Shown: positions 1 to 64,000, numbered from the stretch's first letter. The stretch: 64,000 nt of DNA from an uncultured Dehalococcoidaceae bacterium (GCA_964409485.1 CAYPDM010000001.1:1175-65174), one strand, 5' to 3'. Numbers and translations are program-made. The notes: generated by a model not told the origin, from the letters alone.

Positions 1-162
1 GCGGAGACCTACGAGCCGGATACGCCGGTGGGGGAAGATGCCGGAAAATGGCGTCAGAAACTGGAAAGCCGGGAAGATAAACTGAAATACCTTGAATCCG
101 GCGAACGATACTGGTACAGTGACGATTGGTTTGGCAGCGAAAAAAGGAAGAATCCGGCCTGA
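1..162 (+). CDS. 3' end of unidentified upstream ORF (partial, continues left of window)
   Basis: Frame 1 is open from base 1 to TGA 160-162 (...GERYWYSDDWFGSEKRKNPA*). It is co-directional with the acs genes. No family recognised. Confidence 0.3.
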   Translation, partial: AETYEPDTPVGEDAGKWRQKLESREDKLKYLESGERYWYSDDWFGSEKRKNPA

Positions 163-176
163 ACAAAGGAGGCAAA

Positions 177-1124
177 ATGGCATTTGAGATTCCAAAGACG
201 GCATACAGCGGTAAAATAAAGGAAATGGCCCTGGGAAAGGGCGACAAAGCGGTAACCGTGGGCGGTGAATCAGCCTATCCGTTCTATCTTTTCGAAGGCG
301 AAATGCCCAACCTGCCCAAGATAGCCATGGATATCTACGATTCTCCTCCCGACGAGTGGCCGGAAGCTATTTTAGAGCCTTTCGCCGGCGTTACCGACGA
401 CCCGGTAGCCTGGGCGCAGAAGTGCATCAACGACTATGGGGCAGAGATGATATGCCTGCAAATGGTCAGCACCGATCCTAACGGGATGAACCGCCCGGCT
501 GACGAAGCAGCTCAAATAGTTAAAAAAGTGGCCGACGCCATCGATGTCCCGCTGATTGTCTGGGGTACGGCCAATCACGATAAAGACACCGAGGTCTTGA
601 GAGCCGTCGCCGAGGCTATCCAGGACAAGAGCCTGATTCTGGGACCGCTCGAAGAGGGCGACTACAAGAAAATCGGCGCGGCCGCCATCGGCTACAAGCA
701 TACCGTGGTTGCCTCAACACCCATAGACATCAACCTGGCCAAGCAGCTTAATATCCTGCTGGGCAATCTCGGTGTTCCCGATAATTCGCTCATCATAGAC
801 CCCACCGTTAGCTGCATCGGCTACGGCATTGAGTACTGCTATTCAGTCATGGAAAGAATGAGGATGGCAGCGTTAACGCAACAGGATGAAAAGCTCCAGT
901 TCCCTATTATCTGCAACATAGCTAAGGAAGCCTGGAAGACCAAAGAGGCTAAAATATCCGAGGCGGAAGACCCCAGCATGGGAGACGCCAGGAAACGAGG
1001 TATCCTGCTGGAAGCCATGTCGGCCATGGTCCTGCTTCTGGCTGGAGGCGACGTATTAATTATGAGACACCCCGAAGCGATAAAACTGGTCAGAGAAATG
1101 ATGGCTGACCTGACTGCTAAATAA
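177..1124 (+). CDS. acsD: corrinoid iron-sulfur protein small subunit (AcsD/CdhD-type delta subunit of CODH/ACS)
   Basis: ORF 126..1124. I moved the start to ATG 177 (MAFEIPKTAYSGKIKEM...) because AAAGGAGG lies at 165-172 and the upstream ORF stops at 162. The product is about 315 aa and sits first in the acs cluster. Confidence 0.8.
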   Translation: MAFEIPKTAYSGKIKEMALGKGDKAVTVGGESAYPFYLFEGEMPNLPKIAMDIYDSPPDEWPEAILEPFAGVTDDPVAWAQKCINDYGAEMICLQMVSTDPNGMNRPADEAAQIVKKVADAIDVPLIVWGTANHDKDTEVLRAVAEAIQDKSLILGPLEEGDYKKIGAAAIGYKHTVVASTPIDINLAKQLNILLGNLGVPDNSLIIDPTVSCIGYGIEYCYSVMERMRMAALTQQDEKLQFPIICNIAKEAWKTKEAKISEAEDPSMGDARKRGILLEAMSAMVLLLAGGDVLIMRHPEAIKLVREMMADLTAK

Positions 1125-1139
1125 GTGAGGTGAAAATTA

Positions 1140-3110
1140 ATGGCAGAAGAAGAAAAGACAACTAAGAGCATCGATAAAGCAAGCCTGGAACTAATAGAGA
1201 AAGCAGCCAAAGACGGGGTTAATACCGTCTTTGACAGGGCTGACTCGATGAAGCCGTGTCCCATAGGTTCCGTGGGAAGCTGCTGTAAGAACTGCGGAAT
1301 GGGGCCCTGCCGGGTACCCCTGCCCAAAGGCAAGGAGGAAACCCCGGAGGAAAAATTGAAGAGACGGGGCGTCTGCGGCGCTACCGCCGAGACCATTGCC
1401 GCCCGTAACTTCATCCGTATGATTGCCGGCGGCGCCTCCGCCCACTCCGACCACGGCCGGGGCGTAGCCGAACTCTTCCTGGCGGTGGCCAAAGGAGAAG
1501 CACCGGGCTACGAGATAAAGGACGAACAGAAGCTGCTGCAGCTGGCCTTGGACTGGGGCATAGAAATCGGCGACCGCAGCAATAACGAAATAGCCGTCGA
1601 TATCGGTGAAAAGGCCCTGGCTGAATTCGGGAAGCAGGAGGGCGAGCTTATCACCTTGAGAAAGGCACCGCTAAAGCGCCAGGAACTATGGCGCGAGAGG
1701 GGCATCGCCCCGCGGGGCATAGACCGTGAAATAGTGGAGATAATGCACCGCACCCATATCGGGGTCGACCAGGACTATAAAAACCTGCTCAAGCAGGGTA
1801 TCCGGGCATCTATCGCGGATGGCTGGGGCGGCAGCATGATTGCCACCGAGCTTCAGGACATCCTCTTCGGCACCCCGGCGCCGATACTGGGTAAGGCAAA
1901 CCTGGGAGTGCTCAATGAAAAAGAGGTGAACATCATCATTCACGGCCATGAGCCGCTGCTATCCGAGATGATTGTCGCCGCCGCCCGGGAACCGGAGATG
2001 CTGGAGCTGGCCAAGTCCAAGGGGGCCGAAGGAATAAACCTGTCCGGCATGTGCTGCACCGCTAACGAGATATTAATGCGCCACGGAGTGGCTATCGCCG
2101 GGAATTTCCTCCAGCAGGAACTGGCCATAGTAACCGGAGTAGTCGACGCTATGGTAGTGGATGTGCAGTGCATCATGCAGTCCATCCAGACCGTAGCCGA
2201 GTGCTACCATACCAAGATTGTCACCACCGCCCCCAAGGCTAAAATCCCCGGGGCTACCCATATTGAGTTCGACGAGCACGACGCCATAAAGTCGGCACGG
2301 GAAATAGTCAAGACAGCCATCGAGAACTTCCCCAATCGCAAGGGAAATACTTACGTTCCCGATGAGAAATGCGACCAGATTGCCGGTTTCAGCCATGAGA
2401 CTATCAACTACCTGCTGGGCGGCATGTTCCGTGCCTCTTACCGCCCGCTGAACGATAATATCATCAACGGCAGGATTCGCGGCGTGGCCGGCGTCGTCGG
2501 CTGTAATAACGCCCGGGTCAAGCACAATGAGGGTCATGTCATCATGGTAAAGGAACTGATAAAGAATGACGTGCTGGTGATTACCACCGGCTGCAATGCC
2601 ATTGCCTGTGCCGAAGCCGGACTCATGGTCCCCGAAGCCGCTGCCAAATATTGCGGCGAGGGACTGGCTGAAGTCTGTGAGACCGTCGGCATTCCTCCGG
2701 TACTGCACATGGGCTCCTGTGTGGACAACAGCCGTATTCTGATTGCCGCCACCGCTATGGTTAAAGACGGCGGCCTGGGCGATGATATCAGCGACCTGCC
2801 CGTCGCGGGTGCGGCGCCGGAGTGGATGAGCGAGAAAGCCATCTCCATCGGCCAGTACTTTGTCGCTTCGGGCGTATACACCGTGTTCGGCGTGACCTGG
2901 CCTACCACAGGCAGCAAAGATGTAACCGATTACCTGTTCAAAGACATGGAAGAAATGCTGGGCGGTATGTGGGACTTTGAACCGGACCCGATTCAAGCCG
3001 CCCACAAGATGATTGCCCATATCGATAAGAAGCGCAAGGCGCTGGGCATCGATAAGGCCAGAGAAAGAGTACTCTACGATATGGAAATGAGGCGCGAGCT
3101 GGAAGGTTAG
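1140..3110 (+). CDS. cooS: Ni-dependent carbon monoxide dehydrogenase catalytic subunit (CooS/AcsA)
   Basis: 656 aa. N-terminal Cys cluster CPIGSVGSCCKNCGMGPCR, plus later conserved HGHEP, CCTANE and GSCVDNSR blocks typical of CooS. Adjacent to acsB. Confidence 0.9.
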   Translation: MAEEEKTTKSIDKASLELIEKAAKDGVNTVFDRADSMKPCPIGSVGSCCKNCGMGPCRVPLPKGKEETPEEKLKRRGVCGATAETIAARNFIRMIAGGASAHSDHGRGVAELFLAVAKGEAPGYEIKDEQKLLQLALDWGIEIGDRSNNEIAVDIGEKALAEFGKQEGELITLRKAPLKRQELWRERGIAPRGIDREIVEIMHRTHIGVDQDYKNLLKQGIRASIADGWGGSMIATELQDILFGTPAPILGKANLGVLNEKEVNIIIHGHEPLLSEMIVAAAREPEMLELAKSKGAEGINLSGMCCTANEILMRHGVAIAGNFLQQELAIVTGVVDAMVVDVQCIMQSIQTVAECYHTKIVTTAPKAKIPGATHIEFDEHDAIKSAREIVKTAIENFPNRKGNTYVPDEKCDQIAGFSHETINYLLGGMFRASYRPLNDNIINGRIRGVAGVVGCNNARVKHNEGHVIMVKELIKNDVLVITTGCNAIACAEAGLMVPEAAAKYCGEGLAEVCETVGIPPVLHMGSCVDNSRILIAATAMVKDGGLGDDISDLPVAGAAPEWMSEKAISIGQYFVASGVYTVFGVTWPTTGSKDVTDYLFKDMEEMLGGMWDFEPDPIQAAHKMIAHIDKKRKALGIDKARERVLYDMEMRRELEG

Positions 3111-3147
3111 GCTTCCGACGTCGCTAATATAAGGAGGTTATGAGGAT

Positions 3148-5355
3148 ATGTCCAAGATAATTGCATCAGCAGCCATCAGGGGTGCCCACAAGATTGTAGA
3201 CCAGGCTGAAAAGAAGTGGCAGGAGGCTATGGATAAATGGGGAGCCAAGGAACCGGTCGGCTTTCCCAACACCGCCTATTACCTGCCGATTATCTACGGG
3301 ATTTTAGGTATGAAGGTTGAAAAACTCGGTGACATGGAAGCAGTGCTGAAGAAATGCAAAGCCCTGCTGCCGCCACCGGTTAAGGCAGTACACCACCTGC
3401 CCTACCTGGGACCCGCTCTTGATGCCGGCATGATTACATTCTGGGCGGAAGAACTCATTGAAACCATAAAATACCTGGAGAACGCCGATAACTACGTCAG
3501 AGGAGAGGACGTTACCGACAGCAACATCTGGCTCGGCGCCGCTGATGATGTCATCATGAGGAAGAGAGGCGTGGAGTTTGTCGACGGCACCGCGCCCGGC
3601 TTTGCCGCCATACTGGGTGCCGCACCGACTCCGGAGATAGCCAAGGACATCGCCGAGGAACTCCAGAAGAAGAACCTCTACGTATTCATGGCCGGCAGCC
3701 ACAACGGCGAGAAGTTTGCCGAACAACTGGTAAAGGCCGGCGTCCAGATAGGCTGGGGGACCCGCCTGGTCTCCTTCGGCCCTGATACCAGTGCCGCGGT
3801 TTTTGCCCTGGGCTTTGCCACCAGGGCGGCCATGTCATTCGGCGGCATTGAGGCCGGTGATTACCGGAAAATCCTCATCTATAATAAAGACCGTATCTTC
3901 GCCTTCGCCATGACCATGGGCGATGTTACCGAAGAATGGTATGCCAACGGCGCCGGGGCGGTTAACTGGGGCTTCCCGGTGATTGCGGATACCCCGATAC
4001 CGGAAATTCTGCCCACGGGAGTCTGCACTTACGAACACGTCGTGGGCAATATCCCACACGATGAAATCGTATCAAAGGCAATTGAAGTTAGAGGGCTGAA
4101 AGTCACCGTTACCGAGGTGCCCATACCGGTCGCCTTCGGGCCTGCCTTCGAGGGTGAGAGAGTCCGCGGCGACGATATCTACCTGGAGGCCGGCGGCGGC
4201 CGCACCCACATGGTGGAATGGGTCACCAGCAAGCGCATGGAAGAGGTGGAAGACGGCAAGGTAGAGGTAATCGGCCCGGAACTGTCCGATATCGAAGCCG
4301 GTTCCAGACTGCCCATGGCTATAGCCGTAGAGGTAGCCGGCCGCGAGATGCAGGACGACTACGAGCCTATCCTGGAGCGGCAGATTCACCACCTCATCAA
4401 CTACGCCCAGGGTGTTATGCATATCGGCCAGAGAGATATAGCCTGGATCCGCGTGGCCAAACAGGCCGTGGAAAAAGGCTTTAAGCTTGAGGATATCGGC
4501 AAGCTTCTCCACGCCAAGCTGCACCAGGACTTCGGCCGTATCTTCGATAAGATACAGGTGAAAATCTACACTAAAGACGAGGACGTCAACAATATATTGG
4601 AGAAGGCAAGGGAAGTTTACCATACCAGAGATATCCGCATCGAAGGTATGACCGACGAGACCACGGAAACTTACTACTCCTGCACGCTTTGCCAGTCCTT
4701 TGCTCCCAGCCATGTCTGCGTCATCAGCCCGGAAAGAACCGGACTGTGCGGCTCCTACAACTGGATGGACTGCAAGGCGGCCTACGAAATTAACCCCACC
4801 GGCCCCAACCAGCCGGTGCCCAAGGGTGATACTATAGACGCCAAGCTGGGACAGTGGAAGGGCGTTAACGAGTTCGTCCTCCAGGCTTCCCGCGGCAAGA
4901 TAGACCACTATAACTTCTACAGCATCGTCAACGACCCTATGACTACCTGCGGCTGCTGCGAGGCAATCGCCGCCGTTCTGCCCATGTGCAATGGCGTCAT
5001 GACGGTAAACCGCGATTACATCGGCGAGACGCCCTGCGGCATGAAATTCACCACCCTGGCCGGGACCATCGGGGGAGGCTTAAGCACCCCCGGCTTCGTG
5101 GGACACGGCAAGTACAACATCACCCAGAGAAAGTTCCTCGCCGCCGAGGGCGGTTTATTGAGGATGGTCTGGATGCCCAAGATACTCAAGGAGGAGATAG
5201 CGGAACGGTTCAATAAAAGGGCTGAAGAACTCGGCGTGCCCGACCTGCTCGATAAGATAGCCGATGAGACGGTTGGAATAACCGAGGACGCGATTCTTCC
5301 CTTCCTGCAGGAAAAAGGACATCCCGCCCTGACCATGGACCCGATATTGGGCTAG
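3148..5355 (+). CDS. acsB: CO-methylating acetyl-CoA synthase (AcsB, A-cluster subunit)
   Basis: 735 aa. Cys motifs CTLCQSFAPSHVCVISPERTGLCG and TTCGCCEA match the A-cluster ligand pattern. RBS AAGGAGG lies upstream. Confidence 0.9.
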   Translation: MSKIIASAAIRGAHKIVDQAEKKWQEAMDKWGAKEPVGFPNTAYYLPIIYGILGMKVEKLGDMEAVLKKCKALLPPPVKAVHHLPYLGPALDAGMITFWAEELIETIKYLENADNYVRGEDVTDSNIWLGAADDVIMRKRGVEFVDGTAPGFAAILGAAPTPEIAKDIAEELQKKNLYVFMAGSHNGEKFAEQLVKAGVQIGWGTRLVSFGPDTSAAVFALGFATRAAMSFGGIEAGDYRKILIYNKDRIFAFAMTMGDVTEEWYANGAGAVNWGFPVIADTPIPEILPTGVCTYEHVVGNIPHDEIVSKAIEVRGLKVTVTEVPIPVAFGPAFEGERVRGDDIYLEAGGGRTHMVEWVTSKRMEEVEDGKVEVIGPELSDIEAGSRLPMAIAVEVAGREMQDDYEPILERQIHHLINYAQGVMHIGQRDIAWIRVAKQAVEKGFKLEDIGKLLHAKLHQDFGRIFDKIQVKIYTKDEDVNNILEKAREVYHTRDIRIEGMTDETTETYYSCTLCQSFAPSHVCVISPERTGLCGSYNWMDCKAAYEINPTGPNQPVPKGDTIDAKLGQWKGVNEFVLQASRGKIDHYNFYSIVNDPMTTCGCCEAIAAVLPMCNGVMTVNRDYIGETPCGMKFTTLAGTIGGGLSTPGFVGHGKYNITQRKFLAAEGGLLRMVWMPKILKEEIAERFNKRAEELGVPDLLDKIADETVGITEDAILPFLQEKGHPALTMDPILG

Positions 5356-5442
5356 GAAAAGAATAATAAATTCTCTATGACCTGTAAATACGGGAGTAAT
5401 GACCGCTAACTCCGTAACGGGTCAGGAAAGGGGAAAAGAGAT

Positions 5443-6789
5443 ATGGCACTAACCGGAATAGAAATCTTCAAACTGCTGCCCAAGACCAACTGCGGAGACT
5501 GCGGCGTACCTACCTGTCTTGCCTTTGCCATGAACCTCGCCGCCGGCAAAGCAGAGCTAAGCGCCTGCCCCCATGTCTCCGATGAGGCCAAAGAGAAACT
5601 ATCGGAGGCTTCGGCACCACCCATCTTACCGGTTACCATCGGCACCGGCGATAAAGCCCTGAAAATCGGCGGCGAAACGGTCATGTTCCGCCACGAAAAG
5701 AGGTTTGAAAACCCGGCGGGTATCGCTATTCTCATCAGTGACACCATGCCCGATGCCGAGGTGAACGCCCGTCTGAAGAAATCAAAGGAACTCATTTATG
5801 AAAGGGTCGGCCTCTCGCTGGAAACCAACCTCGTCGCTCTTAAGGCAGAATCGGGGGATGCCGCCAAGTTTGCCGCCCTGGCGGGTAAGGTAAAGGCCAA
5901 CAGCGATGCCAACATCATCCTGATAAGCGATAAACCCGATGTCCTTGCCGAGGGTTTGAAGGCATGCGCCGACAGGAAGCCGCTGCTTTACGCAGCCACC
6001 AAAGACAACGCTGATGCCGTGGCCGCCCTGGCCAAGGAGAACGGTTGCGCGGTAACCGCCAAAGCCGAGGGACTGGAAGAGCTTGTCGCCCTGACCGAGA
6101 AACTGACCGCGGCCGGACTTAAAAATATCGTGATTGATTCCGGCTCCAGGGCAGTGCGCCAATCGCTGGAAGACCAGATAGTCATCCGGAGCGCCGCCCT
6201 CAATAAGAAGTTCCGCCCCCTGGGCTACCCCACCATCGTCTTCCCCTGCGAGATGACCGATAATCCCATGAAAGAAGCCATGCTTGCTTCCATGTTCATC
6301 GCCAAGTACGCCGGCATCATCGTCCTATCCGATTTCAGCGGAGAAAGCCTGTTCCCGCTGCTGGTGGAAAGGCTGAACATCTACACCGACCCGCAGCGAC
6401 CGCTGGCTACTACCGAGGGGATTTACGAGATCAACAACCCGGATGAAAATTCGCCGTTAATGGTTACCTCCAACTTCTCGCTGACCTACTTCATCGTCTC
6501 CGGTGAAATAGAAAACAGCAAAGTGCCCAGCTACCTGTACGTAAAGGATACCGAGGGACTCTCGGTCATGACTTCCTGGGCAGCCGGCAAGTTCTCCGCG
6601 GATATCATCGGCCCGGCTATCAAGAAGAGCGCCATCGAGGATAAGATCAAGCACCACAAGCTCATCATCCCGGGGTACATCGCCGCCGAGAGCGGCGGCC
6701 TGGAAGAAGAACTGCCCGGCTGGGAAATATTGGTCGGTCCCAGAGAAGGGTCCCACATCCCGGGTTATCTTAAAGATTGGAAGCCCTAA
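5443..6789 (+). CDS. acsC: corrinoid iron-sulfur protein large subunit (AcsC/CdhE-type gamma subunit)
   Basis: 448 aa. N-terminal 4Fe-4S motif CGDCGVPTCLAFAMNLAAGKAELSACP. Located between acsB and acsE. Confidence 0.85.
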   Translation: MALTGIEIFKLLPKTNCGDCGVPTCLAFAMNLAAGKAELSACPHVSDEAKEKLSEASAPPILPVTIGTGDKALKIGGETVMFRHEKRFENPAGIAILISDTMPDAEVNARLKKSKELIYERVGLSLETNLVALKAESGDAAKFAALAGKVKANSDANIILISDKPDVLAEGLKACADRKPLLYAATKDNADAVAALAKENGCAVTAKAEGLEELVALTEKLTAAGLKNIVIDSGSRAVRQSLEDQIVIRSAALNKKFRPLGYPTIVFPCEMTDNPMKEAMLASMFIAKYAGIIVLSDFSGESLFPLLVERLNIYTDPQRPLATTEGIYEINNPDENSPLMVTSNFSLTYFIVSGEIENSKVPSYLYVKDTEGLSVMTSWAAGKFSADIIGPAIKKSAIEDKIKHHKLIIPGYIAAESGGLEEELPGWEILVGPREGSHIPGYLKDWKP

Positions 6790-6810
6790 GGACAAAATTA
6801 AGGAGGCAAG

Positions 6811-7689
6811 ATGATCCTTATCGGGGAAAACTTAAACGTTATATCACAAACCCTCGGCCCGGCCCTGAAGGACAAGAATGCAGGCCCGATTGAAGAGATG
6901 GCCAGGGCGGAAACAGCGGCCGGCATAGACCTGATTGACCTTAATATCGGCCCCGCCCGCAGGGGCGGCGACGAGCTTATGTCATGGGTGGTAAATACGG
7001 TACAGGCGGTCACCGATAAGATGCTTTCCCTGGACACCACCAATCTGGATGCCATGGAAGCCGGACTGGGTGTCCGCAAGGGCCCGGTGTTAATCAACTC
7101 GGTCTCGCTGCAGACCAGCCGTATCGATAGAGGGCTGGAACTGGCCAATAAGTTTAATGCCGATGTTATCGGCCTGCTGTGGAGTAACGATGGCATGCCG
7201 CGCGACGTTAACGAGAGGGCAATGCATACCGTCGACTTTGTTTATAAAGCCAACGAGGCGGGCGTACCCAACGAAAGGATATGGATTGACCCCATTGCCA
7301 GCCCGGTATCGGTGGAAATCAACCAGGTCAAGGCCTGCGTGGAGTTCATGGCCATGCTGGGAGAAATAGCCCCCGGCTGCAAGTCCACGGTTGGTCTTTC
7401 CAATATTTCCAACGGCGCGCCCGATAAGCTAAGATGCTGGCTGAACCGCACCTACCTGATAATGCTGATGCGCTACGGCCTTTACTCGGCCATCGTAGAT
7501 GCGTTCGATAAAGACCTCATGGCCATAGCCCGCGGTGAAAGACAGGATATCGTAGAGCTGGTGCACAAAATGATGGACGGGGAGCAGCCTGATATCTCCT
7601 CCCTGCCTCAAGAGATGGCAAATTACGCCAAGTCAGCCAGGGTATTGATGGGAGAGTCACTCTATTCCGCATCGTGGCTTGAAGTATAG
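6811..7689 (+). CDS. acsE: methyltetrahydrofolate:corrinoid/iron-sulfur protein methyltransferase (pterin-binding domain)
   Basis: 292 aa. N-terminus MILIGENLNVISQ...IDLIDLNIGPA resembles the pterin-binding (DHPS-like) fold of AcsE/MeTr. RBS AAGGAGG at 6800-6806. Cluster context supports the call. Confidence 0.75.
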   Translation: MILIGENLNVISQTLGPALKDKNAGPIEEMARAETAAGIDLIDLNIGPARRGGDELMSWVVNTVQAVTDKMLSLDTTNLDAMEAGLGVRKGPVLINSVSLQTSRIDRGLELANKFNADVIGLLWSNDGMPRDVNERAMHTVDFVYKANEAGVPNERIWIDPIASPVSVEINQVKACVEFMAMLGEIAPGCKSTVGLSNISNGAPDKLRCWLNRTYLIMLMRYGLYSAIVDAFDKDLMAIARGERQDIVELVHKMMDGEQPDISSLPQEMANYAKSARVLMGESLYSASWLEV

Positions 7690-7763
7690 GTTCCCGCTGC
7701 TCGTCAACAGCTAACCGGAAAAACGGAATAAGGCGGCTCTATCAATAAAAGAAACGTGCAGAT

Positions 7764-8441
7764 ATGACAAGGGAACGCCTGACAGTACCGGAACAGAATG
7801 TACGTGAATATGCTCATGAGCTAGCTTACAAGCTCGCCTGCGAGCAACTGGCTGGTATTACCGACATTGAAGAGCAGTGCCGGAAAGCCGGCGCCGAATA
7901 CATATCCTCCCAAAAAGCCGCCATCATCGAGCATCTACGGACGTATTATCGAATCGGCTCCCCCCAAGGCGATGTAGCACTCGTTAATAGCGAGGACGCC
8001 GTACCTATAAAAGATAAAATCCTGATACTTGACTATTTTACGCGTGCCGGGGGAACCCCGCTAACCGGTAAGTTGATAACCTACAAAGAGCTGCACGACG
8101 GCATCAACTACTTTCCCACGTTTTCCAAGAGGACCATCCAGCCGCTGGTGACTTATTTCGGTGATGCTCCCGAGCAGCTGTTGAAAACCGCCGCAAGCCT
8201 GGGCGGGCGTAAGGCCGATTGCGGTGATGCCGCCGTAACGTTCGATGCCTTTCCCCGCGTAACAGTAACTCTCGCCCTGTGGAAGGGCGACCAAGAGTTC
8301 CCGCCGGAAGGCAGCATACTGTTCGACAGCACCGTTTCCGACTACCTTACCAACGACGATATACACACGCTCTGCGAAAAAATTATCTGGAGATTGGTCA
8401 GACTTCTTAAAACTGGAGGTGATACCCCTGGCAAAAGATAA
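7764..8441 (+). CDS. conserved hypothetical protein inside the acs cluster (possibly DUF3786-like; not verified)
   Basis: 225-aa ORF co-directional with the cluster, between acsE and the NuoE-like gene. I can point to no catalytic motif. Confidence 0.35.
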   Translation: MTRERLTVPEQNVREYAHELAYKLACEQLAGITDIEEQCRKAGAEYISSQKAAIIEHLRTYYRIGSPQGDVALVNSEDAVPIKDKILILDYFTRAGGTPLTGKLITYKELHDGINYFPTFSKRTIQPLVTYFGDAPEQLLKTAASLGGRKADCGDAAVTFDAFPRVTVTLALWKGDQEFPPEGSILFDSTVSDYLTNDDIHTLCEKIIWRLVRLLKTGGDTPGKR

Positions 8442-8916
8442 TTTAACCAAAGCGGACGTCCAGGATAAATTAGAGGAAATCTTCTCGCGTTATAAAGGAG
8501 AGAAGCAGGAGCTTATACCCATCCTGCAGGAAACACAGGCGCAATTCCGCTATCTGCCGGCGGCGGCCATGCGGGAAATCGCCAGATTTTTACGCATGGC
8601 GGAAAGCACCATATACGGAGTCAGCACCTTCTACGCGCAGTTTAAACTGACGCCTCTGGGCAAAAAGGTAATTAGGGTCTGCCGCGGCACGGCCTGTCAC
8701 GTACGCGGCTCCGCCAAGGTCCTGGCTGAAATTGAAAAACAGCTCGGACTCAAAGCCGGGGAGACTACGGAAGACTTAGAATACACACTGGAGACTGTCG
8801 CCTGCATCGGCGCCTGCGCCCTGGCGCCGACGATGACGATAGATAGTGAGACTTACGGCAAGATGACGACCAAGAAAGTTGCGGAGGTTTTAGGTGTCAG
8901 AAGCAAAGCCGAGTAA
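8419..8916 (+). CDS. NuoE/HydC-type [2Fe-2S] thioredoxin-like subunit of NAD(H)-linked flavoprotein complex
   Basis: 165 aa. CRGTACHVRG...CIGACALAP matches the NuoE 2Fe-2S pattern. GTG start overlaps the previous ORF by 23 nt; the exact start is uncertain. Confidence 0.8.
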   Translation: MIPLAKDNLTKADVQDKLEEIFSRYKGEKQELIPILQETQAQFRYLPAAAMREIARFLRMAESTIYGVSTFYAQFKLTPLGKKVIRVCRGTACHVRGSAKVLAEIEKQLGLKAGETTEDLEYTLETVACIGACALAPTMTIDSETYGKMTTKKVAEVLGVRSKAE

Positions 8917-10792
8917 TGGAAATAAGCAGCGAACGATATTTATCTGCCAGGGAACGGGCTGCGTATCAGGCAAGTCATTTGAATTAACGGAAGCCCTGAA
9001 GAAAGCCATCGAGGAGCTGGGTTTGCAGGGCGTAAATGTAGATTTTACGGGCTGCCACGGTTTCTGCGAGCAGGGGCCGGTGGCTATCGTCGAGCCGGAA
9101 GGCATCTTCTATGCCCAGGTTACCGTGGCCGACGCCCGGGAAATAGTAGAGTCCCACCTGCGGGACGGTAAACCGGTCGAACGTCTTTTCTATAAAGACC
9201 CGGTAAGCGGCGAGGCCATCCCCTATCATAAAGACATTAAATTTTACAGCATGCAGCAGCGCATCATCCTGCGCAACTGCGGGCGACTTAACCCTGAAAG
9301 AATCGAGGACTACATGGCCACCGGAGGCTATGAGTCTCTGAAAAAGTGCCTGAAAGAAATGACCCCGGAGGAGGTCATCGACGAGATAAAGCGCTCCGGC
9401 CTGCGGGGACGCGGCGGCGCCGGCTTCCCCACCGGAATGAAATGGGAGTTCTGCCGCAATGCCACCGGCGAACCGAAATACATGATATGCAACGCCGACG
9501 AAGGCGACCCCGGGGCTTTCATGGACCGCAGCACTATGGAAGGCGACCCCCATACCGTCATCGAGGGTATGACCATAGCCGCCTACGCCATCGGCGCCTC
9601 GGAGGGCTATATCTATATCCGTGCGGAATACCCGCTGGCCGTTAAACGCGTACGTCTGGCCATCCGGCAGGCCGAGGAAAAAGGATTTCTCGGCGATAAT
9701 ATACATGGTTCCGATTTCAGCCTGCATATGCATGTCAAGGAAGGCGCCGGCGCTTTCGTCTGCGGTGAAGAGACAGCGCTTATGGCGTCTATCGAAGGCA
9801 AGCGGGGCATGCCCCGCTCCCGTCCACCCTTCCCGGCAACCTCCGGACTATGGGGAAAACCAAGCAATATCAATAATGTGAAATCGCTGGCCACCGTGCC
9901 GGTTATTATAGCCAAAGGCGCCGACTGGTATGCCGCCACCGGCACCGAGAGAAGTAAAGGGACGTGCGTCTTCGCCCTAACAGGCAAAATCGCCAACAGC
10001 GGTCTTATCGAAGTGCCTATGGGTATTCCCCTCCGTAAAATCATCTATGAAATCGGCGGGGGCATCCCCGGAGGCAAGAAATTCAAAGCCGTCCAGACCG
10101 GCGGGCCCTCCGGCGGCTGCCTGCCGGAAAGCTACCTCGACCAGCCGGTCGACTACGAATCACTGGCCGCCGCCGGCTCTATGATGGGCTCCGGCGGCAT
10201 GGTCGTCATGGACGAGGAGACCTGCATGGTAGATGTCGCCCGCTATTTCCTTTCATTCACCCAGGCAGAGTCCTGCGGCAAGTGCGTCCCCTGCCGTATC
10301 GGCACCAAGCAGATGCTGGATATCCTGGAGAGAATCTGCCGGGGCGAGGGTAAACCGGACGACATCGACCTGCTCCAGCAACTGGGCGAGAACATTAAAG
10401 CCGGGTCACTCTGTCAGCTGGGACAGACGGCTCCCAATCCCGTCCTGACCACCCTGCGCTATTTCCGCGAGGAATATGAAGCACATATCAACGAGAAACG
10501 GTGCCCGGCGCTATCCTGTACCAAACTGATTTCATTTTATATACTGCCGGATAAATGCCAGGGTTGCGGCATCTGCGCGCGTAACTGCCCGTCGGAATGC
10601 ATTATCGGCGATAAGAGAATGGTGCACGTCATCGACCAGGATAAATGCGTCAGGTGCGGCACCTGCCTTGAAGTCTGCCCGGAGAGATTCGGCGCCGTGG
10701 TCAAGGTATCCGCGGAAGAGGTGGACGTACCGAGCGAGCCGATACCGGTAAAGGAGAAACCGAAAGCCGCGGCAGCATCCCCGGGAGAGTAA
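8894..10792 (+). CDS. NuoF/HydB-type FMN- and NAD(H)-binding subunit with extra N-terminal 2Fe-2S and C-terminal 2x[4Fe-4S] domains
   Basis: 632 aa. Motifs GLRGRGGAGFPTG, ESCGKCVPCR, N-terminal CQGTGC...CHGFCEQGP, and C-terminal CQGCGICARNCP and CVRCGTCLEVCP. Overlaps the NuoE-like gene by 23 nt. Confidence 0.85.
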   Translation: MSEAKPSNGNKQRTIFICQGTGCVSGKSFELTEALKKAIEELGLQGVNVDFTGCHGFCEQGPVAIVEPEGIFYAQVTVADAREIVESHLRDGKPVERLFYKDPVSGEAIPYHKDIKFYSMQQRIILRNCGRLNPERIEDYMATGGYESLKKCLKEMTPEEVIDEIKRSGLRGRGGAGFPTGMKWEFCRNATGEPKYMICNADEGDPGAFMDRSTMEGDPHTVIEGMTIAAYAIGASEGYIYIRAEYPLAVKRVRLAIRQAEEKGFLGDNIHGSDFSLHMHVKEGAGAFVCGEETALMASIEGKRGMPRSRPPFPATSGLWGKPSNINNVKSLATVPVIIAKGADWYAATGTERSKGTCVFALTGKIANSGLIEVPMGIPLRKIIYEIGGGIPGGKKFKAVQTGGPSGGCLPESYLDQPVDYESLAAAGSMMGSGGMVVMDEETCMVDVARYFLSFTQAESCGKCVPCRIGTKQMLDILERICRGEGKPDDIDLLQQLGENIKAGSLCQLGQTAPNPVLTTLRYFREEYEAHINEKRCPALSCTKLISFYILPDKCQGCGICARNCPSECIIGDKRMVHVIDQDKCVRCGTCLEVCPERFGAVVKVSAEEVDVPSEPIPVKEKPKAAAASPGE

Positions 10793-10799
10793 ACTCATA

Positions 10800-13562
10800 A
10801 TGGATAAAATTACTCTAACCATCAACGGGCAGGAAGTCAAAGCGACCAGAGGCATGACCGTGCTCGAAGCCGCGCAGTCGGCTGATATCTATATCCCCAC
10901 CCTCTGCCACTATCCCGACCTCGACCCGTACGGGGGCTGCCGACTCTGCATCGTAGAGATTGAAAAAATGCGAGGTCTGCCCACGTCCTGCACGACCCCC
11001 GCCACCGATGGGATGGTCGTCACTACGGAATCGGAGGCCATCAACGAAGTACGCCGCGCCTCTCTGGAGCTAATACTCTCCACCCACCCCTGCGACTGCC
11101 TGGAGTGCCACCGACGGGAGCGCTGCGGCCCGTACGATATCTGCCTGCGGCATGTCGCCGTGACCGACCGCTGTGTCGTCTGTCCATCCAATAACAACTG
11201 CGAATTGCAGAATGTGGTCGACTACATCGGCGTCCACGAGCTGCGCATCCCCCGGGATACCGAACCCCGGACTATTGATACCAGCAACCCGTTCTTCGAC
11301 CTCGACCGCAACCGCTGCATTCTCTGCGCCCGCTGCGTGCGCGCCTGCCAGGAGATAACCGGCGTCGGCGCTATCGATATGGCCCATCGCGGGTACAGTA
11401 TGAAAGTAGCCACCTTCGGCGATATGCCCCTGATGGAATCGATTTGCCGTTCCTGCGGCGAGTGCATGGTACGCTGTCCGGTGGGCGCTATCACACCCAA
11501 GGAAACCGCGAGACCGGAACGCGAGGTCAAGACCGTCTGCCCTTACTGCGGCGTCGGCTGCTCGATGTACCTGGGCGTCAAAGATAACGCCATTACCGGC
11601 GTCCGCGGTGACGAATACGGCCCGGCCAATCAGGGTCGACTCTGCGTGAAGGGCCGCTTCGGCATTGCCGAGTTCGTCAATCACCGCGAACGGCTGACCG
11701 CGCCCCTTATCAGGAAGAATGGCCGGCTGGTAGAAGCTTCCTGGGACGAGGCACTCGAACTGGTCGCCGGTAAGCTGAAAAATTACCGCGGCGACGAAGT
11801 GGCGGTAATATCCTCCGCCAAGAGCACCAACGAGGACAACTATGTCATGCAGAAGTTCGCCCGGGCGGTGCTGCGCACCAACAACATAGACCACTGCGCC
11901 CGCCTCTGACATGCCCCCACCGTGGCCGGTCTGGTCACAACCTTCGGAAGCGGGGCCTCGACCAATTCCCTGAAAGACCTCAACGACGCCGGGTGCATCA
12001 TAGCCATCGGCACCAACACCACCGAAGCCCACCCGATAATCGGTATGAATATCCGCAGGGCGGTCCGCAAAGGCACCAGACTAATCGTGGCCAATCCCCT
12101 GGAAATCCCTCTGGCGCGCGACGCCGATGTCTGGCTGCAACACCGCGCCGGCACGGACGTAGTCCTGCTGATGGGCATGATGAAAGTAATCGTAGATGAA
12201 GGCCTGATGGACACCACTTTCATCGAGGAAAGGTGTGAGAACTACGATTTCTTCAAGGACTCGCTCAATAATTACCCGCTGAACCTCGTAGAGAACATCA
12301 CCGGCGTGCCCGGCGAGAAAGTAGCCGGGGCCGCCCGCCTTTACGCCGGCAACAGCCCGGCATCCATCCTTTACACGATGGGCATCACCCAGCATACTCA
12401 CGGCACGGATAATGTTATCGCCGTCGCCAACCTGGCCATGCTTACCGGCAATATCGGCAAGCCCGGCGCCGGCGTCAACCCGCTGCGGGGACAAAATAAC
12501 GTACAGGGTGCCTGCGACGTCGGAGCCCTGCCCAATGTCTTCCCCGGCTACCAGGCCGTAGGCAACGAAATCCTCAAGGAGAAATTCGAGGCGGCCTGGG
12601 GCGTCAGTCTTAACCCGACGCCCGGCAAGACTCTTACCGAGATTATGCCGCTGGCCCACGAAGGCAAGGTCAAGGCAATGTACCTCATGGGCGAGAACCC
12701 TTCTTTAAGCGACCCGGATGCCAGCCATGTCCGGGAGGCGATGCAGCGGCTGGAATTCTTCGTGGTGCAGGATATCTTCCTCAATGAGACCGCCTTGCTG
12801 GCCGATGTCGTCCTGCCGGCCTGCAGTTTTGCGGAAAAGGACGGCACCTTCACCAACACCGAGCGCCGCGTCCAGCGGGTAAGGAAAGCCATCGAACCCG
12901 TGGGTGACAGCCGTCCCGACTGGTGGATTACCTGCCGGATTGCTCAAAGCATGGGAGGCGCCGGGTTCGACTTTACACATCCGTCGCAGATTATGGAGGA
13001 GATTGCCGAAGTCACACCGAGCTACGGCGGCATCACCTACGAGCGACTTGAAAAGGAAGGCCTGCAGTGGCCCTGCCCTACCGAAGACCACCCGGGGACG
13101 GCGATACTCCACACCGAACTCTTCTCGCGCGGCAGAGGGCATTTCGTCCCGCTTGAATACCGGCCGTCCGACGAACTGCCGGACGAGGAATACCCGCTGG
13201 TGCTTACCACCAACCGCAGCCTGTTCCACTTTCATACCGGCACAATGACCCGCAAGGTCAGGGGCCTCAATACCTTCATGGGCGAGGGGCTGGTGGCGAT
13301 AAATCCTAAAGACGCCGCAGACCTGGGCATTGAAGACGGCGAAATGGTGCGGGTGAGTTCACGCCGCGGCGAAGTAACCGCCAAAGCCAGCGTGACGGAG
13401 TCCGTGCCGCCCGGAACGGTCGCCATGACCTTCCATTTTGCGGAAACCCCCACCAACGAGCTGACCAACCCCGCCCTCGACCCCATATCCAAGATACCGG
13501 AGTATAAAGTAGCCGCGATAAGAGTAAAAAAAATAGGGCGGGCGGCGGTAAAGGCGGTCTGA
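10800..13562 (+). CDS. fdhA: selenocysteine-containing molybdopterin formate dehydrogenase alpha subunit with NuoG-like N-terminal Fe-S domains
   Basis: Track ORFs 10800..11909 and 11922..13562 share a frame (11922-10800=1122). The only interruption is TGA 11907-11909, inside ...[26 protein letters not shown], the classic FDH active-site context. The N-terminus has 2Fe-2S and 4Fe-4S Cys motifs. Confidence 0.85.
11922..11938 (+). promoter_or_regulatory. putative bacterial SECIS hairpin apex downstream of the fdhA UGA
   Basis: GTGGCC(11922-27) GGTCT(11928-32) GGTCAC(11933-38) forms a 6-bp stem (one G-U pair) with a GGUCU loop. It starts 13 nt after the UGA and lies on the A-G-L codons, the place where the E. 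coli fdhF SECIS apex (GCA GGU CUG) lies. Confidence 0.55.
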
Positions 13563-13568
13563 TAGAGA

Positions 13569-14489
13569 TTATCCCTCCTCCTGTAAGAGCCTCTGCGCCG
13601 TGATGGCGGCGATGGCGCCATCGCCGACCGCCGTGACGACCTGCCGCGGCGAGCCGCTCCTGATGTCCCCCGCCGCCATGATGTAAGGAGCTTCCGTCTG
13701 CATCCTCCCGTTGACGATTATCTGGCCGTGGTCGTCCAGCGGTATGATGCCGTCGAGGTAGTCCGTATTAGGCTCCAGGCCAATGTGTACCAGGACGCCG
13801 TCCACACTAAGAGTCTCTTTCTTGCCTTCAGCACCCTTTAGTTCTATCGCCTCTACCCTATCTTTGCCAGTAATAGCCTCGACGGTCATGCCGCAGCGTA
13901 CTTCTATTTTGGGGTCGGCGTTGAGCCTGTCGCAGAGCACCGCCGTGGCGGTGAGTTCCGGCATGGCTTCGATGATAATCACCTTCGAGGCGATTTTCGC
14001 CATGTAAAGGGCCTCGGTAACGCCGGCATCCCCTCCACCGCACACCGCCACCACCCGGTCGGCGTAATGACCGCCGTCGCAGAAGGCGCATTCAAAGACA
14101 CCCTTTCCCGCCAGTTCCGCCTCGCCGGGGACGCCAAGCTTTTTATTCTTAGAACCCCCGGTAAAAATCACGACATTGGTGGTATACCCCTGGCCGTTGG
14201 CGCACCCTACCCAGCGGGTGCCGGAGAAAAGCTCCAGGCCGGTGACATCCCCGGACTCCGTTTCCAGTCCGTACTTCTTAGCCTGTTCGACCATCTCCGC
14301 AGCTAACTTAGCGCCGGAAACACCTTCGGTAAAGCCGGGGTAGTTCTCGATAAGCTCAATATTGCGTATGTAACCGCCGACGGTCTCTTTTTCCAGCAGG
14401 AGCGTCCGCCGGTTGGCCCTGCTTAAGTAAAGTCCGGCCGTCAGCCCCGCCGGCCCACCCCCTGCGATGACGACATCCCAGTCAAACAT
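13569..14489 (-). CDS. trxB: thioredoxin reductase-like FAD/NAD(P)H disulfide oxidoreductase
   Basis: 306 aa. N-terminal VVIAGGGPAGLTAG dinucleotide motif, redox-active CAFCDG, and a second GGGDAG motif. Confidence 0.8.
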   Translation of the reverse strand: MFDWDVVIAGGGPAGLTAGLYLSRANRRTLLLEKETVGGYIRNIELIENYPGFTEGVSGAKLAAEMVEQAKKYGLETESGDVTGLELFSGTRWVGCANGQGYTTNVVIFTGGSKNKKLGVPGEAELAGKGVFECAFCDGGHYADRVVAVCGGGDAGVTEALYMAKIASKVIIIEAMPELTATAVLCDRLNADPKIEVRCGMTVEAITGKDRVEAIELKGAEGKKETLSVDGVLVHIGLEPNTDYLDGIIPLDDHGQIIVNGRMQTEAPYIMAAGDIRSGSPRQVVTAVGDGAIAAITAQRLLQEEG

Positions 14490-14532
14490 ACAAAATATCC
14501 CCTAAAAGTATCTTTATAGAGCCGGATTAAAA

Positions 14533-15435
14533 TCAGGGCAGCCCGGTGCCGGGAACCTCCACCTCAACCATCTCTATGCGACCGCTCATTCTGGCTCTGG
14601 CCTCATCGGGATAGCTCGTTCCCGCCGTCATAATAAACAGCGTGCGGCGTTCCGGGCCGCCGAGCATGCAGGCATAAGCCACGTCGGAAGTCTCTATGCG
14701 GTCCGTCACCTCGCCGCCCTCGCGCACGCGGAGGACCTGGCTGGCGGACGAGTCCGCGACCCATACGGCATTTTCAGCGTCGAGGCAAATCCCGTCGGGC
14801 ATTACATTCGCGGCAGTCCAGCTGGCGTGGTCGGCCGGCGAGATAATTCCGGCAGGATACGCCTCGCCGAGCTTTGCCCAGACCCGCCGTCCCGTGAGAG
14901 AGCCGTCGGCCTCGATATCGAAGGCCGTAAGACGGGAGCCCATTGATTCAGCGACTATCAGCGTGCGTCCGTCAGGGGTTATGACAGACCCGTTCGGGAA
15001 ATACATATCATCGGCAGCGACATTCGTCTCTCCGTCCGGCGTTACCATGATTATGCAGGCCGGCACAAAGGACTGCCCTTCAAATATATTGAAGCCAAAA
15101 TGTCCGATATATGCCCGCCCGGAATTATCCACTACCATGTCGTTGCAGTAGCCGGAGGCAAGCCCGCTCAAGTCAACCACTTCATTCAGTCCGCCGGCGT
15201 CTAGTCTCAACAGGCGCCGGTCGGTCATCGAGACCACCAGCAAACGCCCGTCGGGGAGCCACCCCAGCCCCGAAGGCATGCCCGGCACTTCTGCAATTGT
15301 GTCGGCCTTGCCATCGAGGTCGACGGTCATCACCCGATTTGTATGGAAATCAGAAAACCAGAGTTTACTATCGTGCCAGCGCGGGCCTTCCCCGAACGTT
15401 AACCCCTCCAGGAGCACTTTCGTCTTAAGCGTCAT
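14533..15435 (-). CDS. SMP-30/gluconolactonase/LRE-like beta-propeller protein
   Basis: ORF 14533..15522. I moved the start to ATG 15435 (MTLKTKVLLEGLTFGEGPRWHD...) to avoid overlap with the upstream gene. The EGPRW motif and repeated propeller-like blocks support the call. Confidence 0.6.
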   Translation of the reverse strand: MTLKTKVLLEGLTFGEGPRWHDSKLWFSDFHTNRVMTVDLDGKADTIAEVPGMPSGLGWLPDGRLLVVSMTDRRLLRLDAGGLNEVVDLSGLASGYCNDMVVDNSGRAYIGHFGFNIFEGQSFVPACIIMVTPDGETNVAADDMYFPNGSVITPDGRTLIVAESMGSRLTAFDIEADGSLTGRRVWAKLGEAYPAGIISPADHASWTAANVMPDGICLDAENAVWVADSSASQVLRVREGGEVTDRIETSDVAYACMLGGPERRTLFIMTAGTSYPDEARARMSGRIEMVEVEVPGTGLP

Positions 15436-15467
15436 GAAAATTCCCTCTTTCCGGCGGGGTGTCTTTA

Positions 15468-18287
15468 TTATTCCACTGTAATTTCCGCCAGCCTCTGGAG
15501 CACTTCTTCCATGGCGTCCCACTCCTCGCCGAACCCGGCCCAGTCGCCCAACTTGAGGTTTTCCCGGGCTTTCTCATAGTGCTGGCGCGCTTCCGCCACC
15601 AGTGAAGCAATTTCCGCATCTGCCGGTGTTTCCGGTTCTACCGGCTCCGGCGGTGCAGTCGGCTCCGTTGGTTCTGAAGGCACCGGCGGCCCGGGAACAG
15701 GTTCCGGCAGCGGCGCCTCCGCGCCGAAGACAGCCTCGATGCTTTTCATCAAGTTAGTCTCCATGGCTATCTTCTCCCCGACCGCCACGATGACGCGTTT
15801 CAGCTCGGGGAGTCCCCCGGCATCCGCCTGAAGGAAGACCGGCTCCACATACAGTATGGACTTGCCTAAAGGAATCAGTAGCAGGTTGCCCCGGAGAACC
15901 CGGGAGCCACCCCGCCCCCACAGGGCCAGCTGCTCGGTGATGACGGTATCCTGTCCAATTCGGTTCTCAATCTGGCTCGGACCATCCACCCACTCACCCT
16001 TAGGGAAATAATAGGCCAGCAGCTTGCCGTAGTTATCGCCGTCGCAGTGGGCCGCCAGCCAGCCGATGGTATTGTTCTTGTTAACCGGGGTATAGGGAAG
16101 CATGAGCAGAAACTCCTCCCGCTCCCCTTCGGGCAGGCGCATGATAACATAGTAAGGCTCCATGGCCTGTTCCTGTCCGGCGTAGACCTCCTTGGGCACC
16201 GTCCAGAGGTCTTCCTTGTTATAGAATACGCGGGCATCGCGCATATGATAGCTGCGGTACATGACCGATTGTATACTGAACATGTCCTCGGGATAACGCA
16301 CGTGGACGCGGAAAGCCTCCGGCATGCGGTCGGCGGAAACAAAGAGGTCGGGGAAAATGGCCTGGTAGGTGCGTATCAGGGCGTCATCCGGCTCCGTAAC
16401 ATAGAAGGTAACATCGCCGTTGTAGGCATCGATAACGGCTTTTACGCTATTACGGATATAGTTCAATCCGCCGCCGACCGGCTCGGAATATGGATAGCGG
16501 TCGGTGGTGGTATAGGCATCCTGAATCCAGAACAACCGGCCGTCGATAATGACCATGTAGGGGTCGCTGTCCAGCTCTAAAAACGGTGCCAGATGATGCA
16601 CCCTTACGCCAATGTTGCGATAGTACAGTACCCGGCTCTCCGGCGTCAGCTCGCTGCTTAATAGTATATTAAGGTCGCCGAACTGCCAGGCATAGACAAG
16701 TCGGCGGAAGAAACCGTTCAGGCTTACGTCGCCCTCACCCTCGTAACGCCCGTAGACATTTTCGTCCCCGCGGGGATAGTCGAACTCCTGCGTGTTCGTC
16801 TTTACGATAACATAGTCGTTCGTCTTCTCCCCAAAGTATATCTGGGGACGCTCTATCTCAAAGGCGCCGACGGGCGGTATGTCTTTCAAAAAGAGACTCG
16901 GCAGTCCCTGGGTGGTTATTTCGTTGACGGGACTTAACACGACGCCGTAGCCGTGGGTAAACTGGAGCTTGCGGTTGACCCAGGTCTGCGCCTCACCGGC
17001 CAGCTTCTCGGCGGAAAGCTCGCGGGCGGAAAGCATTACCTGGCGATAGTCGCCATCGATAACGTAGCGGTCGACATCAACATCATAGAAATCGTAGTAG
17101 AGACGGATAGACTGTATCTGGTTATAGGTGTCCTTCAACGGGCGGTGGTCCCAGAGCCTGATGTTATTAATCGTCGCCTTGTTATTGGCGATATCCTGTG
17201 CGGTCAGGGACGACTCGGCGGGAAAGGCCTGCTCTTCGATACGGTTCAGGGCGTAGGCCTCGCGGGTGAACTCGATATTATATTCGATATAAGGGCCCTC
17301 CCGGACAAGCTCGCTGGGCTGCACCTGAAAGCGCTGGATTATGGCAGGGTAGATTGCCCCCACGATGATAGCCATTAATATCCATCCGGCGATTCCGTAG
17401 AGAGGCCAGCGGAATTTGCGCTTGATTACGGAGGCAAGGATAATCCCCATGACAACAACAACTACCACCAGGAGTATCCACTGGGCGGGCAGCCTGGCAT
17501 GCACATCCGCGTAGCCGGGGCCAAAAACCGCGCCGTGCGCCGAGTAGACCATCTCCCAGATGCCGAGCCAGTAACCCCAGGCAAAAAGACCCAGTATAGC
17601 CATTACCAGCCCGCCGATGTGGCCCAGCACCGGACGGGAATAATCGAACTTTAACCGCTGCGCGGCAAAGTTAAAAAAGTAGGTGGCCATTACGGCCAGG
17701 AAAATAACAATCAATGCCCCCAGGAACCACCCCTTGATGAAGTTCATGTAGGGCAGGGAGAATACGTAGAAGCCGATTTCCTTATGGAAAACGGGGTCGG
17801 TGATGCCGAAGGGCTGCCAGTTAACGAATTTCAGAATAGTCTGCCAGTTCCCCTGCGCTACCATGCCGAATATCAGGGAGAGAACGGCCGTGCCGAGAAT
17901 AACGTTCCACCGGATGATGCGCTGGAGTCGACTTACAATAGCCCAGGGCCAGAAATGCGCCTCCTTCTGGGGGGTAAGCCGGGTAGCCAGCACCAGGTTC
18001 CCCATGAACAGGAGGCAGAAGATTATAGCAGCTAAAAAGAAGACCAGTAACCTTGTCTTGAGGATGGTGGAGTAGACGCTGCCGTAACCCAGGCTGCTGT
18101 ACCAGAGCCACTCCGTATAAAAATCCTTGGCTATGCCGGCTAGGATAAAGAGTATTATAACACCGGCCACGGCCATGATTACCCTGCCGGCTATTTTACC
18201 GCGCCGTGACGGAGGCTTATCTTCCCCGGGTTTATCCTCCGGGAACCATCGCTGCCAGTCTCTCGTAAATGAATCCAATCCAATCAC
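15468..18287 (-). CDS. UPF0182-family large integral membrane protein (function unknown)
   Basis: 939 aa. Multi-span N-terminal third, a large extracytoplasmic region, and a Pro/Glu-rich C-terminal tail. The overall organisation recalls the UPF0182/COG1615 family. Confidence 0.6.
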   Translation of the reverse strand: MIGLDSFTRDWQRWFPEDKPGEDKPPSRRGKIAGRVIMAVAGVIILFILAGIAKDFYTEWLWYSSLGYGSVYSTILKTRLLVFFLAAIIFCLLFMGNLVLATRLTPQKEAHFWPWAIVSRLQRIIRWNVILGTAVLSLIFGMVAQGNWQTILKFVNWQPFGITDPVFHKEIGFYVFSLPYMNFIKGWFLGALIVIFLAVMATYFFNFAAQRLKFDYSRPVLGHIGGLVMAILGLFAWGYWLGIWEMVYSAHGAVFGPGYADVHARLPAQWILLVVVVVVMGIILASVIKRKFRWPLYGIAGWILMAIIVGAIYPAIIQRFQVQPSELVREGPYIEYNIEFTREAYALNRIEEQAFPAESSLTAQDIANNKATINNIRLWDHRPLKDTYNQIQSIRLYYDFYDVDVDRYVIDGDYRQVMLSARELSAEKLAGEAQTWVNRKLQFTHGYGVVLSPVNEITTQGLPSLFLKDIPPVGAFEIERPQIYFGEKTNDYVIVKTNTQEFDYPRGDENVYGRYEGEGDVSLNGFFRRLVYAWQFGDLNILLSSELTPESRVLYYRNIGVRVHHLAPFLELDSDPYMVIIDGRLFWIQDAYTTTDRYPYSEPVGGGLNYIRNSVKAVIDAYNGDVTFYVTEPDDALIRTYQAIFPDLFVSADRMPEAFRVHVRYPEDMFSIQSVMYRSYHMRDARVFYNKEDLWTVPKEVYAGQEQAMEPYYVIMRLPEGEREEFLLMLPYTPVNKNNTIGWLAAHCDGDNYGKLLAYYFPKGEWVDGPSQIENRIGQDTVITEQLALWGRGGSRVLRGNLLLIPLGKSILYVEPVFLQADAGGLPELKRVIVAVGEKIAMETNLMKSIEAVFGAEAPLPEPVPGPPVPSEPTEPTAPPEPVEPETPADAEIASLVAEARQHYEKARENLKLGDWAGFGEEWDAMEEVLQRLAEITVE

Positions 18288-18411
18288 CCCCCTGCTTCTA
18301 TTATACCTGTCATTAACAGGATAACAGACACTTACACGACGGTCAATTTCTTGACAATGCCAAAACCGTCGTTGATAATTGGCAGGTAATTATCTTTTGC
18401 GACGAGGAGAT

Positions 18412-18774
18412 ATGATGAAAGTACAGAACTACCGTGAGGTGGCGGGGAACAAGGTCGTGCCGGGGGTCGTCATGCACGTGGTGGCCGGACCCGCCGAGGG
18501 CGCCCCGACCTTCGTGATGAGGGTTTTCGAGATAGAGCCGGGGAGCGCCACCCCCCACCATACCCACCCCTGGGAACACGAAGTCTTCGTGGTGGAGGGG
18601 CGGGGCACGCTGAAAAGCGGCGATACGGAAAAACCGCTGCAACAGGGCGACGCCGTCACGGTGCTACCCGGTGAACCGCACAGCTTCCTCAACTCCGGTA
18701 AAGACATGCTGCGCGTGATATGCGTGGTGCCGCTGGTGGACGGCAGGATGCCGGGGATGCTGGCAGGTGACTAG
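18412..18774 (+). CDS. cupin domain protein
   Basis: ORF 18379..18774; the likely start is ATG 18412 after GAGGAG. The cupin metal motif is HHTHPWEHEVFVVEG...GEPHSF. Confidence 0.7.
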   Translation: MMKVQNYREVAGNKVVPGVVMHVVAGPAEGAPTFVMRVFEIEPGSATPHHTHPWEHEVFVVEGRGTLKSGDTEKPLQQGDAVTVLPGEPHSFLNSGKDMLRVICVVPLVDGRMPGMLAGD

Positions 18775-18777
18775 ACT

Positions 18778-19338
18778 ATGTGTTCCGTAAATCCGGTATA
18801 TCGCCCCTTTTCTTCCTGGAAAACCGAAGAAATCGTCAAACATGCCTACGATGCCGCCGCTAAAGGCGACCTTGAGGCTTTTAGCTACTGCCTGGCAGAA
18901 CTATCGCCGAAGCACCGGAATATAGATTTAACATCATGGCTGAATATAACTGAGTTTGCATATAAGCTGGGACTGGAACCGATTGACTGGCTGGAAAGAG
19001 CGGCAGAAATTACCGGTCGGTTTACTCCACAAACGACCGGAAAGCATAATCTGTATATAATTTTACTTTATGAGCTAAAAGGGAAAAACCCCGGGTACGG
19101 TTTATACGTTGGGGAAACCTCAAAATCGCCGGTCGCCAGGTATAAAGAGCATGCTCAAAGAAAACGGAATAAAAAAGGCCCTCTGTTTTCCCGCATAGTA
19201 TTTAAACATCAGAAATGCTTATTGTCGACTCTGTATAATCACCTGAATCCGCTTTCCCGGGAAGAAGCTAAGGAACTCGAAGGGAAAATAGCCGAAGCGT
19301 TAAGATTGGGAGGAATTCCTGTCTACGGAGGGCACTAA
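18778..19338 (+). CDS. hypothetical protein with C-terminal GIY-YIG-like motif
   Basis: 186 aa. NLYIILLYELKGKNPGYGLYVGETSKSPVARYKEH resembles GIY-(10-11 aa)-YVG...R..EH. The start lies 3 nt after the cupin stop. Confidence 0.35.
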   Translation: MCSVNPVYRPFSSWKTEEIVKHAYDAAAKGDLEAFSYCLAELSPKHRNIDLTSWLNITEFAYKLGLEPIDWLERAAEITGRFTPQTTGKHNLYIILLYELKGKNPGYGLYVGETSKSPVARYKEHAQRKRNKKGPLFSRIVFKHQKCLLSTLYNHLNPLSREEAKELEGKIAEALRLGGIPVYGGH

Positions 19339-19457
19339 TCCCTTAACCACCGGGGTGTTCAAGAGGGGATGAGGTAGATAAAATATCCCTTTACTTGGCA
19401 ACACATGCCACGCCCTGATAAACTATTACCGTATCCAAGTATATTCAGGAGGCACAC

Positions 19458-21368
19458 ATGCACGGCTGGATGGGTAAAATACTCCATGTTGATTTAAGCA
19501 GCTCTAAGATAAGCGAGATTACGACGCAGCCATACGCCGGGAAATACCTCGGGGGGCGGGGAGTGGCTTCCCTACTTTACCGGGAAAAAGTAACGCCCGG
19601 GGTCAAGGCTTTCGACCCCGGTAACAGACTCATCTTTATGACCGGTCCCCTGCTGGCGACCGGCACCCAGGGAGCCGCCAGAATGTCGGTCTCGGGAAAG
19701 TCGCCCATGGCCTACCCGGAAGGCTACTGCTACGGGAGTATCGGCGGGCTCCTGCCAGCCGAACTAAAACGGGCCGGATGGGACGGAATCGTCATCGACG
19801 GGCGCGCCCCGAAGCCCGTTTGCCTGTCCATCAATAATGATAAGGTGGAAATCCGCGATGCATCGCCGCTGTGGGGGCAGAACGCCTATAAGACCGAAGA
19901 ATTGCTCTACCGTGAATACGGCGATAAGATACGCTTCGTCACCACCGGCGTCGCCGGCGAAAACCTGGTGAGGACGGCTACCCTCTTCGGCTCGCAGCAG
20001 GCCGCGGTTACCGCCGGCTTCGGGGCGGTAATGGCCTCTAAAAACATGAAGGCCATGGTAGTAAGAGGCACGGGGAGTCCCACCGTGGCCGACCCTGCCG
20101 GGCTAAAAGAACTCAACCGGCACACCATAAAAATCAAGAATACCGTGAGTCTGGCCATAACCCCACGCCTAGGCATGACCAATCACGGCCACGTGCTCAA
20201 GGAAGTGGGACAGAGACACTGCTACCAGTGCGGGTTGACCTGCTCTAAATACATCTACCGGTTCGGCGACGACCCCGAACTGGAAGACCTGCGGGGCTGC
20301 CAGGCCATGGAATACTACCTGCCCTGGATGTTCGGGCAGGAAGGTGAGCCGATAAAAACCCTGTTCGATTCCCCTGCCCTCGCCAACGACTATTCAATCG
20401 GCACCTTCGAACTCCAACATATGGTAGAGTGGCTTTACGCCTGCTACAAGGCCGGGGCGCTTACCGAGGCCGAGACCGGCCTGCCGCTATCTAAAATAGG
20501 CACCCGTGAATTCCTGGAAAAACTGCTCCACGCCATAGCCCACCGCGAGGGGTTCGGGGACACCCTGGCCGAGGGTATGATGAGAGCGCGCGATAAATTG
20601 CCCCGGAAAGCGCGCGACCTGTACATGAATTCCGTCGCTCCCATCGGCGAGCATGACGGTGTTCCGCCCAGGGCCTTTATCGCCCACGCGCTGCTTTATC
20701 CGTTCGAAAACAGGATGCACCCCATCACCGTCCACGAAATGACCTACGTGCGTATGCCGTGGGCGATGTACCAGGAAGACCCAAAATCATCGCCGATTTC
20801 ACCGGAGGTCTTTCTCAAGATAGCCAGGCTCTTCTGGGGCAGCGAGGCCGCCGCCGACCAGACTACCTACGAAGGCAAGGCCATGGCCGCCAGGAATATA
20901 CAGAATCGTACCTACCTCCGCGATAGCCTGGGACTTTGCGACTTTATCTGGCCGATTACCTACTCGCTGACCACCCCGGACGGCATCGGCGACCCCGAAC
21001 TGGAGGGCAGGATATTCACCGCCGTGACGGGAATCCCAGCCTCCGAGCTCGATACCTACGCCGAGCGTATCTTCAACCTGCAGAGAATCATCAGTGTAGA
21101 GGAGGGGCATAGAGTGCCCGAGGACGATTATCCGCCGGAATTCAATTTTACCGAACCGCTGTTTGCCAGCGTCCACGGCGCCAAGATGATTATGCCCGGC
21201 CCCGGCGCCAAACCCGTGGACATGACCGGCAACGTTCTCAACAGGGATAAATTCAAAGGCATGCTGAAGGAATACTATCAGCTACGCGGCTGGGACGAGA
21301 AGACGGGACTGCCCACGAAAGAAACACTGGCAGCGCTGGGGATGGACGACATCGTTAAAGCCATCTGA
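19458..21368 (+). CDS. aor: aldehyde:ferredoxin oxidoreductase family (tungsto/molybdo-pterin) enzyme, copy 1
   Basis: 636 aa. N-terminus GKILHVDLSSSKISE...YLGGRGVAS and the 4Fe-4S motif HCYQCGLTC (CX2CX3C) are typical of the AOR family. RBS AGGAGG upstream. Confidence 0.85.
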   Translation: MHGWMGKILHVDLSSSKISEITTQPYAGKYLGGRGVASLLYREKVTPGVKAFDPGNRLIFMTGPLLATGTQGAARMSVSGKSPMAYPEGYCYGSIGGLLPAELKRAGWDGIVIDGRAPKPVCLSINNDKVEIRDASPLWGQNAYKTEELLYREYGDKIRFVTTGVAGENLVRTATLFGSQQAAVTAGFGAVMASKNMKAMVVRGTGSPTVADPAGLKELNRHTIKIKNTVSLAITPRLGMTNHGHVLKEVGQRHCYQCGLTCSKYIYRFGDDPELEDLRGCQAMEYYLPWMFGQEGEPIKTLFDSPALANDYSIGTFELQHMVEWLYACYKAGALTEAETGLPLSKIGTREFLEKLLHAIAHREGFGDTLAEGMMRARDKLPRKARDLYMNSVAPIGEHDGVPPRAFIAHALLYPFENRMHPITVHEMTYVRMPWAMYQEDPKSSPISPEVFLKIARLFWGSEAAADQTTYEGKAMAARNIQNRTYLRDSLGLCDFIWPITYSLTTPDGIGDPELEGRIFTAVTGIPASELDTYAERIFNLQRIISVEEGHRVPEDDYPPEFNFTEPLFASVHGAKMIMPGPGAKPVDMTGNVLNRDKFKGMLKEYYQLRGWDEKTGLPTKETLAALGMDDIVKAI

Positions 21369-21464
21369 ACGGAATAACGTGGAGTAAATTCACGGGCTAA
21401 GCCGCCGACGATACGAGGGCGGCCCGGGTGGGAATAGATATCAACGAGGGGGGTTGGGGTATTA

Positions 21465-22610
21465 TTACACCTTCATTCCAAGCCGCATCTTAATCCTGAT
21501 ATTCAACATGTTCCACCAGCCCACCCTGCCGGACAGGGCCTTCATATTGTAGGTATCTTTGTCTTTTACAGGCACCTTCTCCGTCTCTTTCTTCACCAAC
21601 GTGATAGCGCCCTGGGGGCAGAGAGCCACACAATTGCCGCAGCCGATACACCGGTCCAGGTTAACCCTGGCCTTACCGTTGACGGTGATGGCATTCAGCT
21701 GGCACTTCCCCGCGCATACGTTACAGCCCAGACACCACTCCTGGTCTACCTCTGCATAAAAGTTAGTCACGTACATATCCACTGGCCGGGGATATCTTTC
21801 AAGCATCTTCAGGAGGACACAGCAGTCCCCGCAGCAACAGCAGATGGCATCCGGGCGCTGCGAATTTTCCGGCTGGAGGACAAGTCCCGCCTTTTGAGCT
21901 TTATCCAGTATTTCAAAGGCCTCCTCCTTGGTGATATAGCGGCCGATACCCATATCGACATGGCGCCGGGCATGGTCCGGCCCTGTAATCAAACACGCCT
22001 CTAAAAGGTCGGTTTTTTCACATTTGCCCCCTTGAACCTCCGTGGCCAGCCGGCAGATGCAGTTTGCCACGGCGATTTTGCCCCCGGCGTTTTCAACCAG
22101 TTTCCGTACATTATCATAATCGCCGACCTGATATTTTTCCGGAACGGGGATGCTTTTCTCGACGGGAACGGTACGCAGCGGGAGACCACCGCCATTGCCG
22201 CGTCTCGCCTGCGCATGCCTTTCCGACTGATACTGACGATAATCGTCAAGCAGTTCTCTGGTGAGACGGTTTATTTGAAAATTATAAATACCCCCTGCGG
22301 TGAACTCCGCATTACAGTAATGCGTCTCGTCATAGTCTTCTTCGAATGTCAGTATGGCGCCTTTACGCATCATCCCGTCCAGCGCCTGCCGCAGCCCTTC
22401 CATTGACATACCGGAGTCCTTGACGCGCTGGTAAACGCGTTTCAACGGTTCCGGCCTCATGGAAAGCTGTACGGCTATTTCAGCTTCTTCAGGGGTAAAG
22501 AACCGCTTCAGCAGCTTGATATCCAGGCCCGATTCCACCTCCGGGAAGCCGCTTGGCATCCTGTCCAGGTGTCTTTGCAGGGCGCGATAAACCTGAATCT
22601 CGGCATCCAT
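21465..22610 (-). CDS. Cys-rich Fe-S protein with C-terminal 2x[4Fe-4S] ferredoxin domain
   Basis: 381 aa. C-terminal CLGCNVCAGKC and CIGCGNCVALCP, plus an unusual CCCCGDCC run. The N-terminal region has no recognised motif. Confidence 0.6.
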   Translation of the reverse strand: MDAEIQVYRALQRHLDRMPSGFPEVESGLDIKLLKRFFTPEEAEIAVQLSMRPEPLKRVYQRVKDSGMSMEGLRQALDGMMRKGAILTFEEDYDETHYCNAEFTAGGIYNFQINRLTRELLDDYRQYQSERHAQARRGNGGGLPLRTVPVEKSIPVPEKYQVGDYDNVRKLVENAGGKIAVANCICRLATEVQGGKCEKTDLLEACLITGPDHARRHVDMGIGRYITKEEAFEILDKAQKAGLVLQPENSQRPDAICCCCGDCCVLLKMLERYPRPVDMYVTNFYAEVDQEWCLGCNVCAGKCQLNAITVNGKARVNLDRCIGCGNCVALCPQGAITLVKKETEKVPVKDKDTYNMKALSGRVGWWNMLNIRIKMRLGMKV

Positions 22611-22726
22611 TTATCTTATCCTCCAGTTTTTCTACCTCTTATGGCCACAGCGCTGCGGTCGTTTCATCCCATAAGCATATCTCAATATTTTTATTATTGT
22701 CAAAATTTACGGAAACGTAAGAAAAG

Positions 22727-22751
22727 AGGCACAGCCTGATAGGCTGTGCCT
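22727..22751 (-). terminator. putative intrinsic terminator after the NuoE/NuoF/Fe-S operon
   Basis: AGGCACAGCCT-gat-AGGCTGTGCCT is a perfect 11-bp inverted repeat 26 nt past the stop of 22778..23500. On the minus strand it is followed by CTTTTCTT. Confidence 0.55.
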
Positions 22752-22777
22752 GTATAAAACTTACTATATTTTTTTAT

Positions 22778-23500
22778 TTACCCCTGGGATGCAGGTAGTT
22801 TTTCCCTGGACGTCATAGCTCCGATTTCGGCGTAAGGTATCTTTACCCGCGGTAAAACCGGCTTGCCGTTATCGCCCATGGTAATGGCCCCCGTGGGGCA
22901 GACGAAGGCACAATCGCCGCAGCCGATACAGCCTTCACCGAGTTCGTAGGCATAGAAGGGGGCGGCGACTTCCTTATATATACCCCGGTTAACCAGGCTT
23001 ATTGCCGATTTGCCGATTATCTCCTGACAGGCTCTTACGCATAATCCGCAGAGAATACAGTCCTGGTCGCCCACGGAGAAACGGGGTTTTTCCACTCCGT
23101 ATTCCGCGGCCAGTTCCTGAATTATCCTGGTATTGGGGCACCTGGCCAGCAGAAGCTCTATAATTCCCTTGCGCAGCTTTTTGACTTTCTCGGTACTGGT
23201 TTTAACTATGATGCCCTCTTTTACCGGGTAAAGACATGCGGCCACGAACTTAAAATTCTTGCCGCCGTCTTCGCTTGCCTCAACGGTACACAACCGGCAG
23301 GCGCCATAAGGCCGGACTGCGGGGTGGTAGCAGAGTGCCGGGATATTAGCAATACCGGACATACGCTGTACCGCTTCCAGTATAGACTGGCCGCCGGACA
23401 CCACAACATCTTTATCGTCAATAGTAAAGCTTACGCTATTAACGTCATCCGCTTCGCTTATATCTATTGCTTTCTCACCATCAATCCAATATTTAGTCAT
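22778..23500 (-). CDS. short NuoG/HydA-N-terminal-like Fe-S subunit ([2Fe-2S] plus 4Fe-4S motifs, no catalytic domain)
   Basis: 240 aa. Motifs CYHPAVRPYGACRLC, CILCGLCVRAC and CIGCGDCAFVCP. The protein ends without an H-cluster or molybdopterin domain. Confidence 0.7.
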   Translation of the reverse strand: MTKYWIDGEKAIDISEADDVNSVSFTIDDKDVVVSGGQSILEAVQRMSGIANIPALCYHPAVRPYGACRLCTVEASEDGGKNFKFVAACLYPVKEGIIVKTSTEKVKKLRKGIIELLLARCPNTRIIQELAAEYGVEKPRFSVGDQDCILCGLCVRACQEIIGKSAISLVNRGIYKEVAAPFYAYELGEGCIGCGDCAFVCPTGAITMGDNGKPVLPRVKIPYAEIGAMTSREKLPASQG

Positions 23501-23513
23501 CTACAGCCTCCTT

Positions 23514-25394
23514 CTACTGTTTTATTACCGCGCCGAATTTACAGGAGTCATAGCAGACCCCGCATTTGATACACATATTCTGGTTAACCACGTGAGGCTC
23601 TTTCTTTTCGCCGCTGATAGCGTTCATGGAGCAGGCACGCGCGCATAAGCCGCAGCCGGTGCATTTTTCGGGGTCGATACTGTACTGTATCAATTCCCGG
23701 CAAACACCGGCAGGGCATTTTTTCTCATTAATATGAGCCATATATTCGTCTTTAAAGTATTTCAGGGTGCTGATAACGGGGTTGGCGGCGGTGCGTCCCA
23801 GGGCGCACAGCGCCCCGGCATTCAGGATTTCCGCCAGGTCCATCATCGTATCCAGGTCTTCCGGTTTTCCCTCGCCGTGGGTAATCCTGTCCAAGATATC
23901 GCTCATCTTGGCCAGTCCTTCCCGGCAGGGAACGCACTTGCCGCAGGACTCTCCTTTAAGGAAATTGATGAAGTAGCGGGCGACATCCACCATGCAGGTA
24001 TCCTCGTCCATGACTATCATGCCGCCGGAACCCATCATGGAGCCCAGCTTGGGAAGCTCGTCGAAGTCCACGTGCGTATCCAGGAACTGCTCGGGTATGC
24101 AGCCGCCGGAGGGCCCGCCGGTCTGCACCGCTTTAAATTTCTTGCCTCCCAGGATACCACCGCCGATGTCATATATCATTTCACGCAGGGTGATACCCAT
24201 GGGTACTTCCACCAGGCCGGAGTTGTTTATCTTGCCGACCAAGGAGAATATCATGGTACCCTTGCTGCCGGCCGTGCCGATTTTTGAATACCAGTCGGCG
24301 CCTTTATTGATTATCAGCGGTACGTTGGCCCAGGTCTTGACGTTGTTCAGCAGGCTGGGCTTTTCCCAGAGGCCCTTCTCCGACATGTGGGTGTATTTGG
24401 ACTTCGGCTCTCCTATCTTGCCTTCCAGAGAGGCTATAAGGGCGCTCGATTCTCCGCAAACGAAGGCGCCGCCCCCTTTATTTATGGTTATCTTGAAACT
24501 AAACCCGGAGTCCAGAATATTTTCGCCGAGAAAACCGTAGTCCATCGCCTGTTCCAGGGCAATCCTGGCGTGCTCCACGGCCAGGGGGTATTCGTTGCGG
24601 ACATAGACAAATCCCTGGCTGGCACCGATGGCGTAGGCGCCGATAATCATGCCTTCGATAACGCTGTGGGGATTTCCTTCCAGGATACTGCGGTCCTGGT
24701 AGGCACCGGGGTCGCCCTCGTCGGCGTTACACAGGACGTATTTTACATCGCTCCTGGAGGTGCGGCATGATTGCCATTTACGCCCGGTAGGGAAGCCGCC
24801 GCCGCCCCTGCCGCGCAGCCCGGCGCTGGTAATTTCATTGACTATCTTATCCGGGTTAAGCTGGAAGAGGGCTTTGCTCAAGGCGGAATATCCGCCGGCG
24901 GCGATATATTGCTCGATATCGGTGGGGTCTATCTCACCGTTGGCGCCCAGGATAAGGCGCGTCTGCTTGTTATAAAACGGAACGTCCGATTCGTAGGTAA
25001 TTTCCTCGCCGGTGGCGGGGTCAACATAGAGCAGCCGCTTGACCGCTTTACCCTGAAGGACTGTCTCGTTAATAATTTCCTGGACATCTTCCGGCTGCAC
25101 GTGCTGGTAAAATATCTTCTTCGGGCCGATGACTACAACCGGGCCGCGCTCGCAGAAGCCGTGACATCCCGTTTCCTTAAAATCTATTTTTACCTGGAGC
25201 TCACGCTTTTCAATCTCCTCCGCAAAAGCCTCGACGACCGCCTCGGCGCCCGAGGCACGGCAGCCGGTACCGCCACAAACCGACACGGTGATGCGGCTGG
25301 TATCCCGGTTATCCAGTATAGTCTTACGAAGCTTCTCCAGCTCTTGGACGTTTTTTAGCTTTTTATCCAGTAATTTTCTAACCTGCTCTACCAT
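23514..25394 (-). CDS. NuoF/HydB-type FMN/NAD(H) subunit, second copy
   Basis: 626 aa. GLRGRGGGGFPTG, ESCGKCVPCREG, N-terminal CGGTGC...CHGFCERGP, and C-terminal CTGCGLCARAC and CIKCGVCYDSC. Colinear with 8894..10792. Confidence 0.85.
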   Translation of the reverse strand: MVEQVRKLLDKKLKNVQELEKLRKTILDNRDTSRITVSVCGGTGCRASGAEAVVEAFAEEIEKRELQVKIDFKETGCHGFCERGPVVVIGPKKIFYQHVQPEDVQEIINETVLQGKAVKRLLYVDPATGEEITYESDVPFYNKQTRLILGANGEIDPTDIEQYIAAGGYSALSKALFQLNPDKIVNEITSAGLRGRGGGGFPTGRKWQSCRTSRSDVKYVLCNADEGDPGAYQDRSILEGNPHSVIEGMIIGAYAIGASQGFVYVRNEYPLAVEHARIALEQAMDYGFLGENILDSGFSFKITINKGGGAFVCGESSALIASLEGKIGEPKSKYTHMSEKGLWEKPSLLNNVKTWANVPLIINKGADWYSKIGTAGSKGTMIFSLVGKINNSGLVEVPMGITLREMIYDIGGGILGGKKFKAVQTGGPSGGCIPEQFLDTHVDFDELPKLGSMMGSGGMIVMDEDTCMVDVARYFINFLKGESCGKCVPCREGLAKMSDILDRITHGEGKPEDLDTMMDLAEILNAGALCALGRTAANPVISTLKYFKDEYMAHINEKKCPAGVCRELIQYSIDPEKCTGCGLCARACSMNAISGEKKEPHVVNQNMCIKCGVCYDSCKFGAVIKQ

Positions 25395-25412
25395 ATTTCA
25401 GCCCCCTGTTGC

Positions 25413-25910
25413 CTATTTGTAATTTTTCAGAACTTTTTCGAGTTTTTCCGGATTCACCTGGCTCTCGTATTTCCCATCAACGACCACCACGGGACCGAGG
25501 GCGCAACAACCCAGGCAGTTGGCGGTCTCCAGAGTAAACCTTTCATCTTCCGTGGTTTCACCGGGCTTGAGTCCGAAGTCTCTCTCCATCTTATCGACGA
25601 GTCTCTGACCGCCTTTCACGTGGCACGCCGTGCCCAGGCAAACGGTAATGGTGTGACGTCCCCTTGGCTTGAGACTGAAGGCCTGGAAAAACGTGGCCAC
25701 GCTGAAAACCTGTGAGAGAGGAATATCCAGCTTCTGGCTGATTTTAATAAGGACATCCTGCGGGATATAATTATATTCAGACTGTATATCCTGTAATAAA
25801 GATATCAGCTGTTCCTTCTTATCGACGTAGCTGTCAATAAGGGACTCAACCTTATCGGCGTTTTTTTCTATAATAGTGCGTATGGTATCAAAATCCAGTT
25901 CAGTGTCCAC
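25413..25910 (-). CDS. NuoE/HydC-type [2Fe-2S] subunit, second copy
   Basis: 165 aa. CLGTACHVKG...CLGCCALGP. Same length as 8419..8916. Confidence 0.8.
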   Translation of the reverse strand: MDTELDFDTIRTIIEKNADKVESLIDSYVDKKEQLISLLQDIQSEYNYIPQDVLIKISQKLDIPLSQVFSVATFFQAFSLKPRGRHTITVCLGTACHVKGGQRLVDKMERDFGLKPGETTEDERFTLETANCLGCCALGPVVVVDGKYESQVNPEKLEKVLKNYK

Positions 25911-26170
25911 TTGTTTACCTCCTGAATGACCTTTCTACATTAAGATTAATACTTAATGCGTCGTGTTATCGCCCGTTATTACGCCTGTATCCTCTGCAGG
26001 TAACCCTTTATATGCAGGGTGTTTCTTGCTTCCTGTTGCGTAAGTGCACCGTTTTAAGCAAGTATAAAGTTCTAGGCCATTAGTCATACTTGTGTGCAAT
26101 AATGCGTTATTTTCCCCCAGGCTTGAGTACGGTTACTTAGTTTGATATGATATTATTGGGTTGGAGAGTC

Positions 26171-26836
26171 ATGAGTGAGATAAGTATTATACTCGGTGAA
26201 GACCACATGATAACTCGCCAGGGTATCCGCCGCCTGCTGGAAGATGAAAAGGGATTTACTATAGTCGGCGAGGGCAACAACGGCGAAGAAGTAGTGCGGC
26301 TGGTAAACGAGCTGAAACCGGACGTGGTTATCATGGATATCGCCATGCCCAAGCTTAACGGTATAGAAGCCACCCGGCAAATAAAGCTGTCCAATCCCCG
26401 CACCGGCGTATTGATACTTAGCGCCTATGACGACGATGAATACGTTTTCGCTTTGCTGAAAGCCGGCGCGGCCGGCTACCTCCTGAAGAGTGTCAGCGGC
26501 GACGAATTGATACGCGCGGTTAAAGCAATCAATAAGGGAGAGCCGGTCCTCGCACCCTCCATAGCGATGAAGGTAATGAACTATTTCAAACTTCCGGAAA
26601 AGGTACCAACGATGGAAGCAGACGCCGAGCACCTAAGCGGCCGGGAAATTGATGTTATCAGGCTGGCGGCAAAAGGCCTGACGAATAAAGAGATTGCGGA
26701 TAATCTGCACCTAAGCTATCGCACCATTGAAGGTCATTTGAGAGACATCTTCAACAAACTGGGAGTCGGCTCGCGTACCGAGGCGGTTCTTTACGGTTTA
26801 AAGAAGGGCTGGTTCACGCTTGAGGAGCTGGTATAA
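26171..26836 (+). CDS. NarL/FixJ-family response regulator (REC + LuxR-type HTH)
   Basis: ORF 26147..26836; start moved to ATG 26171 after GGAGAG. DVVIMDIAMPKLNG identifies the receiver domain. C-terminal LSGREIDVIRLAAKGLTNKEIADNLHLSYRTIEGH is the LuxR-type HTH. Confidence 0.85.
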   Translation: MSEISIILGEDHMITRQGIRRLLEDEKGFTIVGEGNNGEEVVRLVNELKPDVVIMDIAMPKLNGIEATRQIKLSNPRTGVLILSAYDDDEYVFALLKAGAAGYLLKSVSGDELIRAVKAINKGEPVLAPSIAMKVMNYFKLPEKVPTMEADAEHLSGREIDVIRLAAKGLTNKEIADNLHLSYRTIEGHLRDIFNKLGVGSRTEAVLYGLKKGWFTLEELV

Positions 26837-26880
26837 CCAGCTTTCAATAATGAATTTTAACAAACCGGCAAAGTATATAT

Positions 26881-27963
26881 ATGCCACTTAGTTCAAAAAC
26901 GCTTTCAAAAATTATCGACGGCTCGGCTATTCCTTCTTTTGTAATCAACAGAGACCACACTGTCACGCACTGGAACAGCGCTATCGAGGCTCTCACTTCA
27001 AGAAGAAGAGACGAGATAATCGGGAGCGATAGCCACTGGCGCGCATTTTATTCCGAAAAAAGACCCTGCATGGCGGATTTAATCGTGAGCGGTTCATCCG
27101 CTAAAGAAATCGAGGTCCATTACCGGGACAAATGCCGTAAATCCCCTCTTATCAAAGGCGCTTACGAGGCCGAAGATTTTTTCCCGGACCTCTCCAATCA
27201 GGGCAAATGGCTCCATTTCACGGCGAGTCCTATTAAGGACGACCGGGGAGAGATAATCGGCGCAATAGAGACCGTTATCGATGTCAGCGAACGTAAAATA
27301 CTTGAGAATAACCTGCGGTATTATTTACAGCAAATAACCAAGGCCCAGGAGGAGGAGCGTAAATATATCGCGCGGGAGCTCCATGATGACATGGCCCAGA
27401 TTCTGGGTTCTCTTTCACGGCGGGTGGATAACCTGCTCCGCAAGCAGCATAATTTCGGGCCACACGAGGTTGCCGCTTTGCAGGATATCCAGGCCCTTCT
27501 CAACCAGGGATTACAGTCCATGCAAAGTTTTATTCAGAATCTTCGCCCTTCATTATTAGACGACCTGGGTCTGGTCCCGGCTTTACGCTCTTTAACCAAC
27601 AGCCTTGAAAACACGGACGGTATAATTACCGACTTTTCCGTAAATGATGAGGAGAGGCGCTTTACGGGTGAAATAGAACTATCGCTATTCCGCATCGTCC
27701 AGGAAGGGCTAAACAACATCCGAAAGCACGCCCAGGCAACCAAGGCCAGGGTATCGGTAGAATTTACCGCCAACGGGATAAATCTCACCGTCAGCGATAA
27801 CGGCAGCGGCTTTGAACTGGAAGGCAACATGGATGACCTTCCCCGCAACGGCAAGCTCGGCCTGATGGGAATAAAGGAGCGGGTATGGTTACTGGGCGGA
27901 ACCATAGAGGTAAATTCTGAACCGGGACAAGGGACTACCCTGCATATCCATGTTCCGGCCTGA
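26881..27963 (+). CDS. cytoplasmic PAS-domain sensor histidine kinase (HisKA_3 / HATPase_c)
   Basis: 360 aa with no obvious TM segment. H-box ARELHDDMAQILGSL; ATPase blocks NNIRKHA, DNGSGF and GLMGIKER. Confidence 0.85.
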   Translation: MPLSSKTLSKIIDGSAIPSFVINRDHTVTHWNSAIEALTSRRRDEIIGSDSHWRAFYSEKRPCMADLIVSGSSAKEIEVHYRDKCRKSPLIKGAYEAEDFFPDLSNQGKWLHFTASPIKDDRGEIIGAIETVIDVSERKILENNLRYYLQQITKAQEEERKYIARELHDDMAQILGSLSRRVDNLLRKQHNFGPHEVAALQDIQALLNQGLQSMQSFIQNLRPSLLDDLGLVPALRSLTNSLENTDGIITDFSVNDEERRFTGEIELSLFRIVQEGLNNIRKHAQATKARVSVEFTANGINLTVSDNGSGFELEGNMDDLPRNGKLGLMGIKERVWLLGGTIEVNSEPGQGTTLHIHVPA

Positions 27964-28010
27964 TAATTGAACCCTCTCCCGCCGTGTAAGTTCTATATAG
28001 AGCTACTTTT

Positions 28011-28892
28011 CTACGAATATTTGCCGAGTTCAGCCAGACAGTCAACGATTCTCGGTACTGCGTAGCGGGTGGCATGAGGAGGGGCATTACAGCAGGTCTT
28101 AACGATCAGCCTGCCCTGGCAACAATCATCGGCGGCACGTTTTACAATTTCAGCCAACCTGGGATAAGCCCCTTCGGTTAACGCCGCAGTGCCGTAACTA
28201 TCCCGGTGAGTGTCCATGCCGCACAACCAGTAAATCATTTCCGGCTTAAATTCCCTGATTCTCTCCGGAACTTCTCTTTCAACATTGCTGATTTCTTCTT
28301 CATCGGAGGAGCCGTGGGGGAAACATAGCTTCGTTTTACTTTCCAGCCTATCTTCAGAGTCATACACCCAGGAAAAACTATCGCAGAAACAGATATGCAG
28401 GACATCCTCATCGTTTTGATACAGGTCCCTGACGCCATCGGCGTGATGGGTATCGGTATCCACTATGGCAAATCTCCTGCCCAGAGATTTTGCACGGGCG
28501 TGCGGAATACCGAGACCGATAACGTTGAAATAACACCCGCCCCAGGCATTATCACGGTGCGCGTGGTGACCGCCTACCCCGGCAATGACCAAGGCGTTAT
28601 CTATTTCTCCCTTTAAGACTTTTTCCGTGGCGCCTATCATACCGCCAACCGAGTAGAGCGAGACCCTCCACCATTGAGTCTTCCTCACCTCGTCTATCCA
28701 CTCCCGACTGTGGAGGCGGGCTATTTCTTCTTCCGTGGCCGGCTTCGACTCAAACCAGGTCACGTTCGGTTCATTGAAAAGCCCCTCATTTTTTATACTT
28801 TGAAACCCTTCTTCGACACCCATAGCCAGACTGTTATAGGCCTCTTTCCCGCAGACGTCGTGATAAAATACGCCGGTTCTTTTCATATTCAT
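28011..28892 (-). CDS. histone deacetylase/acetoin-utilisation (arginase-deacetylase superfamily) protein
   Basis: 293 aa. GGHHAHRDNAWGGCYFN and DTDTHHADGV match the HDAC-family zinc/active-site blocks. Confidence 0.75.
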   Translation of the reverse strand: MNMKRTGVFYHDVCGKEAYNSLAMGVEEGFQSIKNEGLFNEPNVTWFESKPATEEEIARLHSREWIDEVRKTQWWRVSLYSVGGMIGATEKVLKGEIDNALVIAGVGGHHAHRDNAWGGCYFNVIGLGIPHARAKSLGRRFAIVDTDTHHADGVRDLYQNDEDVLHICFCDSFSWVYDSEDRLESKTKLCFPHGSSDEEEISNVEREVPERIREFKPEMIYWLCGMDTHRDSYGTAALTEGAYPRLAEIVKRAADDCCQGRLIVKTCCNAPPHATRYAVPRIVDCLAELGKYS

Positions 28893-28931
28893 TCCTCCTC
28901 GTCAGGGAGACGGTATTATATATAGTCTCCA

Positions 28932-29951
28932 TTATATAATAAGCATCGCGTCGCCGAAGCTGTAAAAGCGGTAATTCTGCGCTATCGCCTCCTGATACGC
29001 TTTGACGATAAACTTACTGCCGCCGAAGGCCGTAACCAGCATCAGCAGAGTCGACTTCGGGAGGTGAAAGTTCGTGACCATCGCATCGACCGTACGGAAG
29101 CGGTGCCCCGGCAGTATAAACAGGTCCGCCCAGTCCTGAAAAGGCTCGAGGTCTCCGGACCGGCTGACCTGCGCCGCCTGCTCCAGGAGCCTTACCGAGG
29201 TAGTGCCGACGCAGATAATACGGCGCCCCTCCCGCTTTGCCCGCGATAGCTCGTCGGCGGTCTCTTCATCGATGACGCCATATTCTCTATAGATAGTATG
29301 CTCGCGCGGGTTATCTTCAGCGACCGGCCGGAACGTATCCAGTCCCACGTGCAGTGTAACAAACAGACATCTTATGCCCCTCCCCTCGATTTTAGCCAGC
29401 AGCTCCGGCGTGAAGTGCAGGCCGGCCGTCGGCGCGGCTACGCTGCCGACTACCCGGGCATAGATAGTCTGGTATCGCTCCGGGGTTTCCAGCGGCGCAC
29501 GTATGTACGGCGGCAACGGCACTTCGCCCGCCGCCGACAGGAGTGATTCATCGGAGAAACGTATTGTCCTGATGCCGCCCGCCCCTTCACCGATAACCTC
29601 TGATAAAATTCCCACGCTGTTAATTTCTACCTCCGCCCCGATTTTCAGACGGCGGGCGGGCTTTACCAGCGCCTCCCATATATTGCGTTCCGTGCGCCGC
29701 AGCAGCAATATCTCCACTTTGCCGCCGCTGCCGACCCTCCTGCCTTTGAGTCGGGCGGGAATAACGCGGCTGTCATTGAATACCAGGACATCGCCGTCAG
29801 ACAGGTAATCTGTAATCTCAAAGAACCGCCGGTGCTCGATGGAACCTTCCTGCCGGTTCAGCACCATAAGACGGGAGTTGTCTCTCGGTTCGATGGGGGT
29901 CTGGGCGATAAGCCCGGCGGGAAGGGAATAATCAAAATCGCTTGTTTTCAT
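28932..29951 (-). CDS. queA: S-adenosylmethionine:tRNA ribosyltransferase-isomerase
   Basis: ORF 28932..30212. Start moved to ATG 29951 (MKTSDFDYSLPAGLIAQTPIEPRDNSRLMVL...), the canonical QueA N-terminus. The 87-aa upstream extension overlaps a gene on the opposite strand. Confidence 0.85.
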   Translation of the reverse strand: MKTSDFDYSLPAGLIAQTPIEPRDNSRLMVLNRQEGSIEHRRFFEITDYLSDGDVLVFNDSRVIPARLKGRRVGSGGKVEILLLRRTERNIWEALVKPARRLKIGAEVEINSVGILSEVIGEGAGGIRTIRFSDESLLSAAGEVPLPPYIRAPLETPERYQTIYARVVGSVAAPTAGLHFTPELLAKIEGRGIRCLFVTLHVGLDTFRPVAEDNPREHTIYREYGVIDEETADELSRAKREGRRIICVGTTSVRLLEQAAQVSRSGDLEPFQDWADLFILPGHRFRTVDAMVTNFHLPKSTLLMLVTAFGGSKFIVKAYQEAIAQNYRFYSFGDAMLII

Positions 29952-30036
29952 CGGCGTCACACGAATTTTTCCAATACCATGATACCGTGCGAGCGGTGGA
30001 AAGGCAATTATAGCTTCGGGATGGTATAATAGTAAT

Positions 30037-30246
30037 ATGGCAAAGCTCAATACAGATAAATTCGCCGCCTGCCCCCTGGGTCCGCCGGCCTGGCGATACG
30101 AGTGCCGGGAATGCGGCCACAAGTTTAATATGGCGGCGCCGAAGGGTCCTTCCGAGGAGAAAAAACGCGCCTGCCCCAAGTGCCAGAGCAAGGACATCAA
30201 GAGGTTAAACACGGTTAAGTCAGAGGCCTGCCCGCCCGGCGGCTGA
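30037..30246 (+). CDS. small zinc-ribbon protein (FmdB-like CxxC...CxxC)
   Basis: 69 aa. YECRECGHKF...ACPKCQS gives two CxxC pairs. The start codon is uncertain. Confidence 0.45.
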   Translation: MAKLNTDKFAACPLGPPAWRYECRECGHKFNMAAPKGPSEEKKRACPKCQSKDIKRLNTVKSEACPPGG

Positions 30247-30302
30247 TAAGTTTATAAATACCGGGCCGTGAGCCCTATTTTCCCCTCACCTCCCCCATAT
30301 TT

Positions 30303-31988
30303 TTATGGTGAACCTATCCCCCTGTGTCCCCCTTCCCTTGGGTATGGGGAAGTGATAATGAGCGCAGTCTCATTTCCTTCTTTATTCGTCTTGTCCAAGG
30401 TCTGTGTCGGTATTGTCCCCTTGATTTCGACACGCTCTGGATAAACGATTACTTTGACATTGAACCGTTGGAGTATAGTCCTCTGGTGATCCTTCATTGC
30501 TTCTTGCTTTTCACGGGGATCATCACCCTCCCGGTAATCCATCGTTGCCTCTATGGATCTCACTACCATGTCCGTCATCTCGAACCCGTATGTATCCGTG
30601 GGGCCGCGCGTGCCGCCCAAATCTCCGAAGATACCCGAGTCAGTAACGAGAAGCGAGCCCTTATTCAAGACCTCTTTGACCATGTCGATGCGTATACCGA
30701 GATTAATCATATCAGCCAATTCTCCGAGGTTTATGTTATAGTGGCACTTAAGGAGGTCCGATTCTTCCTTCTTCAGTCTTTTGAGCTTTAACTTGTAAGC
30801 GCTTTCACTTACCGCCCCGTCGGCAAAAGCCATGCCCAATCTTTCCTCCTTGGCCCTCACTGCCTCGAGCTTGCTTTCAGTGGCCATGCTCTCAGCCCCG
30901 ATTTCCCTCCTTCTCTCCTCCAGTTCGACAAGGGACCTATTAATACATTCAACCAACTTTCCGGAATCGTTTAATACCTCCTTAACCTTCTCCCATACTC
31001 CCTGCTCCAGCCAGTCCGCCCTGACGTACGGCAATTCACAGCGTTTCTCATCCCGGCTGTTCCGGCTCACGCGACCTCGACAGGCGTAATAGCGATTTTC
31101 ACTGGGTTTCTTACGAATGCACTTCAGGACGTGGCCGCACTCGCCGCAGAAACACATACCCTGAAGTAGCCAGCCCTTCGGGTCTGCCCGCACGCTACGG
31201 GCATTTTCCCGCCTCTGCTGCGCCTGCTGCCAGGTGCTCTCATCGATAATCGCCGGCATCGGTATGCCTATCCGGTGCCGACCTTTGTAACCGGGATGGA
31301 TCAGCATCTCATGTACTTTACTGTAGCGCCATTCGACCCCGTCACGGGTATGCACACTGTCCCTTTTAAGAACAGCTACGATAGAGTTGATACACATCCG
31401 GTTCTTGACATATAGGTCGTAAACGTGTCGGACTATTTCGGCCTCCTCCGGTACCACATTCCACTTCTTTTCTTTCCGCAACCAGTTGTAACCGTAAAGT
31501 GTGCGGCCTCCCGGCCAGATGCCCCCGCTGATAAGATACCGGCGGCTGTCCCTTACCCTCTCGCCGATTCTTCCACGCTCAAACTCGGCAATGACTCCCA
31601 TGATCTGCACCGCAAACTTACCGTAGGGTGTTGATGTGTCGAGTCCCTCCTGGGTGGACACGAACTTGATACCCATCTGTTCCAGGTTATGGAGATGGTT
31701 CAAGAGAAGCCTGAGATTACGGAAAAAGCGGTCCAGCTTGCACACCGCGACAATATTGAAGCTGCACCGACCCGCATCGATAAGTAGCCTCTTCAGCGCG
31801 GGTCTGTCATCAGTACCACCGCTGAAGCCTCCGTCGATGTACTCATCGGCAATCTCCCAGCTCTGACTCTTTGCATAGGCCTTGAGGGCAGCTATCTGGG
31901 CTTCGATTGAGACACCCTCCGTGGCCTGCTCCTGTGAACTTACCCGGGCATAAATAGCCACCCTTTGTTGTTTATTGTCCGTATTCAT
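30303..31988 (-). CDS. large serine recombinase (resolvase N-domain + recombinase domain + zinc ribbon)
   Basis: 561 aa. N-terminal VAIYARVSSQEQ (catalytic Ser), KLDRFFRN, and a central CGECGHVL...YACRG zinc ribbon, followed by a long coiled-coil-like C-terminal half. Confidence 0.85.
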   Translation of the reverse strand: MNTDNKQQRVAIYARVSSQEQATEGVSIEAQIAALKAYAKSQSWEIADEYIDGGFSGGTDDRPALKRLLIDAGRCSFNIVAVCKLDRFFRNLRLLLNHLHNLEQMGIKFVSTQEGLDTSTPYGKFAVQIMGVIAEFERGRIGERVRDSRRYLISGGIWPGGRTLYGYNWLRKEKKWNVVPEEAEIVRHVYDLYVKNRMCINSIVAVLKRDSVHTRDGVEWRYSKVHEMLIHPGYKGRHRIGIPMPAIIDESTWQQAQQRRENARSVRADPKGWLLQGMCFCGECGHVLKCIRKKPSENRYYACRGRVSRNSRDEKRCELPYVRADWLEQGVWEKVKEVLNDSGKLVECINRSLVELEERRREIGAESMATESKLEAVRAKEERLGMAFADGAVSESAYKLKLKRLKKEESDLLKCHYNINLGELADMINLGIRIDMVKEVLNKGSLLVTDSGIFGDLGGTRGPTDTYGFEMTDMVVRSIEATMDYREGDDPREKQEAMKDHQRTILQRFNVKVIVYPERVEIKGTIPTQTLDKTNKEGNETALIITSPYPREGGHRGIGSP

Positions 31989-32018
31989 ATTTCTGACCTC
32001 CCAAATATGGTTTTGTGG

Positions 32019-32447
32019 TTATTGTTGATTAATCTTTTCATTAGACTTATCCAGATAAATGTCCTTTAAACTATATGTGCCGTCTCCCAGATACCTGAAA
32101 TAATCCCTTTTTGAGCCGTAGTATCTCTGTGAGGGGTGGTTAGCCGCACTGGCAATAACATGAGATCCCCAGCTGTTACGCTTCAGAGTGGGGTATCTCT
32201 CCAGAGCGACACCGTAGAGTTGGGCGGCTGAAAACCGGTTCTCGCCGGTCATGATCACCATCTCCCTCGCTGTTTCGAGGACAACATCGAACAATGTTCT
32301 TCCCTTTTCCAGGGAGATGCGCTTCTGTTTCGTGTGTGCCGACTCAAAACTGATGGCGGTTTCCGCCCTGTTTATGGTGATGGTAATTGAGCCTTCATTG
32401 ATCCGAACCACCCCGGATACGGGGATACTGAAAGGTATTTCTTGCAT
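32019..32447 (-). CDS. hypothetical protein upstream of the serine recombinase
   Basis: 142-aa ORF, co-directional with the recombinase gene and 30 nt upstream of it. The C-terminal ...YFRYLGDGTYSLK resembles winged-helix tails. No firm family. Confidence 0.35.
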   Translation of the reverse strand: MQEIPFSIPVSGVVRINEGSITITINRAETAISFESAHTKQKRISLEKGRTLFDVVLETAREMVIMTGENRFSAAQLYGVALERYPTLKRNSWGSHVIASAANHPSQRYYGSKRDYFRYLGDGTYSLKDIYLDKSNEKINQQ

Positions 32448-32707
32448 TTAGCGCCTCCGTTACCTATTTTAAGCCTGCTAACGTATACTGTAATACTACT
32501 ACAGTTAATTGTCAAGTATATAGTAGCATTATGGTGAAATACAGTTAACTTGGACAGGTGGCTAATTTAGCCAGGTGTCTATATTAGCTCGTAGACCGAA
32601 CTCCAGCTTATTTTCCCCTTCTTGATCGCTCTATATTTCTAAGTAGTCCCAAACATTAGCTGCTTCCACAAATATCGTTCTGTGGCTTGCTTTGGAGCGG
32701 GTAGTAG

Positions 32708-33289
32708 CCGATTTCAGCGGAACATGAAGAGGGACTGGCACTGCGGAAGAAGCGGCGGAGAAAAGGCGCTGCGGGAGCAAGAGTCGTGATGCCATCGCCG
32801 CAGCGCACAAACGAGCGCTGGTCCATGGATTTCGTCACCGACAGCATCGTCACCGGGCGTCGCTTCCGCGCCCTGGCGATTATCGATGACTATTCCCGGG
32901 AGTGCCCCGCCATCGAAGTAGATACTTCTCTTGGTGGAGCGCGGGTGGTGCATGTACTGGAGAGACTAGCTGAGAGCAGGGGGCTACCGGAGGTCATAAC
33001 GATGGATAATGGGCCGGAGTTTGCCGGGCGTGCCCTGGACGAATGGGCTTACCGCAAGGGTGTGAAGCTGAATTTCATCAGGCCGGGTAAGCCGATAGAA
33101 AACGCCCTGGCTGAGAGCTTTAACGGCAGGCTCAGGGACGAGTGTTTGAACACGAACTGGTTTATGAATCTGAAACATGCCCGGGAAGTTATCGAAGACT
33201 GGCGAAGGGACTACAACGAGGTCAGACCACATAGCTCGTTGAAAGGAAGTACCCCGAAGGAGTATGCTGAAATAACGGCTGGACTCTAG
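32708..33289 (+). pseudogene. IS3-family transposase OrfB remnant (rve integrase core), 5'-truncated
   Basis: The frame is open only from 32708 (TAG at 32705-07). EEGLALRKKRRRK...ERWSMDFVTD...IIDDYSRECPAIEVD...TMDNGPEF...PGKPIENALAESFNGRLRDECLN...RPHSSL is a typical IS3 OrfB C-terminal two-thirds. There is no OrfA and no OrfB N-terminus. Confidence 0.75.
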
Positions 33290-33555
33290 ACAGTGGTGCT
33301 ACTAATTACGGGGTAAGGTCATATGAGATAAAAAAGACTTTTTGTTCTGGGTACATAGAAGTAGTATATCGATTTCAACTTATAAATGTGCGGGGATGTT
33401 ATTTTATCAATTACGCATCAAACCGCTAATGGTAGGAACCCCAGCACCAGACCCTGTATAATTCACACATGGTAGAGCCGGACCGCCTGGCAAACAATAT
33501 CACGATTTGACAGCTAACCCGACGGTTTGAATGCCTACAACGGTGTATCTAAATT

Positions 33556-34857
33556 TCATATCCTACTCATCATACTTGGTAGCCAAAGACTTATTTGAGG
33601 AAAGGCGATCAGCAGCCCTAAGAAGATTACTAACACGACCAGAAACGGTGCTACACCACGAATAATGTCGGTTACAGGCACACGAAAAGTACCACTCACC
33701 AGAAACAGATTCAGCGCTACTGGTGGTGTAATCAGCGCTATCTCAATGTTAACTGTTACCACTATTCCAAACCACACCGGATCGAAACCCAGGTTCGTGA
33801 TAATAGGAATAAAGAGAGGCATAGTCACCATAAGGATAGCAAGCCCATCCATAATACATCCTAAAATAAGAAGAGCGATGTTTATGCAGATTATTACCAG
33901 CATCGGCGGTAAACCTGAAGAAACGATAATATTACTCAGTTCCTGTGCCAGCCCGGATACTCCCACCACAAAGACAAAAATTGTGGTAGCAATAATCATC
34001 AAGCCAACCATTCCCGTTAATGTTGCCGCCTCAGTCATTGCCCGGCCTAAATTAGCAAGTCGAAAGCGGTAAAACACGATAGCGATAAGCAGGATGATAA
34101 GAACACCCGCTCCACCTGCCTCAGTAGCGGTCACTACTCCAAGGTAAATTCCGCCCAATACACCAACCAGCAAGGCAACTACAGGCCAGACCTTCTTGAG
34201 AGAAACAAGTCTCTCTTTCCAGATAACCGCCGCTGGACGAGGAGCAAGCTCAGGATGTCTCAAGCAAGTTATCATGGTATAAGTCGAAAGCATAATAACC
34301 AAGAGGATGCCGGGAATTATGCCGGCTATGAAGAGTTTACCTATGGATTGCTGTGACAATATTCCATAGACAATCAAAGGAATGCTGGGTGGTATCAGGG
34401 GGCCAAGAACGCCCCCGCTCAATAACGCACCCAGGCTAAATTTTTTATTACAGCCGAGCTTTTCCATCTCCGGTACCGCTACTGTTCCCACAGCAAGTAT
34501 GGTTGTTCCGCTCGCACCCATCGTCGCCGCCATAGCCCCTTCTGCCAAGATGCTAGAGACGACCAGCCCTCCGGGGATACGAGAAAGCCATTTATTTGCC
34601 GTGCTGAAAATATCTCGGCCTATGTCAGTTTCACTGATTATAAAAGCCATCAGTATGAACATTGGGAGTGGGAGCCAATTTAAGCCATGAAACACGGAAA
34701 ACGGGGTCAATCCCAGCTTCACAAGGGGAGCTCCACCTGAGCCAAAAAGGATACCAAATAATGCGCAAAACCCTAGAGCAAAGGCTATTGGTACGCCCAT
34801 GATAATCATGATTAACGATAAAGCAATGAATATGGCACTTACCGCAAGAATATCCAC
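33556..34857 (-). CDS. dctM: TRAP transporter large permease
   Basis: 433-aa polytopic membrane protein directly downstream of DctQ- and DctP-like genes. Length and hydrophobic pattern are typical of DctM. Confidence 0.85.
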   Translation of the reverse strand: MDILAVSAIFIALSLIMIIMGVPIAFALGFCALFGILFGSGGAPLVKLGLTPFSVFHGLNWLPLPMFILMAFIISETDIGRDIFSTANKWLSRIPGGLVVSSILAEGAMAATMGASGTTILAVGTVAVPEMEKLGCNKKFSLGALLSGGVLGPLIPPSIPLIVYGILSQQSIGKLFIAGIIPGILLVIMLSTYTMITCLRHPELAPRPAAVIWKERLVSLKKVWPVVALLVGVLGGIYLGVVTATEAGGAGVLIILLIAIVFYRFRLANLGRAMTEAATLTGMVGLMIIATTIFVFVVGVSGLAQELSNIIVSSGLPPMLVIICINIALLILGCIMDGLAILMVTMPLFIPIITNLGFDPVWFGIVVTVNIEIALITPPVALNLFLVSGTFRVPVTDIIRGVAPFLVVLVIFLGLLIAFPQISLWLPSMMSRI

Positions 34858-34914
34858 AATATTTTCCTAATTATTACCAAGCAGAAATACACGAAGATGC
34901 AAGGATATTTTAAC

Positions 34915-35463
34915 TTATTCTTTAATAGCTTGGTATGTACCTTTTGGCGAGGCAATATGACGCAAGATTTGAGCTAACAATACTACGCAAAGCAAGCTGA
35001 AACCAAATGGGACTATCATCCTTATCGGGAATGTGGGAATTACCCAGGTACCACGGGTGACCTCCCCGGTTTGTAGAGCGCTCCACGCAGTTTCCCAGGT
35101 TTTCCAGGTTAGGACAGCGCAAAAAATTAAACCTATCGTGGGATTGATAACGTTCAGCAAGATTAAACGTAACGTTTCTGGAAGAGAGCGATCCAACAGA
35201 TCAATCCTGAGGTGCCGGCCGAGCTTTTGGGTGTGAGCTATAGCGAAAACGACACACGCCAACATCAAGATAGAATCAATTTCATACGTATATGGATCAG
35301 GATTCCTTAAGACGTATCTCGTGAAAACCCCGTAACCAGTCACAAAAGCCATCAGGGTAATCAAAGCTCCAGCAAAGTACCAGAAGAAATGAACCACGCG
35401 GTCTAGCCATGAACTCAAAACCTGCAATACTCTTTTGGCCCTGTTCAATTTTAGCCCAATCAT
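34915..35463 (-). CDS. dctQ: TRAP transporter small permease
   Basis: 182 aa with four hydrophobic segments, located between dctP and dctM. Confidence 0.7.
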   Translation of the reverse strand: MIGLKLNRAKRVLQVLSSWLDRVVHFFWYFAGALITLMAFVTGYGVFTRYVLRNPDPYTYEIDSILMLACVVFAIAHTQKLGRHLRIDLLDRSLPETLRLILLNVINPTIGLIFCAVLTWKTWETAWSALQTGEVTRGTWVIPTFPIRMIVPFGFSLLCVVLLAQILRHIASPKGTYQAIKE

Positions 35464-35538
35464 TGGTTAATTATTCACTGGAGGAAGCGACAAAGCGGCC
35501 TACGCTTCCTCCAGTTGCGGTTGTGTTAGCAAACCAAG

Positions 35539-36573
35539 TTACTGGTTAGCCTTGCGAGCAGCCTCCTTGATTTTTTCAGCATCCGCGGCTCCAACCTGCT
35601 CATAGAATGCGTCTAAAACTGGCTTGCTTGTCTCAATCCATTTAGCTCTCTCCGCATCAGGCAGGTAATAGACCTGAACGCCAGCTTCTTCCAAACCGGC
35701 TAGCGCATCCTTGGTGTATTGCGAGAAGAACGTCTTCAACTCATCTTCGGTGCGTTGGCATTCTTCAAGTAGTATATCCTGGATATCTTTTGGCATAGAA
35801 TTCCACGTGTCCAGGTTTATGTCGTAATAACCCGAGGTGCCAAACGTGTTAGCGACTGTGATATAGCGAATCGCGTCGTACCATTTGAAATTCCATACCC
35901 CAGTTGGGTTCAGGCCTACACCGGCATCTACCGTTCCTTTCTGCAATGCCGGGTATCCATCGAAAAATGGAAGTGATACAGGTGAGGCTCCAAAGGCTTC
36001 TATGGTTTGTGCCTCGGCTGGATTCGCTACCCATACTAATAAGCCCTTCCAGTCCTCCAGAGTCTTTACGGGTTTTTTTGCGCCACAGTATTCATGTATA
36101 CCGGTAGTCCATACAACAAGTGGCTTGGCATTAAATTTTGTGCCGAGGATATCATTAAAAAGCGATTCGTTTATATTTTTTAAGAACTCTACGTTTGCTT
36201 CCAGGCTATCGACTAAAAAGGGTAACGTAATAGCTGAAAATCGGATGTCGCTGCCAGACAGGTATTCGATCGGGAATTCGGCCATTTGAATAGCTCCCGT
36301 TCTCAGCATTTCCATTTCTTCTTCCATAGTAGCCAGCGTGCCTCCAGGATAGACTTCGATTATATACCTGCCGTTAACTCGTTTGTTGAATCTTTCAGCT
36401 AATTCCTGGGCTTTGACTACAACAGGGTCTAAAGGGGGAAGTCCTGAGGCAAGCTTAATAGTCACCGGCTCGGCTGGAGTTGGAGTTGGCTCAGCGCATC
36501 CGGCCATAAAAAAGGAACTTAGTAATATTATACTAAAAAAGATTGCTAGTCCTAGATATAATCTCCTTTCCAT
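35539..36573 (-). CDS. dctP: TRAP transporter solute-binding protein, lipoprotein form
   Basis: 344 aa. Signal peptide with lipobox FFMAGC followed by AEPTPTPAEP. The body resembles the DctP family (YPGGTLATMEEEMEMLRTGAIQMAEF). Confidence 0.8.
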   Translation of the reverse strand: MERRLYLGLAIFFSIILLSSFFMAGCAEPTPTPAEPVTIKLASGLPPLDPVVVKAQELAERFNKRVNGRYIIEVYPGGTLATMEEEMEMLRTGAIQMAEFPIEYLSGSDIRFSAITLPFLVDSLEANVEFLKNINESLFNDILGTKFNAKPLVVWTTGIHEYCGAKKPVKTLEDWKGLLVWVANPAEAQTIEAFGASPVSLPFFDGYPALQKGTVDAGVGLNPTGVWNFKWYDAIRYITVANTFGTSGYYDINLDTWNSMPKDIQDILLEECQRTEDELKTFFSQYTKDALAGLEEAGVQVYYLPDAERAKWIETSKPVLDAFYEQVGAADAEKIKEAARKANQ

Positions 36574-36796
36574 TTGATACCTCCTTGATTTTCTTATTCT
36601 GTATGTAATCTTTGGTTTAAATAATAGCCTAGAGTTGACTATGGACTACATACACTAGTGATTATAATACCAGCCGTTTTTCATATCTGATACTAGATAA
36701 ACATGATTATATTCCCTCCTTTAATTTTAGTATTTCCACATTTTTGTTTAATAATTGGCTTCATATATTTTCATTGATAATTTCAATGTGATAATA

Positions 36797-36857
36797 ATAC
36801 GTATACGTACTATCATTAAATAAGGTAAATGATATAGGATTGTTTAACAAATGTCAA
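36797..36857 (-). promoter_or_regulatory. promoter-operator cassette A (upstream of dctPQM)
   Basis: Read on the minus strand: TTGACA 36857-36852, 17 nt, TATCAT 36834-36829, 18 nt, GTACGTATACGTAT 36810-36797. The last element contains the perfect palindrome TACGTATACGTA. Confidence 0.6.
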
Positions 36858-36973
36858 CCCCTGCGAAATCGAATTGATAATCTTTCTGCCGTGGAAGTAG
36901 ACCTTCTTCCGTTGCACTACCTGGGAGAAAATAGATACAAGAGTTTAGACCGTATCTAATCTGACAAGTTTGC

Positions 36974-37870
36974 TTAAATAACACCTCTTAACTGGGGGTC
37001 AAGGGCATCCCTCAGTCCATCTCCCACCATATTGAAGGCATATACCATCAACATGATTGCCAGCCCCGGGGCAAAAGAAAGAACGGGATTCGTCAGTAAA
37101 TATTGGCGGCCGTCATTGACCATATTTCCCCAGGTGGGAGTAGGCGCCTGTACCCCGATTCCGAGAAAACTAAGCCCGGCTTCAGCCAATATCGTTGTCC
37201 CCAGCATCATGGTCATCATTACTATTAGCGGTGGAAAACAGTTGGGGGCCAGATGGCGGAACATAATGCGTATGTGACTGGCTCCCATGGAGCGTCCCGC
37301 GAGTATATAATCGTTTTCCTTGACACTCATTACCTGACCGCACATTAACCTGGCGTATATAGGCACCATGGCAAAAGCGAGTGCCATGACGACATTATTC
37401 ATTCCTCCTCCAAGAAGAGACGCGATGAGCAAAGCTAATAATATCATCGGGAAGGCCATCAGCGTATCTATCAGCCTCATAACGACTGCACGTGTCCAAC
37501 CGCCAAAATAGCCCGCAATCAATCCCAGCGCCATTCCGACTATAGCGCTAAGGACAACCACAACCAGGCCGATTAACATAGAAACTCGCGTTCCGTAGAT
37601 AGTCCGGCTAAAAGTATCTCTCCCCAGCGAATCGGTACCCAGCCAGTGAGCTTTTCCGGGTTGAAGCAGCGAGTTGTTCATGTCAATTTTATCCGGGTTA
37701 TAAGGGGCCAGCCACGGGGCGAAAATGGCGGCTATTATAAACAATAGAATGATGACCATCCCAAACACCACCACCCCCCGGTTAAGAAATACCCGGAAAA
37801 AGAGACGTAATTCCTTAGCGTGGCGAACATTTTCGATTGTGGCCGGCCCAAGATTAGCTTCTTCTGACAT
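36974..37870 (-). CDS. ABC transporter permease (DppC/OppC-type)
   Basis: 298 aa, six hydrophobic segments, typical N-terminal extension, and an EAA-loop-like block (LAGRSMGASHIRIMFRHLAPN). Confidence 0.85.
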   Translation of the reverse strand: MSEEANLGPATIENVRHAKELRLFFRVFLNRGVVVFGMVIILLFIIAAIFAPWLAPYNPDKIDMNNSLLQPGKAHWLGTDSLGRDTFSRTIYGTRVSMLIGLVVVVLSAIVGMALGLIAGYFGGWTRAVVMRLIDTLMAFPMILLALLIASLLGGGMNNVVMALAFAMVPIYARLMCGQVMSVKENDYILAGRSMGASHIRIMFRHLAPNCFPPLIVMMTMMLGTTILAEAGLSFLGIGVQAPTPTWGNMVNDGRQYLLTNPVLSFAPGLAIMLMVYAFNMVGDGLRDALDPQLRGVI

Positions 37871-37883
37871 GTCTTATTCCTTA

Positions 37884-38840
37884 TTAGTCATAATGTACCC
37901 TGGGATCGAACCATCCATAGGAGATATCTACCAGAAGGTTAGAAAAAACAATACTTATCGCCATAATTAAAGCAACCGCCTGAACATAGGGGTAATCCTG
38001 GTTCATGACAGACGTCACTGCCAATCTACCCATCCCGGGGATATTGAATACCTGTTCAATTAGTACCGCCCCTCCCAGAATAGTTCCAACTCCCATGCCG
38101 GAAAGAGTAACCACAGGCATCATGCCGTTTTTCAGGGCGTGTTTCATTATTATCGCTCTCTCTCTCAAGCCCTTGGACCATGCTGTGCGGATATAGTCTT
38201 TGCGTATAACCTCAAGCATGCTGGAGCGAGCCTGACGGGCATTTCCGGCGATTGGTCCTAAAGCTAAACAAAAAACCGGCATGATGATTTGCTTGGTACT
38301 TAACCAAAAGTTTTCAAAAGGTGATGTATACCCCATCACCGGAAGCCACCTGAAATATAGAGCAAACACATATATTAATATAATACCCAACCAGAAAACA
38401 GGCACGGTTATCCCAATATTGGCTAAGGTGGTTACGAAGTTATCCAACCAGCCACCCCGTCTGACAGCGCACAGCACTCCTGCGGGGATGCCAATAACAA
38501 TAGCAATAATAAAAGCAAGTACACCAAGATGGAAAGTTATGGGCAAACGTCTGAGTATTTCTTGTATTACAGGAGAGCGATTAAGTATCGATCTTCCTAG
38601 GTCACCACGGAAAACGCCAGTAATCCAGTCGAAATATTGCATTGGTAGTGTTTTATCCAGTCCAAACTGATGCCTCACTTCATCAAGCTGCTCTTCGGTG
38701 ATTTCTTGTACGGAACTGGCCGACATATACATGAGCACCGGGTCACCCGGCAGAAGGCGCATTGCCAGAAAGACAAATAACGAGACCAGAAATAAGACTA
38801 TTACGGCCAGTATCAACCTTCGTATGATATATGTTGTCAT
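37884..38840 (-). CDS. ABC transporter permease (DppB/OppB-type)
   Basis: 318 aa. N-terminus MTTYIIRRLILAVIVLFLVSLFVFLAMRLLPGDP is characteristic of DppB/OppB. Confidence 0.85.
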   Translation of the reverse strand: MTTYIIRRLILAVIVLFLVSLFVFLAMRLLPGDPVLMYMSASSVQEITEEQLDEVRHQFGLDKTLPMQYFDWITGVFRGDLGRSILNRSPVIQEILRRLPITFHLGVLAFIIAIVIGIPAGVLCAVRRGGWLDNFVTTLANIGITVPVFWLGIILIYVFALYFRWLPVMGYTSPFENFWLSTKQIIMPVFCLALGPIAGNARQARSSMLEVIRKDYIRTAWSKGLRERAIIMKHALKNGMMPVVTLSGMGVGTILGGAVLIEQVFNIPGMGRLAVTSVMNQDYPYVQAVALIMAISIVFSNLLVDISYGWFDPRVHYD

Positions 38841-38885
38841 ATTAAGCCTTGGCCTTTATTCCAGAATGTTACCAAGTATAGGTTT

Positions 38886-40739
38886 TTAACGTGTTTTTAA
38901 GCCCAGTCCCTTCAGTTTGGAGGCGGTCGGTGTGCCGTTCTTATCCCAGCCGCGTTCGGCGTAGTACTCGTCGAGCATTTCATCGAGGTCCTTCTGGCTT
39001 ATAAGCTGCCCCTTGGATGCACCCGCCTTGATGGGTTCCGTCATGAGACGCTTGGGGAAGGTGTCGTCCTTGCGGGTGAAGCCCGCGCCGATATTGAACA
39101 GGCGGGCGACGTTATTCAACCTTTCCCCGATTTTCTCGATATCTCCGGCGGTGAAGTTCATTCCGGAGGCGGCGTTAACCAGGTCGGCGGTATTCTGGCA
39201 GGCTATCCCCGGCACCGCCATATCAAGCAGGAAGGCGCACATCGGGGCGCAGTCGCAGGTAACGCTGCGGATGTCTTGGTTCCACTTGGTCAGCCTTCCC
39301 TTACCTTCGATAGCCATTCTATCCACTTTTTCCGGCACGGGAATATCGAAGATTTCCTGGAAAGCGTAGCCCCGGTTGTGGTCAGCGCCGGTATAGGACG
39401 TGGCATAGTTAAGACCGTGCGCCTTGGCGCCCCGCACGTCGTAGGCTGGCAGTTCCAGTCCCTTAACGTGCATGGCGTAGAACTCGGAGCCCTTGCCGAT
39501 TATTTCGGCGGCTTTTCTGGTACCCTGACTAAGGATATCCCCGATGCCCTCGCGGTAGGTTATTTTACGCAGCATTTCCAGAAGGATGCTGTGGTTCCCG
39601 AACTTGAGTTCCAGTCCGTCAGTATCTTTTTTGGTGAGGATTCCCTTTTCGTAAAGCTCCATGGCGAACCCGATGGCCACACCTGCGGACATGGTATCCA
39701 GTCCATACTCGTCACAGAGACGATCGGCCGCGATTACCGCCGGTAAATAATCAATTCCCAGCGTGCTACCCAGCGAATAGGTTGTCTCATACTCGGGGCC
39801 TTCACTCATATAGCCTGCGTATGGCCCGGCTGTGACCAGTTTTATCTGGCTACAGCCTACCGGGCAGTCGTGACAGTGGGCTTTGTGGATAATCATCTTG
39901 GCTTGAGCCGCGTCACCGAGTCCCTTGACCATGTCGATTTCACCGGTAGCTGACCAGTTATTGATGGGATAGATGCCCATTGCCGAGGTAGCGTCTACGA
40001 CCATCGGCGTGCCCGATTTCGAAAACTGCGGATAGAGCACTGGACTTTCCTTCATGGCCTTGTTCATCGCCTGCCGGGCTTTCCTGAATTTCTCGGCATC
40101 GACCACATTAGGACGTTTAGTGCCTCGCACGGCGATGGCTTTGAGGTTCTTGGAGCCCATCACCGCCCCCAAACCCTTTCTTCCCGCAGCGCGGCGCTCG
40201 TTGACAATGCAGGCCATGGGACTCAGGTTCTCTCCGGCGGGGCCTATGCAGGCGATCCGGTAATTCTGGTCGCCGAGTTCATCCTTGATAACCAGCTGCG
40301 TATCGGTGGTCAACATGCCACTCACCTTATCGGCGTTGCGGAAACGCACCTTGCCGTCTTTGATGGCTACATAGGTGGGCTTTTCTGCTTTGCCTTCGAT
40401 GATTATCATGTCGTAGCCGGCCATTTTCATCTCGGCGGGGAACTGCCCACCGGCGAGGGCCATGCCGACGGCACCCGTCAGCGGCGACTTAGCCACCACG
40501 GCCATCCGGCTGGCACAGGCGGCTCCGGAAGCTGTCAGCGGCCCCACGGCAAAAATTAATTTATTCGCCGGGTCCAGCGCCGGTGTTTTCGGCTTCACTT
40601 CGTCGTAGAGGTATTTAATCGCAAACCCTGCCCCTCCCAGGTAATCCCGGACAAGCTCATCGGGGATTACTTCCTCCCGGCTGGTTTGGTCGGTGAGGTT
40701 TATTCTTAATATCTTGCCTGCATATCCACCTTTGTACAT
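38886..40739 (-). CDS. aor: aldehyde:ferredoxin oxidoreductase family enzyme, copy 2
   Basis: 617 aa. N-terminus GKILRINLTDQTSREE...YLGGAGFAIKY and CHDCPVGC (CX2CX3C). RBS AAGGAGG upstream. Confidence 0.85.
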   Translation of the reverse strand: MYKGGYAGKILRINLTDQTSREEVIPDELVRDYLGGAGFAIKYLYDEVKPKTPALDPANKLIFAVGPLTASGAACASRMAVVAKSPLTGAVGMALAGGQFPAEMKMAGYDMIIIEGKAEKPTYVAIKDGKVRFRNADKVSGMLTTDTQLVIKDELGDQNYRIACIGPAGENLSPMACIVNERRAAGRKGLGAVMGSKNLKAIAVRGTKRPNVVDAEKFRKARQAMNKAMKESPVLYPQFSKSGTPMVVDATSAMGIYPINNWSATGEIDMVKGLGDAAQAKMIIHKAHCHDCPVGCSQIKLVTAGPYAGYMSEGPEYETTYSLGSTLGIDYLPAVIAADRLCDEYGLDTMSAGVAIGFAMELYEKGILTKKDTDGLELKFGNHSILLEMLRKITYREGIGDILSQGTRKAAEIIGKGSEFYAMHVKGLELPAYDVRGAKAHGLNYATSYTGADHNRGYAFQEIFDIPVPEKVDRMAIEGKGRLTKWNQDIRSVTCDCAPMCAFLLDMAVPGIACQNTADLVNAASGMNFTAGDIEKIGERLNNVARLFNIGAGFTRKDDTFPKRLMTEPIKAGASKGQLISQKDLDEMLDEYYAERGWDKNGTPTASKLKGLGLKTR

Positions 40740-40804
40740 CGGATTACCTCCTTTTAGTATATGGTAATCATACTTACTATGGTCAGATCAATCCCAAACA
40801 AATC

Positions 40805-42019
40805 TTATTCAAAAATCCCTTCTAGTAGATACTTATCATACTCTTCCTCGGACATGCCTAACAGGTCTCGACAGATGTATTCTGTATGTTCACCGAGGCA
40901 GGGAGCGACGTTATACAGCCTCGCAGGTGTCTTTGATAATCGGGATGGTTGTCCCAGGTGCGAAAATCTCCCGAGCTCCTTATGGTTCTCAACCCAGAAA
41001 CACTCTCTTTCTTTCAGTTGCACATTGTTATACAGATCCTCTGCATTCTGAACAACGCCCGCAGCCACCCCCACTTTTTGAAGCATTCTCATAATTTCCT
41101 CAGCCTCATGTTGAGATGTCCACTGCTCTATCGACCGGTTAAGCTGCGCTTCGTTTTTCTTTCTGTCCGTAGCGGTACGGAATTCTGGCTTTTTCAGCCA
41201 GTCTGGTTCTCCAATTGCATTACAAAATGCCTGCCACTCCGTATCAGTAAGTACGCTGATAGCACACCAGCGGTCATCTCCTTTACACCGATAGACGCCA
41301 TGTGGCACTGCGTAATCGCTTGAATTTCCCCTTGCCTTCTCTTCTTTCTTGTTCACTAAATAATTGATCAGGGACGGGGCTAGAAGCTGGAGGCCGACCT
41401 CGAATTGAGAGACATCTATCAACTGCCCCTTGCCGGTTTTTCTCCGGTAATCTAACGCACCTATCAGGGCGGTAGCTGCGAAATGCGGTACTAAATAATC
41501 GGTATAAGCAACCATTAAAGATATTGGTTCTTGCTCCGGCCAACCAACGAGATTAACGATCCCGGCTAAACCGTTAATATGGTTGCCAAGCCCCGGATGG
41601 GTAGCCGCTGGGCCCGTCAAACCCTGGTTTGAATTACGTATCATGATGATGTCCGTTTTAATTTTTACCAGGTCATCGTAGCCCAATTTCCAACGCTCCA
41701 TCACCCCGGGTCTATGGCTATCCGCAACGACATCTGCGCTAGAAACTAATTTTCTGGCGATCTTCAAACCATTAGGTTTGTTCAGGTTAAGACTGATGCT
41801 GTATTTATTTGCGGCAAAATAGGCAAAGTAGCCGGCCCGATCAACTCCGGCAACCTCGTCTTTATATGGTGTGGATGTCCGCAGGAGGTCAGGCCGCTGG
41901 AAAGATTCTATACAGATCACCGTGGCGCCGTAGTCAGCCAGATATTTCAGGGTCAACGGACCGGCAATCGCCCAGCCAAAGTCGACGACTATTATCCCAT
42001 TAAAAACACTCTTATCCAT
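40805..42019 (-). CDS. family III (CaiB/BaiF-type) CoA-transferase, subunit/paralogue 2
   Basis: 404 aa. N-terminus GIIVVDFGWAIAGPLTLKYLADYGATVICIES fits the family III signature. Confidence 0.8.
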   Translation of the reverse strand: MDKSVFNGIIVVDFGWAIAGPLTLKYLADYGATVICIESFQRPDLLRTSTPYKDEVAGVDRAGYFAYFAANKYSISLNLNKPNGLKIARKLVSSADVVADSHRPGVMERWKLGYDDLVKIKTDIIMIRNSNQGLTGPAATHPGLGNHINGLAGIVNLVGWPEQEPISLMVAYTDYLVPHFAATALIGALDYRRKTGKGQLIDVSQFEVGLQLLAPSLINYLVNKKEEKARGNSSDYAVPHGVYRCKGDDRWCAISVLTDTEWQAFCNAIGEPDWLKKPEFRTATDRKKNEAQLNRSIEQWTSQHEAEEIMRMLQKVGVAAGVVQNAEDLYNNVQLKERECFWVENHKELGRFSHLGQPSRLSKTPARLYNVAPCLGEHTEYICRDLLGMSEEEYDKYLLEGIFE

Positions 42020-42062
42020 GTGTTTTTCTATTCGCTTTCAGTTTCCCAGGATTCGCCATGTT

Positions 42063-43316
42063 CTATATCACCCCCCTTTGCTGCAGAGCGGTCAGCTTGG
42101 AATGAGATAGACCCAGTTCACCCTGGTAAATATCGAGGTTATGTTCGCCAATTAAAGGAGCCCTGTGCTTAATCGTTAGCGGCGTTTGAGACAGCTTGGC
42201 GAAAGCACCGGGGTATGTAATGCTGGTTGATAGCTCGGGATGGTTGACCTCCACCCAGAAGTCCCTGGATTTCAACTGGGTATTTTCTAATATATCTTTA
42301 CTGGTGCAAACAGGGCATAACATTATTCCCCTTTTTTGAGCCTCATTGTAAAGTTCTTCTTTTGTATATTTCATGAACAGGCCGGCAATTGGAGCTTCTA
42401 TTAAGTCCTGCATCTCTTGAGTTTGATTCGCCATATCAAAAACTTCCCAGTCAAAGTCCTTCAAGTATTCGGGAACCATATTCTCCTCTTCCATCCACTC
42501 GACAATTGCCTTGTTAGTCTTGGCTCCGAAGGCACCACCCAAGATGTAAAATAGCACATATCCGTCCTGACATTTCCACAACAGACGTTGCTTGGTACCC
42601 GTCCACCGGCCAGTCATATAGGAGCCTGCTCGCCTCAAGACATTCTGGTTTAACTCCCAAAGAGGAATTGCGTTAGCAATCTCCCACAGCACACACTCCT
42701 GGGCTGATACATCGACGTGCTGCCCCTCCCCGCTGGTTTCACGATAGAAATGGGCCACCATTGAAGCGGCCGCGCTATGAGCCGAGGCGAGTAGAAAAAC
42801 CTGGGGCAGGCTGATCCTCAAAGGAGGTTGGTCTGGATTTCCCGTGATATACATCAGGCCACCCATAGCCATGACTACAATATCCGTCGCTTTATAATTC
42901 TTATACGGTCCATTAAGTCCAAAAGGTGTAATAGATGTCATTATCAAACGAGGATTTATCTTGCTTAGAGTCGTATAGCCAAGGCCAAGCTTGTCCAAAT
43001 AATCGGGCGTGAAAGATTCAATTACGAAGTCAGCTGTCTTGATTAATTTCTTGAAAATCTGCTGCCCATCTCTGGACTCGATATCTAGGGTAATACCTCG
43101 TTTGTTGAGATTATAGGCAAACCAATAAAGGCTTTTCTCGGGATTGGGGATATCATGATAAAAAGGTCCGAGGTTACGTGACTCGTCTCCTCCCGGGCTC
43201 TCGATCTTTATGACATCGGCTCCCAGGTCAGCGAGTATTTTACCGCAGAGAAAGCCTTTTTCGTTAGTTAAATCTAGCACACGATAAGAGTCCAGGAGCC
43301 CTTTTTGCTGTTCCAT
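42063..43316 (-). CDS. family III (CaiB/BaiF-type) CoA-transferase, subunit/paralogue 1
   Basis: 417 aa. YRVLDLTNEKGFLCGKILADLGADVIKIESPGGDESR fits the family III signature. Confidence 0.8.
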   Translation of the reverse strand: MEQQKGLLDSYRVLDLTNEKGFLCGKILADLGADVIKIESPGGDESRNLGPFYHDIPNPEKSLYWFAYNLNKRGITLDIESRDGQQIFKKLIKTADFVIESFTPDYLDKLGLGYTTLSKINPRLIMTSITPFGLNGPYKNYKATDIVVMAMGGLMYITGNPDQPPLRISLPQVFLLASAHSAAASMVAHFYRETSGEGQHVDVSAQECVLWEIANAIPLWELNQNVLRRAGSYMTGRWTGTKQRLLWKCQDGYVLFYILGGAFGAKTNKAIVEWMEEENMVPEYLKDFDWEVFDMANQTQEMQDLIEAPIAGLFMKYTKEELYNEAQKRGIMLCPVCTSKDILENTQLKSRDFWVEVNHPELSTSITYPGAFAKLSQTPLTIKHRAPLIGEHNLDIYQGELGLSHSKLTALQQRGVI

Positions 43317-43398
43317 ATACTAAAAACTTTCTTCTTAAACATCATTCGCATTACCAGCGTGAAAATTCTTTTAGAAATGGCGTTCAAAAAATATGAAC

Positions 43399-44607
43399 TC
43401 ATCCCGTTTTTGGGCGGGTCGGCTTTTTAATCTTACTCTGCAAACGCGTATTAAGGGGTGTAATTTGATTTTCTCTAGACGGTAGAGCTACGATGGCAAT
43501 GCCGGGCATTACATCTTCTCCCCTCTGGTTAACCGCATGGCGTTCAATCTCCACACAGTAATCCCCATCATCATCGACATATTTTTTGATAACTCTGCCT
43601 TTAAGCCAGACTACGTCTGATAGATAAACGAATTTTCTGTATTCGGCATAGCTCCTCTTCAACCATGCGTCATCTCCCATCCAGTTGGTAATTAGATGAA
43701 TTCCCCAACAGTGCCTCTGCAGACCGACATCATACGCCTGTGGAAGTCCCATAGCATTAGCGGCCTGTTTGTTGTAGTGAACGGCAAAGATCGGCTCAAG
43801 AGCATTTGTATTTGGATCCCTGAAAGCCCATGCTGGATGCTTGCGGTAAGTTCTTAATGACACACCATGTGCCGCTATCCTTGGTATGGGCACTCCCCCA
43901 CCGATAATGTAAGCGACCTCATCAGTAGTTCCTAATGGACCCTTGACGACTGGCTTTAGCTCTTCGCCAATGTCAACGTCCTCCCAGTAACGGGGGACAG
44001 CTCCTCTAATTTCTTCGGAGAGGATTTCATTCTCAATTTCTTTTAGCTGCTTTTCTGTCCAAGGATGAGGGAGCTTAATGCTTTTTTGGGTGCCTTTCTG
44101 CTGGGCTTTACCTCTGGCAAAGCGTACCACCCACCAATGATACCTGGCTACCAAATCACCTCTCTGGTTCCAGTACTGGTTATCGAAATGGTCGATGACA
44201 GTCTCCTCGGCAAAGCTGCTCTTCTTCGGCCCATCAAAGCTTTTAAAAACACACTCTGCGGTTATTTTATCACCGAGATATATTGGCTTTAGGAACTCAA
44301 CGTCACAGCCGGCATGAAAACCACCAAGCCCCCGCCATCCAAACTGCACCTGGGCAAAACATGCCCAGATAAAGGAGGGAGGAGCAATAATGCTCTTATA
44401 TCGTGTATTTTCGGCATAATCGGCATCAACCCATAATCTATTCGGGTCACCGATACCTGCTGCGAATTTTAATATGGCCATCCTAGTAGCATATTCATTA
44501 TGCGTAGAGTCATCGATACGGAGTTTTGTCCCCAGCTTTGCTCGCATTCCATCTATCATCTCTCGAGTAATCGAGGCAGTTTCCATTTTTATTTTCTCTT
44601 CTTTCAT
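43399..44607 (-). CDS. double hot-dog fold (FAS1-like dehydratase N-domain + MaoC-like) enoyl-CoA hydratase/dehydratase
   Basis: 402 aa. N-half ILKFAAGIGDPNRLWVDADYAENTRYKSIIAPPSF; C-half ends in a MaoC-like beta sheet (VVWLKGRVIKKYVDDDGDYCVEIERHAVNQRGEDV). The start could be the second ATG (44586). Confidence 0.55.
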   Translation of the reverse strand: MKEEKIKMETASITREMIDGMRAKLGTKLRIDDSTHNEYATRMAILKFAAGIGDPNRLWVDADYAENTRYKSIIAPPSFIWACFAQVQFGWRGLGGFHAGCDVEFLKPIYLGDKITAECVFKSFDGPKKSSFAEETVIDHFDNQYWNQRGDLVARYHWWVVRFARGKAQQKGTQKSIKLPHPWTEKQLKEIENEILSEEIRGAVPRYWEDVDIGEELKPVVKGPLGTTDEVAYIIGGGVPIPRIAAHGVSLRTYRKHPAWAFRDPNTNALEPIFAVHYNKQAANAMGLPQAYDVGLQRHCWGIHLITNWMGDDAWLKRSYAEYRKFVYLSDVVWLKGRVIKKYVDDDGDYCVEIERHAVNQRGEDVMPGIAIVALPSRENQITPLNTRLQSKIKKPTRPKTG

Positions 44608-44743
44608 AAAGCACTTCTTATATTAGAATATTTAGGTAATGAACCAGAATAAGTTACTATTTTATAAGGACTTGACCAATTGTGTATTTATATCACGAAA
44701 AGAACTCTAGTTTTACAAAATAAGAATATTTAGCTCCTTAAAA

Positions 44744-44804
44744 AATAATACGTGTACGTACATCATTTGTGATATAATATATCTTATAGGTTAATGATTG
44801 TCAA
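44744..44804. promoter_or_regulatory. promoter-operator cassette B in the divergent hydratase-operon / MarR intergenic region
   Basis: Minus strand: TTGACA 44804-44799, 17 nt, TATATT 44781-44776, 14 nt, GTACGTACACGTAT 44761-44748. Plus strand: extended -10 TGATATAAT 44770-44778. The flank AATAATACGTGTACGTAC (44744-44761) matches site A at 17 of 18 positions. Confidence 0.55.
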
Positions 44805-44920
44805 TTATTCAATGGAGCTTAAAGAAGATGCTCTTGATTTCACTGTTTAATTATTTTAAATTATATTAAGTCGTAAATTATGAAATAAAGAGGTAATGAA
44901 ATAAGGAAGGACTGAAAACG

Positions 44921-45427
44921 ATGAGTAAAGTCGAAGACAAAGAATATGACTTATGGATATTGTTAAGCCGGGTATATCACCTGATCGCTAAACTAAGAAA
45001 CTTAGAGCTTTTAAAATATAATATTCTACCGGTGCAATCTTATATTTTATTCATTATCAAAGCTCTCGGAAACGAAACTACCCCTACAGAAATATCCGGA
45101 TACGTGTATCAACAGAGAAGTTCAATCTCGGACATCCTCAATAGGATGGTAAAGCAAGGTCTAATAGTAAAAAGAAATCAATCGGGTGGGAATAGACGCG
45201 TAATAGTCACCTTAACTAACAATGGAGAAAGGGCTCTCGCCCTTTCCGCTGATAGAGAATATCTTCACAAAGTGATGTCCTCATTAACTGAGGGTAAAAA
45301 GCGGCAATTGGAATCATCCCTAGAAATGTTACGCGATGCCGCCATCAATGAACTTTCTGTAACCCAGAAGACAGTCATGCGGCCTTCTCTAATATCGGAG
45401 TATTATAGGAAGAAAAACCAATTGTAG
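44921..45427 (+). CDS. MarR-family winged-helix transcriptional regulator
   Basis: 168 aa. LLSRVYHLIAKLRNLELLKYNILPVQSYILFII...TPTEISGYVYQQRSSISDILNRMVKQGLIVKR shows the MarR wHTH pattern. RBS AAGGAAGG upstream. Confidence 0.8.
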   Translation: MSKVEDKEYDLWILLSRVYHLIAKLRNLELLKYNILPVQSYILFIIKALGNETTPTEISGYVYQQRSSISDILNRMVKQGLIVKRNQSGGNRRVIVTLTNNGERALALSADREYLHKVMSSLTEGKKRQLESSLEMLRDAAINELSVTQKTVMRPSLISEYYRKKNQL

Positions 45428-45664
45428 TTAGCGGCAGTTTTGATAATCAATTATTCACTATGAAACATCTGCAGTCGAAAAAAGTAAAAAACGTCGATAT
45501 ATTCTTTCCGAAAGTCGGATTAAGATTCCCGTTGTGGCAACTTTTATATACAGATAGTTGCTATAACTTTGATCTGCCCCCAGCGGTGGTAGTTTATGGT
45601 TAGGGAGAGGAGTGGTAAGTAACACGCATTCAGGGTAAGGTCGGCTCTTTAAAGGAGGCGGAAT

Positions 45665-48157
45665 ATGTCAACCGTACACAGCGATAAAAAAGTCAAAGAT
45701 GCAGGCAACTGGCAGGAGTCCTTTACTCCAACCTGTTCCGAGCGCGTTCACAGAGTGAAAAATCGTGTTCTCAGACCGATGGAGATTTGTCTGGAACGTG
45801 CTCGTGCCGAGATGAAGGCTTTAGAACAATACAAGAACGAACCCAGAGTCATTCAGCGGGCACGCATCTTTGAGACCTATCTTAAAGAGAAAACCATCTA
45901 TATTCTGGAAGATGAGCTCATCGCAGGCAATATCACCAGCAAAATACGCGGTGCTTCATTCTCCAGTGAAATGTCTCGTTTTGTAGATGAAGAGCTTGGC
46001 GACCCGGTAAAGGACTTTGAGATTCGCCCGTACGAAAAGATTATAATTACCCCCCAAGAGAGGAAAGAGATTCGGGAAGTGCTTATTCCCTACTTCAAGG
46101 GGAAGACCCTTGGCGATTATATTCTGGAAATAGCTGACGAAGAAGTTAAGGAAAAGGCTTTCTCGATAACCTCTTCCTGCTCTCACATTCCGGTCATCGC
46201 TGATCTATCATTAGACAAAGACGTTGGCCATCAGATGGCCAACTACGAAAAGGTGCTCCATAAAGGTCTCAAAGGCATCAGAGAAGAGGTCGAGTGGTAT
46301 CTGGCCCAGCTCGACCAGCCGTATCAGCACTTTGGGCTTCAGGAGAAGCGTGACTTCTACAAGGCGGTACTGATTGCACTTGATGCGGCTATGGCCTACG
46401 CCAGGAGGTATGCTGACCTGGCTCGGGAAATGGCAGCCAAAGAAGCTGACCCCAAGCTCAAGCAGGAACTTGGGCACATCGCAGAGGTTTGCCAGTGGGT
46501 GCCGGCAAACCCTGCTAGGGACTGGTGGGAAGCCTTACAGTCCGTATGGATGATACACGTCCTCATCCACTGCGATGTTTACAACCTTGCCAACTCCCTG
46601 GGCCGCTTCGACCAGTATATGTATCCCTTCTACAAGAAATCAGTAATTGACGAGAAAACGATGAGCCGTGACGAGGCTCTGGAGCTGCTGGAATGTTTCT
46701 GGATAAAGTTTAATGAGTGGGCCATACTACTTAGCTATGACGTTGCCAGTTACCAGCCAGGGCAGGGGCTAAGTCAGACGATAACTATCGGGGGCCAGAC
46801 CCACGACGGCAGAGACGCCTGCAACGAAGTTACTATGCTCTGTCTGGAAGCCGAGGAACAATTAGCCCGGCCCCAGCCAGAATTCGCCATGAGAATATGG
46901 GAAGGGACACCTGATAGTTACCTAAAGAAAGCCACCGAGCTCATCCGTCTGGGCTGGGGTAAGCCGAAATTTATTGGCGACCGGAAAGCTATTCAAATGA
47001 CGGCTAAGGCCTATCCCGATAGAACCATCGAGGACTGGCGACAGTGTGTGATGATGGGGTGCTCGGAGCTTTGTTTGCCTCACATAACCATGCAGCATAG
47101 CTGGGAAGGAGTTTGCATTCTACCCAAGATACTGGAACTGGCGCTGAACAACGGAAAGTGTGCCCTCTGCGGCCGACAGATAGGACCCCTGACCGGTGAT
47201 CCCAGGAATTTTGAGTCTATGGCAGCAGTGAGGCGGGCGCTTCAGGAGCAGGTGTTTTACTGGATGAAGCACATGGCCAGGGGCATAAAATTAGTGAAGG
47301 AGGAACAGGCTGAGAGGATGATGGCTCCGTTTTGCTCTTCCCTCTCGGAGGGCCCGTTGCAGAAGGGGCTTGACCTTGCTCGGGGTGGTGCCTGGTACAC
47401 TACCTACGGTGTATATCTCGCCGGCCTCGCCGACACCGCTGACTCTCTAGCCGTGATTGACAAGCTAATCTATAACGACAAAAAGATAACATGGGACCAA
47501 ATGCTTGAGGCTATCAAGGCCAATTGGGAGGGCCACGAAAATCTTCGCCAACTTTGCATTAACGGCGTACCTAAATATGGTAATGATAATGATTTTGCCG
47601 ATAGCTGGGCGTCCTGGGTCATGGACACCTGGTACGATAACGTGGACTGGATTAACACCCAGAAGGATCTGCTGCCGTACTACGGTGGTTTATACATTGG
47701 TGCCGGGATTATCGGTCAGAACAATGTAACCTTCGGGCCCTGGCCTGGTGCTCTACCCAATGGACGCATCTATCCAAGACCTCTGGCTGACTGTATATCT
47801 CCGTCTCCAGGCGTCGACAAGAATGGCCCCACGGCTGTAGTCAAGTCAGTTAGTAAACTGCCAACACATCGGTTTGCCATGGGTGGTCCCCTGAATCTGA
47901 GGCTGAGTCGTCAACTCCTGGCCACTGACCGCGATCTGGACAACTTCGTATCCTTCCTCAGAGCCATTGAAGAACTGGGGATATATCACACACAGTTCAA
48001 TGTGATTTCATCGGAGCTCCTGCGCAAGGCGATGAAAGAACCAGAAAATTATCGGGACCTGCTGGTCAGGGTAGCCAGCTACTGTGCCTACTTTTGCGAG
48101 CTTACCGAGGAGCAACAGCTCGATATTATTAATCGCACCGAGCAGCAAGCCTGGTAA
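45665..48157 (+). CDS. glycyl radical enzyme family protein (PFL-like fold), radical-site motif reads RVASY
   Basis: 830 aa. C-terminal fingerprint YRDLLVRVASYCAYFCELTEEQQLDIINRTEQ. Cys loop VMMGCSELC (Cys466 at 47060-62, Glu468). RBS AAAGGAGG. An activase gene follows. Confidence 0.85.
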   Translation: MSTVHSDKKVKDAGNWQESFTPTCSERVHRVKNRVLRPMEICLERARAEMKALEQYKNEPRVIQRARIFETYLKEKTIYILEDELIAGNITSKIRGASFSSEMSRFVDEELGDPVKDFEIRPYEKIIITPQERKEIREVLIPYFKGKTLGDYILEIADEEVKEKAFSITSSCSHIPVIADLSLDKDVGHQMANYEKVLHKGLKGIREEVEWYLAQLDQPYQHFGLQEKRDFYKAVLIALDAAMAYARRYADLAREMAAKEADPKLKQELGHIAEVCQWVPANPARDWWEALQSVWMIHVLIHCDVYNLANSLGRFDQYMYPFYKKSVIDEKTMSRDEALELLECFWIKFNEWAILLSYDVASYQPGQGLSQTITIGGQTHDGRDACNEVTMLCLEAEEQLARPQPEFAMRIWEGTPDSYLKKATELIRLGWGKPKFIGDRKAIQMTAKAYPDRTIEDWRQCVMMGCSELCLPHITMQHSWEGVCILPKILELALNNGKCALCGRQIGPLTGDPRNFESMAAVRRALQEQVFYWMKHMARGIKLVKEEQAERMMAPFCSSLSEGPLQKGLDLARGGAWYTTYGVYLAGLADTADSLAVIDKLIYNDKKITWDQMLEAIKANWEGHENLRQLCINGVPKYGNDNDFADSWASWVMDTWYDNVDWINTQKDLLPYYGGLYIGAGIIGQNNVTFGPWPGALPNGRIYPRPLADCISPSPGVDKNGPTAVVKSVSKLPTHRFAMGGPLNLRLSRQLLATDRDLDNFVSFLRAIEELGIYHTQFNVISSELLRKAMKEPENYRDLLVRVASYCAYFCELTEEQQLDIINRTEQQAW

Positions 48158-48257
48158 AAACCTCTGCTTCTGAGAACTGAGGGCCATCTATGTAAGCAGA
48201 CGTTATCCCAGGGATTTCAGTGTCAAGATAGATGACGCAAAGGGAGCATCAAAAGAC

Positions 48258-49187
48258 TTGGCAAAAAATTCAGAGACGACCACCGCAAAGCGACTCGTTC
48301 TAAGCATTACCAGAATGACCATTCACAATGGCCCGGGAATACGTACCTTAATTCTGTTCAAAGGGTGCCCGTTACGTTGCCTATGGTGTTCGACGCCGGA
48401 GGCTCAGAAGGACGAAGCTGAGATTGCTCTTTACCCGGATAGATGCATCCATTGTGAACAGTGTGTCCCGGTCTGCTCCACGAACGCTATAAACTTAACG
48501 GGCGAGACGGTGAGCATTAATCGTGCTATATGCAACAATTGCGGCAAATGTGCTCAGGTTTGCTACACAGAAGCCATAAAACTTCTAGGACAGGAGATGA
48601 CTATCGAAGAACTGCTTACGGAGGTGAAAAAGGACGCCATTGTCTACAAACACTCCCGTGGCGGAGTCACCATCTCAGGAGGAGAGCCCCTGTTGAATCC
48701 TGAATTCACTCAGGAATTGCTTCGGGCATTCAAAGAAGAGAACATCAGTGTTGGAGTTGATACCTGCGGTCATGTGCCCTGGAAGAACATTGAGAAAGTG
48801 TTACCCTATATTGATTTTTTTCTCTGGGATATAAAGCATATGAATGGCAAAGAACACAGGAAATTCACCGGTGTCTCTAACAAGCTTATTCTAAGTAATG
48901 CTCGTTCTGTTTCCGAGAGAAATATACCTCTTTATATCAGGGTGCCCATAATCCCGGGCTACAACGATTCAGAAGAGAATATCAGGGCTATCTGTGAGTT
49001 CGCCCGTGATTTATCTTCACTGGTAAATATAGACCTTTTACCATTACACCATCTGGGGAAGGCAAGGTACGATAGCCTGAACCTTGCCTATCAGATAGCT
49101 GATATTCCTCTTATTCCAGATAGTGTCTTGCATAACATAAAAAGGCTGGTAGAATCTTACCAGTTGAATTGCAGTATTGTCGGCTAA
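48258..49187 (+). CDS. glycyl radical enzyme activating enzyme (radical SAM, with two auxiliary ferredoxin-type clusters)
   Basis: 309 aa. HNGPGIRTLILFKGCPLRCLWCSTPE (CX3CX2C), CIHCEQCVPVC, CNNCGKCAQVC and GGVTISGGEPLL. TTG start 48258 after AGGGAG; the alternative ATG would cut into the conserved N-terminus. Confidence 0.85.
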   Translation: MAKNSETTTAKRLVLSITRMTIHNGPGIRTLILFKGCPLRCLWCSTPEAQKDEAEIALYPDRCIHCEQCVPVCSTNAINLTGETVSINRAICNNCGKCAQVCYTEAIKLLGQEMTIEELLTEVKKDAIVYKHSRGGVTISGGEPLLNPEFTQELLRAFKEENISVGVDTCGHVPWKNIEKVLPYIDFFLWDIKHMNGKEHRKFTGVSNKLILSNARSVSERNIPLYIRVPIIPGYNDSEENIRAICEFARDLSSLVNIDLLPLHHLGKARYDSLNLAYQIADIPLIPDSVLHNIKRLVESYQLNCSIVG

Positions 49188-49201
49188 AAAGGAGAAGCGA
49201 A

Positions 49202-50089
49202 ATGATAAATATTGATATTGATGAGCTACTCAGTGGCTCAATTGACATGCATATGCATCCGGGCCCTGCCGGAGGTCCTTGCCGTCTCGATGCTCTTGAA
49301 GCAGCCGAGCAGGCAAAGCAGGCCAGAATGAGGGGCATTGTCCTTAAGAGCCATAGTTATACTGCCTCTGCAGTGGCAATCATCGTGAATCAATTAGTAC
49401 CTGACATACACGTTTTCGGAAGTGTCTGCCTCGATTATGAAATCGGGGGGCTTAATTCTCACGCCGTGGAAAACGCAGCCTATCTCGGGGCTAAAGTAGT
49501 CTGGATGCCTACCTTCTCTTCCGCCAATTCAATCAATAAGATGAGGGCGTTGGGACTTCCCCTTAAAGGTGAAGGACTCTCACTAATAGATGATGCGGGC
49601 AAACTAGTACCGGAAATGGAACCCATACTCACACTTATAAAAGAACATGATATGATATTAGCTACTGGTCATATTTCTCCGCAGGAAACGTTAATTCTCC
49701 TAAATGAGGCGCAGAGAATCGGGATAAAAAAATACATCATCACCCATCCTACGGATAAAGAATTTTCAGAAAAACTTTTAAGTATTGATGAGCTGCAGCA
49801 ACTGGCCAAGATAGGGGCGTTTATTGAGTTCACTCTGGTTGGAATGTTACCAAATGAGTTTTGTCATGACCCAGCACAAATCGCGCGGACAATCAAGACT
49901 ATCGGCGCGGAACACTGTATCATCAGTACCGATCTTGGTCAACCCCAAAATCCGCTCCCGGTCGAGGGTATGAGGTTACTTATGGCCACCCTGCTTCATC
50001 ACGGAATATCACAGGAAGAAGTTGAGTTGATGGCTAAAATAAATCCGGCAACTCTTTTGGACCTAGATAAAAACTCTGAAATTCATTAA
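49202..50089 (+). CDS. amidohydrolase-superfamily (metal-dependent TIM-barrel hydrolase-like) protein
   Basis: ORF 49169..50089; start moved to ATG 49202 after AAAGGAGAAG. HxH (DMHMHPG), later ATGHIS, ITHP and ISTDLG give the His/His/Asp order of the amidohydrolase fold. Substrate unknown. Confidence 0.5.
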   Translation: MINIDIDELLSGSIDMHMHPGPAGGPCRLDALEAAEQAKQARMRGIVLKSHSYTASAVAIIVNQLVPDIHVFGSVCLDYEIGGLNSHAVENAAYLGAKVVWMPTFSSANSINKMRALGLPLKGEGLSLIDDAGKLVPEMEPILTLIKEHDMILATGHISPQETLILLNEAQRIGIKKYIITHPTDKEFSEKLLSIDELQQLAKIGAFIEFTLVGMLPNEFCHDPAQIARTIKTIGAEHCIISTDLGQPQNPLPVEGMRLLMATLLHHGISQEEVELMAKINPATLLDLDKNSEIH

Positions 50090-50165
50090 CAAAAGGAGTC
50101 TTTTTTACAGATACCACAGACTTGATTTCAGGAAAAATGAAAAATTAAGGAGTATACAGATTTAC

Positions 50166-51947
50166 ATGACAAGTAAAAAAATAGCAGTTTTGAGACCGCA
50201 AGGCAAAGCCTCTCCAATACAATTGGAGCCTATGGCACCTCGGCTTGATACCCTCGAGGGCAAAACAGTATACATCGTAGACATGAATTTTCCGCGAACG
50301 CATCAATTCTGGGAAGAGATGCAAAAAATGCTCGCCAACAGATACCCCGAGACGACCTGGGTACTCAGGATTAAGGTAGGCACTTACTTTCATAATGACC
50401 CAGAGCTATGGGCTGAAATTAAGGAAAAAGGCGATGGAGTGATAATGGGTATCGGTCAGTTAGATACCTGTACGCCGTCGGTCATCATCTTTTGCTCGAT
50501 ATTAGAAAAATTAGGGCTGCCTACAGCACCCGTTGTTACTGAGGCATTTCCAAGAATCGCAAAGAGCTTTGCGTATAAGAAGGGAATGCCCGAACTACGA
50601 TTTACTTTTGTTCCCCATCCTTTCGCAAATAGACCACTCGAGGTACACCGGAAATATCTAGAGGGTAACGACCCAATAAACGGCAAGCCAGTTTTAGATG
50701 AAATTGTTGAGGCATTGACCAAACCGATAACTGATAAGGAAACGAAGACAGGGACTATAGATAGGTCAATGCCGAGGCTGTTAGAGCCTGATACCCCGGA
50801 GAATCTGGAGCGCCTCTTTATTGAAAAAGGATGGACTGATTATCTTCCGATAGTGCTTCCTACGGAAGAAAGAGTAGCCGAGATGCTCGAAGGAACGAGC
50901 CATAAACCTGATGAAGTAGTTGGCATAATGCAACCCATCCCTCCCAACGAGGTCTGGGACAACCTCACCAAGCGGCTTGGTTCCGGTGGACTGAGAAGAG
51001 GAGCTGAAAGAGAGCATTTCCCGGTAGTTATGCAACCCTCCCCTCCTCATGAGGCCTGGGAGTATACCGTAGAGCATATCGCCATTAACGCCGTGATGGC
51101 AGGAGCCAAACCAGAGCATTTCCCGGTAATATTGGCCATAGCATCGACAGGGGCAACCTCGCTGTTCAGTTCCGCGACTTCTATGACGAGGATGGTCGTC
51201 GCTAATGGGCCTATACGAAAAGAGATAAATATGAATTGTGGTCTGAGTGCACTGGGCCCGTTTAATCAGGCTAACGCTGTCATTGGAAGGGCCTGGACAC
51301 TCATATCCAAGAATCTAGGAGGATCGATACCGGGTGAAACTTATCTGGGAGATTTAGGTAATAATACCAACTACAATAATAATTGTTTCGCAGAGAACGA
51401 GGAGGTACTGCCCGAAGGATGGAGTCCTTTACATGTACAAAAGGGTTATAAGTCAGATGAAAGCGTTGTTAGTATTTTAGGTGGTTGGAGTATGCTTAAC
51501 TACGCTGCTTATAAACCACATCCACATCACGAAATAATGAAACGGCAGCTGCAAAGTTTTGAAACCAGTGGAGCCGGCACACACCACACTCCTGGAATAA
51601 ACCCCGGAACTCAAGCTACTTTTTTGTTAAGCCCGATAACGTCAAGGGATCTTAAGAATGAAGGCTTCAATAGCAAGGAGCAGTTAAGCCAATGGCTCAA
51701 GGAAAATACCTATATGACTCTTTGGAACTATTGGGCAGCTATGCCTGATGACCTTGAATCTGGCAAGGCAGGTGTCGAGCCATTTGCGTCTTTGTTGAAA
51801 CTTCCACCGGAAGCGAACTCGCCGCGACCACTTATCCTGCGCGATATACCGGTTGAGATAGTGGTAGTTGGAGGGGGAACCGATGCATTTTGGATGGCTG
51901 GTGATCTTTCTTGTATGGCGTCAGCATCAATAGATACATGGAGGTAA
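50166..51947 (+). CDS. unassigned 593-aa protein, paralogue P1 (two-domain, function unknown)
   Basis: Long ORF, last gene of the GRE transcription unit. Clearly homologous to 53700..55487 (blocks LPIVLPTEERV, IAINAVMAGAKPEHFPVILA, GPIRKEINMN). No named family recognised. Confidence 0.7.
   Translation: MTSKKIAVLRPQGKASPIQLEPMAPRLDTLEGKTVYIVDMNFPRTHQFWEEMQKMLANRYPETTWVLRIKVGTYFHNDPELWAEIKEKGDGVIMGIGQLDTCTPSVIIFCSILEKLGLPTAPVVTEAFPRIAKSFAYKKGMPELRFTFVPHPFANRPLEVHRKYLEGNDPINGKPVLDEIVEALTKPITDKETKTGTIDRSMPRLLEPDTPENLERLFIEKGWTDYLPIVLPTEERVAEMLEGTSHKPDEVVGIMQPIPPNEVWDNLTKRLGSGGLRRGAEREHFPVVMQPSPPHEAWEYTVEHIAINAVMAGAKPEHFPVILAIASTGATSLFSSATSMTRMVVANGPIRKEINMNCGLSALGPFNQANAVIGRAWTLISKNLGGSIPGETYLGDLGNNTNYNNNCFAENEEVLPEGWSPLHVQKGYKSDESVVSILGGWSMLNYAAYKPHPHHEIMKRQLQSFETSGAGTHHTPGINPGTQATFLLSPITSRDLKNEGFNSKEQLSQWLKENTYMTLWNYWAAMPDDLESGKAGVEPFASLLKLPPEANSPRPLILRDIPVEIVVVGGGTDAFWMAGDLSCMASASIDTWR
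50928..51131 (+). repeat. in-frame 2 x 102-bp tandem duplication inside P1
   Basis: Copy 1 (50928-51029) and copy 2 (51030-51131) share their ends (ATGCAACCC..CC.CC at the 5' end, GAGCATTTCCCGGTA at the 3' end) but have diverged centres. The peptides are MQPIPPNEVW...EREHFPVV and MQPSPPHEAW...KPEHFPVI. Confidence 0.75.
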
Positions 51948-52243
51948 AAACGCAACGAATTCCCTCCCTGTTTGTTACAGGTTCTGTTGCGGAATAATAT
52001 TCATACCGATATTAACATTCGGCTAACGCTGACCCTACCCCAATAGAGTGATTAGGGGCTGGAGTTTTTAAAACCTCCGGCCCTCTCGCATTGACTGAGC
52101 AAAGGAACATAAAAAAGACATGGGATCGGGTAAGATTCCTCGGACTAAACTGCGCATAGAAACTCAAGAAAAGTAGCACTAACAAATGAAGTCTCCTTTC
52201 CGGTCGGCAAATTATTTGGTACCAGTTCATGTTGTGAAGAGCA

Positions 52244-53671
52244 CTATGGTGAAGTTTGCTTCACTACTTTCGAGAAGCTGGTTCGTATTTCGCACCGGTC
52301 ACAGACATTCAGGTACTGGTCCGTGTTTACCGAATAATCGAGCCAGTCAGGAACCCCCCGTGCCCAAGGTTTACCGGTCTTTGCGAAGCTAGCCCACAAG
52401 CCCATCATGGCCTCCGAAACATTTCTGTCAATCGCACTCAGGCCGGGATTGGCCGTTTTGGCGCCGGCCTGTTGCGCTAGCATATACACGGAGGTCCACC
52501 AACCGGTGGAATTATCCCAATCGCCGAAGACGTAAGGAAGCTCCATCGAATGTACGGAGACGCAGCCTTCATTCCTCCATACTGCGGGTACCTGGTCGAA
52601 GATGCAAGCATATCCGTTACATCCCTGCTTATTCACAGATTCCAGCATCTCGATGTAGGCCGGAATAATATAAGGCATGACTAGTGGACCAGGCCCGGTC
52701 AACTCGCCTAGGTTAGCAGAAACTATGAGGGGCACAGCATTGCAGGAACCGGACTTAAACGTATTCTCGGGACTCTCCGGCAGCACCCAGCCATCCACGG
52801 CTGCATCCCAAACAAAGGCCGGGCGGTTGGTAGGAGTGCTCGGCCCTTCTATTGCCTGACTGGCTTTGATGATTTCTATAAAGGGTATCGCGCGCGCCTG
52901 CTCCAGTGGGTCAACAGCCGAGTCTATCCCCAGCTTTTCAAAAAGCGTTTTTCCACTGTTTTCGATATTCACCAGTGGTTTGCTGAGTAAGATGGCCATA
53001 GCCGTGCCGCTTTCGCAGATGGCTCGGTGGAACAGCCCCTTTGCAAGAGGTGACGACATCATAATGGACACCTTGGCTCCGCCGCCGGACTCTCCGAAGA
53101 TGGTGACATTGTCTGGGTCGCCGCCGAATGCCGCGATGTTGTCTCGCACCCACTGAAGGGAGGCGATGAGGTCAAGGAACAAGTAATTACCCGACACGCC
53201 CATCGGCGATTCTTCCGAAAGCGCGGAATGGGCTAACAGTCCAATCGGTCCAAGTCTGTGATTCAGAGTAACAACCACGACGCCATATTGAGGCAGGCGG
53301 TAGTTGTTCCATATTCTGTCATTACCACATCCCATCGAGTATCCTCCGCCATGCATCCAGACCATGACCGGTAGTTTCTCATCTGGTTCGCGTGCTGGTG
53401 TAACCACGTTCAGATAAAGGCAGTCTTCACTTTGGGGCATTTCACCTGATATACCGGGCATGAGAGGCTGGGGTGAGATATGACTGAATTGGGTACATTC
53501 GCGGATTCCTTCCCAGGGCACAACAGGCTGCGGTGGTTTCCAGCGCAAGTCTCCCACCGGAGGAGCTGCAAACGGGATTCCACGGAAGATAGATACTTCT
53601 TTCCCCGGCTCACCAATTAGAGTACCTGAAACGTAGCCCTTATCGGTTCTGACAATCTGCATATCATACAC
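52244..53671 (-). CDS. type-B carboxylesterase/lipase family serine hydrolase
   Basis: 475 aa. FRGIPFAAPPVGDLRWKPPQP, EDCLYLNV and the nucleophile elbow GESGGG. Confidence 0.85.
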   Translation of the reverse strand: MYDMQIVRTDKGYVSGTLIGEPGKEVSIFRGIPFAAPPVGDLRWKPPQPVVPWEGIRECTQFSHISPQPLMPGISGEMPQSEDCLYLNVVTPAREPDEKLPVMVWMHGGGYSMGCGNDRIWNNYRLPQYGVVVVTLNHRLGPIGLLAHSALSEESPMGVSGNYLFLDLIASLQWVRDNIAAFGGDPDNVTIFGESGGGAKVSIMMSSPLAKGLFHRAICESGTAMAILLSKPLVNIENSGKTLFEKLGIDSAVDPLEQARAIPFIEIIKASQAIEGPSTPTNRPAFVWDAAVDGWVLPESPENTFKSGSCNAVPLIVSANLGELTGPGPLVMPYIIPAYIEMLESVNKQGCNGYACIFDQVPAVWRNEGCVSVHSMELPYVFGDWDNSTGWWTSVYMLAQQAGAKTANPGLSAIDRNVSEAMMGLWASFAKTGKPWARGVPDWLDYSVNTDQYLNVCDRCEIRTSFSKVVKQTSP

Positions 53672-53699
53672 CTAATTTATAAAAATTCCGTAGCTTTTA

Positions 53700-55487
53700 T
53701 TAGCAGCCTGATTCGGTCAATGTGGCTCCTCTTATCAACTTTGTCTTGTGTGCCGTACGGAAATATGACATTCCAAAAGAATAACCCGGTATACTACCGG
53801 ACACGACGATATGAATGTCTTCCGGGTTTACGACAGGGACCTTTCCTCCTGGTTTGAGGGATTCTTTAATCACCGGTAAGCGGTCTTCAGGAATGGCATC
53901 GTGTGGATAGAATATGTCTATATCGGGGGGTTTGGTGTTAATCCTGTCATGTATACCCTGGATTTCCTGTTCACTGAGCTCTTCGTACGGTACAAGTGTA
54001 CTTTCATAGAGATAATCTCGCAGGCTTCGCTTGCTATTATAACCGATACGCTGCAGCATGATAGCCATTTCGGGATGAATGACGAGTATGTGTTTTCTGA
54101 GATGAGCCATGGGGTTAGCCACCCCAACTTTATATTGAGCAAACGTGCCGCGGTCAGCAGCTATATCTTTCACCATGCTGTCGAGGACCGGCTTTACATC
54201 CCAGGGCTCAACCACTCCTCCGCCATATATCCTCATACCTAAACCACCCATGACGGTGTCCACGGTCACGCAACTATCTTCCGGCTTGTAACCCAGGCCC
54301 TCATTAAACGTTTCCCAGGGGCTCTGCTCTATATTTTCGGCGAAAGTGTAGAAGGTATGCGGGGACGGGCGGCCGATCAGCGCCATATCGATCTCTCCCG
54401 GCCACAGGTAACCGATATTGATCAGGCTCAATCTTACGGCGCGGCCGATGGTATTGTTGGCTCGCCAGCCGTGACCTAATAAGCCTACTCCGGAATTCAT
54501 GTTAATTTCTTTGCCAAGAGGCCCGCTTACCATTATCATAAGAGTGAAGGAGCCTTCTGAACTCATCATGTGAGTGTAAGTACCCTCTTCAGTCAGGCAT
54601 TCCATGGCTGCAATTATCACCGGCAGATACTCAGGCCTTGCCCCCGCCATCACCGCGTTAATAGCTATCTTTTCAACAGTGGCGATACCGTTTCGATAAG
54701 GTACCCGGCCTATAACTTCATTGGGAGAACGCTTGGTCCCTGTTAGCATCCACTTAACGGCCTGTTCCGTGGGAGGTATCAGGGGCAACCCATCGCCCCA
54801 GTGGTTATCAAGGTACAGCCGGTTGAATGATTCAAGGGCGGACTCATAACTCTCCGCAGTAACCTCAACTGTTTCAGCAGTCTTTTTTAAGGCCTTTAGC
54901 TCCGGGTTTTTCTCCTCCGGTGCCAGGGGCCGGTTTAGGGCGTCGATAATAAGGTCAATGGACGCTTCGGCAACAGGCCTAATACTTTCCACGGTCAACC
55001 GGTTCGGGTAATAATCTATTGAAGGCAGGCTTACGATACGTAACGCGGGCATTCCCGCGTCCTCGGCTGACATCTTGGCGGTGTGAGTAGCGTTATCACC
55101 GACCACGAAAACGCCGGGTTTGCCAAGTTTTTCTAATGCGACTACCTGCAAGCACTGAATCCAGCCTCCCATGCCGTTATCGCCGACGCCGTAGATAAAA
55201 GTATCCATTTCTTTTTTTGCCTTCTCCGCCGCCTCGGCATCTCCCCAGACAAGCCGAATGGTCGTCGCTGTTGGATACCTTTCTTTCAGCAGTTCCTCGA
55301 CTGCGATACAGAAATTATCCCCACCTTTCTTACCGTCCCAGATTATTCCGATCTTCTTACCTGCCAGATCCTTTATGCGAGGGTTGATGAGCCCCGAAGG
55401 CACCGGAACTTCAAGCACACCCTGAGGATTTAAACACAACAATGAGACTTTTTCTTTCAATTTTTTCACCCCTTCTTGAAATAACAT
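53700..55487 (-). CDS. unassigned 595-aa protein, paralogue P2 (two-domain, function unknown)
   Basis: Homologous along its length to P1 (HWGDGLPLIPPTEQAV, IAINAVMAGARPEYLPVIIA, GPLGKEINMN, NNTIGRAV). Lies between the UROD-like and esterase genes. Confidence 0.7.
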   Translation of the reverse strand: MLFQEGVKKLKEKVSLLCLNPQGVLEVPVPSGLINPRIKDLAGKKIGIIWDGKKGGDNFCIAVEELLKERYPTATTIRLVWGDAEAAEKAKKEMDTFIYGVGDNGMGGWIQCLQVVALEKLGKPGVFVVGDNATHTAKMSAEDAGMPALRIVSLPSIDYYPNRLTVESIRPVAEASIDLIIDALNRPLAPEEKNPELKALKKTAETVEVTAESYESALESFNRLYLDNHWGDGLPLIPPTEQAVKWMLTGTKRSPNEVIGRVPYRNGIATVEKIAINAVMAGARPEYLPVIIAAMECLTEEGTYTHMMSSEGSFTLMIMVSGPLGKEINMNSGVGLLGHGWRANNTIGRAVRLSLINIGYLWPGEIDMALIGRPSPHTFYTFAENIEQSPWETFNEGLGYKPEDSCVTVDTVMGGLGMRIYGGGVVEPWDVKPVLDSMVKDIAADRGTFAQYKVGVANPMAHLRKHILVIHPEMAIMLQRIGYNSKRSLRDYLYESTLVPYEELSEQEIQGIHDRINTKPPDIDIFYPHDAIPEDRLPVIKESLKPGGKVPVVNPEDIHIVVSGSIPGYSFGMSYFRTAHKTKLIRGATLTESGC

Positions 55488-55543
55488 TTATTTATCAAGG
55501 CAAAAGCCATGCTTCTATACATTAGACTTCTTTGTTTTATTAA

Positions 55544-56881
55544 TTAATGATAAACACCATATTCCCTGGCCGCCTCCATAAAGGCACGAAGATTTTCAGG
55601 CTTGGCTTCTGTGACTGCGGTTCCGCCGGTTAGGACGTAGCCACCGCCGGGAGCACAAGCTTCGATAAGTTTACGGCAACATTCTTTGACATCTTTAACC
55701 TCTCCGAAAGCTAACAATGAAGCTGGCACGTTGCCAACGACACAACAAGTATCCCCGATCATTCGTTTAGCTTTAGCCATGTCAGTCTGATCAAACTGCC
55801 ATGTTACCCAGCCTTTAGGGAAATCCCCGATATACTCTAGCCTATTATTGTAGCGACCCTCACAAAATAGCGAGACCATGATACCTTCGTCGATAAGGGC
55901 AAGGATTAATTTTCTCAGACTCGGCCAGTAGAATTTTTCAAACTGTTTATTAGACATAAAGGTATCATCTCCTTTATGTAAGGGGAAATTAACGGTAAAA
56001 ACGCCCATCGCGTTAACACTGTCTATAGTACGCCGTATCATCTGTTCCAGAATCATATCGGTAGCTTCCAGGATCTTCTCCGGGTTGCGAAACATGTCTA
56101 TGGCGCTCCCCTGTGTCCCGCGTAGATGATCGGCGATCACGTCGAAGGGGGCCATGGCGAGGCCGCCCATGCTCATCGGAAAACCAGCCGCAATTGCGTC
56201 TCTATTAACAATCATAAGTTGTTTCTGGAACTTTTCTAACTCTTCACCGGCTTCCATTAGTTTTTGAAACGCTCTCCGCATTTCCGGTCTGGTAAAAGGA
56301 TAAGCAAGCACCATAGGCATGCCCGTCAAAGAGCTAAGTGGAGGGAAATTCTTCAATGCCTCCAGGGCACCCAAGACCCGCGGCGTCACGACTCTGAACC
56401 CAAAATCGGAAGGGTCTTTAAGTAAGTCATCATATTCATCTTCACTCATCAATATTGTCTCTACATATTGATGGTATCCCGCATCTTCGGGCAGCCCATG
56501 CCCCGGCCACATAAATGTTTTCATATCTAAAATATCAAGCATCTGCCCGCAAATGATACCCTCCGGTCCGAGAAAATCATCCATATCATCGTAAAAATCA
56601 TTCATAAATTTAGTCCAGGTTGGGCGGATAAGCGTGGGATCATACATTAATTGCTTTAGAATCAACCCGGAATAAAGAATGGGAAAGTTACCCGCCGGTA
56701 CCATTACCGGTACACGGTCTGGTTCCATACACAGAAACGCCTTCATGAACCGGGTGACCCTCTCCTTGTACTCTTGTTCAGCTCTGGCATCGCGAAAGGT
56801 TACCCCTGGTGGTGAAAGCCATCTTTGTAACCTCTGTTCACGTTTTTGTTCTTTGGTCATTTCAGATTGGTGTTTTTCCAT
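55544..56881 (-). CDS. uroporphyrinogen-decarboxylase-fold (UROD/MtaA-like) family protein, long form
   Basis: 445 aa. CMEPDRVPVMVPAG near the N-terminus and an overall TIM-barrel-like pattern recall UROD-family proteins. The position that is H-x-C in MT2-type methyltransferases reads LFCEG here. Assignment is tentative. Confidence 0.4.
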   Translation of the reverse strand: MEKHQSEMTKEQKREQRLQRWLSPPGVTFRDARAEQEYKERVTRFMKAFLCMEPDRVPVMVPAGNFPILYSGLILKQLMYDPTLIRPTWTKFMNDFYDDMDDFLGPEGIICGQMLDILDMKTFMWPGHGLPEDAGYHQYVETILMSEDEYDDLLKDPSDFGFRVVTPRVLGALEALKNFPPLSSLTGMPMVLAYPFTRPEMRRAFQKLMEAGEELEKFQKQLMIVNRDAIAAGFPMSMGGLAMAPFDVIADHLRGTQGSAIDMFRNPEKILEATDMILEQMIRRTIDSVNAMGVFTVNFPLHKGDDTFMSNKQFEKFYWPSLRKLILALIDEGIMVSLFCEGRYNNRLEYIGDFPKGWVTWQFDQTDMAKAKRMIGDTCCVVGNVPASLLAFGEVKDVKECCRKLIEACAPGGGYVLTGGTAVTEAKPENLRAFMEAAREYGVYH

Positions 56882-57005
56882 AAATAATTACTCCTAATTG
56901 TTTCAAAGTACTGTAAACTCTCGAAATAATTTACCTATATTTACTAATTTACAGATATATTTTGTTAGATAATGGGCGTAAAGAGTTTGACAACGGACGG
57001 GGGGC

Positions 57006-57066
57006 TTGACATTCATGAAAGCATATTATATCATTGGGTAACAAAAAATCAAGTACGTATACGTAT
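57006..57066 (+). promoter_or_regulatory. promoter-operator cassette C (upstream of the aldolase/SBP array)
   Basis: TTGACA 57006-57011, 17 nt, TATCAT 57029-57034, 18 nt, GTACGTATACGTAT 57053-57066. The hexamers, spacings and 14-mer are identical to cassette A. Confidence 0.6.
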
Positions 57067-57276
57067 ATGTATCCAAATAATTATCATAAACTACTCAATT
57101 TGAACTACTTTTATAACGTTGACCAACGATAAAAACATGTTAACGTATACCTTTGAATAAATTTTTAAGATAAAAGATAAAGGCCCTATTACTTTCGAAC
57201 CGGATATAGTGAACTGCTAAGGAGTTATTAGTTTACCCGCGAAGATACACGATAAGTTATCAAAGGGGAGGCCGAA

Positions 57277-58332
57277 ATGGCTATAGAATACACCAAGTCA
57301 GAAGCGAAAAAGTGGTCTAAAAAGAATCTTAAGGGGTTGGAGGTACCTATTTTCCCTTCTTTTAACCCGGATCTGCAGGAACTGGATGAAGAAGGTATCA
57401 GGTATGATGTCAATCATATTATAGCTAATGGCTTTACCTCTGCCCTGATCGCGCCTGAAGCCTGTGGAATGACATTTGAAGAACGAAAAAGATTTGTGGA
57501 AATAGTAGTTGATGAAGCGAGGGGTAAAATACATACTTCGGTATCGGTAATGCAGGACACGGTCGAACAGGATATCGAGATGCTTCAACACATGGAAAAA
57601 GTTGGCGGCACTTTCGCCACGCTTGGTCACCCCGTACAATACTACCCTAGGTCGGTAGAGGACATCTTCCAGATGTATAAATACATGTGCGATTCTACCA
57701 ACCTGGCAATAGTTTTCTACACTGGCAGGCTCCATACCAGACAATTCCACCCGAGTTATTTTCCCCCGGAACTCCTCCCCAGAATAGCCGATATTCCAAA
57801 TGTTGTGGCTATGAAGGTTGGCGGCGGTAGTTCCATGGCGATTACCGTAATGTCCTTCCGACTCTGCGGTGATAAAATCCTGGTCAATGACCCCATCCCT
57901 GATAGATGGTTTATTACCGTCCCGGTGTACGGCCAGCAGTGGTCCGGTGCCGGGCCTTTTTACGGGATGCAGACTCCTGAAAAACCTCGCATGGTCGAAA
58001 TTTTCGACCTGTTAACGAAGGGTGAAATTGATAAAGCAATGGACATTTATTGGGAACTGGGGGCTTTAAGAGATGGTGCGGGCGGATTGGCAGATTCATA
58101 TTTTCACACAGGCATTGTCACCGCACTCAGTGATAAATATGCCCACTGGTGTAACGGCGGCAACGGTGGCACCGTAAGACAGCCCACCGGCAGGCTGTTC
58201 GATTACCAGAAAGAGAGAATCAGAGCAGGTCTTAGAGCACTAGGACTGACTCCGCGTGAACCTGAAGAGGAATTCTATGTGGGTAGAGTAAATTACGCCA
58301 AAGGGGCTAGACTTAAAAAATTCGAGGTATGA
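57277..58332 (+). CDS. DapA/N-acetylneuraminate-lyase-family (class I aldolase fold) protein, copy 1
   Basis: 351 aa. LDEEGIRYDV...GMTFEERKRFVEIVVDEARGKI...LAIVFY...IPNVVAMKVGG gives a putative Schiff-base Lys in the usual strand position. The GTTGE block is replaced by PEACGMT. Confidence 0.65.
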   Translation: MAIEYTKSEAKKWSKKNLKGLEVPIFPSFNPDLQELDEEGIRYDVNHIIANGFTSALIAPEACGMTFEERKRFVEIVVDEARGKIHTSVSVMQDTVEQDIEMLQHMEKVGGTFATLGHPVQYYPRSVEDIFQMYKYMCDSTNLAIVFYTGRLHTRQFHPSYFPPELLPRIADIPNVVAMKVGGGSSMAITVMSFRLCGDKILVNDPIPDRWFITVPVYGQQWSGAGPFYGMQTPEKPRMVEIFDLLTKGEIDKAMDIYWELGALRDGAGGLADSYFHTGIVTALSDKYAHWCNGGNGGTVRQPTGRLFDYQKERIRAGLRALGLTPREPEEEFYVGRVNYAKGARLKKFEV

Positions 58333-58398
58333 AAAGCCTCTGAAACCTATTTATATCCGCGTAAGGTGAAAGCGAAATAAAAAATAAGGAGTGAAAAA

Positions 58399-60039
58399 AT
58401 GAAAAAGTTATACATCCCATTAGCCATCTTGCTGGTCTGCATCATGTTGATGATCGGTTGTGCCGAACCAGAAACAACACCCACGCCAGCTCCTGCGCCA
58501 GCGCCTGAACCGACTCCTACGCCAACACCTGAACCGACTCCTACGCCAACACCTGAACCGACTCCTACGCTAACACCTGAACCCGCTCCATCCGAGGCTC
58601 CCAAGTACGGCGGCACCCTGAAGCAAATCCTATGGGCCAGCCCATCCGGAACAGGTGGTTTACCATGGGAGCTTTTCGGCAACGATTTCCTGTCTTCCTT
58701 TCACATCATAGAACCTCTATTCCATGCTGACGCTAAGGGTAATCTAATCCCATGTCTAGCAGAAAGCTATCAGATTGCCGATGATCTGATGTCTATCACC
58801 TTTAATCTAAGAAAAGGCGTCAAATTCCATGACGGAACGGATTTTAATGCTGAAGCAGCTAAATGGAATCTGGACAACTTCATGGCCAATCCGATGTCGG
58901 CTTCACCTTACTGGAAATCGGTAGATATCATTGATGACTATACTATTCGGCTCAATCTAAATAAATGGGTTAACACCATTTTAACCAGTCTAGCTGGTGG
59001 TGGTACCTTTATGGTCTCGCCGTCGGCTTTTGAAAAGAATGGTGCTGATTGGATGAGAGAGAACCCCGTGGGAACCGGCCCGTTCAAGTTCGAAAGCTTT
59101 CAACGTGATGTCAGTTATAAGGCCGTGAAAAATCCTGACTATTGGAAAGAGGGTATACCCTATCTGGACGCAGTTGAAATCCTTTATGTGGCTGACCCGC
59201 TGACGCAGAAAGCAGCACTGGAGGCTGGAGAAGCGGACGTTTTACAGATCGAGCCGGCCAAAATGGCTGCTGACCTCAAAGCCGCGGGTTTTAACATGGA
59301 TGTTAGTGTAACCTCAACATTTATACTGATGCCCGACACTGCCCATCCAGACTCACCTTTTGCTATCAAGAAAGTGCGTGAGGCCGTGGAATACGCCCTT
59401 GACCGCGAGGCTATAGCCAATGCTTTTAGCTACGGCTTCTGGGAGGCTCCTTACCAGATTCCCGCGCCGTCCAGCGCGGCTTACAATCCCGACTTTGCTC
59501 TTACACGCAAATATAACGTTGACAAAGCAAAACAACTCATGGCCGAGGCGGGATATCCTGACGGCTTTCCCGCTACTCTCCTGGTAATACCCGTCGGCAT
59601 CGACCGGAACATCCCGGTCGCGATACAGAATAACCTTGCCGAAATAGGCATTACTCTGGAGTTGAATATTCCTGCCGCTATACCGAAGTTTTTACAGGAC
59701 TCCAATACTGTTGAAAACGCCCTGATTCTGCAGCCTATCTTTGGCGGAGCAAACTGGAATAGCGCCTTATCATTAGCATTACGCCCCGATTTAATGATGA
59801 TGAATTCTGTATGGTTGAGAACTCCGGAATTTATAGACCTATATAACGCGACTTTATCTTCACCAACCATGGATGTTGCGCTTATTCGTGCTGTAACTGA
59901 TTATCTGTCTGAAGAGGCCCAGCTTATCCCTGTTTTTAGCGGCGGTAGCGGTTATGCCTTTCTATCTTATGTCATAGATGCGGATTGGAATGACAGGGAG
60001 GCTGGCTGGAATCCGGAGGAAATTTGGTTAAATAAGTAA
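58399..60039 (+). CDS. ABC transporter family-5 (peptide/opine/oligosaccharide-type) solute-binding lipoprotein, copy 1
   Basis: 546 aa. Signal peptide with lipobox MLMIGC, a roughly 45-aa Pro/Thr/Glu linker, then KYGGTLK...LRKGVKFHDGTDFNAEAAKWNLDN, typical of SBP family 5. Confidence 0.85.
   Translation: MKKLYIPLAILLVCIMLMIGCAEPETTPTPAPAPAPEPTPTPTPEPTPTPTPEPTPTLTPEPAPSEAPKYGGTLKQILWASPSGTGGLPWELFGNDFLSSFHIIEPLFHADAKGNLIPCLAESYQIADDLMSITFNLRKGVKFHDGTDFNAEAAKWNLDNFMANPMSASPYWKSVDIIDDYTIRLNLNKWVNTILTSLAGGGTFMVSPSAFEKNGADWMRENPVGTGPFKFESFQRDVSYKAVKNPDYWKEGIPYLDAVEILYVADPLTQKAALEAGEADVLQIEPAKMAADLKAAGFNMDVSVTSTFILMPDTAHPDSPFAIKKVREAVEYALDREAIANAFSYGFWEAPYQIPAPSSAAYNPDFALTRKYNVDKAKQLMAEAGYPDGFPATLLVIPVGIDRNIPVAIQNNLAEIGITLELNIPAAIPKFLQDSNTVENALILQPIFGGANWNSALSLALRPDLMMMNSVWLRTPEFIDLYNATLSSPTMDVALIRAVTDYLSEEAQLIPVFSGGSGYAFLSYVIDADWNDREAGWNPEEIWLNK
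58504..58583 (+). repeat. 24-bp tandem repeat (3.3 copies) encoding the PEPTPTPT linker of SBP copy 1
   Basis: CCTGAACCGACTCCTACGCCAACA at 58504-58527 and 58528-58551. The copy at 58552-58575 has one C->T change. A partial fourth copy spans 58576-58583. Confidence 0.9.
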
Positions 60040-60104
60040 CATAACAACCATCACGATAAAAGTTGAATTAACAAGGAAAAACTACATTGTAGTAATAAAG
60101 GAGT

Positions 60105-61139
60105 ATGTCTATGGAATTTACCAAATCGGAAGCTAAGCAATGGGCTAAAGAGCACTATAAAGGATTAGATGGTAATGTAAGTCCCTCTTTTACCCCAGAC
60201 CTGGAGCAACTGGATGAAGAAGGTATTCGGTATGATGTCCAGCTTAACATCAGCAGAGGTTTTTTCAGTGTCTTTTGTCAGACAGAAGTGTGCGCCATGA
60301 CCTTAGAAGAGCGCAAGAAATTCGTGGAGATAGTCTGTGATGAGGCTAAAGGCAAGGTTTTAGTCTCGATGTTTACAGGCATCGATACAATTGAGAAAGA
60401 CATTGAATTGCTCAAGCACTTTGAGAAGATAGGCGGCACACATACCCTACTGGGCTGGCCCGGAATGTTTTACGCGAAATCGGAGGAGGATATTTACCGC
60501 GCAACCAAAGCAGTATGTGATGCTACCAAGGTGTGCATAGACATCTGGCCCAAGCCCAAGTTCGACTTCGTCCGGTTTCACCCCAGCCATTTCAATCCAC
60601 AGCTAATAGAAAGAATAACCGACATACCTAATGTGGTATCTGTCAAAGCTTACTTAAATGACGGGTTTGGCAAATGGGCCGAGGTTCAACACCGCATCGG
60701 CGATAAGATATTACTTCAATCCGCCGAGATAGAAGAGTGGCCCATAACCGTGGCTAAATACAAGCAGCAATGGGCGGGACCGGCCGATTACTTTATATTC
60801 GATGCGACCAGTGGAAATACTCGCATTGTAAGAATGTTTAACCTGTTCTTGGAAGGGGATTTCCTCAAGGCCATGGATTTATACTGGGAGCTTGCCCCGA
60901 TAACTATTGGCGCCCGAAACGCCATGTTTCAATCAGGTATGATGGGAGTGAAATATATGCAGTGGTTGACCGGTGGCAATGGTGGCATGTACCGGCAGCC
61001 AGCTATGCCGATGTTTCAACACCAGAAAGATGCGATGAGGGCAGGCCTCAAAGCTGCGGGGATAACTCCGCGTGAACCTGAAGAAGAGTTTTACATCGGC
61101 CGGTTGAACTACGCCAAAGGCGCCAGACCCAAATATTAA
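60105..61139 (+). CDS. DapA/NAL-family aldolase-like protein, copy 2 (most divergent)
   Basis: 344 aa. LDEEGIRYDV...AMTLEERKKFVEIVCDEAKGKV...IPNVVSVKAYL. Colinear with copies 1 and 3. Confidence 0.65.
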   Translation: MSMEFTKSEAKQWAKEHYKGLDGNVSPSFTPDLEQLDEEGIRYDVQLNISRGFFSVFCQTEVCAMTLEERKKFVEIVCDEAKGKVLVSMFTGIDTIEKDIELLKHFEKIGGTHTLLGWPGMFYAKSEEDIYRATKAVCDATKVCIDIWPKPKFDFVRFHPSHFNPQLIERITDIPNVVSVKAYLNDGFGKWAEVQHRIGDKILLQSAEIEEWPITVAKYKQQWAGPADYFIFDATSGNTRIVRMFNLFLEGDFLKAMDLYWELAPITIGARNAMFQSGMMGVKYMQWLTGGNGGMYRQPAMPMFQHQKDAMRAGLKAAGITPREPEEEFYIGRLNYAKGARPKY

Positions 61140-61232
61140 GTACTAGGTAGGAAAGTATTTAGGCTTGGCATTGATATAACTGTTATACCGTAACAAAAGT
61201 ACAACCGAAGAAAGAAAAGGAGGGGAAAACAA

Positions 61233-62876
61233 ATGAAGAAGTTCCTTATCATCTTGGTGGTGCTTATAGCTAGTGTCTCAATGCTTATCGGTTGCGCCGA
61301 ACCGACACCTGCTCCAACGCCAACACCGACACCAACTCCTACACCAGCACCAGCGCCTGAACCAGAACCGACACCGGCACCAGAACCGGCACCAGAACCT
61401 GAACCAGAACCTGTACCAACTCCAGACGAAACTTCCAAGTACGGCGGAACCCTGAAAATCATGCTCATCGCCGGTCCGCAGACCCCCGGCGGCTGGCCGG
61501 TAGAAATATTCGGCCCCGATGCAACCTCCTATCAGTTCTGTATGGAACCACTTCTTCGAGGGGATAGCAAGGGGGGTGTATCACCCTGGCTGGCAGAATC
61601 TTATGAAGTCGCCGAGGACCTGACATCTATCACCTTCAAGCTGCGGAAAGGTGTAAAATTTCATGACGGGACTGATTTCGACGCTGAAGCTGCTAAGTGG
61701 AACCTGGACAACCATATTACCGCGAAGTCATCTTATTCAATGTATTGGGCTTCAGTAGATATCATCGATGACTATGCCATTAAAGTCAACTTTACTATGT
61801 GGACAAATACTAATGTAAACACATTTGCTGGACCCGGCGCCTGGATGGTCTCGCCTGCAGCTTTTGAGAAGAATGGTGTTGACTGGATGAGAGATAACCC
61901 GGTGGGAACCGGCCCGTTTAAATTCGTCAGCTTTCAACGTGATGTTGGTTATAAAGTCGCTAAGAACCCGGATTATTGGATAGAAGGCAAGCCTTATCTG
62001 GACGGCATAGAAATCATGTATGTAGCTGACCCGATGACACAGAAAGCTGCCATGCAAGCCGGAGAGGCAGACATGCTGGAACTTGAGCCTGGCAAGATGG
62101 CAAAGGACCTGCAAGAGCTGGGACTCAAGGTAGGTTTTCAGATTATCACCGTTTACTGCTTCCTGCCTGATTCAGCTCATCCAGAGTCTCCTTACGCTAA
62201 CCAGAAAGTTCGTGAGGCGGTAGAGTACGCCCTTGACCGTGAATCTATGGCTAATAACTTCAGTTATGGTTATTGGGAAGCCCCTTACCAGATACCACCG
62301 TCTTCAAATGCTGCCTATAATCCCGACTTCGCACTCGCTCGCAAATACAACCCTGAAAAGGCGAAGCAGCTTTTAATCGAGGCAGGATATCCGGATGGAT
62401 TCACGACAACTATTCTCGTGAACCCCGCAATAATAGAGCGCAATATTGCCGTGGCCCTGCAGAGTAATCTTGCGGATATAGGAATCACCGCAGAATTGTC
62501 TTTCCCTGCTAACATGGGTGCATTTATCGTTGATTCAAATTCCCTGAACAACGTGTTAGTTATCCAGCCTATCATGTCAAGCCCGAACTTCAATAGTACT
62601 TGGATGTTTTTCATGGGCCCACAATTTATGTGGAACAAAAACTTCCTGCCATCACCTGAATTTTTAGAGTTGAGGGAAGCGAGTCTGGTTTCACCTACCA
62701 TGGACGTCGATCTGATACGGGCTACTGTCGAACAGCTTTCGAAAGAGGCGGCGGCTATCCCCATCATGCAAGCAGGAATGGGCTGGGTTATGCAACCTTA
62801 TGTCATGGATGGCGGCTTTTTTGAGGGAAGCAGTAGTTCTATGTTTAATTCCGAAGATGTGTGGCTTAAAAAGTAA
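61233..62876 (+). CDS. ABC transporter family-5 solute-binding lipoprotein, copy 2
   Basis: 547 aa. Lipobox SMLIGC, a Pro/Thr/Ala/Glu linker, KYGGTLK, and LRKGVKFHDGTDFDAEAAKWNLDN. Long identical runs shared with copy 1. Confidence 0.85.
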   Translation: MKKFLIILVVLIASVSMLIGCAEPTPAPTPTPTPTPTPAPAPEPEPTPAPEPAPEPEPEPVPTPDETSKYGGTLKIMLIAGPQTPGGWPVEIFGPDATSYQFCMEPLLRGDSKGGVSPWLAESYEVAEDLTSITFKLRKGVKFHDGTDFDAEAAKWNLDNHITAKSSYSMYWASVDIIDDYAIKVNFTMWTNTNVNTFAGPGAWMVSPAAFEKNGVDWMRDNPVGTGPFKFVSFQRDVGYKVAKNPDYWIEGKPYLDGIEIMYVADPMTQKAAMQAGEADMLELEPGKMAKDLQELGLKVGFQIITVYCFLPDSAHPESPYANQKVREAVEYALDRESMANNFSYGYWEAPYQIPPSSNAAYNPDFALARKYNPEKAKQLLIEAGYPDGFTTTILVNPAIIERNIAVALQSNLADIGITAELSFPANMGAFIVDSNSLNNVLVIQPIMSSPNFNSTWMFFMGPQFMWNKNFLPSPEFLELREASLVSPTMDVDLIRATVEQLSKEAAAIPIMQAGMGWVMQPYVMDGGFFEGSSSSMFNSEDVWLKK

Positions 62877-62964
62877 CGTGGTCTTTTGTCACTAGCCGAG
62901 AGAGAAAATCTAAAGGTTTTCCGACTGGGACAAGGATAGCCATCTTTAGAGGGATTAGTTTACC

Positions 62965-62992
62965 GGGGAGGGAGGCCTCCTTCTCCCTCCCC
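62965..62992 (+). terminator. putative intrinsic terminator after SBP copy 2
   Basis: GGGGAGGGAG (62965-74), an 8-nt loop, then CTCCCTCCCC (62983-92) form a perfect 10-bp GC-rich stem followed by GAAGTTTATT. A TTGACA at 63001-06 follows immediately. Confidence 0.6.
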
Positions 62993-63134
62993 GAAGTTTA
63001 TTGACAATGTCCTTTATGGAGCAATAATAATAATATCGGTTTTAGAATCAGGTTGTATTGTACTTCATAGTTACTGCCGAATTTATCATCATATAAGCGA
63101 CGTGGCTATGAAGTCGCACTATTCATGGATAGGA

Positions 63135-64000
63135 GGAAATTAACATGGAGTTCACAAAATCGGAGGCAAAGCAATGGGCCAAGGAGAACTTGAAAGGGTT
63201 AGAGGCAGTTATTTTCCCATCTTTTTCCCCTGATTTACAAGAACTAGACGAGGAAGGCATTAGATATGACGTTCAACATCTCTTAGAAAATGGCTTTGTC
63301 TCCATACTTTGTGCGCCTGAAGCCTGCGGAATGACCTTTGAAGAACGTAAAAAATTCGTAGAGATAGTATGTGACGAGGCTAAGGGTAAAATACATACCT
63401 CCGTTGCCGTATTGCAGGACACTGTTGAGCAGGACATAGAGATGCTCCAACATTACGAAAAAGCGGGTGGCTTGATCGCAATGCTCGGTCATCCCGTCCA
63501 GTATTACCCCAGGTCGGTAGAGGACATATACCGAATGTATAAGTATATGTGTGATTCTACTAACCTGGCCATAGTATTTTATCCCGGAAGGCTTCATACG
63601 AGGAAGTTTCACCCAAGTTACTGGCCAATGCCACTCCTTCCCCGGATAGCTGATATACCGAATGTAGTAGCCATGAAGATTGGAGGAGGTAGCTCCCTTG
63701 CCTTTACTGCTCAGAGCTTCCATCTTGTTGGAAATGAAATATTAGTTAACGATCCTTTACCCGACAGATGGCCCATAACAGTACCTAAGTGCGGTCAGCA
63801 ATGGGCAGGTGCTGGTCCTTTTACTCTGTATCAAACTCCTGAAAAACCGCGTATGGTAATGATGTTTGACCTGCTCCTGAATGGCGAAATTGACAAAGCA
63901 ATGGATATTTATTGGGAGCTTTCCCCTATTATCGAAATCGCCGGATCAGTACTAGCCCAGGTCTCCTATTTTGATACGGGGATAGTTACTGCGCTTGTCG
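63135..64000 (+). CDS. DapA/NAL-family aldolase-like protein, copy 3 (partial, runs off window end)
   Basis: Absent from the ORF track because no stop lies inside the window. ATG 63135 follows AGGAGGAAA. My translation MEFTKSEAKQWAKENLKGLEAVIFPSFSPDLQELDEEGIRYDV...APEACGMTFEERKKFVEIVCDEAKGKIHTSV...IPNVVAMKIGG is very close to copy 1. Confidence 0.75.

What the first reader, a model, noticed from the sequence alone, without database searches (positions are those of the whole stretch)
50166..55487. Two divergent ~595-aa paralogues of a two-domain protein I cannot assign, each embedded in a different operon of the regulon
P1 (50166-51947, plus strand, last gene of the GRE operon) and P2 (53700-55487, minus strand, between the UROD-like and esterase genes) are colinear homologues. 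One hand-aligned block is LERLFIEKGWTDYLPIVLPTEERVAEMLEGTSHKPDEVVG against FNRLYLDNHWGDGLPLIPPTEQAVKWMLTGTKRSPNEVIG, with 19 of 40 positions identical. Further blocks are IAINAVMAGAKPEHFPVILA / IAINAVMAGARPEYLPVIIA, GPIRKEINMN / GPLGKEINMN and NAVIGRAW / NNTIGRAV. Both also share an N-terminal region of about 190 aa with a conserved Cys after a G-x-G turn (GIGQLDTCTPS / GVGDNGMGGWIQC) and a later MPELRF / MPALRI block. I recognise no cofactor motif and no TM segment. Two copies retained in one regulon next to a radical enzyme, a UROD-fold protein and an esterase make them the best candidates here for an undescribed enzymatic function.
Basis: seen in the sequence. Interest (0 to 1): 0.6.

Follow-up and report, generated by a model that had tools for sequence, protein, structure and literature searches.

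The report
Selenium-free pair of UGSC-family proteins
The two ~595-residue proteins are real paralogues from a very large but functionally unknown family that in most bacteria is a selenocysteine enzyme; this pair has lost the selenocysteine yet kept the rest of the protein, so it is a good handle on an abundant family whose function nobody knows.

Summary
P1 (50166-51947, +) and P2 (53700-55487, -) are true colinear paralogues (29% identity, E 3e-44). The N-terminal ~160 aa can be assigned: it is the Pfam UGSC domain (PF24696), known only as an uncharacterised selenoprotein family. The C-terminal ~390 aa has no Pfam or NCBIfam model and no PDB match by sequence or Foldseek, although the AlphaFold model is confident. 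About 5,600 50%-identity clusters across many phyla carry it. In most homologues the codon aligned to P1 Leu99 is an in-frame TGA followed by xxC and a covarying SECIS-like hairpin, and a thioredoxin-reductase-like gene is often adjacent. Contig L015 carries P2-type(Sec), TrxR and P1-type(Sec) in a row. The window pair has lost this chemistry: in P1, TGA became TTA and half the hairpin remains; P2 has Asn/Gly. The same organism still decodes Sec in FdhA. P1 and P2 orthologues stay together in about 17 of 21 informative contigs, alongside esterases, DHDPS-like, DUF6282, URO-D-like and glycyl-radical genes. My best reading is a Sec-independent heteromeric enzyme that evolved from a TrxR-coupled selenoenzyme. 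Its substrate is unknown.

The parts
50166..51947 (+). P1, 593 aa, two-domain protein (UGSC domain plus unannotated C-domain); last gene after GRE, activase and DUF6282
   Evidence: ORF list and translation. 3414+ homologues, all 'hypothetical'.
50187..50651 (+). P1 UGSC domain (aa 8-162)
   Evidence: PF24696 E 9e-24, 85 bits. NF041046 scores 60 bits, below its 125-bit cutoff. The AF2 N-domain matches flavodoxin-like alpha/beta folds only.
50460..50462 (+). P1 Leu99 codon TTA, at the position of the Sec (TGA) codon of homologues
   Evidence: Aligned to in-frame TGA in GHUSTC-type relatives, and one nucleotide away from TGA. U->L is one of only two class-defining substitutions between Sec-type relatives and the P1 clade.
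50469..50471 (+). P1 Cys102 codon, at the position of the resolving Cys of UxxC
   Evidence: Aligned to the C of UxxC. Only 76% conserved in the P1 clade.
50472..50489 (+). Relic of the SECIS-like hairpin: the 5' arm ACGCCGTCGGTC is kept and the 3' arm is replaced by ATCATC
   Evidence: Compared with L007a TGA AGT ACC TGT ACG CCG TCG GTC GTC GGC. The hairpin is supported by covariation in Sec-type genes.
50778..51944 (+). P1 C-terminal domain (aa 205-593), with no family model
   Evidence: No Pfam or NCBIfam hit. The profile finds 5614 cluster representatives. AF2 pLDDT 88.4, pTM 0.88. No PDB match by Foldseek or by profile.
50925..51053 (+). P1-subclade insertion (aa 254-296) with the internal repeat MQPIPPNEVW / MQPSPPHEAW
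   Evidence: Absent from P2 and from many P1-clade members. pLDDT below 50.
51630..51632 (+). P1 Ser489 codon, replacing an Asp that is invariant in 64 Sec-type relatives
   Evidence: Second of the two class-defining substitutions.
53700..55487 (-). P2, 595 aa, paralogue of P1, between the URO-D-like and carboxylesterase genes; the true start is possibly GTG at 55469
   Evidence: 4868+ homologues, most of them 586-589 aa.
54933..55388 (-). P2 UGSC domain (aa 34-185)
   Evidence: PF24696 E 3e-14, 54 bits.
55176..55178 (-). P2 Asn104 codon at the Sec position; Gly107 sits at the resolving-Cys position
   Evidence: Alignments. The nearest Sec-type relative (L015, 51% identity) has GVGDUGTFTC.
53703..54875 (-). 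P2 C-terminal domain (aa 205-595)
   Evidence: Same family as the P1 C-domain. Family-invariant residues are retained.
44921..50089 (+). Context upstream of P1: MarR regulator (44921-45427), glycyl radical enzyme (45665-48157), its activase (48258-49187) and DUF6282 (49169-50089)
   Evidence: Pfam and NCBIfam. The GRE is below every equivalog cutoff, and its closest solved relatives are CutC, HypD and glycerol dehydratase types.
52244..53671 (-). Carboxylesterase downstream of P2
   Evidence: PF00135 E 3e-96.
55544..56881 (-). URO-D-like protein upstream of P2
   Evidence: PF01208 E 6e-22. The closest solved relative is CdmB, a substrate:corrinoid methyltransferase, E 2e-29.
11907..11909 (+). 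In-frame TGA in the FdhA-like gene (10800-13562), showing that the organism decodes Sec
   Evidence: HCARL-TGA-HAPTV, with both halves in the same frame and molybdopterin domains split across the stop.

Best explanation
P1 and P2 are the two subunit-type paralogues of a selenium-free branch of a very large two-domain protein family. The N-terminal UGSC domain is a flavodoxin-like alpha/beta domain. In most family members it carries Sec-x-x-Cys at the start of a helix. The ~390-aa C-terminal domain is not in Pfam or NCBIfam and has no PDB fold match. In the ancestral form, electrons probably flow from NAD(P)H through a dedicated thioredoxin-reductase-like flavoprotein to the Sec/Cys pair, which then acts on a substrate held by the C-domain. 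This electron path is inferred, not shown. In the window pair the Sec/Cys chemistry has been removed. P1 changed TGA to TTA (Leu99), lost the 3' arm of the SECIS hairpin and changed Asp489 to Ser. P2 has Asn104 and Gly107. Meanwhile 84 positions, including every family-invariant residue of the C-domain, stayed conserved. Most likely P1 and P2 form a heteromer that still binds the family's class of small-molecule substrate but converts it without selenol/thiol redox chemistry. It would act within an anaerobic catabolic island of esterases, DHDPS-like lyases, DUF6282, a URO-D-like protein and sometimes a glycyl radical enzyme. Shown: homology, domain identity, Sec loss, the conserved pairing and the gene context. 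Inferred: the heteromer, the catalytic role and the non-redox chemistry. The substrate is unknown.
For: - Paralogy: E 3e-44.
- UGSC domain.
- In-frame TGA at the site aligned to Leu99 in about 85 of 110 homologous copies from about 80 species genomes, with Cys forms (GHCSTC) in Alphaproteobacteria.
- SECIS-like hairpin 11-12 nt after the TGA: covariation 0.316 against 0.155 in shuffles (0 of 500 reached it), and at most 0.133 in slid controls.
- P1 keeps the 5' arm of that hairpin and has TTA where relatives have TGA.
- A TrxR-like CxxC flavoprotein is adjacent and co-oriented in about 16 of 80 loci, all with Sec or Cys forms.
- L015 carries P2-type(U), TrxR and P1-type(U) in a row, at 51% and 46% identity to P2 and P1.
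- The C-domain is also fused to a C-terminal UGSC domain (P0339) or to an Nfu-like CxxC domain (P0325, P0361), and occurs as tandem C-domain pairs of about 710 aa.
- Only U99L and D489S separate 64 Sec-type relatives from 106 P1-clade proteins, and 84 positions are conserved in both.
- Invariant C-domain residues are at least 97% conserved within both clades.
- A P2 orthologue is present in 23 of 42 P1-orthologue contigs, and in about 17 of 21 with enough flank. The two genes are adjacent in tandem, convergent and divergent orientations.
- The host decodes Sec in FdhA, so the loss was not forced on it.
- No TrxR-like gene lies within 10 kb in any of the 42 loci.
Against: No experiment or structural neighbour indicates what the C-domain does. 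Physical interaction between P1 and P2 is inferred only from gene proximity and from tandem-fused relatives. P2-clade proteins have two clade-specific invariant cysteines in the UGSC domain (Cys60, Cys112) that are absent from the nearest Sec-type relative. These could form a substitute thiol pair. The P1 clade has an invariant Cys407 next to the invariant Glu410, although that Cys is also present in Sec-type relatives. A TrxR-like gene 74% identical to the one in L015 exists 36 kb away in the window. About 4 of 21 informative contigs have P1 without P2.
Confidence: 0.5

Rival explanations
1. P1/P2 are still thiol-based reductases. The lost Sec/Cys pair has been replaced by other cysteines (P2 Cys60/Cys112; P1 Cys102/Cys110/Cys407), which are reduced by the housekeeping thioredoxin system.
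For: The P2 clade gained two cysteines in the UGSC domain that are 97-99% conserved and absent from its Sec-type relative. The window encodes a TrxR-like protein 74% identical to the one embedded in the L015 module.
Against: P1 Cys102 and Cys110 are dispensable in the clade (N/S variants). Cys407 predates the Sec loss. The Asp that co-varies with Sec is also lost. Where the family kept redox chemistry without Sec, it used a direct U->C replacement (GHCSTC), not Leu or Asn. The TrxR-like homologues sit in housekeeping contexts.
Confidence: 0.15
2. P1/P2 are catalytically dead pseudoenzymes. They would be substrate-binding, scaffolding or regulatory partners of neighbouring enzymes such as the glycyl radical enzyme, esterases or the URO-D-like protein.
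For: The family's signature catalytic residue has been lost in both copies. P1 is co-transcribed with a GRE and its activase here and in 11 of 42 loci. GREs are known to recruit accessory subunits; this last point is established knowledge of benzylsuccinate synthase and 4-hydroxyphenylacetate decarboxylase, not a test made here.
Against: All family-invariant polar residues of the C-domain (D225, T233, N370, R375, E410, W419 in P1 numbering) remain at least 97% conserved in both clades. P1/P2 pairs also occur without any GRE (L001, L085). No single neighbour is universal.
Confidence: 0.2
3. P1 and P2 do not work together. They are independent homo-oligomeric enzymes acting on different substrates in two parallel pathways, which is the reader's 'different operon' picture.
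For: They lie in different transcription units in this window. Most Sec-type relatives in Proteobacteria are single-copy. Some contigs have P1 without P2.
Against: They co-localise in about 80% of informative contigs despite extensive rearrangement, including directly tandem P1->P2 and P2->P1 arrangements. Matching Sec-type pairs exist (L015, L007, L010, L016, L035). Single-chain tandem C-domain proteins also exist.
Confidence: 0.2
4. The similarity between P1 and P2 is compositional or due to chance, or the ORFs are not genes.
For: None found.
Against: E 3e-44 with composition-adjusted statistics. Thousands of homologues exist with conserved motifs. The AF2 models are confident.
Confidence: 0.01

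Closest known systems
UGSC-containing selenoprotein family (Pfam PF24696, NCBIfam NF041046; Zhang & Gladyshev 2007/2008, PMC1976440 and PMC2398784)
   Same: The N-terminal domains of P1 and P2 match PF24696 above threshold. Homologues carry the U-x-x-C motif at the aligned site. The 2008 paper already noted a fusion of UGSC to an 'Unknown_1' domain, which may be the C-domain seen here; its figure is an image, so I could not verify this.
   Different: P1 and P2 lack both the Sec and (P2, and part of the P1 clade) the Cys. They score below the NF041046 equivalog cutoff and are about 595-aa two-domain proteins, not about 150-aa proteins. The family is still listed as functionally uncharacterised in a 2026 review (PMC13188914). 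The predicted fold is flavodoxin-like, not the thioredoxin-like fold suggested in 2008.
Selenoprotein B of glycine / D-proline reductase (GrdB, PrdB) with operon-encoded thioredoxin reductase
   Same: A Sec-containing catalytic subunit works with a second substrate-binding component and an operon-encoded TrxR. This resemblance to the family at large rests on established knowledge of grd/prd operons. There is also a faint sequence hit of P1 aa 78-144 to the PrdB model around its Sec region (E 0.017).
   Different: The hit is far below the cutoff (14.6 against 300 bits). There is no Pfam GRDB match, even for Sec-type N-domains. No pyruvoyl proprotein partner is present. P1 and P2 have no Sec. 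This is an analogy only.
Sec-to-Cys homologue replacement in selenoprotein families
   Same: The family shows the usual Sec/Cys interchange, with GHCSTC in Alphaproteobacteria.
   Different: P1 and P2 instead replaced Sec with Leu and Asn in an organism that still makes selenoproteins. This indicates a change of chemistry rather than a change of element.
Accessory subunits of glycyl radical enzymes (e.g. BSS beta/gamma, HPAD gamma)
   Same: P1 is encoded at the end of a GRE-activase operon here and in several other contigs.
   Different: There is no sequence or size resemblance and no Fe-S cysteine motif. P1/P2 pairs also occur without a GRE.

Membership tests
UGSC family (Pfam PF24696) | Match to the Pfam model above the gathering threshold (25 bits) | tested here: met
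   P1 85 bits (aa 8-162) and P2 53.8 bits (aa 34-185). All close homologues carry a precomputed PF24696 annotation.
UGSC family (seleno)protein, NCBIfam NF041046 equivalog | Score at or above the curated cutoff of 125 bits | tested here: not met
   60.2 and 45.5 bits.
UGSC family | Redox motif U/C-x-x-C | tested here: not met
   P1 has L99-D-T-C102, with C102 not conserved in the clade. P2 has N104-G-M-G107.
UGSC family (selenoprotein form) | In-frame UGA followed by a SECIS hairpin | tested here: not met
   The window has TTA with only the 5' arm of the hairpin. Homologues have TGA plus a covarying hairpin.
GrdB/PrdB selenoprotein B | Match to TIGR04483 or Pfam GRDB at the family threshold | tested here: not met
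   TIGR04483 E 0.017, 14.6 bits against a 300-bit cutoff. No GRDB hit for window or Sec-type N-domains at E <= 10.
Thioredoxin-fold oxidoreductases (fold proposed for UGSC in 2008) | Thioredoxin-like fold of the Sec-bearing domain | tested here: not met
   The AF2 N-domain has a repeating strand-helix topology. The best Foldseek matches are flavodoxin-like domains (GH3 C-domain, PurE, RpiB, PTS IIB, type II dehydroquinase), and none of the top 50 has a thioredoxin fold. All matches are weak (E >= 1e-3).
Any solved fold, for the C-terminal domain | Significant structural or profile match to a PDB chain | tested here: not met
TrxR-coupled two-component module (the family's common context) | Adjacent, co-oriented TrxR-like gene | tested here: not met
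   None within 10 kb in the window cluster or in 42 orthologous contigs. The only TrxR-like gene in the window is 36 kb away, and its homologues sit in housekeeping contexts.
Heteromeric P1/P2-type pair | Physical association of the two paralogues | not testable with these tools
   Only genomic co-localisation and tandem-fused relatives are available. No multimer prediction tool was available.

The most novel reading that the evidence does not exclude
The 'UGSC' selenoprotein is one of the most abundant selenoprotein families in aquatic metagenomes, and its function is unknown. It may in fact be the redox module of a ~570-aa two-domain reductase with a previously undescribed catalytic fold. 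That reductase would be TrxR-coupled and often alpha/beta-heteromeric, making it a further class of Sec-dependent substrate reductase besides glycine and proline reductase. P1/P2 would then be a naturally 'de-selenised' branch (U->L plus D->S in P1) repurposed for non-redox or radical-enzyme-linked catabolism in anaerobes.
Probability: 0.3. Interest if true: 0.8.

Novelty: new variant of a known kind. Interest (0 to 1): 0.6.

Why it matters
UGSC-containing proteins have appeared in selenoproteome surveys since 2007 with no function assigned. Because gene callers stop at the UGA, most family members sit in databases as truncated ~430-450-aa 'hypothetical proteins'.

This window connects several facts about the family:
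- The Sec module is normally fused to a large, conserved, unannotated domain.
- The family comes with its own TrxR-like reductase, often as paralogue pairs.
- A Sec-free pair exists in a Sec-competent anaerobe, differing from Sec forms at essentially two positions.

Together these give a defined, testable system. The Sec-free forms are easy to express. The two-residue difference points to the catalytic centre. The gene neighbours (esterases, DHDPS-like, DUF6282, GRE) narrow the search for substrates. It also corrects systematic mis-annotation of a family with thousands of clusters.

Tried and rejected
1. Compositional artefact. Rejected.
2. Membership in GrdB/PrdB. The only evidence is an E 0.017 hit, and there is no Pfam GRDB hit even for Sec-type domains. 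I keep it as an analogy only.
3. Thioredoxin fold for the UGSC domain. Not supported by the model.
4. A fold assignment for the C-domain.
   - Foldseek against PDB with the full-length and the C-domain-only models gave nothing significant.
   - A profile search against PDB sequences gave nothing.
5. The idea that a Cys after the NAVMAG motif ('MAGC') substitutes for Sec in proteins lacking UGSC. There is no clean correlation: C and A are about equal in every architecture class.
6. The window's TrxR-like gene (13569-14489) as a dedicated partner. It is 74% identical to the L015 module's TrxR, but its homologues sit in housekeeping contexts.
7. Names from source databases. These are only 'hypothetical protein' or 'UGSC family (seleno)protein'.
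8. Literature on DUF6282, on GRE plus Dehalococcoidia plus esterase, and on UGSC. There is no functional study.
9. Figure S1A of the 2008 paper ('Unknown_1'). It is held only as an image, so identity with the C-domain could not be checked.
10. Deriving the pathway from neighbours. The GRE is of no assigned subtype. The URO-D-like protein is distantly related to CdmB, with no corrinoid protein nearby. DUF6282 has no solved relative. No substrate could be deduced.


Full report
**Observation.** Both ORFs exist exactly as described: P1 at 50166-51947 (+, 593 aa) and P2 at 53700-55487 (-, 595 aa). BLASTP of one against the other gives 29% identity over 536 aligned residues, E = 3e-44. The match is colinear from residue ~6 to ~517, with a ~38-residue insertion in P1. 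The 40-residue block has 18 identities, not 19. Neither protein has a TM-like segment. The paralogy is therefore real.

One detail fails. The 'conserved Cys after a G-x-G turn' is not conserved. P1 Cys102 aligns with P2 Gly107, and P2 Cys112 aligns with P1 Ile107. Within 106 P1-clade proteins Cys102 is only 76% conserved.

**What the N-terminal domain is.** Residues 8-162 of P1 and 34-185 of P2 match Pfam PF24696 'UGSC family', at 85 and 54 bits against a gathering score of 25. They score below the NCBIfam NF041046 equivalog cutoff. UGSC-containing proteins are known only from selenoproteome surveys. They are described there as a selenoprotein of unknown function with a UxxC motif, among the most abundant families in the GOS data, and once noted as fused to an 'Unknown_1' domain (PMC1976440, PMC2398784). 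A 2026 review still lists them as uncharacterised (PMC13188914). The AlphaFold model of full-length P1 has pLDDT 80.9 and pTM 0.83. It gives the N-domain an alternating strand-helix topology. Its only Foldseek neighbours are flavodoxin-like domains, all weak (E >= 1e-3, TM ~0.17), and none has a thioredoxin fold.

**What the C-terminal domain is.**
- Residues ~205-593 have no Pfam or NCBIfam match and no relative among PDB sequences, by single sequence or by a 62-sequence profile.
- A C-domain-only model is confident: pLDDT 88.4, pTM 0.88.
- Foldseek finds nothing significant in the PDB. The best match has E 0.012 and TM ~0.2. The scattered weak hits are to class I fumarase, Toblerone-fold cyclic amide hydrolases and DUF1185.
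- A profile of the domain finds 5,614 cluster representatives at 50% identity (1,377 at E <= 1e-30) among 1.84 billion proteins.
- A scan of one genome per species found at least 592 loci. They come from Chloroflexota, Acidobacteriota, Desulfobacterota, Actinomycetota, Alpha-, Beta- and Gammaproteobacteria, Latescibacterota and others.
- Invariant or nearly invariant residues across this diversity, in P1 numbering, include D225, P228, P232, T233, M240, A306, G313, G348, N370, R375, E410 and W419.

**The family is mostly a selenoprotein, and gene callers truncate it.** Many representatives are ~420-460 aa and begin just after the UGSC motif, with sequences like M..E[KR].G[IV]P. On the contig of one of them, the upstream frame stays open and homologous to the P1 N-domain through a TGA codon: VLVGH-TGA-STCAPAC.

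I read upstream of every C-domain copy in 80 species loci with TGA translated as U. About 85 of ~110 copies have in-frame TGA at the residue aligned to P1 Leu99, followed by xxC aligned to P1 Cys102. The motifs are GHUSTC, GLUSTC, GGUDGC, AGUPGC and GDUGSC. About ten alphaproteobacterial copies have Cys instead (GHCSTC).

In 51 GH/GL-U-S-T-C genes a hairpin with a 6-bp core stem and a GGUC loop starts 11-12 nt after the TGA. On 31 distinct sequences its covariation score is 0.316, against 0.155 +/- 0.024 in shuffles (0 of 500 reached it) and at most 0.133 when the pairing is slid. This is what a bacterial SECIS looks like.

**A dithiol or selenothiol partner is a recurrent theme.**
- A thioredoxin-reductase-like flavoprotein (TIGR01292, E 3e-88, CxxC) is directly adjacent and co-oriented in about 16 of 80 loci. 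All of these have Sec or Cys forms.
- The C-domain also occurs with the UGSC domain at its C-terminus instead (P0339).
- It occurs with an Nfu-like CxxC domain (P0325, P0361).
- It occurs as single-chain tandem C-domain pairs of ~710 aa.

From this I infer that the ancestral activity is a reductase. Electrons would pass from the TrxR-like protein to the Sec/Cys pair, and from there to a substrate on the C-domain. The closest analogy is the selenoprotein B / TrxR arrangement of glycine and proline reductases. Sequence evidence for true homology is negligible (E 0.017; nothing in Pfam).

**The window pair has lost that chemistry.** The P1 clade has GQLDT[C/N] or GHMDT[L/M] at the site, and the P2 clade has GDNGMGG.

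At the DNA level P1 reads GGT CAG TTA GAT ACC TGT ACG CCG TCG GTC ATC ATC. The 49%-identical Sec-type gene of L007 reads GGG CAT TGA AGT ACC TGT ACG CCG TCG GTC GTC GGC. The Leu99 codon is one substitution away from TGA. The 5' arm of the hairpin is intact and the 3' arm is gone.

I compared 64 Sec-type relatives with 106 P1-clade proteins. Only two substitutions are class-defining: U99->L, and an Asp that is invariant in Sec forms ->Ser489. The other differences are indels. Eighty-four positions, including all the C-domain motifs, are conserved in both groups. The polar invariants are at least 97% conserved inside both the P1 and P2 clades.

The loss was not forced on the organism. The same window encodes an FdhA-type protein split by an in-frame TGA in the canonical HCARL-U-HAPTV context.

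**P1 and P2 belong together.** The nearest Sec-containing relative of P1 is the GHUSTC type, up to 56% identity over the full length. The nearest Sec relative of P2 is a GVGDUGTFTC protein on contig L015, at 51% identity over 592 aa. L015 carries, in a row, P2-type(Sec), a TrxR-like gene and P1-type(Sec). This looks like the redox-active counterpart of the window pair.

Among 42 metagenomic contigs with a P1 orthologue (>= 60% identity), 23 also hold a P2 orthologue. That is about 17 of the 21 contigs with at least 4 kb on both sides. The two genes are adjacent in tandem (both orders), convergent or divergent arrangements. Pairs also appear in a 6.9-Mb genome, in Acidobacteriota and in 'Deltaproteobacteria' MAGs.

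Recurrent neighbours in the 42 contigs are DUF6282 (20), DHDPS-like (20), carboxylesterase (16), URO-D-like (15) and GRE (11). Peptidase_S15, tannase-type esterases, SGL lactonase, amidohydrolase, family-III CoA-transferases and MaoC also recur. No TrxR-like gene lies within 10 kb in any of them.

The window's single TrxR-like gene (13569-14489) is 74% identical to the one in L015. However, its 77-92% homologues in Dehalococcoidales sit next to recA or Wood-Ljungdahl genes, not UGSC genes. I treat it as housekeeping.

**Mechanism, and how sure.** Shown: homology, domain identity, Sec loss with a molecular fossil, retention of the C-domain's conserved residues, conserved pairing, and the catabolic context.

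Inferred at about 0.5 confidence: P1 and P2 form a heteromer that binds the family's kind of substrate and converts it without selenol/thiol chemistry, inside an anaerobic pathway that begins with ester hydrolysis and sometimes includes a glycyl radical enzyme.

Three rivals remain open:
- Residual thiol redox activity through P2-specific Cys60/Cys112.
- A pseudoenzyme or scaffold role.
- Two independent enzymes that do not interact.

The substrate could not be deduced. The GRE belongs to no assigned subtype; the nearest are CutC, HypD and glycerol-dehydratase types. The URO-D-like protein is only distantly related to the corrinoid methyltransferase CdmB. DUF6282 has no characterised relative.

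**Novelty and score.** By Pfam the proteins are members of a known but uncharacterised family. They are an unusual variant, Sec- and Cys-free and paired. They also expose features of the whole family that I did not find in the searchable literature: the dominant two-domain architecture, the TrxR linkage, the alpha/beta pairs and the systematic truncation at UGA. I rate this as a new variant of a known kind, with interest 0.6.

Noticed in passing
window 10800-13562 (TGA at 11907-11909): A formate-dehydrogenase-alpha-like gene is split by an in-frame TGA in the motif HCARL-U-HAPTV, so the organism makes selenoproteins. ORF callers list it as two ORFs (369 and 546 aa).
   Followed up: partly
window 44608-44920 and 56882-57276: Both divergent promoter regions (MaoC|MarR and URO-D|DHDPS) contain a TACGTA-type palindrome (GTGTACGTACATCA and AGTACGTATACGTATATGTA) 10-25 nt from a GATATAATAT -10-like box.
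   Followed up: partly
window 50925-51053 (P1 aa 254-296): A subclade-specific, low-confidence insertion containing an internal repeat (MQPIPPNEVW ... MQPSPPHEAW). It looks like a partial duplication of the segment that follows it.
   Followed up: no
window 55469-55487: Most P2 orthologues are 586-589 aa and start at the residue equivalent to Val7 (GTG), so the true P2 start may be 55469 rather than 55487.
   Followed up: no
window 57277-64000: A DHDPS-like plus SBP_bac_5 module is repeated (57277-60039 and 60105-62876). A third DHDPS-like copy (77% identical to the first) starts near 63139 and runs off the window.
   Followed up: no
window 13569-15522: A TrxR-like gene (CAFC motif, below the TIGR01292 cutoff) lies next to an SGL lactonase. 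It is 74% identical to the TrxR-like gene that sits between the two Sec-type UGSC genes on L015, but its close homologues are in housekeeping contexts.
   Followed up: yes
L007 (both copies), L006, P0103, P0062: Some family members, including Sec forms, carry signal-peptide, lipoprotein-like or TAT-like N-termini. Part of the family may therefore be extracytoplasmic, which is hard to reconcile with a cytoplasmic TrxR partner.
   Followed up: no
P0241-P0389 and L003: Public gene calls systematically truncate this family at the Sec codon. This yields ~430-450-aa 'hypothetical proteins' plus ~110-150-aa N-terminal fragments.
   Followed up: yes
P0325, P0361, P0339, P0258, P0280: There are alternative architectures of the C-domain: with a C-terminal Nfu-like CxxC domain, with the UGSC domain at the C-terminus, and as tandem C-domain duplications (~710 aa) without UGSC.
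   Followed up: partly
window 45665-48157: The glycyl radical enzyme matches no NCBIfam equivalog (about 500 bits against cutoffs above 1000 for CutC, HypD and sulfopropanediol dehydratase). It is therefore a GRE of unassigned substrate, conserved next to P1 in 11 of 42 contigs.
   Followed up: partly
window 30303-31988: A large serine recombinase (Resolvase/Recombinase/Zn-ribbon) lies upstream of the catabolic island. Together with the scattered phylogenetic distribution of near-identical P1/P2 clusters (a 'Deltaproteobacteria' MAG at 89-91% identity), it hints at horizontal transfer of the island.
   Followed up: no
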